Positions 1 through 64,000 of a stretch of DNA of 64,000 nt are shown here, piece by piece. Source of the DNA: Macrostomum lignano (lineage: Eukaryota); the NCBI GenBank assembly GCA_002269645.1, contig NIVC01000944.1, positions 254,588 to 318,587 of the forward strand. The letters run 5' to 3'. The stretch's first letter is position 1. The number at the start of each line of letters is the position of its first letter. The notes under the pieces are model-generated. The model did not search any database. It was not told the DNA's origin and saw only the letters and a program-made list of their open reading frames with translations. The translations under genes were made by a program, and so were the position numbers.

Positions 1-118
1 GGCTGCGACTCCTCAGCAAGCAGCGAAATCCTGTCGGACGCATGCACATGCAATTCGGAGTCTGGAATTTCCTCCATCATCCTCGCAAAATCCCCGGCTT
101 CATTTTGTTGAATCGATA

Positions 119-3100
119 TCATGGCTTCGTCAGGCCATCCAAGCAGCAATTCTCGATGAGTAGCATTGGCTCCGCGGCTTCCGTCCTGAAGTTCTGGCGA
201 GCAAATTGCAGTTTCCTGCCGGCGCTGTAGCGGCGAGAGGTTCTGGCCGGTGACAGCGGCTCTGCGTGTTTGAAGTTGTTTATCTGAGTTTCATATTTAT
301 TGACACTGTACAACAGAGTTTTTAATAACTATAACAGATACAAATTCACATATGGCCAGCAGAGTGACAGCTAGAGCTGATCCACAATTCCGAACTTAGA
401 AATAAACATTTTTTCCGGACTCGAACACTCTGGCAGGCAATATTGCATTTTGTGCGGGGGTGCAGGATGCTTATATGAAGATTAAATTGGCATGGCTTTG
501 ATCCGCGCTGCTTGGTGACAGCCGGCAGCTGCTGCTACACAATCCCCCGCGCGCATGCAAAAGTACAAGTGCAGCGTTGCTCAATGGAGCTGCCAGGCTC
601 AGTCAGTCAATATCAATTTGGCAGATTCGCACCAAACACTCGCAACTCCCTGAAGGCCTTCAGTTTTCTGACACTTAACTAAATTAACCCGATCGCTGCA
701 AGCGTAGCAGCAGCATGCATGTGCATCTCTGTGTCCCGAGTTTGGCTCACCACGCTGCATCCTCTAAATGGATTTCTTTGACAGACTTGCTTTTTGTGAT
801 TTTTGCCCAACCGTGAAGCGGAGTTTTACCATAGACAGGCTTCAAGAGTTCAGGGGATTTGTTAATTCAGTGCTGCATGAACCCCGCCGGTTCAAATTGT
901 GCAGCAAAGATCGGCAACAGCAAAAATTCGCACCTGGTTGGCGACGGCGGCTGCTGCTGGCTGTGCCGCCGATGCGACCACTGCCGCACGCTGAGCAGGC
1001 CGTACAGCAGCGGGTTGGCGCAGGCCGAGGCCAGGATGAGCAGCAGGGAGGCGCTCTGCACAATCTGGATTGGCACCTGGCGCCGGCTGATGAGCTTGGC
1101 TGTCGGCAGCAGCAGCTGCAGGTCGTTGGCGATGTTAAAGAGCGCCAGCGGCAGCCAGGCCAGCGCGAAGATGCAGGCGATGGCGGCCAGGCGGCAGTTG
1201 CTGCGCCGGTTTCGCCGGCGTTCCAGCAGCAGGCGCTGCATCTGGTAGGCCGACGACTGCTGGCTGCTCTCGCGGCGGTAGCGCAGCTTCAGGCGCAGGC
1301 GGGTGTGGATGCGGCAGTAGGCGGCCACCACGGTGGCCAGAGGCAGCAGGTACTGCAGCAGCAGCGTGGCCAGGCTGAAGGCCAGCTTGGTGGCCCGGCC
1401 GGCCCGGCTGCTGACCGCCTCGCCGCAGAGCAGCATCCGGCCGATTGGCTGCTGCGGCTGCTGCGGCTGCTGCATCATCAGAGCCTGGTTCTCGGCGACG
1501 CTGGCGAACCACAGCAGCGGGGAGGCGAGGCCGGCGGCCGCCAGCCAGATGGCCGGCACCGAGAGAGGCTGCAGTAGGGTGGAGCTGCCGGTGCTGCCGG
1601 AGCCCGACAGCCGGCGGTCGGGGCGGACGATGGTCTGCGGAGGTCAGCGCAGGGACTACTCAAACACCGGGACGGGAAACTAAAATTTTTTTACGAGGCT
1701 GGCTGGCAATTATTTGCATTAGAGAGATGCTGTGTTACTTTGTTGTCTATGGTTATTTTCTACTGCTGATAAAAGACCAGCCTCGTAAAAAATTCCTAGT
1801 TTCCCGTCCCGGTGTTTGAGTAGTCCCTGGGTCAGCGTGGGCGAGTGGAGTTCAAAGGGAAGCGGCTGCGTTGAAGAAACGGAGCTCTGGAAATTAGTTG
1901 AAGGGTCAATTGTGTCAGATAGGGGGTCAGCAGTGTCAGATTGGGGTCAGCGGTGTCAAGAAAAGAATCTGCAGTGTCAGAAAGAGGTTAGCGGTGTCAG
2001 ATAGAGGTCACCATTGTCAAGACAGGGGTCAGCAGTGTCAGATAGGGGTCAGCAGTGTCAGATGGGTCAGCAGTGTCAGATTGGGGTCAGCGGTGTCACA
2101 TAAGGCTCAGCAGTGTCAGGTAGTTTCAGTGTCAGGGCCAGAATATCCACCAGACCGAGTTTTTCTCGGATGCGAGAAGGCCGCAACATGAAGACATGAG
2201 GAAGCCCTGAAGTCCATGTTAGTCTGATGCGTAAAGATAGGCCTAGTAGATTTCTGGCGTGACCTAGTTCTGGAGAAATTCAATTTATCTAAATTGGCAA
2301 ACTCGAAGTTTATGCTGCGGTTTAAAGTAGCCATAAATTCCATAAATTCGTAATGCTAGACAGACTTTTTAATTGCCTGCTTTGCTGAAGAAAAATCCCA
2401 ATTAAAAAGCCCGTCTGCAAGACTGACTACACATCTCCCAGGTTGCCCCGCAAACTGCTCGGCCTCGTGTTGCTTTTGCAACAATAAATTGCCGCCGTGC
2501 ATCGCATTCAATGTGAAGCAGCGCCGCCCCCAATCAGAGGCCGCGCGGGTCAGCGAAAGCAATTCGGCTTTTACGGGCAAGCCGAGCGAGCAAAAGCAGA
2601 AGATCTTCAGCCAGGCTGAAAGCGAGGAAGCCGCCAGAAAACTGAGGAATCCGACGCATCCTATCTCCCCTCGGTCGCGCTTCTGTTTGATTTCCCACTC
2701 AGCCTCTCCGTCCGCAATGCCCCCCGGGTTAATCCCCTCCTACCGGCGGCCTCCCAGCGCTTATCAGGCGGCGGGATTTCTCTGCCAGAGGCGAGGGAAA
2801 AGGGGATTTTCCTGCCGGACTCGATCGAAGCCGATGGGGCGGCCCCGGCTGTCACACGGGGCTGATGGGATTGCGGAGGCAGGCAGATATTCGGGCTTAA
2901 TAAAAACCGAATTTTTTATTGAGGCAGCAAAATCAATTCCCTCTGATGCCTGTTTTTGATAGAGTACGGCGTTTGTTTGCGAAGCATGACGGCGCGTTCG
3001 CTGCGCAGATTTCTCTGCAGAGCTGCCGACAGGCAATAAATCAGAGCAGCTCAGAGTGAGAAACCCGGTCAGTCATAAATGTCTTCACAGCAATAGAGCT

Positions 3101-4032
3101 ATGTGCACCGAACTCTGCCTGAACCTGTCCATCTGCTGCTCCACTCACCCTGAACCTGTCCATCTGCTGCTCCACTCACCCTGAACCTGTCCATCTGCTG
3201 CTCCACTCACCCTGAACCTGTCCATCTGCTGCTCCAATCACCCTGAACCTGTCCATCTGCTGCTCCACTCACCCTGAACCTGTCCATCGATCTGCTGCTC
3301 CACTCACCCTGAACCTGTCCATCTGCTGCTCCAATCACCCTGAACCTGTCCATCGATCTGCTGCTCCACTCACCCTGAACCTGTCCATCTGCTGCTCCAC
3401 TCACCCTGAACCTGTCCATCTGCTGCTCCACTCACCCTGAACCTGTCCAGCGCGATGGCAGTGATAGAGAAGGTGGACACGAACAGGTTAAGGCCAGTCA
3501 GCCAGTTCGCCAGCTTGCAGACGGCGGTGCCAAGCGGCCAGCTCACGTGATCCTGCAGCAGGCGCAGCGCATTCACAGGCTGGGTGACGGTGCACAGCAC
3601 CAAGTCCGACAGGGCCAGGTTCAGCACGAACAGCTGGCGCCGCCGAGGGCACCGCTGCTGGCGACCTCGAATTCGAGGGCCACCACGACGGCAGGCCCGA
3701 ATCACCACCAGGCCGTTGCCGATGGCGCCGAGCAAAGCCAGGAGGCCCGATGCGAACAGGAGGCCCACCAGCCAGGGCAGCTCCCGGACCAGCAGCTGCT
3801 CCCAGGAGGTGCGCAGCTCAACAAAAGCGCTCGTATAGTTGGTGTCGTTGCGGCACAGATAGTACAGGTACAGCGCGTCCATCGGGTGACTGCGTCGTTG
3901 TAGCAGCTGCGATAGGCAGGGATCGGCCGTCTGGTTGATTCTGAGCATCTTGTCTGAGTTCTGGTGACACTCGTACGGCGATGAGGACTTGCGAAGTTGG
4001 TCAGGATTAACATCGCCTATACATCCTCTCAT
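119..4032 (-). CDS. Class A (rhodopsin-like) neuropeptide GPCR, NPY/NPF/RFamide-receptor-like; exons 4032-3436, 1634-934, 305-119 (494 aa if the first Met is used)
   Basis: TM2 LFVLNLALSDL, WPLGTAVCK, TM3 FVSTFSITAIALDRF, TM5 QYLLPL, TM6 CIFALAWLPL, TM7 SACANPLLYG. GT-AG introns 3435-1635 (phase 0) and 933-306 (phase 2) keep the frame. Start Met uncertain (4032 or downstream). Confidence 0.88.
1650..1829. mobile_element. hAT-like MITE (180 bp) in GPCR intron 1
   Basis: About 54-bp TIRs (CAGGGACTACTCAAACACCGGGACGGGAAACTA... / ...TAGTTTCCCGTCCCGGTGTTTGAGTAGTCCCTG). Perfect 8-bp TSD GGTCAGCG at 1642-1649 and 1830-1837. Confidence 0.88.
1905..2130. repeat. Degenerate ~20-bp minisatellite (CAGTGTCAGATAGGGGTCAG)
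   Basis: Visible imperfect tandem copies in GPCR intron 1. Confidence 0.75.
3119..3448 (-). repeat. 31-bp tandem array containing the GPCR exon-1 end and 5' splice site
   Basis: Minus-strand unit GGACAGGTTCAGG|GTGAGTGGAGCAGCAGAT, about 10 copies; some carry +4-nt insertions or GTGATT variants. Confidence 0.9.
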
Positions 4033-6319
4033 GTGCTTGTAAATAAATCCTCGCCCTTGGCCAATAGGGAAGAGGCTGCTCTGGAAGTGAAGCCTCCAAA
4101 GTCATGTTTGCAGGGGCATGGAGAAGCATTTAACTGGATTCGCTAAATGCTTCGCTTGCTTAATTGCTGCACGGCGGATTAAGGTAGACAGACCGAGTCA
4201 GATTTGGGGCCAGTTCAGATTGACCGGATTCAGGCCAGATGGCAGCTGTCCATCTGCGAGGATCTGCACTGCCTAATCGACTGGACGCGGTGTGTTTGCA
4301 AATGCAGTGAGTGTTGGGGAAGCGGACAGCAGCTACAACAGATGGTTCGAATTCAATTCTTTTAAAGCATGCACTGACTAAAGGTTCATACGGCTGGCAG
4401 ACTGATAGACATCTGCATGTATTGAAGGAGCGTACTAAATGATGTACTAAATGTACTACTAGTACAGTTCGGCTCACGGGAAGAAGCCATGCAATATTCT
4501 GTTAGACACGATCCAATTTCTAGCTCATAATTCCCTTCTTTCAGCTCGATCCTCTGCAGCGCATTAAATCCATCCAGAAAAATTCCGTTAATAATGACAG
4601 CAGTGGGTGGGAAAAGCTGGCTGTATCCGCGGGAGGCTCACATTCTATACACATGTGAGTAATCCAGCCAGTGGCGTAAATTGCTAGTAGGGAGGGCCGG
4701 GCCAAAGGAGGCTGAAGAAGCCCCCTCCAAAACAAAAAACTATGGCGTCCCTTCACCACAGCTGATTTTGACGCTCGATCCTGTTCCAAATTTGAAAATT
4801 GCTGTGCAAGCATCAATTATGGCCATAGACTTACTAGTTGAGTAATACATGCGATGGAACATGTGATGGAACCGATGGCCATTAGATTTTACCATTGCGA
4901 CCCTATGGTGATTATACCTCCATCAATGGATGATTCCTTCATCCATGAATTACCAAAAGTTCCTGATCCACGATTCACGACCGAGATTCGCGACCCTATC
5001 GAGATTCACAGTCAGCTGTAAAACAATTTCAACTCCATGAATTGTATCAAAATGTTTATGGATAGCAAAAGTAATTGAGTGTATAGTCCTTACATGATAA
5101 TATGTTAAATCAGCTCTCTCCAGAGACAAAGAAATCAAATTGTTCCAGCATTAAAGAGAAGCAAGACGAAAAACCCTTGATACATTAGGCAATCAACTTC
5201 GTCACGTTAAAAACTTCAACTTGTAGTGACACCCACCCCCAATTCATTCATTCTCATTTTAAGTCCTTTGGTCTTTAATGCCATCCACGACACACTTATG
5301 TGTGGCAGCAGCCTATAGTTCTTAATAAAGCGTAAGGAAGCTTATAATTTAACCTTTGGTATTGACAAGAGTTTTGTTAACATACACCAGACTTTCCATG
5401 AAACTGGTGTAATTCTAATTCCTGTTGGTTGCTGGTCAAGAACGCGCGTTATATTCCATTCGTCATAGATCAATGACGAAATCAATGACAAAATGACCAG
5501 GAGCAAAAACAGCGTTGTAAATTTACATGACATACTGAACAAATATTTTACTAATAGCTGGATTTTTACGTTGTCATCAATGATATATAACAATATGGCA
5601 ATGCACACAAAACTAAACTTGACAGTTGACACGCTTCAGCTAGTGAATGCTAACGCCTAAATAATTAAGATGACGAAGTGACCCGAATCAAGGTGGGGTG
5701 ATAGACACCCTAGATGACGAAATGGCTAATTCCCATAATTATATAGTGCGCCACTAGATTAGGCCTAATAGGCCTATTGTGGTTAGGCCTAGGCCTTGAA
5801 ATTTGGCCAAGCCTAGTATTCCTAGGGCTTGGGGCTAGGCCAGGGTTAGGCCTAAATCTAAGATAGACCTAAATTAGAATAGATAAAATAATTATATAGT
5901 ATGCCTATATACTTAGGCTCTTTACTTTTAAAATATTTTATTTGATGTCATAGATATAAATTAGGAATTTATGTTCTAAATAAAAATGCAAAGCTAGGCT
6001 AATATATTAAAATTTTATGATTAGGCCTAGGCTAGGCATAGGCCCTTTGAGCCTAGGCCTAATTAGTTTTCGGTCATTTAGAAACAATATTAGCTTTATT
6101 TATGTTATTCTTAATAATTTAGCTAGAATTAGAAATATAGGCCTTTTAGGCTATTCCTAATTTTATATATTAAGGTATAAGCCTATTTACTAGGGTAGAA
6201 TTTCACTTTATCGTAATAAGTAATAATTTATATTTTATTATTTTGTTTGCAATAATTGAATAAGCTCAGTTTAAGTTTTTAACATTTATAATAGGCATAT
6301 AATTAGACATGCTTGGGTA

Positions 6320-6909
6320 CAACCTTGGGATTCACTCGGCCATTTCTATTGGCAACACACACATGTAAGTTGCTATTGGACGGAATAGTAGTCACGTTGA
6401 AGTGAAGCGAAAGCGCCGTTAGCAAGAGGATGGGAGAAATCAGCCAACACGCGCGTGATGCGTGAACAAGCATCCAGCCTTGGCAGCAACTCCCCAGATG
6501 CACAAGATCTGCATGCCTAAAAATAATCCTGATGATCGGCGAGCAAGAAGCCCAGCCATGCGACCCTCGCGTGATGCATGCACAACCTCTGACCGACACT
6601 GCCTATTGGGCCTCGAAATCCCACTCTCTCTCTCCCTACTGCTCCTATTCCTTGTTGCTCGCGTACAGTGTGCTAGCTTATAAAATATACTGATTGAAGA
6701 GGAAAGATCCTCGCCTGAAGTTTGAGAATGTGACTCTAGAGATCACACAGAGAAAGTCCATTGTTCGTTGTCTTCCTGAACTGTTGGCAGAAGGAAACGA
6801 TAATATGGGAAAAACCCATATAAATTGCCGTTTCAATGTGACTGCTCTCAGCCAATAGCAACTTACATGTGTGTTGCCAATAGAAATGGCCAAGTGAATC
6901 CCAAGGTTG
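6320..6909. mobile_element. Putative non-autonomous DNA element with ~45-bp TIRs
   Basis: CAACCTTGGGATTCACTCGGCCATTTCTATTGGCAACACAC at 6320 and its near-perfect reverse complement at about 6866-6909; a third copy of the TIR at about 57538-57575. No TSD found. Confidence 0.55.
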
Positions 6910-7647
6910 CGCATAGGCCTATATGTAATTAGAGGTTTCACTTAGGTTTAGGCATGATTAAGATTCCAAGATTTTAGGATCAAGATCCTATTATATCTAA
7001 TTGAAATATCCATGATGATGCTTTTCAAGGATATATTAAAAGAAGAAAGGTGGAAGGCAGCTGCCTTCCTTATGGCTAGCAATGATAGTGCCATTTAAAA
7101 AGGTCCTTATTCTCTCTGCCCTTAGTTTGCTCAATATGCCACTCCTCCAATGTATATTAGATTAGGACCCCACTTATACTATAGTTGAAATCTGCCCCTT
7201 CATTATATATATAAATCTATATCTAATGCTTTTAAGAATTTTCAATTAAATGATTTTCCTAATAAGGAATTCAAAAGAATATATATTTAAAAAGATTGCA
7301 TGGCCATATAGGATAGATATGTAAAATATAAAACTTTCATATTTATGGTCTATCAATACAAATATAATATTAGGTCTAATATAAAATAAATTTATATACA
7401 GTAATAGATGCTCATACCAAATAAAAGTAGTATGCATTTATTTTCTTTAGTATATATGATTTTATTTTTAATTAAAGCAGTTAATAAGATCAAAAAATAA
7501 TTTTATTGTTTTTTTAAGTTAAACTATTAAATTTGTCAAAAGCTTTACTATATCAAGTCAAATTTATATATTGCACTCATGCAGCCACTGATTATTCAGT
7601 AACAAGTTTAACTTGCTAGTTTATATACTTACTAGCAGCCCCCTGGA

Positions 7648-10600
7648 ATGCAACTACTTAGACTATTCCAATGTGCTCGCCACTTTGGCCTCCATGGCTG
7701 CAAGGCACTGCAGCTCAGGAAGATAACTGGGCATGTATCTAGCATTGTAAGCTCACCTCATTTTTATTTCTGTTTAATCTATTCTGTAAGAGTACATCAG
7801 TGTACTCTGTGTTCTGTAAGAGTAAATCAGTGTAAATTGTGCACCGGTTTGCTCCACATCATCCAGGACCAAATGGACGTCACCAAGATCCGGAACATCG
7901 GGATCTCGGCGCACATCGACAGCGGCAAGACCACCCTGACTGAGCGGGTTCTGTTCTACACCGGGCGAGTCGGCGAGATGCACGAAGTTCGCGGCACCGA
8001 CGGTGTGGGCGCTGTGATGGACTTCATGGAGCTGGAGAGGCAGCGGGGCATCACCATCCAGTCCGCTGCCACCTACACCGAGTGGGCTGGTCACGTGATC
8101 AACATCATCGACACTCCCGGCCACGTGGACTTCACCATCGAGGTGCGTTGAGCGGTGTGGATTTAGTGCTAACAATAGTCTGGTATAGAAAATCCCAGGT
8201 CGTCATTCTTGGGTTATAAGTCTCGGGTCGTGAATCTGGGGCCGTAAATCTAAGACCATGAATCTGGAGCGGTGAATCTAAGACCGTGAATCTCAGTCCG
8301 TGAATCTGAGGTCGTGAACCTAAGGCCATGAATCTCGGAGCGTGAATCTCGAGCCGTGAATCTTGGGCCATTAATTTTGGGTAGCGAATCTCGGGTCGTG
8401 AAGCGTAGATCAGGAAGTCACAGTGTAGGGTCATTACTCTAGTAAGGCTATGGCCATCAGTATTCGGTCACAGTGTAGGGTCATTACTCTAGTAAGGCTA
8501 TGACCATCAGTATTCGGTCACAATGTAGGGTCATTACTCTAGTAAGGCTATGGCCATCAGTATTCGGTCACAATGTAGGGTCATTACTCTAGTAAGGCTA
8601 TGGCCATCAGTATTCGGTCACAATGTAGGGTCATTACTCTAGTAAGGCTATGGCCATCAGTATTCGGTCACAATGTAGGGTCATTACTCTAGTAAGGCTA
8701 TGGCCATCGGTATTCGGTCACAATGTAGGGTCATTACTCTAGTAAGGCTATGGCCATCGGTATTCGGTCACAATGTAGGGTCATTACTCTAGTAAGGCTA
8801 TGGCCATCAGTATTCGGTCACAATGTAGGGTCATTACTCTAGTAAGGCTATGGCCATCGGTATTCGGTCACAATGTAGGGTCATTACTCTAGTAAGGCTA
8901 TGGCCATCAGTATTCGGTCACAGTGTAGGGTCATTACTCTAGTAAGGCTATGGCCATCGGTATTCGGTCACAATGTAGGGTCATTACTCTAGTAAGGCTA
9001 TGGCCATCAGTATTCGGTCACAATGTAGGGTCATTACTCTAGTAAGGCTATGGCCATCAGTATTCGGTCACAGTGTAGGGTCATTACTCTAGTAAGGCTA
9101 TGGCCATCAGTATTCGGTCACAGTGTAGGGTCATTACTCTAGTAAGGCTATGGCCATCAGTATTCGGTCACAGTGTAGGGTCATTACTCTAGTAAGGCTA
9201 TGGCCATCAGTATTCGGTCACAGTGTAGGGTCATTACTCTAGTAAGGCTATGGCCATCAGTATTCGGTCACAATGTAGGGTCATTACTCTAGTAAGGCTA
9301 TGGCCATCAGTATTCGGTCACAATGTAGGGTCATTACTCTAGTAAGGCTATGGCCATCAGTATTCGGTCACAGTGTAGGGTCATTACTCTAGTAAGGCTA
9401 TGGCCATCAGTATTCGGTCACAATGTAGGGTCATTACTCTTTACAAGCTAACCTTGCGCTTCAGTATCATGATGAACCCTCGTTTGCGACCATCGTTTCA
9501 CTTGGGTTTACTTTTACTGTATTTTTATTGTTGTATTGTACTCGTAAAAAGAGTCTGCTAGAATGAGCATACCTCTTCCCCCATCACAGGTGGAGCGCGC
9601 CCTCCGCGTGCTGGACGGCGCCATCCTTGTGCTCTGCGCCGTCGGCGGCGTGCAGTCGCAGACGCTGACGGTGAACCGGCAGATGCTGCGCTACAATGTA
9701 CCCTGTCTGGCCTTCATCAACAAGCTGGACAGGCAGGGCGCCAACCCTGTCAGGGTGCTGCACCAGATCCGGCACAAGCTCAAGCACACCGCCGCCTTCA
9801 TGCAGCTGCCGGTCGGCCTGCAGAGCCAGCACGAGGCCGTCATCGATCTGGTTGACGAGTGCGTCATGCACTTCGACGAGCCGCACGGGCTCACGGTGAG
9901 TCTCCGCGTCCTCTGTGCCCAGTCACTGGAACCATCGGCACTCCTTCCTTTGCACCCAGGCACTCTGGAACCATCGGCACTCCTTCCTTTGCACCCAGGC
10001 ACTCTGGAACCATCGGCACTCCTTCCTTTGCACCCAGGCACTCTGGAACCATCGGCACTCCTTCCTTTGCACCCAGGCACTCTGGAACCATCGGCACTCC
10101 TTCCTTTGCACCCAGGCACTCTGGAACCATCGGCACTCCTTCCTTTGCACCCAGGCACTCTGGAACCATCGGCACTCCTTCCTTTGCACCCAGGCACTCT
10201 GGAACCATCGGCACTCCTTCCTTTGCACCCAGGCACTCTGGAACCATCGGCACTCCTTCCTTTGCACCCAGGCACTCTGGAACCATCGGCACTCCTTCCT
10301 TTGCACCCAGGCACTCTGGAACCATCGGCACTCCTTCCTTTGCACCCAGGCACTCTGGAACCATCGGCACTCCTTCCTTTGCACCCAGGCATTCTGGAAC
10401 CGCTTCCTTTCCCGCAGGTGCGCCGAGAGCAGGTGCCGCCGGAGCGGCGCGCGGAGACGGCGGAGCGCCGGCAGGAGCTGGTGGAATGCGTGGCCAACGT
10501 GGATGACGAGCTGGGCGAGCTGGTGCTGATGGACCAGCAGCCGAGCCGCGACCAGCTTAAGGCGGCCATCAGGCGGGCCTGTCTTCAGCGCAGCTTCACG

Positions 10601-13600
10601 CCGGTGTTCCTCGGCACTGCCCTGCGCAACAAGGGCGTGCAGCCGCTGCTGGACGGCGTGGTGGACTACCTGCCCAACCCCACCGAGGTGCAGAACTACG
10701 CCTTCAGGCAAGGCGAGCCGGACCAGGAGCCGGTCAGGCTGCACCTCAATCCCGAGCGCTCCTGCCGGCTGCCGTTCCTCGGGCTGGCGTTCAAGCTGGA
10801 GGCCGGGTCGTACGGCCAGCTCACCTACTTCCGGGTGTACCAGGTGAGCCTTGGGTGGCTGAGCATGAGACTTCCGGGTGTACCAGGTGAGCCTTGGGTG
10901 GCTGAGCATGAGACTTCCGGGTTTACCAGGTGAGCCTTGGGTGGCTGAGCATGAGACTTCCGGGCGTACCAGGTGAGCCTTGGGTGGCTGAGCATGAGAC
11001 TTCGGGGTGTACCAGGTGAGCCTTGGGTGGCTGAGCATGAGACTTCGGGGTGTACCAGGTGAGCCTTGGGTGGCTGAGCATGAGACTTCCGGGTGTTCCA
11101 GGTGAGCCTTGGGTGGCTGAGCATGAGACTTCCGGGCGTACCAGGTGAGCCTTGGGTGGCTGAGCATGAGACTTCGGGGTGTACCAGGTAAGCCTTGGGT
11201 GGCTGAGCATGAGCATGAGTGCAGGTTCACCTTGCGAGCATGTATCTGTTGTACGTACGATGTCATTAGCATGTGTGCAACCAGCCGCTGTACGCCTGCA
11301 GGGCTGCCTCAAGCGCGGCGACACGATGACCAACGCGCGCACAGGCCGGAAAGTCCGAGTCCAGCGGCTGGTGAAGATGCACGCCAACGAGATGGCCGAA
11401 GTCAAGGAGGTGTACGCTGGCGACATTTGCGCCACGTTCGGCGTTGACTGCGCCTCCGGCGACACCTTCGTGACTGGAAGCCTGCACGACGTCAGCATGG
11501 AGTCGATCTTCGTCCCGGACCCGGTGGTGTCCATGTCCATCAAGCCGAAGGAGTCCCGCATGCAAGAGAACTTCGCCAAAGGCCTGCAGCGCTTCCTCAA
11601 GGAGGACCCGACTCTGCGCATGTCTTTCAACGAGGAATTCCGGGAGACCATCCTGTCAGGCATGGGCGAGCTGCACCTGGAGATCTACGCGCAGCGGCTG
11701 GAGCGCGAGTACAAGGCGCCCTGCGTGCTGGGCAAGCCGAAGGTTCGGCCTCTGGGGGTTCTGATCTACAGACACTGAAACAGATGTTAGGACAGGCACC
11801 AGGACAGACGCACTAGCACAGACAGGCACCAGGACAGACAGGCACTGGGAGAGACAGGCACCAGGACAGACAGGCACTGGGAGAGACAGGCACCAGGACA
11901 GACAGGCTCTAGGAGAGACAGGCACCAGGACAGACAGCCACCAGGACAGACCGGCACTGGGACAGACAGGCCCTAGGAGAGACAGGCACTAGGACAGACA
12001 GGCACCAGGACAGACAGGCACTGGGAGAGACAGGCACCAGGACAGACAGGCACTAGGACAGACAGGCACCAGGAAAGACAGGCACTGGGACGGACAGGCA
12101 CTGGGACATACAGGCACTGGGACATACAGGCACTGGGACATACAGGCATCAGGACAGACTCACTAGCACAGACAGGCACTAGGACGGACAGGCACTGGGA
12201 CATACAGGCACTGGGACATACAGGCATCAGGACAGACTCACTAGCACAGACAGGCACTAGGACGGACAGGCACCAGGACAGACAGGCACTGGGACAGACA
12301 GGCACTGGGACAGACAGGCACTGGGACAGACAGGCACCAGGACAGACAGCCACTGGGACAGACAGGCACCAGGACAGACAGGCACTGGGACAGACAGGCA
12401 CCAGGACAGACAGGCACTGGGACAGACAGGCACTGGGACAGACAGGCACTAGGACAGACAGGCACTAGGACAGACAGGCACCAGGACAGACAGGCACTGG
12501 GACAGACAGGCACTGGGACAGACAGGCACTAGGACAGACAGGCACTAGGACAGACAGGCACCAGGACAGACAGGCACCAGGACAGACAGGCACTGAAACC
12601 GACAGACGCGCGAAATTCGAATGCTGTTCTCTATCCGCTCTCAGGTGGCCTTCCGCGAGACCCTGTCGGAGCCGTACCAATTCGACTACCTGCACAAGAA
12701 GCAGTCTGGCGGCGCCGGCCAGTTCGCTCGCATCATCGGCGTAGTGGAGCCGCTACCCCCGGAGAAGTGCACCACCCTCGAGTTTGTTGACGAGACCACC
12801 GGCACCAACGTGCCAAAGAACTTCGTGCCGGCCGTGGAGAAGGGCTTCCGGTTGGCCTGCGAGAAAGGCCAGCTGACCGGAAATCCCTGCGTTGGCATGC
12901 GCTTCCGCCTGCAGGACGGCGCGCATCACAAGGTTTGTCAGTCTATGGTATCATGTGTCTCTCTAGTACCTTGTGTCACTCTAGTGCACCTTGTGTCACT
13001 CTAGTGCACATTGTGTCACTCTAGTGCATCTTGTGTCTCTCTAGTACCTTGTGTCACTCTAGTGCACCTTGTGTCACTCTAGTGCACATTGTGTCACTCT
13101 AGTGCACATTGTGTCTCTCTAGTACCTTGTGTCACTCTAGTGCACCTTGTGTCACTCTAGTGCACATTGTGTCACTCTAGTGCATCTTGTGTCACTCTAG
13201 TGCACATTGTGTCACTCTAGTGCACATTGTGTCACTCTAGTGTACCTTGTGTCACTCTAGTGTACCTTGTGTCACTCTAGTGCACCTTGTGTCACTCTAT
13301 TGTACCTTGTGTTACTCTAGTGCACCTTAGTCACTCTTAGTGCACATTGTATCACCTTAGTGCACATTGTGTCACTCTATTGTACCTTGTGTCACTCTAG
13401 TGCACCTTGTGTCACTCTAATGTCTAGTGCACATCGTGTCACCCTAGTGCACCTGTGTCACTCTGGCGGCCTTCTCACCTCAAGTGTCGCAATTTGAATT
13501 TCAGGTGGACAGCAGCGACTGGGCCTTCCAGCTGGCCGCCATGCATGCAGTCCGCGAGATGCAGGACCACGGCACCTGGAACCTGCTGGAGCCTGTGATG

Positions 13601-13909
13601 CTGGTGGAGGTGAACACCCCGGTGGAGTTCCAGACGGTGGTGATGGCGGCGCTGGTCCGGCGCACCGGCCTCATCACCCACTCTGACCTCATGGAGGACA
13701 CCTGTGTGATCGAGTGCGAGGTGCCGCTCAACCACATGTTCGGCTTCATCGGTGAGCTGCGCAGCCTCACGCAGGGCAAGGGCGAGTTCGTGATGGAGTA
13801 CAGCCGCTACTGCCCCGTGCCCTCCGACCTGCAGCTGCAGCTCGTGTCCGAGTACCGCAACCTGGAGTCCCAGGCGGCTGGCAGCAAGAAGGCCAGCGCC
13901 AAGAAGTAG
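7648..13909 (+). CDS. GFM1: Mitochondrial elongation factor G1, 746 aa; exons 7648-7746, 7867-8142, 9590-9895, 10418-10843, 11302-11742, 12645-12932, 13505-13909
   Basis: [16 protein letters not shown] (G1), [21 protein letters not shown] (G3), NKLD (G4), [32 protein letters not shown]. All six introns GT-AG, phase 0. Basic presequence-like N-terminus. Intron 1 boundaries least certain. Confidence 0.95.
8417..9440. repeat. 50-bp minisatellite, ~20 copies (GFM1 intron 2)
   Basis: Unit TATTCGGTCACA[A/G]TGTAGGGTCATTACTCTAGTAAGGCTATGGCCATC[A/G]G, nearly identical copies, no spacers. Confidence 0.95.
9924..10410. repeat. 39-bp minisatellite, ~12 copies (GFM1 intron 3)
   Basis: Unit CTGGAACCATCGGCACTCCTTCCTTTGCACCCAGGCACT. 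Confidence 0.95.
10829..11210 (+). repeat. 43-bp tandem array duplicating the GFM1 exon-4 end and donor, 9 copies
   Basis: Unit TTCCGGGTGTACCAG|GTGAGCCTTGGGTGGCTGAGCATGAGAC; CAG|GT at 43-nt spacing from 10841 to 11185. Confidence 0.93.
11790..12595. repeat. ~18-bp minisatellite (GGACAGACAGGCACT/CAC variants; GFM1 intron 5)
   Basis: Visible tandem variant units. Confidence 0.9.
12950..13462. repeat. 20-bp minisatellite (TGTGTCACTCTAGTGCACCT; GFM1 intron 6)
   Basis: Visible tandem units. Confidence 0.9.
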
Positions 13910-13949
13910 CCCCGGGTCGCGTGACGCTCCTTACTCTGGGGTGACTGTT

Positions 13950-14582
13950 GCGAATCCTATTGGGGGAATCCAGATCCCTATTGGGGGAATCCAGATCCCT
14001 ATTGGGGGAATCCAGATCCATATTTGTGGAATCCAGATATATTGGGGGAATCCAGATATATTGGGGGAATCCAGATCCATATTGGGGAAATCCAGGTATT
14101 TTGGGGGAATCCAGATCCATATTGGGGGAATCCAGATATATTGGGGGAATCCAGATATATTGGGGGAATCCAGATCCATATTTATGGAATCCAGATCCAT
14201 ATTTGTGGAATCCAGATCCATATTGGGGGAATCCAGATCCCTATTGGTAGAATCCAGATCCATATTGGGGGAATCCAGATATATTGGGGGAATCCAGATC
14301 CCTATGGGGGAATCCAGATCCCTATTGATGGAATCCAGATCCCTATTGGGGGAATCCAGATCCATATTGGGGGAATACAGATCCCTATTGGGGGAATCCA
14401 GATCCATATTGGGGGAATACAGATCCCTATTGGGGAAATCCAGATCCCTATTGGGGGAATCCAGATCCCTATTGATGGAATCCAGATCCCTATTGGGGGA
14501 ATCCAGATCCATATTGGGGGAATACAGATGCCTATTGGGGGAATCCAGATCCATATCCAGATCCATATTGGGGGAATCCAGA
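13950..14582. repeat. ~20-21-bp minisatellite (GGGGAATCCAGATCCCTATTG) just downstream of the GFM1 stop
   Basis: Visible tandem units. Confidence 0.9.
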
Positions 14583-15121
14583 TCACATGGTTTAATTGGA
14601 GGCCGGTTTACTTTAAAGTACAATTGATATATTGCAGCAATCGTTAGAGCGATTTTATCTTACCATGCAAAATGAATTGCTAATTTGTGTTCTCCGTGTC
14701 TGTGCAGCCGCATTTCACCTGTGCATTGAGCTGGAATCCACCACCACCTCACGGATGCGTGGGGTGTTGCGAAAACCTTTAGCCACTGTATTGCGCTCAT
14801 GATCCTTGTGCTTGCTGAGAACTGCTTGCAGATCCAACTCTGACTGAACACCTGCTTGAGCAGTTAGTTAATTGTACTAAAAATAGAATAAATTTTGTTA
14901 TCAGTTTTCTGTTAGCTTTTATTAAGAGTTGGCCATAGTTTTTTATGCATTTGAAAATGCAACGTCAAAGTGTTTTGCCGTCTGGTTTTTTATTTTATGA
15001 GTCTGTCTTTAGGCTTTTTTAAGTTGGTTAAACTTATGCGAACTGGGGCAGATCGGCTTTATTATCATATACCATGCAAGCACCTTTGGCGTCCTGAAAT
15101 ACCCCTCAGTGACCCCAATGC

Positions 15122-16685
15122 CCAAATCCCATAGATTAGGAATCGAATCCCATAGATTAGGAATCGAATCCCATAGATTAGAAATCAAATCCAAAAGATT
15201 AGGAATCGAATCCCATAGATTAAGGATCGAATCTCATAGATTAGGAATCGAATCCCATAGATTAGAAATCAAATCCCATTGATTAGAAATCAAATCCCAT
15301 TGATTAGGAATCGAATCTCATAGATTAGGAATCGAATCCCATAGATTAGAAATCAAATCCCATAGATTAGAGATCAAATCCAATAGTAAGGAATCGAATC
15401 TCATAGATTAGGAATCGAATCCCATAGATTAGAAATCAAATCCCATAGCGTAGGGCTCAAATTCCATAGATTAGAAATCAAATCCCATAGATTAGGAATC
15501 GAATCCCATAGATTAGGATCGAATCCCATAGATTAGGAATCGAATCCCATAGATTAGGAATCGAATCCCATAGATTAGGAATCGAATCCCATAGATTAGG
15601 AATCGAATCTCATAGATTAGGAATCGAATCCCATAGATTAGGAATCGAATCCCATAGATTAGAAATCAAATCCCATAGATTAGAAATCGAACCCCATAGA
15701 TTAGGAATCGAATCCCATAGATTAGAAATCAAATCCCATAGATTAGAAATCGAATCCCATAGATTAGAAATCAAATCCCATAGATTAGGAATCGAATCCC
15801 ATAGATTAAGGATCGAATCCCATAGATTAGAAATCAAATCCCATAGATTAGAAATCAAATCCCATAGATTAGGAATCGAATCCCATAGATTAAGGATCGA
15901 ATCCCATAGATTAGGGATCGAATCCCATAGATTAGGGATCGAATCCCATAGATTGGAATTCAAATCCAAAAGATTAGGAATCAAATCCAAAAGATTAGGG
16001 ATCGAATCCTGTAGATTAAGGATCGAATCTCATAGATTAGGAATCGAATCCCATAGATTAGAAATCAAATCCCATTGATTAGGAATCGAATCCTGTAGAT
16101 TAAGGATCGAATCTCATAGATTAGGAATCGAATCCCATAGATTAGAAATCAAATCCCATAGATTAGGAATCGAATCCCATAGATTAAGGATCGAATCTCA
16201 TAGATTAGGAATCGAATCCCATAGATTAGAAATCAAATCCCATAGATTAGGAATCGAATCCCATAGATTAGAAATCAAATCCCATCGATTAGGAATCGAA
16301 TCCCATAGATTAGAAATCAAATCCAAAAGATTAGGAATCAAATCCCATTGATTAGAAATCGAATCCCATAGATTAGGGATCGAATCCCATAGATTAGGAA
16401 TCGAATCCCATAGATTAGAAATCAAATCCCATAGATTAGGAATCGAATCCCATAGATTAGAAATCAAATCCAAAAGATTAGGAATCAAATCCCATTGATT
16501 AGAAATCGAATCCCATAGATTAGGGATCGAATCCCATAGATTAGGAATCGAATCCCATAGATTAGAAATCAAATCCCATAGATTAGGAATCGAATCCCAT
16601 AGATTAAGGATCGAATCTCATAGATTTGGAATCGAATCCCATAGATTAAGGATCGAATCCCATAGATTAGGGCTCAAATCCCCAT
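15122..16685. repeat. 21-bp minisatellite (TCCCATAGATTAGGAATCGAA), ~1.55 kb
   Basis: Visible tandem units with recurring variants (e.g. AGAAATCAAA). Confidence 0.95.
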
Positions 16686-16736
16686 AAGTTAGGAATAATT
16701 TAACCGATAGCAATCCACCGCCCCATTCGTTCGCAG

Positions 16737-18363
16737 GCCGCAGTGGTGCTGGTGCCCGGGCTGATGGGCTGGGGCCCCGAGGAGATGGAGACGCCGCACG
16801 GTCAGGTGCCGTACTGGGACACCGGTGTGGCCGAGGACACGGACAGCTGCGGCCTGCCGCTGCTGCAGGCGTCTGTCGGGCCGGTCAGCTCGCAGCACGA
16901 CCGCGCCTGCGAGCTCTTCGCCCAGATGCTCGGCCTGCGCACCGACTTTGGCGCCGAACACTCGGCCGAGTTCGGACATGACCGCTGGGGCTCAGATTTC
17001 AGCGGCCGGCCGGGGCTCTGGCCGGACTGGGGCCCGGACAGCCCATGCCATTTCGTTGGACACTCGGCCGGAGGGAATACGATAAGGTTAGTCCGGGGCC
17101 CGAATCCTCTACCTTTGTGATTGGCGCCTATAGAGTGGGGATCGAATCCCGTAGCTTTGGGATCAACGCCTATACAGTGGGGATCGAATCCCGTAGCTTT
17201 GGGATTAGCGCCTATACAGTGGGGATCGAATCCCGTAGCTTTGGGATTAGCGCCTATAGAGTGGGGATCGAATCCCGTAGCTTTGGGATCAACGCCTATA
17301 CAGTGGGGATCGAATCCCGTAGCTTTGGGATTAGCGCCTATAGAGTGGGGATCGAATCCCGTAGCTTTGGGATTAACGCCTATAGAGTGGGGATCGAACC
17401 CTGTAGCTTTGGGATTAGCGCCTATAGAGTGGGGATCGAATCCTATAGCTTTGTGATTAACGCCTATAGAGTGGGGATCGAACCCTGTAGCTTTGGGATT
17501 AACGCCTATAGATTGGGGATCGAATCATGTAGCTTTGGGATTAGCGCCTATAGAGTGGGGATCGAATCCCGTAGCTTTGGGATTAGCGCCTATAGAGTGG
17601 GGATCGAATCCCGTAGCTTTGGGATTAGCGCCTATAGAGTGGGGATCGAATCCCGTAGCTTTGTGATTAACGCCTATAGAGTGGGGATCGAACCCTGTAG
17701 CTTTGGGATTAACGCCTATAGATTGGGGATCGAATCATGTAGCTTTGGGATTAGCGCCTATAGAGTGGGGATCGAATCCCGTAGCTTTGGGATTAGCGCC
17801 TATAGAGTGGGGATCGAATCCCGTAGCTTTGGGATTAGCGCCTATAGAGTGGGGATCGAATCCCGTAGCTTTGGGATTAACGTCTAAAGAGTGGGGATCG
17901 AATCCCGTAGATTGAAGATTGAATCCCACAGATTAATGATCGTGGACCATGGATTGAGGATAAATTGCCATGTGGGGATAAATTTCCAGAGGCTAGAGAT
18001 CTATATAAGAAATTGTAGCACTTCTGACAATCGCGATGCCCCCCAAACCCCGGCAGGCTGCTGCAGCACCTCTTGGCCACGGACTTCTGGGGCAGGGGCA
18101 CCAGTGCGGCCTGGGTAAAGTCCGTCACCTGCATCGCCAGCCCGCTGAACGGGTCTACGGCCACCTACCTGTACGGCTCCAGCCGGGACACCGGGCTGTT
18201 CCAGTGGCCCAGCCTGGTGCCGCTGGTCAGCTGCGTGGAGCTCATCGAGACTCTGCAGGGAGTGCCGAGCGAGCGGCGGGGCCGCCTGCGACACTGGCGG
18301 CTGGAGCACTGGGGCGTTGAGAATGAGGATTTCAGGTGGGCTGAGCTGACTGACTTACTGACT

Positions 18364-18395
<32 letters not shown>

Positions 18396-18471
18396 GACTG
18401 ACTGACTGACTGACTGACTGACTGACTGACTGACTGACTGACTGACTGACTGACTGACTGACTGACTGATT

Positions 18472-18503
<32 letters not shown>

Positions 18504-19365
18504 GACTGACTGACTGACTGACTGACTGACTGACTGACTGACTGACTGACTGACTGACTGACTGACTGACTGACTGACTGACTGACTGACTGACTGACTG
18601 ACTGACTGACTGACTGACTGACTGACTGACTGACTGACACTCCCATCCCGCAGGTCCTACTCCCGCCTGAATGCCAAGCTGCGCGGCCCCAGCCGGGTCT
18701 TCCTGACCGGCAAGGACAACCTGTCCTACGACATCAGCCTGGAGGGCGCCCTGGAGCTCAACGGCAGGATCGGCGCCGACCAGCCCGACTGCCACTACCT
18801 CAGCGTCCTCACCTGCTGCACCTCCTCTGCGCTTGGTGGCTTCGTACGGCCCTCTGGCCACTGCGGCGCCTTCCTCCTGCTGCCCTGCGCCTTCATGTGC
18901 GCCGAGCGCGTCGACCACCGCCTGCCCGGCGCCGACGTCGCCGACTGGCGCCACAACGACGGCCTCGTGCCGCTGGGCAGCCAGCGCATGCCGTTTTTTG
19001 GCGCCAAGCGGCCGGCGCCGATTCAGCTGGACGGCGACGATGGTGCCGGCGGCGACACGCCGGACAGCAGCAGCAGCAGCTGGCGCCTCAGCGAGGCCGG
19101 CCGCTGGCACTGCGTGTGGGCCAACCGCCTGGCCGGCGACTCCGGCACCGACTGGGACCACAACGACCCCGTGTTCGGCCGCTCCCTCATCTGGGAGCCG
19201 CCGCGCCAGCGCTGGAGTTTCACCGCCGCTCTGCTAGACGGCGCCGCTGCCGCCGCGCGCTGGCTGGGGCTGCGCCGGGAGGGCGGCAGCTTCGCCAAGG
19301 TGGCGCGGGACAAACAGAAGACTTTCTATGAGAGACTGTACCGGCTGCTGGCCGAGATCCCCTGA
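16737..19365 (+). CDS. Alpha/beta-hydrolase lipase of the Staphylococcus/Geobacillus (family I.5/I.6) and plant lipase-like type; exons 16737-17086, 18057-18335, 18654-19365; 5' exon(s) not found
   Basis: VVLVPGLMGWG, VGPVSSQHDRACELF, TDFGAEHSAEFGHDR, nucleophile GHSAGG, SVTCIASPLNGST, DNLSYDISLEGALELN, NDGLVP (Asp), WDHND (His). Two phase-2 GT-AG introns restore the frame. Confidence 0.85.
17110..17912. repeat. 42-bp minisatellite, ~19 copies (lipase intron)
   Basis: Unit TATAGAGTGGGGATCGAATCCCGTAGCTTTGGGATTAGCGCC. Confidence 0.95.
18345..18638. repeat. (ACTG)n microsatellite making up almost a whole lipase intron
   Basis: Near-perfect tetranucleotide run within intron 18336-18653. Confidence 0.97.
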
Positions 19366-19377
19366 CTGTACCGGCTG

Positions 19378-19860
19378 CTGGCCGAGATCCCCTGACTAGG
19401 ATCTCATTCTGTATCTGTGGGATCTCATTCTGTGTCTGTGGGATCTCATTCTGTATCTGTGTGATCTCATTCTGTATCTGTGGGATCTCATTCTGTGTCT
19501 GTGGGACCTCATTCTGTATCTGTGTGATCTCATTCTGTATCTGTGGGATCTCATTCTGTGTCTGTGGGACCTCATTCTGTATCTGTGGGATCTCATTCTG
19601 TGTCTGTGGGATCTCATTCTGTATCTGTGTGATCTCATTCTGTATCTGTGGGATCTCATTTTGTGTCTGTGGGACCTCATTCTGTATCTGTGTGATCTCA
19701 TTCTGTATCTGTGTGATCTCATTCTGTATCTGTGGGATCTCAGTCTATCTGTGGGATCTCATTCTGTATCTCTGGGATCTCAGTCTATCTGTGGGATCTC
19801 AGTCTATCTGTGGGATCTCATCAAATCTGTGAGATCTCATCAAATCTGTGGGATCTCATC
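19378..19860. repeat. 21-bp minisatellite (GGGATCTCATTCTGTATCTGT) after the lipase stop
   Basis: Visible tandem units, preceded by an exact 30-bp duplication of the last codons (CTGTACCGGCTGCTGGCCGAGATCCCCTGA x2). Confidence 0.92.
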
Positions 19861-20949
19861 ATTCGCATGGGGATCCAAACGTGTTTTTATTCAGCAATTC
19901 TCAGCCAGCCTGTCACTGCCCGGGTCAGTGGCTCATTGATTTATGAGTTTGCAATTCCCTCTGACGAATCAAACTGATTGCCCTTGACAGATTGATAAGC
20001 ATAAGTATTGTGTTTTTATTTCAAGCGAGTGCATTTCCACTGCAATTTTCAATCCCCTGCAAGGGAAACCTTTCTGTTCTATTCAAATTATTTTTATATT
20101 GAATAACTTTTCTGATTAATTTGTCCTCTAATCTAGATTTTGTTTTGAGATACCGCACGGAAGTCGTTAGCACTGAGCTGTGATTTTTGAGCCCGAGCTC
20201 GGGAGTTTTAATTACATCGAATATAAATACTTTTATTCAGTTTTCTGTTCGAGTGCAGAAGTACCGATTTGTGGCTGCGATGTTCATAAACCTGAGTTGT
20301 TTTTGACGGCTTTAATATTCACTCTTATATTTCTTTTCTGATCGCAGGGGTCGCTTATCCAGCCGCTATATGTACATGTGAATGATAGGCTTCTTACTAA
20401 TCTTTTAATCTTTTAATAATTAAAAGATTATGTGAATAGTAATTATTAAAATATTTTTTAGACTAATTGGCGCAAGGGGCTAGCCCCTCAATTTCCCTTA
20501 ATGTATTGCTGTGACTTTTTATGCAAATAAAGTAGAGTTGAAAACGCTTAATTGAAGTTTGTAATTAACGAGAGAGGCCTGAGGCTAGAGAGCCCGTGCG
20601 CGAGCCTAAATAACTGATTTGCCGATTTATTGATTTCATAGATAAGAGATGTGCGGGGTTGAATGTACATTTATAAGAAGAAAGATAAGCGATGGACGAC
20701 AGGGGGTGGCGTGCATGGGTGGCCGAGGTGCTGATCAATTAAGAATGGATGGTAGGCAGAGAGGGGAGCAAGTGCAGGCGCACTCATACTCAAATAACAA
20801 TTTAGCGACATGTATTTTTTATGCCTCTCAGGGGGAAATTCTATTATTTCAATCCTATTTCGAGTTATCCTGGTCATAACTTTACACAAATGATCATTTA
20901 AAAGTGCCTCCTTGAATGCCCCTAGCCCTTAGGGGTCCCCTAGATTGCC

Positions 20950-23370
20950 ACTAAGCCATTTTCTACTGGGAGACGATCGAGGATCAACGCCAACTTCGAC
21001 CAGCTCAAGGAGCTGCTGATGAAGTAATTCCAGCTTGATCCCGCCCCAGTACCAGGAAGCTGGTAAAAGCCAACATCCTGGAGCTGACCGTCTCCTGACT
21101 GCTGGGCCTGCCTGCACAACCGCGGCGCCGGCAGAGGCCGCCGACGGCCGCTGGTTCGGTGCGCTTCGGACGCCTCGAAGACTTCGGCGATTCAGGCCGA
21201 GGACTCGAACAGCTGGCAAAGTAAAAAACTGGGATCATCACTTTCAGAGACCAAGTTTTCTGCAAGCCGCGTCCTCTCTGTTTCCTACTCCTATCCGCGT
21301 CTAATTGCACTCAAACCCCAAGAATAATGCCTTAAATATACTGACTTGGGCCCGGCGCCGCCCTACCTGCCTGACTCCTGAGAATTTAGTCTCGTCTGTT
21401 TCAACATTACAAGCTAATTAAATACTCGTACTTCGAGTATAAGTTCACTCAATTCTCTGTACCAGCAAAGTACACAGCAGCCAAGTCGGAGTTTGACAAA
21501 CTGCAAATGGGCGTCGTTCGACCGTCCTGCAGTCCGTGGGCTTCGCCGCTTCCCATGGTCAAGATAGCTGACGGACCCTGGAGACTGCAGCGAATACCGC
21601 GCCCTGAACAGCGCTGAAATTACCGACAGGTATCCACTCCCGCATAGCCAACATTTTCACCACCAACTCCATGGTAGCCAAATCCTCAGCAAACTTGATT
21701 TAGTCAAAGCTTACCACTCGCAAAAAACCACAATCTGTACATCGTTTGTTTCTTTCAAGTATGTCAGGATGCCGTTTGGTTCGCACCCCTCCGGTTGATA
21801 CCTTCCAACGCTTCATCGACTCTCGGAGTCGGAGAGCGACCACAACCGGGACGTTCGGGTTGTCCTACAACGCTTTCATAAAGAGGGCCTTCGAGTTCAG
21901 CCGACCAAATGCCAATTCTTCCAAAGCAGCATCGAGTTCCTCGGTCACCCTGATCTCAGCAGTTGAAATCCAGCCACTTCCGTCCCGTGCGGCAGCGCTG
22001 CGCCAAATTTCGCCGCCCAAGAGATTTCAAAAGCCTGCAGCGAGTGCTTGGTATGTTTGGGTTCGACCAATTTCATGTCCTGAACTACGCCAGAATCGTG
22101 CATCCCCTTCAGTCGCTATCTGAAGCAGACTAAAACTGACAGCCCAAGCATAATACCGCTCTCCGAGAACTGCAAGACGGGAAGCAGGCAGCGACGACTC
22201 TAGTAGGTTTGTTCATTCACAATCACAACGGAAGCGAGCTCTTTCGCCATAGGCGCCAGTCTACATCAGGTCGCGGACGGCGATTCAACACACATCGCAT
22301 TCTAACTCGCGAAATCTCACCTGCACGGAGATGTCCTATAGCGTGTTGTACTTTCTGCTTCCGTCCGTGCGGACCGCAGACGGGGTGATCAGGGGTTCGG
22401 GTACTGGACTGCCCAGACCTTGCCGGGTGGGATAGGCGAGAGAGTGGCGACCCCCGAGGCGTACGGACACTTCGAGGCGGAGGTGGAGAGGCTGGGAGCG
22501 TACAGACACTCGGCCAGCCCCACGGAGAGAGAGATGCAGATGAGGAGGCTGTGAGCAGGTAGCCACTCAGCAGCAAAAGCAGATGTGAGCACGGGTCTGG
22601 AGGTGTACAGACACTTCGCAGACCCGAAGGAAGACGGTGGCGAGAGAGGTGAATAATGGAGACGGGACAAATTAACGAAAGCGAATGCTGTCTTACCGTG
22701 CGGGTCACTTGTCGCGCTCATGCAGGCGTGGCCTCTAATATCTCAGCCTAATATCTAATATCTAATATTGAATGTATTTCAATTTCAAACTTCACTTTCA
22801 CTCAAACACGCGTAGAGCTAGAGTTGTAGAGAGAGAGCAGGGAGGGCGAGGGCCGTGCGCGCACATAAATACTGGGTGAGCACTGAGCAGGGGACTGGAG
22901 GCTTAGCCACGCAGGGCTGGGGGTGGGGGCAAAACTCAGAGTTGAAGGGCGAGAGGGAAGGCTAGCCAATCAGGTGCCTCCGCGGCGAGACACATGATTG
23001 GACTAGCCCACGCGAGAGAGAGATGAAAATACGCCAGCCAATGAAAATGTGGGCTGATCAAAATGAGAACAAAAATGAATAGCAGCTTTAGACGGAGGGG
23101 GCAAGCCAGAAAAAACCAGTGGCAGGGAGAGGAGGGGCGGAGAGCGCAGGGGTCGGGGCAAGGGCATTGCGAGGCGCAGCTCACAACAAGCGCATTCGAC
23201 TGCGAGCTTCTCGGCGTGTTCGCCGCGGTCAAGACGTGGCGATACCTACGAGCGTAATTCAATGACATTCAACAACCGTTTTCTGCGACCACAAGCCACT
23301 AATCGGAGCTTTTTACAGCAACAAAGAGCGCCTCTCTGATCGGCAGAATCGACAACTCGCCACGAGCATA
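20950..23370 (+). mobile_element. Decayed Ty3/Gypsy LTR retrotransposon internal region (RT and RNase H remnants, possible gag remnant)
   Basis: Broken frames give GVVRPSCSPWASPL.MVK, DRYPLPH, SKLDLVKAYH, YVRMPFG, FQRFID, KCQFFQSSIEFLGH, and RNase H SAFDCELLGVFAAVK and DHKPL; many stops and indels. Confidence 0.85.
22332..23185. mobile_element. ~850-bp insertion splitting the Gypsy RNase H; possible solo LTR
   Basis: RNase H sequence stops at about 22330 and resumes at about 23186; the insert starts TGT and ends ACA. No TSD recognised. Confidence 0.45.
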
Positions 23371-24080
23371 ATCCAGGTAAAAAACGATAAAGGCCTTAAA
23401 TTTTTTTTATCTTTACATTAACGGCGGTCACGCAGCTGTCTCACATTACGAGCTGCACGCTGGGCAACTTCTTTCATAGAATGAAAAAAAATTAAAAGTT
23501 TTTCTTCGTATTATAACAAACTTCTTAAAAAGGTCTTTTTTCTCAGTTTTTACAACTCAATATAGCAATTGACGCAAAACGCATTCTGCCTTTTTGACTG
23601 TTTATAGTGATGGGACCGGAATTATAAAGACAGATCTACAGGTCTTCAACTTGTCGTACATGTAACTCTTTCTAATCTGTGCTGTACTCTCCGTGACGCT
23701 CTCAATACTACTCCAAAGGAGCTAGTAGTTAGAGTTAGGGTATGTGGTTAGTAAGGAGAGAATGAAGTGCCGGCGAGTTGGGCAAGGTTAGGGCGAGAAG
23801 AATTCCTTCCCCACATCTCTATCTTACCAAATGGCAAGCACTGCATGCCATAGACAATTTAGATCTGCGCTGTACACTTCGAATTTCAAAACAGTTGCTT
23901 TATTATGGACAGGCAAGAAAACACTTTCTCAACAGGAGAAGTGACATCTTTGACTGGAGAATAGTCTATGGCCAACCTAGAAAAAAGGCAAGAGGGAGGG
24001 AATACAGGCATGAAAAGTTAACTGCAAGAATTTTTACTGGTGCCTCCTTAGCTCACCACCCCAACTTACCAAATCTTACA

Positions 24081-26207
24081 ATGCAAGCGGTCAGACAGCG
24101 ACGGCAAGCAGCCAAGCAAGCCTTGCGAAACTTGGGCCTCGACAGCGAATCGAGCGATGATTCGAGCTATGACTCATTTTTCACTGCCGAGAGCGAGGGA
24201 GAGGACGGTGACGAAAATCAAGAAGGCAACGATGGACCGGAGGAAGACGATCAGGGAATGATGCACGATGATTGGAGATCAGTAACTCCAGAGACCGATG
24301 CTCGAGCTAATTCCCTTCCCGAGTTCCTCGGGGCAAGCGGAGTCAATCCGGGATTCTCCGTACCTGCTGATGTTGACGACGGCTGGACAGCCTTTTTCGA
24401 GCAATTTTTACCCGATGAGTTGCTGCTTCAGATGTGCATGTGGACAAACAAGAGAGCGCAGCTGGACATTGCCAAGTTTCAAGAAGAACACGGAGATGAT
24501 GAACTGCCTTACGGGCTCAGAACGTGGAAGCCCTGCACTGTTTCTGAGATGAAGAAGGTGATCGGCGTTATATTATATACCGGAGTTGTACAGAAACCGG
24601 AGGTGACGGCTTACTGGTCCACGGACCCGTTTTACTTTCATCCCTACTTTCAAAGCATGAAGATGCTTCCTCGCTCGCGGTTTCAACAAATCATGTCATG
24701 GCTGCGTTGCTATGACTGTCTTGACTTCGACGCTGGTGATCCCTTGTGCAAGATCAGGCCGTTCCTAGACATGGTCCAGACAGTTTGCAAGAACAGCTAC
24801 CTGCCCGGTCAAAGCATTGCCGTTGATGAAGCGCTGCTGCTCTATAAAGGGAGGCTGATTTTTAAGCAGTACATGCCCAACAAGAGAGCCAAGTTTGGCA
24901 TTAAATTGTACTGCCTTGCAGAGTCTTCTACAGGCTACATGTGGAACTATCTGATACATTCAACCACCATTGCGAATGAACAGTTCGGCAACGATGTGCC
25001 GCAGCTCTCAATCAGTGAGAGAGTCGTCGTAGAACTTTGTCGCGACATTCTGGACCTTGGATATCGGGTCTTTTGCGACAGTTGGTTTTCATCGGTGCGA
25101 CTGGCCAAGTTCCTTCTGACCAGAGGAACAACCTTTTTTTTTTATTAGAGGCAGGGGGGTTGTGTGCACCCTGGCGCACTTTAAGCGACATTGGCACACA
25201 ACCGGCGAGAGGCATTACTGCCCATTCCGCCGACTCCCCTGAGCAGGCACACAAGCGCGCGGATACGTACGCAGGCACACACTCACACAGGAGTGTACAG
25301 CGGCCCTAACTTTATTTTATCGCTAGGCATGTACACTTCACTGCGCCTTGGGGGGTTGGCTCTCAAGGCCGTTAATTGCACGAGCAGAGCCAAGCCGAGA
25401 TTCCAATTCAGCCCCAAATTAATGTGACTGCACTTGGAATCGAGCCTGGGTCGCTGGCACACCAGAGCAGCTGCGCTACCGCTGGGCTACGGCCCCCCCT
25501 GAGGAACAACCTTAACTGGGACCGTTCGCAAAGACCGAGGCGTTCCACCGATTCTGCGAGATATGCTCTTGCAACCACCGAGTCATTCCTTTGCCCGACA
25601 TGGTGACATCCTTGCTGTGAAGCTGGTTGACAGGCGAAGCTCAGGAACAAAGACGGTCTATCTGTTGGACTCCTCTTCAACAGCTGCTAGCTCTTTGGTT
25701 AGCCGGGTACTGCGCGGTGGTGTGGAGCATCAGCTCCTGAAGCCCAACTCGGTGTTGCAATATAATCAGAACATGGGAAGTGTGGATCGGATGGATGCCG
25801 CAGCCCAGCCTTACAGCGCATGCCGCCGAACGCACAAATGGTTCGTAAAGCTGGCGGTGTTTCTGCTACAGCAGCTGGTTCGCAACTCCTGGATTGTGTA
25901 CCGACATCTAGGTGGATCCATGAGCTTTCTCAGCTACACTGAAAGGTGTATAAAGCACTTGATTGAAAGCAGCGGAAATGGTCGATCGAGAGTTAAGCGT
26001 CAGGCTCTTCCCCGTAAGCCAGGCGACATTCATCACCGGCTGGAAAAGCTATCCGCTACCGCAGCACAAGAACGGCCTACCAAGCGTTGCCGAGTTTGTT
26101 ACCAGCGCAGACTGAAAAAGCGGACCGTCTACTTCTGCCAAGGCTGTGACGGTCAGCCTGGGCTTTGCCTGGAGCCGTGCTTCTTTGAGTGGCACTCGGC
26201 TAACTGA
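24081..26207 (+). pseudogene. piggyBac-family transposase interrupted by a SINE; 24081-25135 + 25514-26207 rejoin in frame (582 aa)
   Basis: Acidic N-terminus, AVDEA, KQYMPNKRAKFGIKLY, FCDSWFSS, LTGTVRKDR across the rejoined junction, YNQNMGSVDRMD, C-terminal Cys-rich RCRVC...CQGC...CLEPCF..WH. Confidence 0.92.
25136..25500 (-). mobile_element. tRNA-derived SINE (365 bp) with A-tail
   Basis: 13-bp TSD GAGGAACAACCTT (25123-25135, 25501-25513). Minus-strand head with A-box-like TAGCCCAGCGGTAG and B-box-like GCTCGATTCC; ends AATAAAAAAAA. Confidence 0.9.
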
Positions 26208-26745
26208 TTGCTGGCGCTTTGCTGAAACTGTAATCGAACTGTTGCTAAAATTATTTTCATTCACTTGCATGCAGCTTCATTTGCCCTTATGTTCTCAAGA
26301 TTTACCTTTGTGCATGCAATGTATGTCGTTTTCTATTTGTTTTGTGACACTCCGACGCAGTATGACAATACAAACAGTTTTTTGGCCTTGGCATGCATAG
26401 CATTCCATTTGGTTGAGTCAGACAATGATTCTGTCTAAACTCGCTTTCCCATCGACTTCAAATCTGTATATGGTCAATTGACAGAATGAACGATGGCATG
26501 CACAGCATGCCACTGGAAATCATAAGGTTAATACGCGAAATAACAGAGATAGAGAAAATGGCAGAGATTTTAGGGTGCTCAACGCACCCAATGCACTCTG
26601 GTTTGTGGTGGGGGTTTGGTTGGAGTAGATATTTCCAGGTTTGAGATTTTTGTTTTTTTTTTAGTTTTTCGGGACTGGGTCAAGGTTAGGGGTTAAGTTC
26701 AGTTTCAGAGAAAGAGGAGCTTAACCGGCAGACAGGCAGTAAGAG

Positions 26746-27328
<583 letters not shown>

Positions 27329-28122
27329 AAATCAGATAGGCCAAAAAGCAGATGAGTGATAGACAGACCGAATGACGGCGAAGGACAAACAGAAGAGCGG
27401 AGAAGAGGGATCACAAAGTTAAAAATACACTCGTAGATATTAAGCAGATAAAAATGTGCAGGTATTAGAGATATTTCAAAATGACAAATATTACAAATAT
27501 TACGGGCCAGGAGTAAAAAAGTTTTTTGTTGATTTCAAGGCCTTTATGTTCAATAGATGGAATGGCAGCAAAGATTTTGCGCTGCTTTGCGCGCATATTT
27601 ATATTTACAAGATTCAGGGGGCCAAGGGGGGTGCGAAAAGGTGGCGTGATAAACTTAGACATAGGTTGGGGGTTGCAAGTGCGGCTGCACTGGTGCTGGC
27701 CGGTCACGTATATTCTGGCCGTCACAGTACAGAATAATACGAGCTCGCAGAATAAGGATTTTTCGGAGATTTAAGTTTTTTTCGTTTTTAGACTTCGGGC
27801 TTTTGGTTAGAGATACTGCTGGTGTAATACTTAAGCTCTGGGCTTAGCTTTTAGTATGGATAGAGAAGAGAACTTGTCTTCATTTCAGCTATGTACAAGT
27901 GACGAGGCTTTATGCTCTCGGCACGGAACACTAACCCTGCTGAAGCCCCATTCTCTTAACTTAGCGCAGACTTTACTGTACTAATTTTTTCTCTCTGGGG
28001 CCTCTGCTTCAGTGTGGTGTCTTGGTAAGAAGTTTTCATTGTGTTCTTTAAGACACGCGAAGCACAAGGCCGAAATCATGGTTCTGATGCATGATGAGAA
28101 GCAGAAAATGTACATAGCTGTC

Positions 28123-28430
28123 AGTAGTAGTGTTATATAAGGGGTTGCGCCACACTTATTGCTCGGGCGCATTGCGCGCCAGCTCGCTGGATGACTCAGC
28201 CCCTTATAACATACTACTACTACCAGGAGGTCATGGATTCAAGTGGGGTGTGATATGTAAATATATATATATATCTGTGAGTGAGGGTGTTGGGGGTGAG
28301 GGCATGTGGGGGCATTGGCTTGTGGAATATTTCACAGAACACAGAATTTCCGGAATTTTTATACTTTTAAAAAGGGGGGGTGCCCTCGCCCTCATGCCCT
28401 CACTCATTTTGAAAATCACTAAAAATAAGT
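28123..28430 (+). repeat. Left terminal inverted repeat of the Polinton
   Basis: Reverse complement of 41776-42082 apart from a handful of differences. Confidence 0.95.
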
Positions 28431-28635
28431 GAAAAATGACTAAAAACAGGTGAAAATGGTCTGAAAACAGCGATTTTTTGTGATTTTCAAAAATTTTGAA
28501 AAAGTGCAATTTTCACGATTCCAGCTCTAAAACCATGAGAAAAGTTGGATTCACGGGTCAATTTAATGCAATTTCAGATATATACAATATGAAAGTGTCA
28601 TCTAATTTAACGATAGTAAATTTTATAAATATAAA

Positions 28636-29991
28636 ATGGCCTTCAGTAAACCATTATTTCTAGGAAATGCTTTAGATATTCAGTCAGCTATAACAAAACT
28701 ACCACCCATCTTCGCCACTGGAAAATATCCTGGCGAATTTCATATTCCAGGGTATTCTTTCACTGGCCCAGGTACAAATTTAGACAAGAGACTCAATCCA
28801 ATTACAGACCGGCCTCGGTATGACAGTCTACCAATTAACCCAATCGATTGGACTGCTTACTATCATGACAAAAACTATAGAGATGCCGAAAACACTTCTT
28901 CAAATCCAGAGGAAGCTCTAGCAAAGAAGCACATTGCTGATGAAAAAATGATAGCTGATTTAGATGCTATTCCAACCAGTGACTTGTCTGTGAAAGAGAG
29001 ACTCATTCGAAATCTAGTAAAGCGTATTATCAAGGCTAAAGTTCGGTTTGGATTAGGAATTCTTACTCACAACCCCAACAATTGTATAGACTGTCTAACC
29101 ATATACGGCAATGGTCTTAGCTATGAAGATGCTTTGAAATTGCATAAAGAATATCGAAAGCCAAGAGTATTTAGAAAAATGATTCACTATGCAAAAGACA
29201 CAATTTGGCATGCAGATATCATTATCCTTCCTCCTGAAAGAGGTTACAAATATGCCCTCACTATCATAGATGGTTTTACACGTTACGCCTGGGCAGTTCC
29301 TTTGAAAACAAAGACGGGAGCGGAAGTTGCAGAAGCTTTCCAAAAAGTATTTAAGGAATCAGGAAGACGATCAGAGAGACTTTGTGTAGATGAAGGCAAG
29401 GAGTTTTATAATCAGCATATGTACAAGCTATACTCGTTTTCAAAAGACGACATAAGAAAGAAAGATGAAAATGGGGAGTATATTAACAAGATGTTCTCAA
29501 TTTATGGTGAGTCTAAGAATGCAATGATTGAGAGGTTCAATCGTACTCTCACAAATAAACTCTAGTTTGAATTTGATCTACAAGGAAACCAGAAGTGGCT
29601 CCACATATTGCCAGCTATTGTTGAAAAATACAACACAATCCATTCTGAGATTCTGATAACTCCTTTAGAAGCATCTAAACATCCTGAGCGAGTACCAAAG
29701 CCTTCATTTGAGTATTCAAATGAGAAACCAAACTTCAAAGTAGGTGACAAAGTTCATATCTATAGATATAAGGAGCACTTTGAAAAGGGTCGAAAAGGTT
29801 ATTGGAAAATTTCACAATTGTTTAGGATAAAGAAAATAGTTTATTCAAATCCCATAACCTACATTATTGAGGATGAGAATGGAGAAGAAATTATTGGATC
29901 ATTTTACAAATCCCAGCTTTTACCAGCAAATTTTCCAACAAAAAATGAGCGCCAATCGAACACACTGCAAACGGGCGAAAGGTCAGATTGA
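28636..29991 (+). CDS. Parvovirus-VP1-type phospholipase A2 fused to an rve integrase; one in-frame TAG at 29563-29565
   Basis: HIPGYSFTGPGT, PINPIDWTAYYHDKNY, IADEKM (PLA2); WHADII, IDGFTRYAWAVPLK, VDEGKEF, IERFNRT (D-D-E). The ORF at 29608 is in the same frame and continues KWLHILP...GSFY. Confidence 0.88.
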
Positions 29992-30367
29992 AACGTCTGA
30001 TTCACAACTACTAGCTGATAAAGAGGGTGAAGGAATTGGTGATATGATCAGTGGTGTCACAAACTTTTTATCAAATCATGGAAGTAAAATTGTGAGTGGA
30101 GCTGATGCAATAGGTAAAACAGCTACCACAGCGAAGAACATATTCGATGCGAAGAAATCATACAGTGACATGTCTAAAGCAGGTGAGGAACTGGAATATA
30201 TTAAAAAGAAACGCCGAGAAAAGGAAGCAAAGAAAAGAATGGAAGAAGAGCATCAGATAGCTTCACAATCAAACAAGGCCATTCAAGATATTGTTAAAAA
30301 GGCTCTAGGAACAGCAGAACAGTCTCAAGTGTCTTTGAGACAAGGCAATGGTTTGAAGAAATTCTGA
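29945..30367 (+). CDS. Small basic hypothetical protein, candidate virion core/membrane-lytic protein
   Basis: AAAAATG start; KEGEG followed by amphipathic GDMISGVTNFLSNHGSK; ends RQGNGLKKF. Confidence 0.6.
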   Translation: MSANRTHCKRAKGQIETSDSQLLADKEGEGIGDMISGVTNFLSNHGSKIVSGADAIGKTATTAKNIFDAKKSYSDMSKAGEELEYIKKKRREKEAKKRMEEEHQIASQSNKAIQDIVKKALGTAEQSQVSLRQGNGLKKF

Positions 30368-30375
30368 CCTTAAAA

Positions 30376-30832
30376 ATGAGCGAGAAAAACACTGAAGCAA
30401 GACTCAATCGATATGTTCGAGAGGGAAAACCAAGATATGTTACTGTAAATAAGCAAAAGCAATATCTTTCTAAAGAGAAGATTCGAGAATTGCAAGAGAA
30501 ACAGAAAGAACATGAAGGTGGAATAATTCCTCTATTAGGCTTACTACCAGCAATTTTGGGTGGTATCGGAGCAGCCTCAGGAGTTGGTACAATGATTGCA
30601 AAAAGTGTAAATACAGCCAACAATGCTAAGCATAATAAGAAAATAGAAAGCATTGAACGGCAAAAACTAGAAGAGTTGAAAAAGGCTCAAGGGAGTGGAG
30701 TGTTAGTTGATGCGGCTAAAAGAGTCGAACAAGTACCGTACCCAGCAAAGCAGTCAAGTGGCTGCTAAAGACTTTTAAAGTTGAAAAGGAGAAACAGGGT
30801 AATGGGATAATTCTTAGACCTCACGAAGCTTA
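30376..30832 (+). CDS. Adenovirus pX/mu-like core protein; probable frameshift near 30740
   Basis: Basic N-terminus, then EGGIIPLLGLLPAILGGIGA (resembles adenoviral pX GGILPLLIPLIAAAIG). A shifted frame continues AVKWLLKTF...KQGNGIILRPHEA* to 30832. Confidence 0.55.
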
Positions 30833-30853
30833 GTTGAAATTTCTCGTATAAAA

Positions 30854-32005
30854 ATGGAGAACAAAAAGGATATACTGAACCTATATGAGAGCAAAACTTT
30901 TAGCTTTTTCAAAAAGAAAGAAGACTATATTAAGATTTCGCCCACACCAGGTAGCACTAATAATCTCAATGTTGCAGGAGGTCAAATAGTTCATGAAGTC
31001 AATTCAACAGAGTCATACATTCTCATGTCAGAGGCATTCGGTTTTATAAGATACTCGATAACACAGCGAGATAACACAGACTTGAATACGAACATTACTC
31101 TAGAACATAATTGGCCTATGCGTCTGTTTTCTCAACTTATTGTGGACATAGGAGGATCAAAGAAAGTATATAATGATCCTGGAGAGTATGACACAATCTT
31201 AAAGTCCGTAATGTACTCAAAATTAATGAATGAAGTTGGAGAAGCATACGGATGGATTCCAGACACTGGAGATGCTGGGACTGTTTCTGATATACCTCTA
31301 GCAAACAACGCAGATGCTGAAGCTGTGAGAACTGCAGCAATCGCTATGAAAAATAGACTTAATAAGAAGGATTCGAATACTGGATACATTAGGAGGCTTG
31401 AAAATTATAATGTCACTAATGCTCCAAACAGAGGTGGAACAATCAAACTATCATTAACACCCCTCATTGGGTTCCTTGATTGGCAGAAGATTAGCAAAGG
31501 AATTAAATACAAATTTACATGGACAAGAAAGACTAACGATGCTGAAATTTTCTTTGGAGCTGCTGGGACGGAAGCTAAGTTAACTATTAATAGCTTTGAG
31601 ATTTGGATCCCTGCTATTACTTTGTCACTCAGTGCTGAAGAAGCTTTTCTAAAATCACTCAACAAGGACATTACAGTATCATTTCCAGAGAGGGTAACGG
31701 TTCCGCCACAACTCATTCAAGGAAGTCCATATACATGGAACATAACCAGCGTCTCCAATATGCCACTTGCAATCTTTGTAGCCTTCAAATATGACGTAAA
31801 CAATCCATCATATATAGTTAATGATCACAAGTATGTATCTTACAAGACTGGAGCAAATGCAGTAAAAATAACCCAGCTTCAAGTCAGATTAAATCAGGCG
31901 ATGTATCCAACTGATTATGTTGATATTGATCCAGTAGCTCAAGACATTCATAAAGCGTATGAAATGTACGAGGACATCTGCAGCCATTTCGGTGTAACTC
32001 CGTGA
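30854..32005 (+). CDS. Major capsid protein (double jelly-roll, PY/hexon-like), apparently C-terminally truncated
   Basis: 383-aa beta-rich ORF in the capsid module with Polinton MCP-like segments (PLAIFVAF, ITQLQVRLNQAMYP, AYEMYEDIC); ends abruptly at a rearranged junction. Confidence 0.72.
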   Translation: MENKKDILNLYESKTFSFFKKKEDYIKISPTPGSTNNLNVAGGQIVHEVNSTESYILMSEAFGFIRYSITQRDNTDLNTNITLEHNWPMRLFSQLIVDIGGSKKVYNDPGEYDTILKSVMYSKLMNEVGEAYGWIPDTGDAGTVSDIPLANNADAEAVRTAAIAMKNRLNKKDSNTGYIRRLENYNVTNAPNRGGTIKLSLTPLIGFLDWQKISKGIKYKFTWTRKTNDAEIFFGAAGTEAKLTINSFEIWIPAITLSLSAEEAFLKSLNKDITVSFPERVTVPPQLIQGSPYTWNITSVSNMPLAIFVAFKYDVNNPSYIVNDHKYVSYKTGANAVKITQLQVRLNQAMYPTDYVDIDPVAQDIHKAYEMYEDICSHFGVTP

Positions 32006-32079
32006 TGAGGATGTAACTTCGGTGATGAGGATGAGCAAGATTTGTATAAGGATGTTCTAACTAAAATCCCATTGTAAAA

Positions 32080-32811
32080 ATGACTAATGAATATATAAGA
32101 CAACTCATTAATTTAGCAAAGCAGCGAGAAATGTACAAATCCAGAAATGATGCTCAACGCTATTTGAAAATTGGAGAAGAGAGTTTATATGCAAGAGTGG
32201 CTCCATTAGCTCAAAAACCTGTCACAGAAAAGCTTGATCAATTTATTGATGTCAATGCCAACCTTGTTGATAAACTTCAGAATCAAAAAGTTCCAGTTCC
32301 GCAATCAAGTACACCAAAAGGACGATTTGAACCTCTGGAAGTATTTGACAAAATAATTGAAGAAATTGGAAAGATTCCAATAACTCAAAGACCAGCACCT
32401 AGTATACGAATTCAAAAAACAGATGCTGGATATATATTTGGATCATCTGTAATAGATGTTGAATTCCATGAACAAGGTCGAGACATCATTGTCAACGAAT
32501 TTCGAATGCCATTTTCTGAAGATCTTGAAGAGTTGTTCAAAATGCCTAAAGTAACTGAAAATGGTGAAGAGCTGAAGCAATTCAAGATGCAAACATTGCA
32601 GGATTATGTTAACCTCATTGAACACTGTAAAAATCCAGCAGCCAAATCAAGTGGGAATTATAAGCAAGCAGTAAGGATATTGAAAGATAATCCACCAGGA
32701 TATCGAGTAAAACCGGGATCTGGACTCAGTGAAAGAGTGTTGACATTACTAGCCGCAAAAGCAGAGGGACATAACAATGTTGATAAAGAGCTAGAAGAAT
32801 TACTTGCTTAA
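32080..32811 (+). CDS. Conserved Polinton hypothetical protein (243 aa)
   Basis: C-terminal PGSG...ERVLTLLAAKAEGHNNV resembles the G.G...RL.LL.A...GN motif recalled from Polinton accessory ORFs. Confidence 0.55.
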   Translation: MTNEYIRQLINLAKQREMYKSRNDAQRYLKIGEESLYARVAPLAQKPVTEKLDQFIDVNANLVDKLQNQKVPVPQSSTPKGRFEPLEVFDKIIEEIGKIPITQRPAPSIRIQKTDAGYIFGSSVIDVEFHEQGRDIIVNEFRMPFSEDLEELFKMPKVTENGEELKQFKMQTLQDYVNLIEHCKNPAAKSSGNYKQAVRILKDNPPGYRVKPGSGLSERVLTLLAAKAEGHNNVDKELEELLA

Positions 32812-32813
32812 AA

Positions 32814-33607
32814 ATGGAAAAAGAAATAGAAAAAGTCAACATCCTCATGAGTAAAAAGTTTCAACGCACATTTGACTTCTTTTCAATTAAAAACCCATTT
32901 CGACAAACTCTAGGCACTCCGATAAATTTGTATGAAGATCGAGAATACGAAGCTGGTATAAAAAAGTTTGCAGTATTTGATGCCATTAACAATATTGAAG
33001 GAGGCAATAATGAGTTGCGATACTCGAGGGATAGTGGTAGAACATGGAAAAAAATAAAGATTCAAGCAGGATCTTGGGAAGTTAAAAGTCTGTCAAGTGA
33101 GATTCAAAGATTGCTAACAGCTGCAAATGATTGGAAAGAGGGAGCTATTGTCTTCAGTGCAAGCCTAGACACGCGTAGAGTTGAGTTACGGTTAGCCACA
33201 GATTATCAAGTTGATTTCAGGGATGCACATTCCAATAATTTTAGAAGAGACTGTTGGGATTCAATTCAGAAGTGTATTTGAAACCATTTGAGAGAGCTCC
33301 AAATCCAGCTCGGATAGACGGAGCTAGAAGTGCGATCATGGTTCGTTGTCTAAATATCAAAGGGGGTTTTATCACTAATCCAGCCAATGGAAATCATTTA
33401 ATTGATAAGCAAATACTTCTTTCAATTCCATCGTTCTCTGTCCCAATGGGAAGTAAAATTATTCAAGAGCCTGCAAATCCTGTGTACCTACCACTAACTA
33501 CAAACATGTTGAGCACATTCGACTTTGTCATTGAAGATGAGTCTGGTGTTCTATACGACTTTGATGGCGAGGAAATATTTATAAATCTACACGTACGACA
33601 AATATGA
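32814..33607 (+). CDS. Minor capsid protein (penton, single jelly-roll, PX-like); frameshift near 33250
   Basis: PINLYEDREYE, INNIEGGNNELRY, IQAGSWEV, LLGF, MVRCLNI, GSKIIQEP, IEDESGVLYDFDGEEI..LHVR; two overlapping ORFs joined by one shift. Confidence 0.75.
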
Positions 33608-33616
33608 GTGTTAAAA

Positions 33617-34048
33617 ATGAGCGAAGCTGAGACATGGAATGCATTTAAACAAAAGTTTGGGACTGACACTACGACTAATATTGATCTGATAAATTGGGCA
33701 AAATATCTCAAGTTAAAACCATTTCGCTATGCCATGAGAGATGAAATTATTGATTTACCACAGTATGGTTACTTTATGACAAATATTCACACTTCGAAAG
33801 AACGGGGTATACATCATTCAGCTATCTTTTCAGCTCCTGATAAGGTTTATTTTTTTGATTCCTATGCACTACCGCCCACACTAGAAATTATGGAAAAGTT
33901 TAATCACACAAAGAATAGAATATGTGGAGACATGGAAGAACAAATTCAAACTTTAGATAAGAAATTTTGTGGTCAAATGTCGCTGTACTTTTTACATCGA
34001 ATCGATAAAGGAGATAGCTATAATGAAATTTTGCAGCAATTAAAATGA
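33617..34048 (+). CDS. Adenain-like (C5) cysteine maturation protease
   Basis: GIHH (His), YFFDSY (Asp), QIQ, FCGQMSLYF (Cys); intact ORF. Confidence 0.85.
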   Translation: MSEAETWNAFKQKFGTDTTTNIDLINWAKYLKLKPFRYAMRDEIIDLPQYGYFMTNIHTSKERGIHHSAIFSAPDKVYFFDSYALPPTLEIMEKFNHTKNRICGDMEEQIQTLDKKFCGQMSLYFLHRIDKGDSYNEILQQLK

Positions 34049-35422
34049 GTTACAAGAATACTGCCAATCAATTTGGTTACTCGTCAAATTCAAATGATAT
34101 AGCACCTGGAATAACAATAGCGTTAGCTGATGATCGATACATCAATGAAAATGAAGGATATAAGAGAGAGGAAATAGATAATTTATTGTTAGCAAAGAGA
34201 AATGTTTCAGACTCTTATTCAAAGGAAGATAGTGACGCAATGAATATCACCATGCTAAAATTAATTGACGATGCTCATGGGCGCGTAAACAATGTCTACA
34301 CAAAAACCGAAATTGACACTATGATGTATTCTAAAACTGAGATTGACACTAAGATGTATTCTAAAACTGAGATTGACACTTTGTTAGCGGAAAGGCAAGG
34401 TACTGCGGCAGGTACAGAGAGTTCGAAATTAGTCAATATTCTTTCATTACTGACTTCAAACGCTTCCCATCCTGACATGAAAGTGACCGCTTCTCATAAC
34501 TCTTCAGCAGCATATCATGTTGCAGATTCAAACCCAGCTTCAGAATGGAGCAGTGTAGATGACTCAGACAAGTGGATACGATTTCAATTTTTGAAAAGAG
34601 CTAGGAAAGTTGTAGAGATAAAGTTGGAAGGAGAGGTGTGGCCTGGTTGGTCTGTTAGTGTGAGCCTAAATGGAACAAACTGGACACCTGTTGAACAAAG
34701 TGCACCCATTGAACTACGAAGGGCAATGCACATCTTAGGAAAAAATACCCAATCCCTCATATTATTTCCATTATTCTCTTAATTTTTCTGGTTCCGTAAA
34801 GCTTACAAAAGTTGAATTACTTGAGAGACAAACAGTGGTTAATGATTTAGTGTGGCCTATAGATAGACTTCAAGCTGTACCAAAGCTATACGTAGACAAT
34901 GCACTTGAATCAGTGGAGCTGCGACTAAGGCGGGGACTAGGTTTCAAATCTTATACAGGATATATCCCCCCACTAGCAACACGTCAAAACTATAGAGAAA
35001 GGGGTTTCAATGTAGCGTCATCAGGAGCATTTGAAACGTCAGATAATTGGGGTTATATAGTATCTAATTCAGAATGGGCATCGAGGAATGAACCCAATTC
35101 TTACATTGAAGTACAACTTCCCGAGTCTATTCAAATTTGGAAATTCGGATTGAAAGGAACCAAAGCAGTAGGTAGTGAAATTATAAAAAATCAACCAAAA
35201 AGTTTTATTTTAAAAGGTAGCAATAACAAGAGAGACTTTAAAAATATTTTTTCTACCGAAAACGCTGGTTTAGTTCCTGGAGTGATGAAGTATTTCGAAG
35301 TAGCTTTCACCGAAAAATTCTCCGTTTATAGAGTGCATATTAATTCGGCCACTGAAGGATCAACTGTTCTTATAGTTTCAGGCTTTCAACTTTATCCGAT
35401 TTTAGACATAATTGCCACATAA
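34045..35422 (+). CDS. Fibre/spike-like protein with YxKxEID repeats and two discoidin (F5/8-C-like) domains; frameshift near 34740
   Basis: YKREEID, YSKEDSD, YTKTEID, YSKTEID x2; ASEWSS..WIRFQF..VSLNGTNWT and SEWAS..YIEVQLP..FILKGSNN..YRVHIN. The second frame is open from 34739. Confidence 0.62.
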
Positions 35423-35424
35423 AA

Positions 35425-36158
35425 ATGAATGATAAAAATGAACACATCTATCCTGTGGTTGAGCTGCATGAAGCAGATTTGAGGGAGCGGGACTATTTCA
35501 ACCAGAGAAAGGGTGAAATCAAAGGCAGTATTGAATGCATTACTAAAGATCTTACAATTTATAGCAAAAAGGTAAAAAAGAAAAAAGGATAAATTGGATC
35601 AACATTGTGACAGGAAATGTAAGTCTCTTGGCTGCTACAGGAATTGGCATAGCAACATCGATACTGATATTGAATCCCTTAGTCATTGGAGTAGTAATCG
35701 GGGCAATGAGTGGTTTTGAAGCTGTAAAATCCACGTCGTTGTTTGCAACTGTGAAAATGCATTGCCAAAAGCAGAAGGCAAAATACATTGTTCTCAGAGA
35801 TCTGGCAAATCAATATAGAGAGAGATTGTATATTTACTCCCAAAAAGCAGTTGATGATTATAGATTAACTCTTGAAGAGGTTCAAGCAGCTGCTGCAATT
35901 TATTCAGAATACAGAGAGAAAAGAGATCAATTGTTAGACACCTGTGTTGCGCCTGAAGAAGTTAACCATTCGGAAGTCGTTGATAAAATCCTTAAAGAGA
36001 GTAGACTTGGTCAATCAGCGAAGGAAAAAATTAAAAAGGAACTGCTGGAGAAAGATCTGAGAGAAAAATTGGGTCAAAGCCATTGGGATAAGCCAAAAGA
36101 GTACTCGGCAACACTCAATCTTCAATCAAATGCTCCAAGTGCGCCCCCCTATGCTTGA
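35425..36158 (+). CDS. Membrane-associated Polinton protein (GasderminX-like); frameshift in the A-run at ~35576-35587
   Basis: Hydrophobic hairpin LLAATGIGIATSILILNPLVIGVVIGAM followed by QKAVDDYRLTLEEV...Y..KR, matching the recalled SKAL.D..IS..EF pattern. Confidence 0.5.
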
Positions 36159-36183
36159 GTCTGTTTAATTTTTTTTCTTAAAA

Positions 36184-39100
36184 ATGGAAATGAAAATACC
36201 AGCGGCCTCTTATGAATTTGATCTCGACTCCGTTGAAGAAATTCCCGGTTTAATCTCCCCAATTCTTTCTAAACATTTGATGACTAGAGATTCAATAAAA
36301 TACAGAATTTCCTTTGTCGCAGAATTTTATAAAGGAACTACCGACAGTTGGATTGAGTTCCAATATCATTCAAAGTATCGAACTTTGTTAAATCTGCTTC
36401 AAGTTGAAGATAGTATTGAAAGTACAATAAGGGATGTTCTGGATGAATTTGATGAATGGAAGGATAGTTTTAATGAAAGGGGATCGGGATATTATTTTGT
36501 TAAGTTAGTAAAGATTGTGTTGAAAGTTGTTGGCATTAATCAGTTGAAAGGAGGAACTTATATTCCAATTCCAATTAAATCAAACGCATTAGTAAATGTT
36601 AAGAACACTAAAGACAATAGGTGCTTTCTCTGGTCTATTTTAGCAAAGCTCCATCCTGTGAAGGAACATAGATATAGAGTTGGTAAGTATACACAGTATA
36701 TAAATGAAATAAACTTAGGAGACGTTAAATTTCCAGTGGACATTCGAGATATCTCTGATATTGAAAAGTTGAACAGTCTTCATATAAATGTGTTTGGATT
36801 GAGAGATATAAATACTAAAGAGTCAATATATTCTATTCGTCTGACAGAAGATTACGACAACCCCGATGTTATTGATTTACTACTTGTTGAAAATCATTAT
36901 TGCTTAATAACAGACTTGTGTTTATTCCTCACGTCCCAAAATTACAACAGGGTTTTTCTTTGTCGAAAGTGTCTTCAAGTCAAATACTCCCAGGATGCAC
37001 TGGATAATCATAAAGCAATCTGTAATGACTTCAAAGTGTCAATTGAAGTTCCAAAGATTGATAAGAGGATATTAAAGTTTAAAAACTACCACATGAGTGT
37101 AAGAAAGCCATTTGTGTTTTATGCTATATTGGATTATGTAACTTTGGATGATAAATCGCTAGAACTATCACAATGGACACTTTTTACTAGTTCTGATTAT
37201 GAAGACATTATACAGTCGGATATTATTTCAAATACTACAGTGGAATCATTCGTTGAAACCGTAATAAAAAAGTTTGAGCATATAAAAAATGAAATGGATA
37301 GATATAAACATCCAAGATTAAGTGATGTCGAAGAGACTGATTACAAAGCGGCAGAACAATGTTTTCTCTGCTCAAGGCCATTTGTAGATAGTAAAAAAAT
37401 TCGAGAGCATAATCACTACAATGGTAAATATCGCGGCGCAGCATGTCAATCATGTAATACCAAGGAGGGCAAGGCGAATCAAACGGTGCCATTGTTTCTC
37501 TTGAATGAATCTGGAAAAGATCTAAACTATTTGATAGTTCCATTAACAAGAATAAAGAATGCAGCATATAAATTGGATTTCATTTCTAAAACATCTGATG
37601 ACCATGTTGCAATCAAGTGGGGGAATTATACCAGTGGTGTTGTGTTTTTAGATGGATCTAGGTTTTTGGAACCACCATTTACACTCTCTGAAGAAGAAAT
37701 AAAATATTTGCCACCCAGTGATACAACAGCAGTAATTAGAAAGATTTACTCATTTGTCAATGCTTTTGAGACGTTTCGATCAACATTTTTGAAATATTTC
37801 AAGATAGATCCTGCGTATTGCTTTTCCCTTTCTGGATTATCGTGGGCATGTGGGTTGAAATATACCAATGTGGAATTGGAATTACTTGGTGATAAAGATA
37901 TGATATCCATGGTAGAAAGTGGTATTCGCGGCGGTTTCTCTGGAGTTCTTGGAGAAAAATGAATAACAAGTATTTAGAAAATTATGACAGCAATTCTGAA
38001 TCGTCGTACATGCTATACTTGGACAAGAATAATTTATATGGTGAAGCAATGATGAAAAATCTACCTGTGGGAGATTTCAAGTTTGAAAATGATCTAGAGT
38101 ATCACAAGAATATTCCCCAATGGCAGGGGTTGTTTTCTTGAAGTTGACCTTGAATATACAGAGGAATGTAAGAAAGCTACAAGTAAATATCCACTGGCTC
38201 CTGAGAAACGAACAACTAGATTTGAGGATTTATCTGATATACAAAAGCAATATCTTGAAGTCGAAAAGAAAAAGTTTGTTCAATCCAAGTTGATGTTGAC
38301 ATTTTACAACAAGGAGAAATATGTTTTACATCACAGACTACTTGAGTTTTATGAGAAGATGGGCATGCGAGTTATGAGAGTTCATAGAATTATTTCATTC
38401 AAAGAATCAAACTGGTTGAGTAAATACATCGAATTTAACACCAGGCGGAGAATGGAAGCAAAAACTAAATTTGAGAAAGACCTGTGGAAACTACTAAACA
38501 ACTCATTCTACGGTAAAACAATCGAAAATGTAAAGAATAGGTCGAACTTTCATCTTGTAGCTGAAGAAAAAACTGCAAGGCGTTATTTTTCTAAACCAAA
38601 TTTCAAAGATTTCATTATGTTTAGTGAGGATGCGGTTGGTATCCAAATGTACAAAAAGACAATTGCGTGTGACAAGCCAATTTATTTAGGAATGGCTATT
38701 CTGGATTATGCAAAAATGCTAATGTACGATTGCTATTACAATGTTATTGAGAAGAATTGGAACAGCTGTCAATTGCACTATTCTGATTGTGATTCGCTAA
38801 TATTCTCAGTGATTACTCAGGATGTTTATGAGGATCTTGAAAAAATTAAATAACACTTAGACACATCGGATTATCCAAGAGAGCATCCACTATACTCCGA
38901 GAAGAATAAGAAAGTCATTGGAAAGTTGAAAGATGAAATGAACGGTTCAATAATTTCCGAAGCTGTATTCCTGCGGTCAAAGGAGTATGCTTTCACTACA
39001 GTTTCAGGGGAGTGTGTTAAGATTAAGGGAGTTGATAAAGGCAGTACAAATATAAAGTTTGAAACATTTAAAAACATACTATTGACAGATTACAAAGATA

Positions 39101-39243
39101 TTCAAAGAGGTAGAGTAAGTATGACTGTATCTGAAAAAAATAAAATATATATTCGTGAGATTATGAAACAAACAATGAGTCCGTTAGATGATAAAAGATA
39201 TTATTTGGATCCTATCAGATCTATTCCTTATCAGCCAATGTAA
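36184..39243 (+). CDS. Protein-primed family B DNA polymerase with N-terminal TP/vOTU-like region, C2H2 finger and EndoVII-like insert; frameshifts at ~37958 and ~38118, in-frame TAA at 38851-38853
   Basis: ERGSG, DNRCFLWS..HYCL, CRKC..H..C, CFLC..HNH..G.YRG..C..CN, GIRGG, YLDKNNLYG (A), KLLNNSFYGK (B), YSDCDS (C), GKLKDE, LRSKEY, KIKGV. Confidence 0.92.
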
Positions 39244-41691
39244 TCTCATTGATAACATCTTCGTTTATTTTTTTCGTGCACTGTAGCAACACATTTCTAG
39301 TTTCTTGCTGTTTACCATCTATCCTACGCCTATATCTATCCTTATAATACTTACAATAGTCTTTGTGATTCTTGAAGAAATCTGTTATGTATTGTTGTTG
39401 GAATTCACGTTTCTCACGTTGGGCTAGAGTCCTATAGTATTCACTCTCTGTTGCGGCAGTGTAAATTTCTCTAATAAGCATAAATGTTTTTTCCTCAGTT
39501 TCTAAAAATTCATAATTCTCTTCAAAGAAGTGAGAAAACCAATTACAATTTTGTATGAATTCATTAGTGTTTTCAATTACGCTTTTCGATCGATATATTT
39601 CACCCTTTGTTTGCTTGAAAATTTCTAGTAGGTTTTTCATCTCAGCAAACTTATATTTATTCTTAAATTCCTCGGTTTTAAGATATGAATCGGCTTTATA
39701 AATGTGTTTCGCATGATCAATGATGTCGGTATCTGTTGTATATTTACATGGGTAATTAATATTTATAATTCGTCTTTTTTCTGCATCTCCAATATTTTGT
39801 CTAAAGTCAGGCTTGTTATTACATTCGACTATCAGAGTTGCGTGTAAAACGACATTACACTGGCTTGAATATAAATTTCTAGCTTGGATAACCCCACCAA
39901 CAGTTAGTAATTTTATTGATGCATTGTTCAAGACACCACTTACTTCTTGACTGATAACCAACCTCTTTTTAATAATTTTTGCTAGGGCTGGTTGTGGCAT
40001 GTCTATTCTTATTGGTAAATTCAAAACATCAGGACTCAGTGGTGCTGCATAATCAGATCCTAGATTTCTAAGAAGTAGGTTGTCCTCAACCCCTTGCCAT
40101 TTCCACCAGCGCCATCAAACATTATAAAGTTTTCAACATTCTTACCCATTAGAGCTGTGGCTATAACGGATTCCCAACTCTTTCTGTTTTCTGGATCGGG
40201 ATGAATTTGGTTATGCAGATTAACAATGAACTCATAGTCGTCATCACTCACTCCAAGTACATCCGAGTAATTATATCCCACCGATTTAGTAACGTAATCG
40301 TCAAATCTATACTCGCGAAACTCACCTGTAAGGAGGTCGTATACTCCATCGTTAAACCCTAGCAAATTCCATTTCATGTCGAATTCAATTTCATTGTTAG
40401 TAAACCTCTCTTTGAACAAAGTAGTTACCTGTTTGAGTTTGTTGGCTCCTTGTATTGAATTTATATTCTTCATTGTACTCTGTAGTTTCTTTTCAAGTGC
40501 TTTTAACTTTTCTTTATCATCAGCCGCCTTCTTAATTGCAATTTCGAGTCTAGTCTTTCGGTGGTTTAACTCACTGCTAACAAGGTCTGATATTTTAAGA
40601 AATATGTCATTTATACTACTTAGTTCTCTCCACTTATCATCATCAAAATAGTAAACACCATCGCTATTGTAAATTATATTATTCTTCTTATATTCATAAA
40701 CAAAGTTGGTTATGTTAACGTCAGTGAAATTATCATCAAGATACTCAATCCTACCATAATAATCATATTTGCTTTTCCATTCCTTATATTTACAATAATT
40801 TTCTTCACTAGCCCATTTCTTTAGTGTACCGATAGTAAGTCTGTCCTGTGCATCAGCAGAGCTGGTATTGGTGCTATTCCACACATTTTTACATGCCTCG
40901 GAATCGAACTTATCATAATTTACTTTTGACCAATCAGTGAATACTTTGTACATTTCATCACCACTGTCTATGTCGCGGAGTATAAGTGCTACCTTGTACC
41001 AAGAATCATAGTCTTGGTTTTTGTGCTGTATTATACTTAACAACTTTGAAGCTCCTTCACAAGTGGGTGGTTGAACGGTGCTTTTTAGTGCCTGTTTATC
41101 GGGTTCTTGGTTTTCTTTTTTATCCTGTGGCTTTATTAATCTATTTATCTCATCAAGAATTACAACTGGCATGTCTATTAAACATTTGGACTTTGTACGT
41201 TTGTATTCCTTAATTTCACCATCGACATAATAGAAACCTGGTGGAGCAAATACTAAGGCGGGAATATCAAAACCCACACTTTGTTGAATCGTTACTTTCA
41301 ATCCATCTACCTTGTTAAAGTAAAAGTGATGACCCTTGTTTGTCTGAACAATCCAATCACAATGAGTCATACACAGTTCATTCAACTCAGGGCATAGGTC
41401 AGCATTATCAATATCGATTATGGTTATATTTGAGTTTCTAGTATCTATCCAAATCATGTTGTCTACATCTGGTCGAAATGGTGGTGAGGTTGAATTCCTA
41501 TCTGCTTTGGTTGGCATTCCTGATGGTATTTTTTTCTTTGTTTTACTATTCCATGTTACACTGCAACTTCCGAATCTAAAATTAAGTTCTCCATAGAGAT
41601 TAATTAGTTTATCGTACGATTTTGTTTGTTCTAAATTTGTCAATCTTGGTGGTGGGGCATCATGGTTTTGAAGCGGATCCTGTACGATCAC
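39221..41691 (-). CDS. AEP primase-polymerase + PriCT-2 + D5-like SF3 helicase; one 1-nt frameshift in a G-run at ~40095
   Basis: IIDID, TNKGHHFYF, GFD (AEP motifs I-III); YDSWYKVALIL..WS (PriCT-2); LLGFNDGVYDL; Walker A GAGGNGKG, RLVISQE, VECNNKP, KRRI. One extra G joins the two ORFs (GKGVEDNLLLRNLG). Start codon unclear. Confidence 0.88.
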
Positions 41692-41775
41692 AGGAGAGAA
41701 ACTTGAATCGTTTTGATTTTTTCTTTCGATTTTATTTAAAATAAATTTAAATATATTAATTTAAATTTAAATTTA

Positions 41776-42082
41776 ACTTATTTTTAGTGATTTTCAAAAT
41801 GAGTGAGGGCATGAGGGCGAGGGCACCCCCCCTTTTTAAAAGTATAAAAATTCCGGAAAATCTGTGTTCTGTGAAATATTCCACAAGCCAATGCCCCCAC
41901 ATGCCCTCACCCTCAACACCCTCACTCACAGATATATATATATTTACATATCACACCCCACTTGAATCCATGACCTCCTGGTAGTAGTAGTATGTTATAA
42001 GGGGCTGAGTCATCCAGCGAGCTGGCGCGCAATGCGCCCGAGCAATTAAGTGTGGCGCAGCCCCTTATAACATACTACTACT
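41776..42082 (-). repeat. Right terminal inverted repeat of the Polinton
   Basis: Reverse complement of 28123-28430; contains a perfect 25-bp internal stem (41983-42007 / 42058-42082). Confidence 0.95.
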
Positions 42083-42709
42083 GCTGTCTGCTTGTCGGGA
42101 GGCAAATAGCATTATATATATGAGCGTAACTTGGGAGTTTCGCAACTTAGAGATGCGGCATTCGCTCGGTAAAGCTATGTGCTCTTCAACAAACAAAATA
42201 CAAGCTTCCGAAGCTCACCTTTAATATCGCCAAACATAGCAAGCAATTATATCGTTGGAGAAAGTGAGTACATGAAAATTTGATCGTGTTGTTACCTTTT
42301 TGTTAGATGCCGATCATTCTAATCTTTGTAGCCCTTGAATGTTCAGATATGCTCAGCAACATTGAAAAGTTGCCGCTCTATGCGCCAGTGAGCAATTTCT
42401 CTTGGACCATTCTGAAATAAAAGACTGAAATAAAAGACGAAAAAACTGATCGGGGTAGCTTTAATCCGTCCAACCCTCGCACACCGCTCCACCACTTCAT
42501 TCCACAACTCAAGTCTTCCGTCGCGTAGCTGAGTTGCGTCACTCACAAATATTGAGAGACTTTACCTACACTCTCAAAAGTGGCCACCACGGACGAAATC
42601 TTCTGTGATGGCGACTTTTCGATGTTGCTAAGTATATACCATTGACTGTTCAGATATGTCTTTGAGTAGTAGGCATGATGACAGTTCCAGGCCAAAATTG
42701 TCAAAATCC

Positions 42710-43062
42710 CCCTTAGATCCACATCTACTAATATCTATTGACACATAATGCGCTTACATCTAAAATCAGCTGACACCATGCAATACCTACAGCCGCTTAT
42801 CTAAAAGGGTGATAAAAAAGTCAACCACCCCCTTCCATATAACAACCTCAGATCAACATCTACTAAAATCTATTGACACACAATGCGCCTACATTAAAAA
42901 TCAGCTATCCCAATGTAATATCTACACGTCTTTATCGAAATTGGAAAAGTGCAAAACTACCCCTTTCCTAAAAATCAACATATACTAAGACCTATTCATA
43001 CACAATGCACTCACATCTGAAATCAGCTATCACCATGCAATACCTACAGCTGCTCATCTAAG
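42710..43062. repeat. Diverged ~130-bp tandem repeat, ~3 copies
   Basis: Recurring CATCTACTAA..ATCTATTGACAC..AATGCGC.TACAT..AAAATCAGCT..CCATG.AATA.CTACA. Confidence 0.7.
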
Positions 43063-43439
43063 TGGGAAAACCAGTCTCCCCCTCTCCTCATAGCTCGTAC
43101 ATTTCTACACAGCAAGTTCCAAGCTCTCGCTTTCCACGTTTTTACGTAAAGTCAATCCATGGTAGCTCCATCTTCAGAGTACGGTTAATTCACGATATTT
43201 CCACGGTAATTCCATGGGTTTGCCTAGCAGAGATTAGGTCCATGTTCAGACGGTAATTCCACAGAATTGCCGTGGAAATATCGTGGACTTGCCAGGCAGA
43301 GAGAGCAAAGATATACCAATCTAGCCTCGCCTCTCCTCATGCAAATACATTGAGAGAAATTGGAGACAGAAAAAGAAAAGGCCCACTTGAAAGCGCATGC
43401 GAGCATACATTGTAATCATGCCTACTACTTCTTTGACTG

Positions 43440-43828
43440 TTGACATGCCATTATATGCCATTGACTGTTCAGATATGCCATTGACTGTTCAGATATGCCC
43501 TTGACTGTTCAGACAGGCCATTGACTGTTCAGATATGCCATTGACTGTTCAGATATGCCATTGACTGTTCAGATATGCCCTTGACTGTTCAGACAGGCCA
43601 TTGACTGTTCAGATATGCCATTGACTGTTCAGATATGCCATTGACTGTTCAGATATGCCATTGACTGTTCAGATATGCCCTTGACTGTTCAGATATGCCC
43701 TTGACTGTTCAGATATGCCCTTGACTGTTCAGATATGCCCTTGACTGTTCAGATATGCCCTTGACTGTTCAGATATGCCCTTGACTGTTCAGATATGCCC
43801 TTGACTGTTCATATATGCCCTTGACTGT
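43440..43828. repeat. 20-bp minisatellite (CC[A/C]TTGACTGTTCAGATATG)
   Basis: Visible tandem units; one isolated identical unit at 42639-42658. Confidence 0.93.
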
Positions 43829-44431
43829 TGTGGGAGCCGATGCAGTCTGAAAGTTTATTTGGGGGTGTCAAGATAAAGATGGTGTGCTGGGACTACATTG
43901 CTCTGCTTGATCACCCAGAGCACCTATTACCGAGTTCTTTGCAATATTTCTTTGTAACCTTGTTAAAGTATGGGTCTGAAAGAGATTACTGTGACTCAGC
44001 GTCCATGCTTGTATCTCTATCATTCACGAAAGTTCAAGTGCACAGCCTTCAGCATGCGTTCTGGCATGCTCTTGATGATGGGTTGGCCTGTAAGATGGTG
44101 TAAATTCTGAATCTGTCACCAAATAGTAGAGAAGCATAAGATTATAGGAGTATTAAAAGCATATCAGAAGAAGCAAGTAAGTGACACTTTCCATCGCCAG
44201 GTTGATACTTAAGAGTTTCAATGTCACTTTGGATTCAGGAAAATAACTCGGTAGAGTTAAGTCTTGTTATGATAACTACACATAAATTAATTTGATTCTA
44301 ATGACACTTCAATGCCAGCGCTCAGGAGCATGATTTCTTATGATCGATCGAACATTTCCCTAAGCCACAAATTCATGAAATGGCGTCCATCAAGCATTCT
44401 CAGCAAGCTACACTCATCATCTGAACTGCAG

Positions 44432-47400
44432 ATGCAGATGCAGAAGAGGCCGACGCCCTCATCGTCGGTGGAGTCAGCGTCAGATCAAACTGCTCAGCAT
44501 GCAGCCCGAATGGATTACAAAGCTCAGCAGCTGCAGCAGCAGCAGGAGGAGGAGCTTCGAGATAATAATTTTATGGAGCAGGCATTTCCACAGAATCCTC
44601 AGCTGAGGCACACACTGCAGCAGTCTGTAAGTGATGAATGCAAGTTGATGATACTGGTATTTAAATTGAGTTCAGGGGCGTCGCCACCGGGTGGGGACAG
44701 GGGGACACGTCCCCCCCAATGAAAGCTATGGGTGGTCACATGCATATGCTTTGTCCCCCACCCCACCTTGTGACCCGTTGTGGAAATCAATAACTTTGCT
44801 TCAGAGCACCAAAACGTTAAACCTTTGGCGTTAAAATGAGTGCTTGCAGCTCCAAAATGAGTGCTTGCAACTCCAAAACGAGTGCCTGTTGCGCTAAATT
44901 GATAAAATGAGTGCATGCAGCGCCAGGATAAGCGCTAACAACACCGATTTTTAAAATAATGCAGGAATTAAGTGAATTGACTCATGTACGGCTCATAGAA
45001 TTCTTGGCTTTGCCCCCCCCCCACCATAAAATCCATGGCGACGCCCTGAGTGAGTTTGTCATTGCGAACAAATAACTACAACAATGAATTACGATGAATT
45101 CATATCAGTATTTCATATGATGAATTATAATAAATGATAAATTTCAGATGACAATGGCTGCTCAAAACAACAGACGCGATCAGTCAGTGATGGATGAAAT
45201 CAATCGTTTGAACGATTCCATTGATGAAGCCATGAGAGACAACCCACAGTTAGTAGCAGCGATCGATGAAGTTGTGCAGGAGGAGCCGGAGTTCGTGCAG
45301 CTGCTTGAAGAAGAACAGAACGAAGCTGGGAATAAGATTTGTCAAGCTGATTTGCTTTTTGCTAAAGCAAAGGGCCGAGACGGCATGTACCCGTATATTG
45401 ACAATACTAACTCGCATCTCCTTGAACCTGGAGTGGTACTTGGATTCAAATACTACGGAGTGAATCACAATGGTATTTTGGAGTCAGTAGATAAAACTAA
45501 ACCTCTGACAGTAACGGTTATTCATTATGGCCGAGATCCTCTGAATAGTCCCTGTCGCATCATTCGAGAGAAGATAGAAGTAAAACTTGATGGAAGAAGC
45601 TTTTGGGTTGACCTTCATCCGATGAAGAGCTGCTATCCGAAGCAGACTGTCATCGCCAGAGCCAGGAGCAGGCTGAATGAGGCTGATCATTCGGTCCTGA
45701 CTAATCGCGCAAGTCACTTTTCCAAGTGGTGTAAAATTATCAGTCCAGACAACAGAGCGTGCTGTAAAGTGCCAATTTATGTGAATGACGCACTGCCTGT
45801 ACACGAACTGAAATCGGGAGACCATCTGCAGATTAAATCGGACGGAAAGCGGATTCATTGCGAGATCATTGATGTTCAAAACGTTGGTGCAGTCCCTGAT
45901 ACAAAGCGTGTGACAATGAACACACTGTCTGAGGACAGGACATCACTGACACAGATCACTCGTGATGTTACTCTACGAGATAAAAATGTGAAGCTCATAG
46001 TGCATAATGATGTGACACAGGACTGTGAGCTGCATGGAGGAGGATATGAGCAACCCAAGTACACAGCTGAGAAAGTCACTGATGTATCAGTGATTAAAAG
46101 AGGCTGCGTGATCAGCAGAAGATCAGGCACAAGTCAGCCATACTCACATTATGTTGTGATTGCTGTTCATGATCAAAATGACAAAGAAATCGACCAAACG
46201 CATGACCGAAACAAGAAAATGAAGTTGACAGTTATGACATACGCGATCAAATTCAAAAGGTCATTTGATACTCAGTTTGAGATTGTGCAAATGCAACTTG
46301 ACCTTGACAATGTAAACAAGGACGCAGTTTACTTGATAAAGTACCAAGCGATGGAGCGCACCCGCTGCTCACCTGATGAAGTTGTGAGCAGAGCATTGTC
46401 TCGTGAAGGCGAGCGCGAGCATGACATTGAGTTGAACAGCAGCCGAGACTTTGCCAGATGGTGCAGCATCAAGCATGCGAGTAACAGAGAGCAGTGCAGA
46501 GTGAGAGTTCATTCAGCTCAGCAGCTGCTGGACTTTAACAGAGGGCACATTCGCTTCCCACGTTTCAGTGTTGCCAATAAATCTGTGTATGATCATCATG
46601 CACTGATGTGTCACTGTGAAACAGTGGCTGGTCACTGTGATCTGGTTCGTGTGACACTTTATGAGAATAACAGTGAGTTAAAGAGAGTGAGAGCAGAGAA
46701 CTTGAGCATTCCAGCAGATCAAACTGTGACTAGATTTATTTATGATGGAGCAGACTGTAACGATTTGAGTGACAGGTATGATTCTGTGATGGGTCTAAAA
46801 TTCATTGATGCAGCAAACAAAATGAGCAGTGCTGACTTCTGCTTTTGGTTGAGAACTGGAGGCAGCTTCAGTGACTTGTTGGCTATAAAAGATAAACGCA
46901 GGTCGAGGCCTGAATCACTGCAGGAGAGAGTAGTCAAAGGAAATGATTTGAGGGACTCAGACCATATAAAACTTGTCAAAAAAATACACGGCAAAGAGCA
47001 GGAAGTACATTATGTTCTGACAAGCTGGGATCAGCCGTCGCAGACTTGGAATGCAGTGACTTATGAGTTTGAGGAGGATCACAGTCTGCAGTTAGGAGTC
47101 AGGCGGGTCACGGGAATTCTGCAAATCAATGAGAACAGCAAAGTTGATAAAGTTGTTCACAACCGGGAGATTGACTGGATCGAAGTTGAGAAGAAATTCA
47201 ATGAGCTGCGTGGGATGCAGATCTACGATCTGAGGTACTTCAACTGTGAGCATCTTGTGAATTATCTGACTCTGGGACGCAAGTATTCAAGGCAGTGGTA
47301 CGATGCAATTAAGAATTCCGCTCGTGCTGGCAGCCGTTCCAATGAACTGATGAAGGTGGTGAGGGCGGTGTTAAAGATTCTGACAAAAGTATCACCTGAA

Positions 47401-47745
47401 ACAGAAGCCACAGTTTCTTTTATTCCGGATAAGGGCACTGTAGTCTGTGAATCAATTGCCATTGCAATAGCTGTTGCTATGTTTATCATCAAGCTGATCA
47501 GAATAACTCGCAATTATTCTCGCAACAGAATGTCTGGCAATGAGTTTCGTGTTGAAAGGAAGAGAGCGATATTCCTGTTTGTAGCTGCAGTTGCTGGAGT
47601 GATCACAACTGCTGTAGTGATGACTGCATCGCCTCATTTCGTACTTGGCTTCCTCTCCACTGTGGCGATCGCGGCTGCTCTTGGTCTTGGAGCAGCCGGC
47701 TTATGTCGTGCGCCAGCTGCATACCGAATGATGACTGAGCCTTGA
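44432..47745 (+). CDS. Multi-domain LRAT/PLAAT-like (permuted NlpC/P60) protein with C-terminal hydrophobic helices; main exon 45148-47745, probable upstream Gln-rich exon ending at 44626
   Basis: Four LRAT-like segments ending TNRASHFSKWC, LNSSRDFARWC, NKMSSADFCFWL and YFNCEHLVNYL. TTTCAG acceptor at 45147 and phase-0 GTAAGT donor at 44627. True start uncertain. Confidence 0.7.
44673..45048. mobile_element. hAT-like MITE (376 bp) in the LRAT gene intron
   Basis: CAGGGGCGTCGCCA...TGGCGACGCCCTG ends; 8-bp TSD ATTGAGTT / AGTGAGTT (7 of 8 match). Confidence 0.75.
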
Positions 47746-50079
47746 CTGTTTGCATGTGCTACGACCTGCTGCTGTGCATCTCCTGCAGCTGAATTTTGGT
47801 GACTGGAAGAGGGGGTGGCCGGGGTCAGAAAAATGTGAGCCAGCTACCATGCAGACCATTTCACTGACATTTTTTGTTAACTTCCAAATAATTAGCGATT
47901 GAGTTATTAGTGAATGGTAGGGTTAAAGGGAACAGATCGACTTTGTGCGAAATTTTCAATTTCTGAGAGCTGCTTATATCGCTTTTGAATAGAACATTTT
48001 TCAGCGTTAGAAGAATCTATCATCTGTGTTGGTTGTACCTTCATTAGTTACTATAGTTACGAGAATTACGACCGAAGAGAGTTGATAGTGAGCTGGTCTG
48101 GGAAACAATTTTCGATAACGAATTTTGATAAAAAATTGCTCTAAATTTGTCACATGTTTGGTCCCTTGATTTCTGTGCCAGCAGATGTCGAAATGCGTCG
48201 AAAATAAGGAATTTTACAATGAAATCACAAAAAACGGAAATTCGACAGCACTTTTGTATTCGAAAAATGCCTAAAAGTAACTCTATAACGGTTCTTTCTA
48301 GGGAAAATGTAACCTGAATAAAGCAACTGCTCAATGCAGCAAACAATATAATTTACGTTGAAGTGATTAAAATCACAGGAAATTTATTGAATAATATTTG
48401 GATTTTTGTTTAAATGCGTCAATTTTTTTCTGCCCCCTACTGTCAGTGATGTACTTGTAATTGTATTTCATTGTATGCTCACCTCAAGGACTTCAGTGGT
48501 CTTTGGCTCACCTGCACCCCAGCCACTCCATCCTGGCCCAATCATGTACGTTGCGATTGCTATCGATTGCTCAGCCCCCCCTCGCCCCTCACTTGACTGA
48601 CGCATACTCTATATATAATATGCTTCATGATAATTTTGACCAATACAAGTTTTCTATCGACGCATGTAAATTATTAAATCTAAATACCCAATTCAATTAA
48701 GTACTTATAGAAGTACAATATTTTGTTTTTTTTGTAAATGTCTCGAAAACTTTGCATATAAACCTGCTATAGCGAAAATACTCTCATATATATATATATT
48801 GATTTACAAAAGGACACCTTACATGTACATGCACGGACTTTTTGAAAAATAGGGGAGCAAGAATTTTTCAAAAATTGGATAAATAAGGTACATTTTGATT
48901 TTCTTAATTGAAGTTTAGGATGCCTATATTTCTGCAATGGTGGTAGCACATACTTATAGCCACATGCTTAAGTGTCATTTTGTAGAAAAAATTTTTCTGT
49001 ATAATTAAAAGTAAAAACCTGAAAAAGTTGTCTTTTGTTTAAATTCACCAGTTTCGAAAATAAAGAAACTATTATCAATGTCCTGACCCTATTTTGAACC
49101 TTTAATTTAATTCAATGTTACACATTTCCGAGACTCTTACTTTTATCGTGTCAATTACGTTCCAGTGTATACCAGAAAAGTGTTGTGTCGTGTAACTTGA
49201 CCAACTTAATGATAAAATTATTACGCGGATATTTCTACTATAAGTATGATGTAACGTAAATGCAAACTATATTAATATTATTCTTGTCTTTTACTTATAC
49301 GGCCACTTTAAGTAGAGTAGTTGATAAATTATCTGTATAATGTATTATTAATCACGTGACATCTCTGGCTCTTTAATTTATCGATCGTGCAGTTTTTCTA
49401 GTGCGTGGATAAAATATCTATTAGGTAGTTTTCTTATGACTAAAATATAAATAAAGCACTGTGCGCACCTAGCACTTTACTTTGCAACTACAACTGGAAA
49501 CTTCAAGTCTCGTCTACACAACAAAAAGCATGGAAAAGTTGAAATAAAATGTCTGTTCAATTTTTATTCTAGAAATCTACAAATTGTAGAATTTGTAAAA
49601 TATTACAAATGTAACGGAAACAAAATGTAACGGATTTTGTTACATTTGAAAAACCCTAAAATATATAGTTCTTCTTAAAAATCATAAACTTTGCATAAAC
49701 CTATTGAGAAAGTACTCTCATGCGCACTACATCTATCAATTATCAACTACCATTGTCATTTATTGATGGACAAAACGTCATTACATGTATGTCATTTATC
49801 AACTATCAATCGCCCACCGCTTCTTTTGGCCCCTTATAAAGTCGGATGTACAGCGATGGATGTAGAATGCACTGACTGCCAGACTGCCAAAATCGGTTGT
49901 CACATACATATACATGTATGTCGCCCGCTACATCAATTGCCTTCACTTTACACAGCGCTTCATCACAGTACACATTGACTTTCATGTAAGTCAGTCTGCT
50001 AACGTTACCCTATGCTATAATCGACGCAGATCCACGGCCACTCTACGGGCCACTCTACGTGTACCTACTCATCATGGTA

Positions 50080-50350
50080 GATGTACACATGCTGGGTTGA
50101 GGCTGTGCCAAATTGCTGACCATCACCATGTCAGTATGGCCGTTGTGAACCACTTGGTTTGCGCAGCTTTGGTCCGCCGCTTACGTTGATCACAGATCAA
50201 GGGGCCCAATTTTGTTCAAAGCTGCATGATGGCCAATCTGGTGAACCTTCGAATTCTTGGAGTCCACTACATACGCACATCAGCCGTTTAACTCCAAGGC
50301 TAACGGTATGACTGAGAGAGTCTAGTACACCGCACTTTTAAAACTAGTTT
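50080..50350 (+). mobile_element. Gypsy-type rve integrase remnant
   Basis: Broken frames read ITDQGAQF, GVHYIRTS, KANGMTERV, RTFK. Confidence 0.65.
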
Positions 50351-50466
50351 AAGTTGGTTGGTCATTGTTGGTTAACTCAGCTATACAGCTATCGCGTCTT
50401 GTTTAGCCTGCAGATCAATCCGGACGATAATGGCTCCTCGCCGTACTAATCTGTGACTGGCGATCT

Positions 50467-50930
50467 CGCTTATCCAGCCGCTACATGTTTATATGATGAC
50501 AGAGGTTACTTATCCAGCCGCCACATGTATATATGATGGCAGAGGTTACTTATCCAGCCGCTACATGTATATATGATGGCAGAGGTTACTTATCCAGCCG
50601 CTACATGTATATATGATGGCAGAGGTTACTTATCCAGCCGCCACATGTATATATGATGGCAGAGGTTACTTATCCAGCCGCTACATGTATATATGATGGC
50701 AGAGGTTACTTATCCAGCCGCTACATGTATATATGATGGCAGAGGTTACTTATCCAGCCGCTACATGTATATATGATGGCAGAGGTTACTTATCCAGCCG
50801 CTACATGTATATATGATGGCAGAGGTTACTTATCCAGCCGCTACATGTATATATGATGGCAGAGGTTACTTATCCAGCCGCTACATGTATATATGATGGC
50901 AGAGGTTACTTATCCAGCCGCTACATGTAC
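50467..50930. repeat. 40-bp minisatellite, ~11 copies
   Basis: Unit CTTATCCAGCCGCTACATGTATATATGATGGCAGAGGTTA. Confidence 0.95.
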
Positions 50931-51111
50931 AAGACAAAAGCGAAAGCTTTCTGGCATGTCAGTTGCAGTTTTGCGTATCTTCAGCAAATTTTTTATTGGA
51001 AGAATTATGAAATCGGGAAAATCAGGAACTGCACCGCTAATCTATTTACACGCGAATTCCGCACGCGCATCGGAGCCACGCGAGAAGCGGGCAGTCCGCA
51101 CCGAGCGCCCG

Positions 51112-53864
51112 TCAGTCGTGCAGCGCCGCGATCACCAGGTCCATGACGTTCGTGCCCGTCAGCCCCGGCTGGAACAGCGCCGGCGGCTCGCCGCCCGCCT
51201 CAGCCAGCAGCGAGTGCGAATCGAAGCCGGCCAGGGCGGCCCGGCAGCGGCCCTCACCCAGCCGGGCGGCCGCTCTCGGCCACGTGTCCGAGTCCACCAG
51301 ACCGCCAGCCGCCTCGGTCGGACCATCGATGCCGTCGGTGCCCGCTGTCAGCACGGTGGGTCGCCAGGGGCGTCCTTGGACGGTCTCTGCCGGCCAGCGG
51401 CCGAGCCGCTCAGCCAGCAGCAGCGCCAGGTGGCCGGCGCGGCCGCCGACGCCGATGACGCCGTTCAGAGCGCCGGTTGTGTCGACGGTCGGCTCACCTC
51501 CGGCCAGCAGGGCGATGCCGCCGGAGCCGCCGGCAGCGCGCCAGATAGCGACAGCCTCGGCCAGCTTCGCCGCGTCGCCTTCGCCTAGGCTTGGGAAGTC
51601 GGCGGTGTCGGCGGTGTCAGCGGCGTCGGCGCGGAGCATCAGGCGGAGCAGCGAGGCCAGCCAGGCGTGGACCCGCTCCGCCACGGCGGACACGTCACCA
51701 GCCAGCTCGGTTGTCATGACAACGGCTGCCAGGAAGCGGGTCCCGGGGGCACCGGCGTCGAGCAACCGAAGTCGAGCGGCCTCCAGCGCCGTCCGGTTGT
51801 TGCCGACGATGAAATTCGCCACCGCGGGCGCTGCCACAGGCGCCGGAGCCGCAGCCTCATCAGCCTGCAGCAGCTTCAGTGCAGTTGGCGGCAGCCGGGC
51901 GTCGACGCCCCGCAGCCGCGCGGTCTCCAAGGCGGCCTGCAGAGCCGCGCCGGCCGCAGCCGGAGCCACCGGCACCGTGGGCCCGCTGGCGATCACCTCA
52001 AGCGGGTCGCCGACAACGTCGGAGAGGACGAGGCCAGCCAGCTGGCAGCCGCGCGCGCGGCACCGGAGCGCCAGACCGCCGGCCTTCACGGCATCCAGAC
52101 GGGCGCGGACGGCGTTGAGCTCCGCGATGGAGAAGCCGGCGGTGGACAGCGCCCGGGTGGCGGCCCGGTAGTCCGGCAGCGGCAGGCGGGGCCAGGCCAG
52201 CAGAGCGCTGCCGCCGCCGGTCACCATGGCAACCAGGAGGTCGCCGGGGCCGAGGCTGTCAATCAAGTCGGACACGGCCCGGCTGCCCATCAGCACCGTC
52301 TCGTCTGGCAGGTTGTCGCGGGGACCCTCGAACACCTGCGGGTTGGCGCGGCCAGGTGCTCAGAATTTACCCGGGTTTTATCAGCTGACCAAGGCTAACT
52401 AACTAACTAAATAAGTAATAAGGCGCCTCAGCCATTGAACAGGCTCTTCCGCCACTAGAGATAAATATAGATTCCAGGTTGGGAGTGTACTAATGTACAC
52501 TAAGATCCTAATTAGAGCTGAGAGGACTGTACATCGAGCCGGGCAAGCGGCGCCAGTCAGGCCGAGAGCGGGCCCTCGACCCCGACCCTCAGATCGTACG
52601 CCTATCCCAAACCCATTGGCTTATCTAAACCTCCCCGGGGACAGCGAGGGTTCGACGTACCAGTCAGGAAGCCCGTGCCCAAAAAATCCTGGTTAGTAGA
52701 CCCCATAGCCTATTAGCGTTGGTCCGAAGACCGAAGGCCGTGGCTACCCGCTGGGGCCGACCGCCCACCACCCCCGGGTACTCTTGCCAAGACAGTCTCT
52801 TATCTTTGAAGCGGCAGGAGGGCTAATCGCCGGGACTATTTCACCCTTTGCTTCGCCAACCCACCATTTCTATAGTGACCGTGCAACGGTCCCGTCCTGT
52901 TCAGACTCAGTCCTGGTTTTGGCACACTACAGCTTTAATAGAGTCGCTGGCTGTTCGCTCAGAGGGCACTCCGAGGGGGACCGTCAGAGCACCAACTGGA
53001 ACAGGTATAGGCCTGCCTACCTATACAGCTACCCACAGCCCTTCCTGATCCACTATTACCCTCCAACCCAGCCTACTAACTCATGACAAGCTTTCGGCCT
53101 GGCAGAGACAAGTTTCACAGGGGTACTGCGGTTAGGCGTCTCTATGCGAGACAAAACCATCAGCTGACCAAGGCTCGATTCCACCCATTAGCTAAACAGC
53201 AATTACACTCTGCAACAATTCTGTCCGCCCTACAAGCTTTCCGCGCCACATTCTCTACTTTCTACTTATCAGTAGACGAACCGGCTCTGACAGCTAATTG
53301 GATATCTGAATCTCGTGACACCTCAGTCACCCTGGCGCAACGCCCTCTCCCAATCATCGCACATGTACACTCTGGGCCTTGGGGGCTGGCCTCATGGAAG
53401 TGGATCGCATGACAACCCGGCCAACCAAGCGTCAGACGCACCCGAATGCGGCTTGCCAGGCCGCTATCGTCCGGCAGACGAAAGCCCAGCCCGGCGCTCC
53501 GTTCAGCGCGCGTCGGCGCCGGCGCCAGCACGACGCCACCCAGAAAGCGCCGGCCGAGGCGCGCCAGCGGCAGTCCGCACGCCATCCCGCCGGCAGCCTT
53601 GCCGAAGGCCACAAAGCCGACGCCGCCTGCGACGTCAAAGTCGCGACATTCGCCGGCGCTGCTGCGGATCCGCAGGCGCAAAACTTCTCCATCCTGGACG
53701 TCGCTGAGCAGCTCGATGGAGCGGCGCACCAGCGACTCCGGGTCTACGGCGGCCACACCGGCTGCGAAGGCGTCGCAGAGGCGGCTGCCCACTGTGGAGG
53801 CTGCGGCGGCGGACATCCGGCTGAGGCCGCTAATTCGAAGCACGGCTGCTGCGGCTGTGAGCAT
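51112..53864 (-). CDS. GLYCTK: Glycerate kinase (class II, MOFRL/TtuD family); exons 53864-53442 and 52335-51112
   Basis: AFGKAAGGM, VFEGPRDNLPD, VTGGGSALL, IAELNAVRARLDAVKAGGL, LSDVVGDPLEVIASGPT, AGGEPTV, GTDGIDGPT, GLTGTNVMD; phase-0 GT-AG intron. Confidence 0.92.
52397..53158 (-). mobile_element. Retroposed non-coding insert (762 bp) with a (TTAG)n tail in the GLYCTK intron
   Basis: 17-bp TSD ATCAGCTGACCAAGGCT at 52380-52396 and 53159-53175; minus strand ends ...TTAGTTAGTTAGTT. Confidence 0.8.
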
Positions 53865-54279
53865 CAGGAGAATTGGGTCGGACAGCTGTCACGTGACTGG
53901 GCTTTATCTAGCTCGTAATAGCATCCTATGACATCTGAGCTACCGGAATGCTCAATCAGCTGTCTTATCAACAGACGAAATGAAAAGCCACAGATACTGC
54001 TAACGAGGTGAAGAATCGATGAGTAGTATGCTGTTGACATTACTACATGTAGAATTTTAAAATCTTTTTAATTTTAATCTGAAAAACTGCTCGAACGCAT
54101 GCTTATACAACTTTATTTTTACTGTTTTTTGGCATTTGATTTTTAATGCAGAGCAGTCTGAGCAGTTTTTTATCAATGTACCGAGCAATTTTAAGCACTA
54201 GGCTGCTAATTTCCTCACATTCAGAACTATTGAAAAATTTTAAAGCTTTGATTTAGATGAAGTTATATTGGAAAATGTC

Positions 54280-55023
54280 TCAGGTGAAGTGTCCCAGTCT
54301 GAGGACAATGGCGGGTGAGTGTCCCAGTCTGAGGACCAATGGCGGGTGAAGTGTCCCAGTCTGAGGACAATGGCGGGTGAAGTGTCCCAGTCTGAGGACC
54401 AATGGTGGGTGAAGTGTCCCAGTCTGAGGACAATGGCGGGTGAAGTGTCCCAGTCTCAGGACCAATGGCGGGTGAAGTGTCCCAGTCTCAGGACCAATGG
54501 TGGGTGAAGTGTCCCAGTCTGAGGACAATGGCGGGTGAAGTGTCCCAGTTTCAGGACCAATGGCGGGTGAAGTGTCCCAGTCTCAGGACCAATGGCGGGT
54601 GAAGTGTCCCAGTCTGAGGACAATGGCGGGTGAAGTGTCCCAGTCTCAGGACCAATGGCGGGTGAAGTGTCCCAGTCTCAGGACCAATGGCGGGTGAAGT
54701 GTCCCAGTCTGAGGACAATGGTGGGTGAAGTGTCCCAGTCTGAGGACAATGGCGGGTGAAGTGTCCCAGTCTCAGGACCAATGGCGGGTGAAGTGTCCCA
54801 GTCTCAGGACCAATGGCGGGTGAAGTGTCCCAGTCTGAGGACAATGGCGGGTGAAGTGTCCCAGTCTCAGGACCAATGGCGGGTGAAGTGTCCCAGTCTC
54901 AGGACCAATGGCGGGTGAAGTGTCCCAGTCTCAGGACCAATGGCGGGTGAAGTGTCCCAGTCTGAGGACAATGGCGGGTGAAGTGTCCCAGTCTCAGGAC
55001 CAATGGCGGGTGAAGTGTCCCAG
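54280..55023. repeat. 31/32-bp minisatellite (GGACCAATGGCGGGTGAAGTGTCCCAGTCTCA)
   Basis: Alternating 31- and 32-bp variants. Confidence 0.93.
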
Positions 55024-55624
55024 CATTGACTACTCAGTAATTCCACAGACAAAGGTCCTAAGCAACAAAACTAAAGGCAGAGGAAAGCAGAACAGGTGTT
55101 TCTGTTGCACAGGACATCTCGTGTTGCTGATCAAAGCTAAACAGCACAAATTGATTTATTGTCAATTAGAAAAATCAGCTTTGTGGTTGTCATCGGCTTG
55201 CCAAGAATAAAAATTGATTGATTATTCGGAAAGATCAGGTTTAATAGATAAACGGCTAAAATTTTAGACAGGCACAAATATGACAAGTCTTTATAACCAT
55301 GGATTTATTAAAATTTACATGCTAAAAAATTAACGAAGCAGGAATACATGAGAAGCGATTTCATCCAAAGCCTTCCCAGGTGGCAGCACAATTAACAGAA
55401 TTCTGTTGCAGACAGACAAAAACATGGTATAACAGCTTTGAAATTGCTGGGGTGGCATCCAGGGCGATAAGCTGAGTATAAACTGAAATCTCAGGCGAAT
55501 CAAAGCATGTAAGTTATTGGCATAAATATGAATAAAATTTCTAGCCTAAAACAGCTCGCACACACCAAGCAAGTTTCAGTGGAGACAGGCAGGACATCCG
55601 GCAGCTACAAAACACAGGCCGAAG

Positions 55625-56065
55625 TCACCGGTAGAACTCCAGCTTCTGCTGCAGCCATTCCTCGTCCAGTTCGTCCGTGCTGCGAATTTCGAACACCTTG
55701 GTGAGGCCGACCACATCAATGACGGTCTTGATGGTGCCGGTGTACAGCACCTGCAGCTCCGGGTTGCTGTCACGCGGGGTGCTGAAGATGAACATCAGCG
55801 GGTAGGTGACCCGGCCGTCAGGGTACGAGTGCACGTAGCTCAGCAGCAGGTAGCGCGGCTGGTGCTCGGACAGCTCCTCCACAATGTCCTCAATGCTGCA
55901 GTCCTGAACCTCGGTCTCCACGCAGACCTCCATCTTCTCGCGGTCGATTTTCAGCACAATGGCGGCCACATTTTTCTCCTTGCGCAGTCGGAATTTCTTC
56001 AGCTTCTGCTGCAGCTCGTCGGGCAGGCTGCACATGTAGCCCGAGGATGCGCCGGATTTGCCTGC
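55625..56065 (-). CDS. GMF: Glia maturation factor (ADF-H family); main exon preceded by a TTGCAG acceptor, ATG exon upstream
   Basis: KLKKFRLRKEKNVAAIVLKID, QPRYLLLSY, DGRVTYPLMFIFSTP, LTKVFEIRS..L.EEWL. Candidate ATG-only exon at 58818-58816 (ATG|GTTAAC) is low confidence. Confidence 0.92.
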   Translation of the reverse strand, partial: AGKSGASSGYMCSLPDELQQKLKKFRLRKEKNVAAIVLKIDREKMEVCVETEVQDCSIEDIVEELSEHQPRYLLLSYVHSYPDGRVTYPLMFIFSTPRDSNPELQVLYTGTIKTVIDVVGLTKVFEIRSTDELDEEWLQQKLEFYR

Positions 56066-59000
56066 CTGCAAGGTCCGGGGTTCGAGTCCTAGAACATTAA
56101 ATTGTAATCAAACTGGCAATCGTTTTCTCAATTTCTCTGTAAATGTATAATTTTCCCTTTTCCAATGTATATTTACTGTTTATTATATTTTCATTTGTAA
56201 AGAATAGTTTTTATTTAAATTGACATTTTGCATGCACATTGGCAAGTCATGGTTGTCTATGTGACTTAATTAATGTTTTGGCAAATTCAAAAAGGTAGAA
56301 GTATACTATATGTAGCATATATTGCAACTATAGGAGTTTTTGGCTTTCAAGATATTGTGATTTAAAAAAAAACAAATTCAGAAGCTGCAATTAAAACAAA
56401 GAATAGATTATCTAAGTTGCCAACAAGTAATTGAAGTTATTCATTGCAAATTTAGAAATCATCATATAAAATAGGCAAAAACTAAAGCATATATTAGTAA
56501 TATCTTTGTGACACCATATCAATAATGCCCTAAGTAGCTTATATAGCAATTGGCTTGCCAACTTAGCATTTAGCAACCTATGCCAATGAGACATGCCAGG
56601 TTTTCTATATCAGGTCACAGCTGAAATTAAAACCTACACCATATAGTAGAGATGGAATAAAAATTTGGTATTCATATTTGGTATTTGGAAAGTAGGTTAT
56701 TTTTTGCTATTTAATTCATCATTGGATTCATTTAAATTTTTAACAAATATAAGAATAAAACAAAAGCAACTCCAATATTTTAAATATTTAAGTTTGTATA
56801 AGAAAAATATTAATATATTAGTATTAGATTTGGTAGATAGCATCTACAAATGGGCTAGTGAATTAGTTTAATAGTGAGATAGTGCACTTTTCTATAATAC
56901 TGTATATTCTTCTAGTATATTTTTGCTATGATAACAACCTATCATTTCTTAGAAAATATAATATTCAAATGTCTGCTAAAATATCTTTGTGTTAATGTTG
57001 TGATACAAAATAATTTTCTGCAAATAAATTTGTTTTAAATAGACCAGTCAACTAGTATAAATAGAAGCCCCAAGTGGGCCAAGGAAGGCAACTTGCAGAG
57101 ACCTGCAAACCTGCAAACTTGCAAGAACTTAGCTGATGGCTAAGTTTTCACTAAATCTATACGTATTTTTTATTTGGCTTCTTCAATTATTAAGAATTAA
57201 AAGCCCCAATTTGGGAGAGTTAAGATATGCTAAAAAGTAAGAATTGCCTTAGAGCAGTAGATCACCATTGGGCAATAGATTGCCTCAGAGCAGTAAAATG
57301 CCTTAGAGCAATAAATTGCCTCAGGGCAGTATAAGGCTAAGAAGCTGTGACCCTCTGATCCCAGGAATATCTAGGACTAAGAGAAGAACCCTTTAAAAGA
57401 GTAAAATAGGAGTATAAGGATAGGGTAGACAGATTTGGCAAATTTTGGCATATTTTTGTTGGTAATAAAAGCCTGTTGGCATAAATTAGTCATATAATCG
57501 CTCTTAGCCAATAGTGACTTGCATAGGCCTATGTATATTGCCAATAGAAATGGCCAAGTGATTCCCAAGGTTGCGCATGTATGCCTTGGCAGATATATCT
57601 AGATTGGCCTATAGGATTTTTTTATTATAGCTAATTTGGTCAGAATTCTATTTAAAAGACTAGCCCCCCTAAAATGCCCATGGCAAATAAAATAAAAATA
57701 TACTATAATTCTAGTTCTAGTTTATAGTCTGGGCCTATGACTGTACTTATATCCAAAAAGTTCATAGTTTCCTAGTAAATAATAAAATATTATAAAATAA
57801 TATAAAATAATAAAAATGAAGGATTACAGGCCTATGCAGCTATGCTATAATCTAACCTGCCAATTTCATAATCTGGTAAAATACAAGAAAGAAAACTAGA
57901 TAAATTGCAGTTAAAAACCTATATAAATGTATTTATACTCATGTATATATTCATGTACACCTATATATATATATATATATATATATAAGTATTTCAATTA
58001 TTTTTTTAATGAACTAGGCCCTATATAAGCCTGCACTGCCTCACATGCTTAAATCAATGCACAAGTTGGGGCAGAAGTCTTATTCAGCAAAGTAACTTGG
58101 GTTTGCATCAATTACTACAACCAAAATTCCACAAACTGCCGTGGAAATAAGCAGGTATCATATCATTGACATGACAGACACCAATTACACAGGACAGTGC
58201 CATGGTGACATTTTTGTTATTGGCGTGGGACTGTGGAAAAAAACATTGATACACATTTATTCATCATTATTTTAATAACCTACGCCTACATTGGTAATGG
58301 TATCCATCCATATACTAAGAATTATTGATCTTTTACAAGAAGTTTATAGACAGTTTGCATTACAAACAGACAGTGATGTCACCGATTCGAATGAGGCTGA
58401 CGCTGTCACCGACTGACAAAATTAGACACGGAAGCATCTGAACTTGTCACCGATCTGACCAGTAGGCCTAACCGAATAAAGCATACAATAATGAATAATG
58501 AATAATGAATAATGAATAATGAATAATGAAAAAAAAGTTCCACATTTTCACACCAACCGCGCCAGCCAGATTTCAGTAAAGCTCGGAAGTGTTCTTTGAA
58601 AATAAAGAAATTAAATTCTATGTTGTTTTAAACAAATATTTTTGTTTTTTATTTTTTCGCACAATTTTTTCAAAGCTTTGAAATTAGCATAGTAAAAACG
58701 TTTTATTAAAAGTCGTAGTTCTTCACTAAAAGCTTTAAAATATTTGCATTTATTGGACCACCCGATCGTAAATGATCGTCGCCCTTAAAATGTCACTCAA
58801 GTTGCGCACGTTAACCATCTATTTTGTCGCTGGCCCCATAGCTGTCAACCGACTATACCCACGTTCTCTTGCTAGCTGTTAGTAGCCGTTATTCGGTTAT
58901 TACCTTCCAAATTATTTGTAGTTTATTTAGGCCTGTCAGTATCAATCCTCAACTTGGTTTCTAAGTTTCTTTTAAAAGGCTGCTGGGTAAATTTTTCCTC

Positions 59001-59177
59001 CAGTTTAGTTTTCAATCTGGATAGAAATATTCTTCGCTAGCTAAAATATATTTCGAATCATCTAGTTAGATTATATTTAATATTTTTTTGGTTGGAAAGT
59101 TCGATTTATACTTAAAAGATATTCTATATTTAGGCCCTATAGTAATTAAATATCTCAAAAAACAGACCAGCCCAGGC

Positions 59178-62100
59178 ATGAGCATTGTCACTGTTCTAGA
59201 AAACTCACTTTCTCAAGGTAAGAATAAGTTTGTTGATTTTTACTTTCTTATAACTATACTAGAGCTACACTTACTAGTTGACCTAGAATAAGACTAAGTA
59301 ATTATTTGTTGAACAGTATATCTTAGCTAGGCTAAGCCTACTAGTACTAGTACTAGGTCCTATTATTCAATGAAAAAATAAGACTGGTTAGGCCTATAGC
59401 TTTTTTGTTTATAGGTATATGGCAGATTGGCAGGTGGATTACAGTTGTTTCAGTGACAAGACATTTTGGCGACAGTAATTTTAGTGACAAGCAAAAGCCA
59501 ATTTGGTGACAAGAAAAATATCCTTGGTGATGTCCATTTTGTTTTTAAATAGTAAATTACCTTGCAAATCTTAAGAGATATTAAACCTTAACTTTTTTAA
59601 TTATATTCTGTAATGGTAGAGTATTGCTTTGTTTAATTTGTTTATTTACAATTCCAGATTTGCAATCTATTGAATTTATGTTTCCAATCTAATTCCTATT
59701 GTGTCTAGTGAATCCACATTCTAGATCATGTAGTATATGCCCAAAAATTTGGGCATGCATGGGCCTTGCATGCCAAAAGTAGACATGCACAGTTGGTGTA
59801 CATCATTCCTAAAAAATATACCTGGCATGCACTTTATTGAATCATGCAGAAGAGTTATTGTGAAATAGACAAAAAGGTAAAAAAGTTCATTTTTAAGCAT
59901 TAATTTCCTTCTTTATGGGTTTCTAGGCTCGTAAAAAGGCATTTAAACAAACCTTTGTGTGTATCAATTTTCTACTATAAATAGTATTGCCTAAAAAGTA
60001 GAAAAATTATTTGTCAAAAAGGGTCTATTATGCAATGAAAAGAAAAAAGGTCATTTTTTGTCACAATATAATTCATAAAAAGGGTCATTTATTGTTGCAA
60101 CATTGGCGGAGTTTTAAGAATAGGCATGCACTCATTCTTTTTTTCATCATGCATTTGTAACTATTGATTTTTGTTTGGGCATGCACCTGTTTTCTCTGTT
60201 TCAATATATCTGTTTTTCCCATAGTCAGAATTTCATGAGGATTCTCTAGGTTTATGGTCTATATGTCTAAATATTCTGGGGCAATTCAAAACAATCTGCA
60301 TAGAAAAAAAACCATATAATTAGTTTGATTTTTTCCTATACTAATCTTTCAATAGAAATTTTCAAATACATAAATCTCAACCAAATAATTACAAGCTGAT
60401 ATTATGAAGCACCTCCTGTCACTAAATGACTATACTTATAAATTATTTCAGTTTGTATCAAAATGAAGTATGTCTGTAACAAAGCTTGTTACCAAAACAA
60501 CTATTTATCAGTAAACATCTCACCAAAACAACTGGTACCCATGGCACTTTTGAATGCCATTTGGCATATTTTCTAGAGTTTGTATATTTCTACATTTTAT
60601 TCATTGACATTGTTTTTTATTTCTGTATTTTTAGGCTTATAAGCTTTAAAGTCTAAAATGGCAAAGGGAAGGTAGTAATATGTTTGTGCCAGATAATTTT
60701 ATAATACATTTATAACTTAATTAAAATTGCACTTACTATTTATAGATTTGACATTAGGCCTATAAGCTCAGTTTTTGGATCCAACTAAGAACCAAGATAA
60801 GAAAGCAGCTTTTTAAATTTACAACAATAATGGCCAAGGCACTAAGATAATAAGAGGGTCAAATGTAGCATCTATATATTAAAAATGGTTTGTTGGTAGT
60901 AAATAGGTATTTATATAATCAATTTAAAAAAATGGCTTAACCAATATTTTAAATAATAACAACAACAACCAAAATTATATAGCCTTGCAAGCAAAGTCAC
61001 AAAGCAGGGTATATTGGATAGCATGTCATCAAGAGCCTAATAATAGATAAACTCTACCTTATTGGCAGTGTTAGGCACCTTAATATTGCATAAAAGGCAG
61101 TTTACATATAGATAGGTTTGGCCTTGACCCACCTAAAATTCTTCAAACTTGCCACCATTCAATTAAAAATTTTCCTATGATAGTACATGTGTCTTGGCCA
61201 GGCGCCACAGAACAGGGGGGGCAGGGGGGGGCAGCTGCCCCCTGACATTGAGTTGCAGGGGGGCATTGCCCCCTCAAATACCATTCAATAGCATAATTTT
61301 GCTCAAATTTTTGGTCATTGTCCAAGACAGGGTCTGGGCTTGGAAACTTGGTCTTCCAAGACCAAGACCAAGTTTTGGAAACTTGGTCTTGCCCCCCTGG
61401 CAAAAACTTGTTCCGCAGCGCCTGGTCTTGGCTAAGAAATTGCTCAATGTTAAAGGAATAAATATTAAAAAAACATGCTTTTTTGCAAAGGCCAAGCAAA
61501 CTTGTTGACTTGAAATACATTGCAAGATGCTAGAGAAAAAAACTGATTAGCTGAATTCTAATGCTACTAAAAATTGTATCATAATTGTGTTGTAACTTCA
61601 ACTTGAATTACCTCATTGTGTTGAACAGGTTTCTAGTTCTTTTGTCTGCTGACAGCTCATTTGCTAAGTGGACAAAAAACCTTTTTCTTTTAAACTATTT
61701 GTCTACTGGGAAATAAAGGATAGGATGAGAATAGGGTGGGAGCCACTTAAACAATGTCTTTGTTAATAGTATTATGTCTAAAACTAGTATAGATTGTCAT
61801 GTTCAAAGATACCAACCCCTGCAACAAATTGGACCACATTTAGCATGGTTAACTATATAGCAGCAAATGAATTAAAAAATATTTTAAAAAATCAAAAATT
61901 TAAATTTGTTTTGCAACAAACCTCTTTTCTAAAGTTTATGTATTAGTCAATCAAAGTTGGTATAATGTGCGATTTTGAAATATCAATTTGGTATATCAAC
62001 ATGGTATATCAAGATTAATAAGCATTAATTTGAATGCAGAATTTTTGTATAATTGGATATGTTTAATTGATTTCATCATTTTGACTATACTTTATGAAGC

Positions 62101-62923
62101 AATTAATGAGAGGACTAAATTTGAAAAATTAGAAAACTTAAAAAATTCTCTTTTTAAATATATATAACTTTTGGCTTATTATGTCTTTGCTTATAATATC
62201 CATGAGTATAAAATAAAAATATATATATTTAAAATGAAATTTTAACATTTATAGGCTTTTCAAAATATCGCTAAGGTTCCTACTATTGGTTGTAAGATAA
62301 TTTAGAGGAAAGTAGATAATCTTTCAGTTTTAGTCTATTAATACCATGGTTAGGAGTAGTCAAAGTAATTCTTTGCTATTGCTCTGGCCTCTGTGTGTAC
62401 CATCTATATGCCAGAACTTTAGGGTCCTACATTTTTGTGTGCAAAACAAGACACATTAAAACAATAATACAGGCATGGTAAGTAGTAAGTAGTATTTGCT
62501 AATAATTGCTTGTATGGTTCTCAATTGTATTAAAAGGTCAATGGCTAATTACATTTAATTTGTATGCAATTCCTAAGTTTCTCATTCAACCACTGTTGTA
62601 GACAAGGCCCAGCGCGAGACTGCGCTCAACTTTCTGCAAGATGCAGCCAACCAGAATCTGGTGAGTTATTGGTGTGTGCAGCCGTGCTAATTATCCTGCC
62701 ATTAGCAGCTGGATAAAACCCCGGTGGGCCTCCCTGTTCTAGGTGCAGTTCCTACGCCAGCTGTCCGAGATCCTGCGCGATGTTAACAACACCACCTTCG
62801 TCAGGATGCAGGCGGCCTGCAGCTCAAGAACCAGCTGTACTCCAAGAATAGCTCAGTCAGGATGCAGCTGGGCAACAGTGGCTCACCATTCCGGAGGCTG
62901 ACAGGAGCTACATTAAAGAGAAT
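59178..62923 (+). CDS. KPNB1: Importin subunit beta-1, 5' part; exons 59178-59217, 62602-62660, 62743-62923; two apparent 1-nt deletions in exon 3
   Basis: MSIVTVLENSLSQ/DKAQRETALNFLQDAANQNL/VQFLRQLSEIL...RMQA(G)LQLKNQL...QQWL aligns without gaps to the importin-beta N-terminus as recalled. The gene continues beyond the recognisable sequence. Confidence 0.85.
61199..61424. mobile_element. hAT-like MITE (226 bp) in KPNB1 intron 1
   Basis: CAGGCGCCACAGAACAG...CTTGTTCCGCAGCGCCTG ends; perfect 8-bp TSD GTCTTGGC (61191-61198, 61425-61432). Confidence 0.82.
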
Positions 62924-63029
62924 GTAAGCTGTCATTCTTAAACTCTATTTGAATTATCTGTTTGTCCATTGTCCTGTTTGATTGGGCACAGCAGCTCAGC
63001 GGTAAACCCATGAGGAAGTTGTCGCACAG

Positions 63030-63200
63030 AGAGTGTACACGCCCGGCTATAAGAAAGTCGGGGCCACTGTACACCCTGATTGAGCGTGAGCGTGTCGTAC
63101 AGCATGAGTGCGTGCCTGCTTACAATATTGTCGCGTTTGTATGTGCTCAGGAGCCAGCGGAATGGAGAATTGCCTCAGCGCTGGAAGTAACCTTGGCGCT
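63030..63200 (+). mobile_element. Diverged SINE body related to the SINE at 25136-25500
   Basis: Shared blocks AGTGTACA.GCC, AAGT..GGGCC.CTGTACAC, TGAGTG.GTGCCTGC.TAC, TGCTCAGG..AG.C.GCGGAATGG. Confidence 0.7.
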
Positions 63201-64000
63201 GAAGTCACCTGTAAAAGATTTTCTAAGAAACGAAAAGCCGAGTATCTGATGTGTAAAATGTAAACCTTGGCGCTGAAGTCACCTGTAAAAGATTTTCTAA
63301 GAAACGAAAAGCCGAGTATCTGATGTGTAAAATGTAAACCCTGGCGCTGAAGTCTCCTGTAAAAGATTTTCTAAGAAACGAAAAGCCGAGTATCTGATGT
63401 TTAAAATGTAAACCTTGGCGCTGAAGTCACATGTAAAATATTTTCTAAGAAACGAAAAGCCGAGTATCTGATGTGTAAAATGTAAACCTTGGCGCTGAAG
63501 TCACCTGTAAAAGATTTTCTAAGAAACGAAAAGCCGAGTATCTGATGTTTAAAATGTAAACCCTGGCGCTGAAGTCACCTGTAAAATATTTTCTAAGAAA
63601 CGAAAAGCCGAGTATCTGATGTGTAAAATGTAAACCTTGGCGCTGAAGTCACCTGTAAAAGATTTTCTAAGAAACGAAAAAGCCGAGTATCTGATGTGTA
63701 AAATGTAAACCCTGGCGCTGAAGTCACCTGTAAAAGATTTTCTAAGAAACGAAAAGCCGAGTATCTTGATGTTTAAAATGTAAACCTTGGCGCTGAAGTC
63801 ACATGTAAAATATTTTCTAAGAAACGAAAGCCGAGTATCTGATGTGTAAAATGTAAACCTTGGCGCTGAAAGTCACCTGTAAAAGATTTTCTAAGAAACG
63901 AAAAGCCGAGTATCTGATGTGTAAAATGTAAACCTTGGCGCTGAAGTCACCTGTAAAAGATTTTCTAAGAAACGAAAAGAGCCGAGTATCTGATGTGTAA
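63189..64000. repeat. 74-bp minisatellite, ~11 copies, running off the window end
   Basis: Unit AACCTTGGCGCTGAAGTCACCTGTAAAAGATTTTCTAAGAAACGAAAAGCCGAGTATCTGATGTGTAAAATGTA; spacing 63191, 63265, 63339. Confidence 0.95.

Follow-up and report, generated by a model that had tools for sequence, protein, structure and literature searches.

The flatworm Macrostomum lignano carries a multi-copy Polinton family in which a family B DNA polymerase of the protein-primed type (PolB), stripped of the acidic residues of its exonuclease (Exo) motifs I and III, occurs together with a primase-helicase and hairpin ends. Both replication genes are under purifying selection among copies, primase core included. 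Our best reading of this Exo-less family is that its protein-primed replication is assisted by the helicase, a scheme put forward for mavirus and arrived at independently here.

The window, the whole stretch of 64,000 nucleotides analysed, holds at 28123-42082 one broken copy of the family, whose capsid protein has a 100% identical counterpart assigned to M. lignano by its source. The copy is flanked by a 6-bp target-site duplication, the same six letters GCTGTC standing on the left (28117-28122) and on the right (42083-42088); the duplications also match in copies C2696, C2232 and C4094/C4788, and the flanks are non-matching in three other assembled copies. Terminal inverted repeats (TIRs) lie at 28123-28434 (+, beginning AGTAGT and reaching about 570-640 bp where copies are fuller) and 41772-42082 (-). 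Inward of the left repeat a PLA2-like domain is fused to a retroviral-type integrase (28636-29991, +; Pfam PF08398 and PF00665, the latter above cut-off), a gene with a stop at 29563-29565 in this copy, followed by two small basic ORFs that are putative virion core proteins (29873-30768, +; no Pfam match at cut-off) and the double jelly-roll (DJR) major capsid gene (30854-32005, +; PF21738). A deletion of about 950 bp truncates the capsid gene and removes the packaging ATPase of other copies, which gives a Pox_A32 match in a fuller copy. Next come an unknown ORF, a split, probable minor capsid protein and a probable maturation protease (32080-34048, +), assigned by position and motifs; the latter two candidates have no Pfam match, and they sit where expected and are common to a sister family. 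A fibre-like gene bearing F5/8 type C domains (34045-35422, +; Pfam, below cut-off), split in the window copy, and a SLATT-like two-helix membrane ORF (35425-36158, +; weak SLATT_1 match, E 0.03) complete this part. A 114-aa ORF preceding the primase matches nothing in Pfam or the Atlas, and the slot adjoining the primase-helicase gene holds cargo that varies between copies. With its AGT-repeat TIRs, 6-bp duplication, integrase, protein-primed PolB (pPolB), DJR capsid and A32 ATPase the element is a Maverick/Polinton (adintovirus). Its OTU-PolB (P0002) has no PF03175 match in a Pfam search, which would place it, judged by sequence, in the Beta PolB class as defined in the accessible text of PMC8502044. 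It is not a mavirus-like virophage: the capsid matches PF21738 only and the PolB nests among animal Polinton PolBs. A supposed deleted, replication-only derivative was dropped when longer stretches revealed an inversion.

The PolB gene (36184-39243, +) joins a terminal protein (TP), a vOTU protease, an Exo remnant with an endonuclease VII insert and the polymerase; in the window copy two frameshifts, one near 37960 and one near 38117, break it together with a stop at 38851-38853. The TP domain (36202-36534, +) is predicted to form four strands and two helices, from comparison of our model with the description in the available part of PMC11161782, and contains a candidate linking Ser in GSG (36484-36486, +). 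The vOTU Cys and His (36622-36897, +), assigned by alignment, are conserved in 25/25 and 27/27 covering copies. Beyond a degenerate Exo I, YAILD (37120-37134, +), lie the endonuclease VII-like zinc domain (37354-37476, +; PF02945), well conserved with 21/22 invariant columns kept, and an altered Exo II with the deletion that took out KGxYPYEY and Exo III (37501-37770, +). Polymerase motifs A, YLDKNNLYG (38016-38042, +), and C, YSDCDS (38779-38796, +), are present, as the sequence-only reading of this DNA had stated.

The Exo loss which that reading suspected from one copy is found in 27 of 27 copies: each lacks the Exo I D and E, the Exo III D and about 75 residues, ruling out copy-specific decay or assembly error. 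Both altered motifs it had listed, YAILD and LLNESGKD, are there, and Exo I has indeed lost its D and E; however, the Exo II aspartate, D451, is retained, in a column invariant among 79 aligned proteins. The segment after FLDGSRF is shortened as described, but about 30 rather than 20 residues remain; the KGxYPYEY motif and the Exo III YxxxD are themselves gone, and Exo II stands 175 residues from Pol A versus a median of 253. All three Exo motifs are intact in 236/243 PolB homologues, and where the Exo region seems interrupted, in P0005, P0049, P0060 and P0258, incomplete gene models are the probable cause. Invariant columns are kept at 31/97 positions in Exo versus 229/294 elsewhere (p 7e-16), with the TP, vOTU, TPR2 and polymerase motifs retained. 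The predicted structure (pLDDT 82) has a TP fold, a TPR2 hairpin and a pPolB fold; its best PDB match is phi29 polymerase, mavirus PolB being a distant fold match at rank 43. On these residues the protein would not qualify as a proofreading family B polymerase, which carries acidic residues in Exo I, II and III, although that of Exo II is kept. Low fidelity, which had been proposed for it, finds no backing in protein relative-rate tests, where evolution was not significantly faster against three outgroups (60:53, 65:51 and 60:47, all p > 0.15).

The gene on the opposite strand (39221-41730, -) encodes a Prim-Pol-type AEP, PriCT-2, D5_N and an SF3 helicase. It has everything expected of a D5-like AEP-SF3 protein: three AEP motifs (DID, KGHH and D; 41266-41415, -), PriCT-2, D5_N, Walker A/B/C and an arginine finger. 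In Pfam, PriCT_2 and D5_N score above cut-offs and Prim-Pol below (19.0 bits vs 22.8); residues 30-235 grouped with Prim-Pol clusters at 0.96 (ESM Atlas), and the AEP domain had no sequence match in the PDB. Our data support a relationship to virophage/PLV-type proteins; in the closest relative, P0123/P0408, the called protein has no AEP domain. The gene had been described as keeping its motifs intact, which is right for the family (AEP motifs I and II in 19/19 covering copies, Walker B and C in 20/20), but in the window copy the gene is broken: a frameshift falls at Walker A near 40089 and the ATG is absent at the start other copies use. Similarly, the convergent overlap with PolB at 39221-39243 is real in the window copy but is not a family trait, two complete copies having a gap of about 25 nt. 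Nor is the gene an insertion peculiar to one copy: it is part of the Exo-less family, and every one of the genome's 30 top helicase matches falls within a piece of that family. Four sequencing runs, whose RNA status is guessed, cover both genes.

A twin family in the same genome has a capsid/integrase block 98-99% identical to that of the Exo-less family, but its PolB is Exo-intact, its termini differ and it lacks a helicase. The SLATT-like ORF is the last gene common to both, with the module junction in its final codons. The replication module has been exchanged as one block, termini included, for an Exo-intact polymerase, while the capsid/integrase block is shared; the idea of a mosaic replicon stands. 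The helicase is absent from 12/12 Exo-intact regions of the genome and from inside 10/10 twin-family elements, in searches that found the positive control. Pairing of pPolB with a primase-helicase was found in 0/30 IMG/VR loci and in none of the same 12 regions, which supports its rarity among related Polintons, as the sequence-only reading had supposed. Among viral contigs, neither the capsid protein nor P0123 nor the close clade of PolBs had a match; 14 metagenome loci are, at 1-9 kb, too short to show helicase absence. In the PolB tree the Exo-less protein is sister (SH-aLRT 96) to another family of this genome, one that is Exo-intact and carries no helicase. Exo loss, primase-helicase and hairpin ends co-occur in the Exo-less family, and none of the three occurs in the Exo-intact families examined. 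Neither the twin nor the hairpin ends had been remarked on in the sequence-only reading.

We put at about even the chance that these three traits form one unit, with TP-primed copying in which the helicase opens the duplex for a weakened polymerase. Mutants of phi29 polymerase altered at the Exo site no longer displace strands, and the unwinding tunnel is made up by Exo together with TPR2, according to the accessible sections of PMC6351526; in mavirus and PLVs Exo loss accompanies helicase gain, as the available part of PMC11161782 has it. Since the Exo-intact twin, with nearly the same capsid genes, has no helicase, the helicase probably compensates for the weakening of the polymerase. The TP would prime at the AGT repeats through the Ser in GSG and be released by the vOTU domain, the Exo remnant would be retained as a scaffold without nuclease activity, and the SF3 ring would unwind ahead of the polymerase. 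Some strand displacement may persist because TPR2 is intact. Unwinding needs the helicase alone, so the kept primase presumably has a further role, and it may initiate on the displaced strand or restart stalled forks. The 100-nt terminal palindrome could act as a loading or origin signal, its outer arm being re-copied from the inner arm. As to order, an Exo-intact ancestor would first have acquired a virophage/PLV-type primase-helicase, which would have left the Exo domain free to decay afterwards. Besides the intact TPR2 and the surplus primase, further points count against this explanation: the association of Exo loss with the helicase is n = 1, one evolutionary event despite many copies, the hairpin ends fit hairpin priming and protein priming equally well, and the signals of selection on the TP and on the AEP region as a whole, given below, are weak or indistinguishable from neutrality.

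The left palindrome of the window copy (28123-28221, +) is imperfect, with 21/25 stem pairs, and the right one (41983-42082, -) pairs perfectly along its 25-bp stem, which takes in the terminal base (z -6.1, 0/200 shuffles). A perfect stem is present at 33/37 distinct ends of the Exo-less family; four types of stem variant are mirrored on both arms (9, 2, 1 and 1 ends), one type occurring at a single end of one element, and such ends are missing from the Exo-intact families examined. These observations, along with selection on the primase core, favour a scheme that we nevertheless consider unlikely, in which the primase-helicase opens and primes internally or at folded ends, the Exo-less polymerase elongates, and the part of the TP is limited to completing or capping the ends where a 3' overhang is folded. 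Against it, the hairpin loop has a single orientation at all ends seen, three true ends carry unmirrored stem changes, and no nicking or resolving enzyme specific to the family was identified. Simple hairpin transfer is expected to yield flip-flop loop orientations, and a parvovirus-like, hairpin-primed replicon combines a terminal hairpin with a flip-flop loop and a nicking enzyme. The scheme does have precedents in the portions available of two sources: terminal palindromes of Halocafeteria elements preferentially accompany non-pPolB replicases, with hairpin priming proposed (bioRxiv 10.64898/2026.07.28.741278), and patching on palindromic overhangs is known in Streptomyces linear replicons (PMC4513846).

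Selection was measured from variants shared between copies, as N : S against the roughly 74% N expected. The polymerase domain (30 N : 48 S, w ~0.22) is under the strongest purifying selection of all domains; the SF3 domain has 19 N : 24 S, the Exo remnant 24 N : 28 S and the TP domain 12 N : 10 S, where selection is weak (p 0.04-0.05). The Pfam-defined Prim-Pol core has 2 N : 7 S (private variants 8 : 2), and only this core differs from neutrality, the whole AEP region 40-215 being indistinguishable from it (27 N : 14 S, p 0.13). These counts make it improbable that the family is in transition, one of the two enzymes, primase-helicase or polymerase, taking over from the other and the loss of Exo marking the start of the polymerase's decay. 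Such a state is how the available text of the Halocafeteria preprint interprets two-replicase virophages; it agrees with the turnover model in the part of PMC11296320 at hand, and replicase swaps are frequent, also among M. lignano families. However, the shift between modes that had been suggested for this element sits poorly with PolB, primase-helicase, TP and vOTU protease all still under selection, with vOTU and TP residues retained and with an identical Exo deletion in all copies, the remnant itself being selected. Both genes are also far from their nearest relatives (51-52% identity for the Exo-less PolB, 42% for the primase-helicase), which suggests a long joint history.

It is very unlikely that the primase-helicase rides along as a selfish or accessory passenger and that Exo was lost for other causes, for example because a raised mutation rate was favoured. 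In support of that reading, AEP-SF3 genes have been proposed to be mobile on their own (available text of bioRxiv 10.64898/2026.10.13.758929), the adjoining slot takes variable cargo, and diversity is higher in the replication genes of the Exo-less family (median 98.2%) than in the twin PolB (98.8-100% to one copy). Against it, the 30 top helicase matches keep to this family, the gene never sits inside the twin although the shared block is exchanged, its catalytic and SF3 cores are selected, and protein rates are not raised.

The Exo-less family can be set beside known systems, as far as the accessible portions of the cited sources describe them. Like Beta-class adintoviruses/animal Maverick-Polintons (PMC8502044), the family has TIRs with a 6-bp duplication, an rve integrase, an OTU-PolB missing PF03175, a DJR capsid, an A32 ATPase, a probable protease and a length of 14-19 kb; it differs in losing Exo I and III and in its AEP-SF3 gene, palindromic termini and PLA2-integrase fusion. 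Among 22,033 Polinton pPolBs, Exo motifs are reported as conserved in all taxon groups (bioRxiv 2023.08.22.554363). Mavirus-like virophages share a TP-vOTU-pPolB with degenerate Exo, a separate SF3 helicase gene and an rve integrase (PMC11161782, PMC13215967); in contrast, the mavirus helicase has no primase domain (PMC3671162) and most of the mavirus Exo domain is gone, whereas the Exo-less family keeps a remnant with the endonuclease VII insert, and its PolB is a different lineage, nested among Exo-intact animal Polintons, in an animal host. Halocafeteria seosinensis virophages also combine pPolB with a D5 primase-helicase in one element, have TIR-end palindromes adjoining the target duplication and share replication modules between lineages in one host; they belong to a protist, unlike this animal Polinton, and their two-replicase state is interpreted as transient, Exo status and selection not being taken up in the available text. 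Multi-replicase polisuviruses (bioRxiv 10.64898/2026.10.13.758929) likewise have a second replicase and identical morphogenetic genes with different replicases, but are single contigs, whereas in M. lignano both versions are multi-copy and recently active in one genome; the available text of that preprint makes no mention of exonuclease. Streptomyces linear replicons, with terminal protein, palindromic ends and perhaps a separation of end completion from bulk synthesis, offer an analogy only, homology not being claimed. The suggestion that the element is an undescribed system finds no support, these virophages, multi-replicase genomes and the mavirus pattern being on record; since pPolB with primase-helicase and terminal palindromes are both reported in protist virophages, the family is a variant and not a new kind. 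Literature on Macrostomum with Polinton or Maverick yielded no description of it, Repbase/Dfam, subscription journals and supplements lying outside that search.

It is possible, though we hold it with some doubt, that an animal Polinton lineage has here been stably converted from strand displacement by a single enzyme to TP, Exo-less polymerase and primase-helicase with self-templating hairpins, its replicon cassette, ends included, being swapped within one host genome with a classical proofreading replicon on a shared capsid and integrase chassis; what is otherwise one virus would then replicate in two ways and perhaps mutate at two rates. The replication mode of Polintons is not yet shown, and the link between Exo loss and helicase gain was previously based on deeply separated virus groups. 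The Exo-less family adds an independent case beside natural controls, an Exo-intact twin and an Exo-intact sister PolB, in the genome of one laboratory animal, and compensation by the helicase, the role of the primase and the function of the palindrome therefore become testable with natural proteins and existing DNA.

The element at 28123-42082, delimited by terminal inverted repeats and flanked by the target duplication GCTGTC, is a Polinton, and domain matches among its gene products include a PLA2-integrase fusion, a double jelly-roll capsid protein and a fibre-like protein. Its PolB (36184-39243, forward strand) does not match the PF03175 profile, an absence that places it in the Beta class of PMC8502044, in which PolBs lack that profile. 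In the window copy PolB is disrupted near 37960, 38117 and 38851 and the primase-helicase (39221-41730, reverse strand) near 40089, and a deletion of ~950 bp has removed the final part of the capsid gene together with the A32 ATPase, both present in fuller copies. A DNA search for the family gave 43 matches, with 40 of 56 candidates scored, and 26 other full-length matches were retrieved, making 27 copies with that of the window. PolB is open in one of them, over 1027 codons, and the primase-helicase in four, over 837-841 codons; the window frameshifts at 38117 and 40089 are missing from short-read contigs of most other runs covering those sites. Breakage is a feature of the window copy and not of the family as a whole. 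Among database proteins of Macrostomum lignano, one capsid has 100% identity to its counterpart in a fuller copy, and a PolB fragment has 96%. The family was recently mobile, given that identity between copies at different sites is as high as 99.9%, and conflict between the PolB and helicase copy trees points to recombination among copies.

Family copies come in two arrangements, the block from the SLATT-like ORF to both replication genes being inverted relative to the window copy in 16/27 (e.g. locus C2696). The inversion junctions lie at window 28692 and 35402, the inversion junction is also found in two independent sequencing runs, and a ~133 bp tandem array lies beside the second junction in inverted copies. 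The integrase bears at its N-terminus a fused PLA2-like domain of parvovirus type (28636-29991), and fuller copies repeat the start of this gene within their inverted repeat. Fuller copies also contain, beside the integrase, a gene for an Eco47II-type restriction endonuclease (742-1425 of stretch L075; Pfam E 5e-7, above cut-off); the window copy lacks it, and one sister-family copy has a gene 61% identical to it. In other copies the primase gene has a conserved 114-aa ORF ahead of it, past window position 41761 (e.g. stretches L035 and L041), after which comes a variable cargo slot whose contents include a RING-finger-like ORF or a 143-aa coiled ORF; the 114-aa ORF and the slot are both missing from the window copy. 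Three kilobases outside the element, an intronless 865-aa ORF (45148-47745) matches the LRAT domain, with apparent repeated LRAT-like units, and numerous unrelated minisatellite arrays with units of 8-74 bp flank the element (3097-19860, 43373-43912, 50349-55064, 63115-63979), giving rise to spurious ORFs.

The sequence-only reading had proposed loss of the Exo motifs, and across copies this is borne out for Exo I, which reads YAILD in 25/27 and HAILD in two, and for the stretch with KGxYPYEY and Exo III, missing from all 27; it does not extend fully to Exo II, which is ESGKD throughout and retains its aspartate. Of 268 aligned homologues 243 span the Exo region, the rest being partial, and 236 of the 243 have all three acidic motifs. 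Measured against 27 close relatives, the studied PolB has kept near-invariant columns in 31 of 97 cases within the Exo domain and in 229 of 294 outside it (p 7e-16). From these sequences we infer that exonuclease activity was probably lost. An alignment-based model (pLDDT 82) has phi29 polymerase as top match and retains the TPR2 hairpin; its modelled N-terminal domain, with four strands, two helices and Ser-Gly in the loop preceding the last strand, agrees in architecture with terminal proteins as described in section 6 of PMC11161782, used for comparison. The vOTU Cys is kept in 25/25 and the His in 27/27 covering copies.

The primase-helicase is present in 22/27 stretches, the other five ending or being deleted before the gene, and is thus not a copy-specific insertion. 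Of its domains, PriCT_2 and D5_N score above their Pfam cut-offs and Prim-Pol below, the Prim-Pol assignment being supported by ESM Atlas. The genome has 74 helicase matches, and each of the best 30 falls within a piece of this family. The helicase part has an unnamed protein as sister (SH-aLRT 100), and the next grouping, weak at SH-aLRT 86, includes proteins of three IMG/VR contigs, of which one also carries virophage capsid genes and the other two carry A32 ATPases; these tree neighbours suggest a candidate donor.

Selection was assessed by domain with four duplicate assemblies excluded, using 23 PolB and 19 helicase copies and variants found in two or more copies, for which ~74% amino-acid changes (N) are expected under neutrality. 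Such changes are depleted in the polymerase (30 N : 48 S), Exo remnant (24 : 28), TP (12 : 10, p 0.04), SF3 (19 : 24) and Pfam-defined Prim-Pol core (2 : 7, p 0.002; private variants 8 : 2). Constraint on the helicase gene applies to its Prim-Pol core and SF3; the wider AEP region (27 : 14), D5_N (22 : 9) and linker were not distinguishable from neutral, which speaks against this reading, and numbers of variants are low throughout. The replication pair is real, family-wide and selected.

The pairing is rare among relatives. No helicase of this type lies near any of 30 related IMG/VR PolBs, and none of 80 helicase loci has this particular PolB class (flanks up to 10 kb in both). When the flatworm's own genome was searched using an Exo-intact relative, 1005 candidates emerged and 116 were scored; twelve regions chosen to span score classes all hold Exo-intact polymerases, none with a helicase, and the control copy was detected. 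One of these Exo-intact families is sister to the Exo-less PolB in a quick tree (SH-aLRT 96), the polymerase parts being 51-52% identical. Among these candidate matches are no fewer than three further families of Polinton whose PolB is Exo-intact, often with open frames.

Ten regions of a twin family share with the studied family the block that starts with the integrase, takes in the capsid genes and ends with the SLATT-like ORF. Between-family identity medians are 97.8-99.2% over five segments, about as high as within families, and copies of both intermingle in trees. The twin PolB (1276 residues) is Exo-intact and 45% identical in the polymerase part, the termini differ, and no helicase lies inside the element. 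The junction, identical in 7/7 inspected, falls within the final codons of the SLATT-like gene, immediately ahead of 36184. Replication genes and termini were therefore exchanged together between the families. One twin-family region has a studied-family fragment beyond its end. Exo-less-family termini or fragments adjoin twin elements at loci C2167 (stretch L329:61-1453), C3908 (L332) and C1874, a possible setting for module exchange.

In phi29 the unwinding tunnel is formed by Exo and TPR2, and Exo-site mutants lose strand displacement (PMC6351526); a polymerase lacking Exo residues and ~75 residues of the Exo domain would thus likely depend on a helicase, and Exo loss goes together with helicase gain in mavirus and PLVs (PMC11161782). 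Protein priming assisted by the helicase, the primase acting on the displaced strand, has in our judgement about an even chance of being correct. Low fidelity, also proposed from sequence, is plausible and gained no support from relative-rate tests, which were not significant; the family's higher diversity may be due to age.

The terminal 100 nt of the element form a 25-bp stem including the last base (z -6.1). Among 37 distinct ends, taken from the 30 best-scoring loci and earlier stretches and so biased to similar ends, 33 have a perfect stem; of the others, two have one mismatch, the left end of the window copy shows four, and one is an internal piece. Four stem variant types are mirrored on both arms, which suggests that one arm was copied from the other, and the loop was never inverted among ends seen. 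No such stem occurs at the ends of three Exo-intact families. Terminal palindromes are linked to non-pPolB replicases in a 2026 preprint (10.64898/2026.07.28.741278), which also reports virophages with both genes and interprets them as transient. Among other readings, internal or hairpin priming with end patching is rather unlikely, a transitional state is less likely still, given selection on both genes, and coincidence is improbable.

The virophage report speaks against the pairing being an undescribed system, for which the sequence-only reading had named it the best candidate in the window. A pPolB with primase-helicase is called uncommon in PMC3671162; genomes with several replicases, and different replicases paired with identical capsid modules, are described in 10.64898/2026.10.13.758929, and replacement of pPolB by AEP-SF3 in Maverick-Polintons in 10.64898/2026.06.19.733378. 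Exo motifs were conserved in a survey of 22,033 Polinton pPolBs (10.1101/2023.08.22.554363). The accessible parts of PMC12721341, PMC11131425, PMC11296320, PMC13215967 and PMC10120064 contain no animal Polinton with this combination, and a search limited to the main text of papers found no description of the family. The natural controls in this system are unusually good. Exo loss alongside helicase gain, as described for mavirus, is paralleled here, and the family is a new variant of Polinton replicon.
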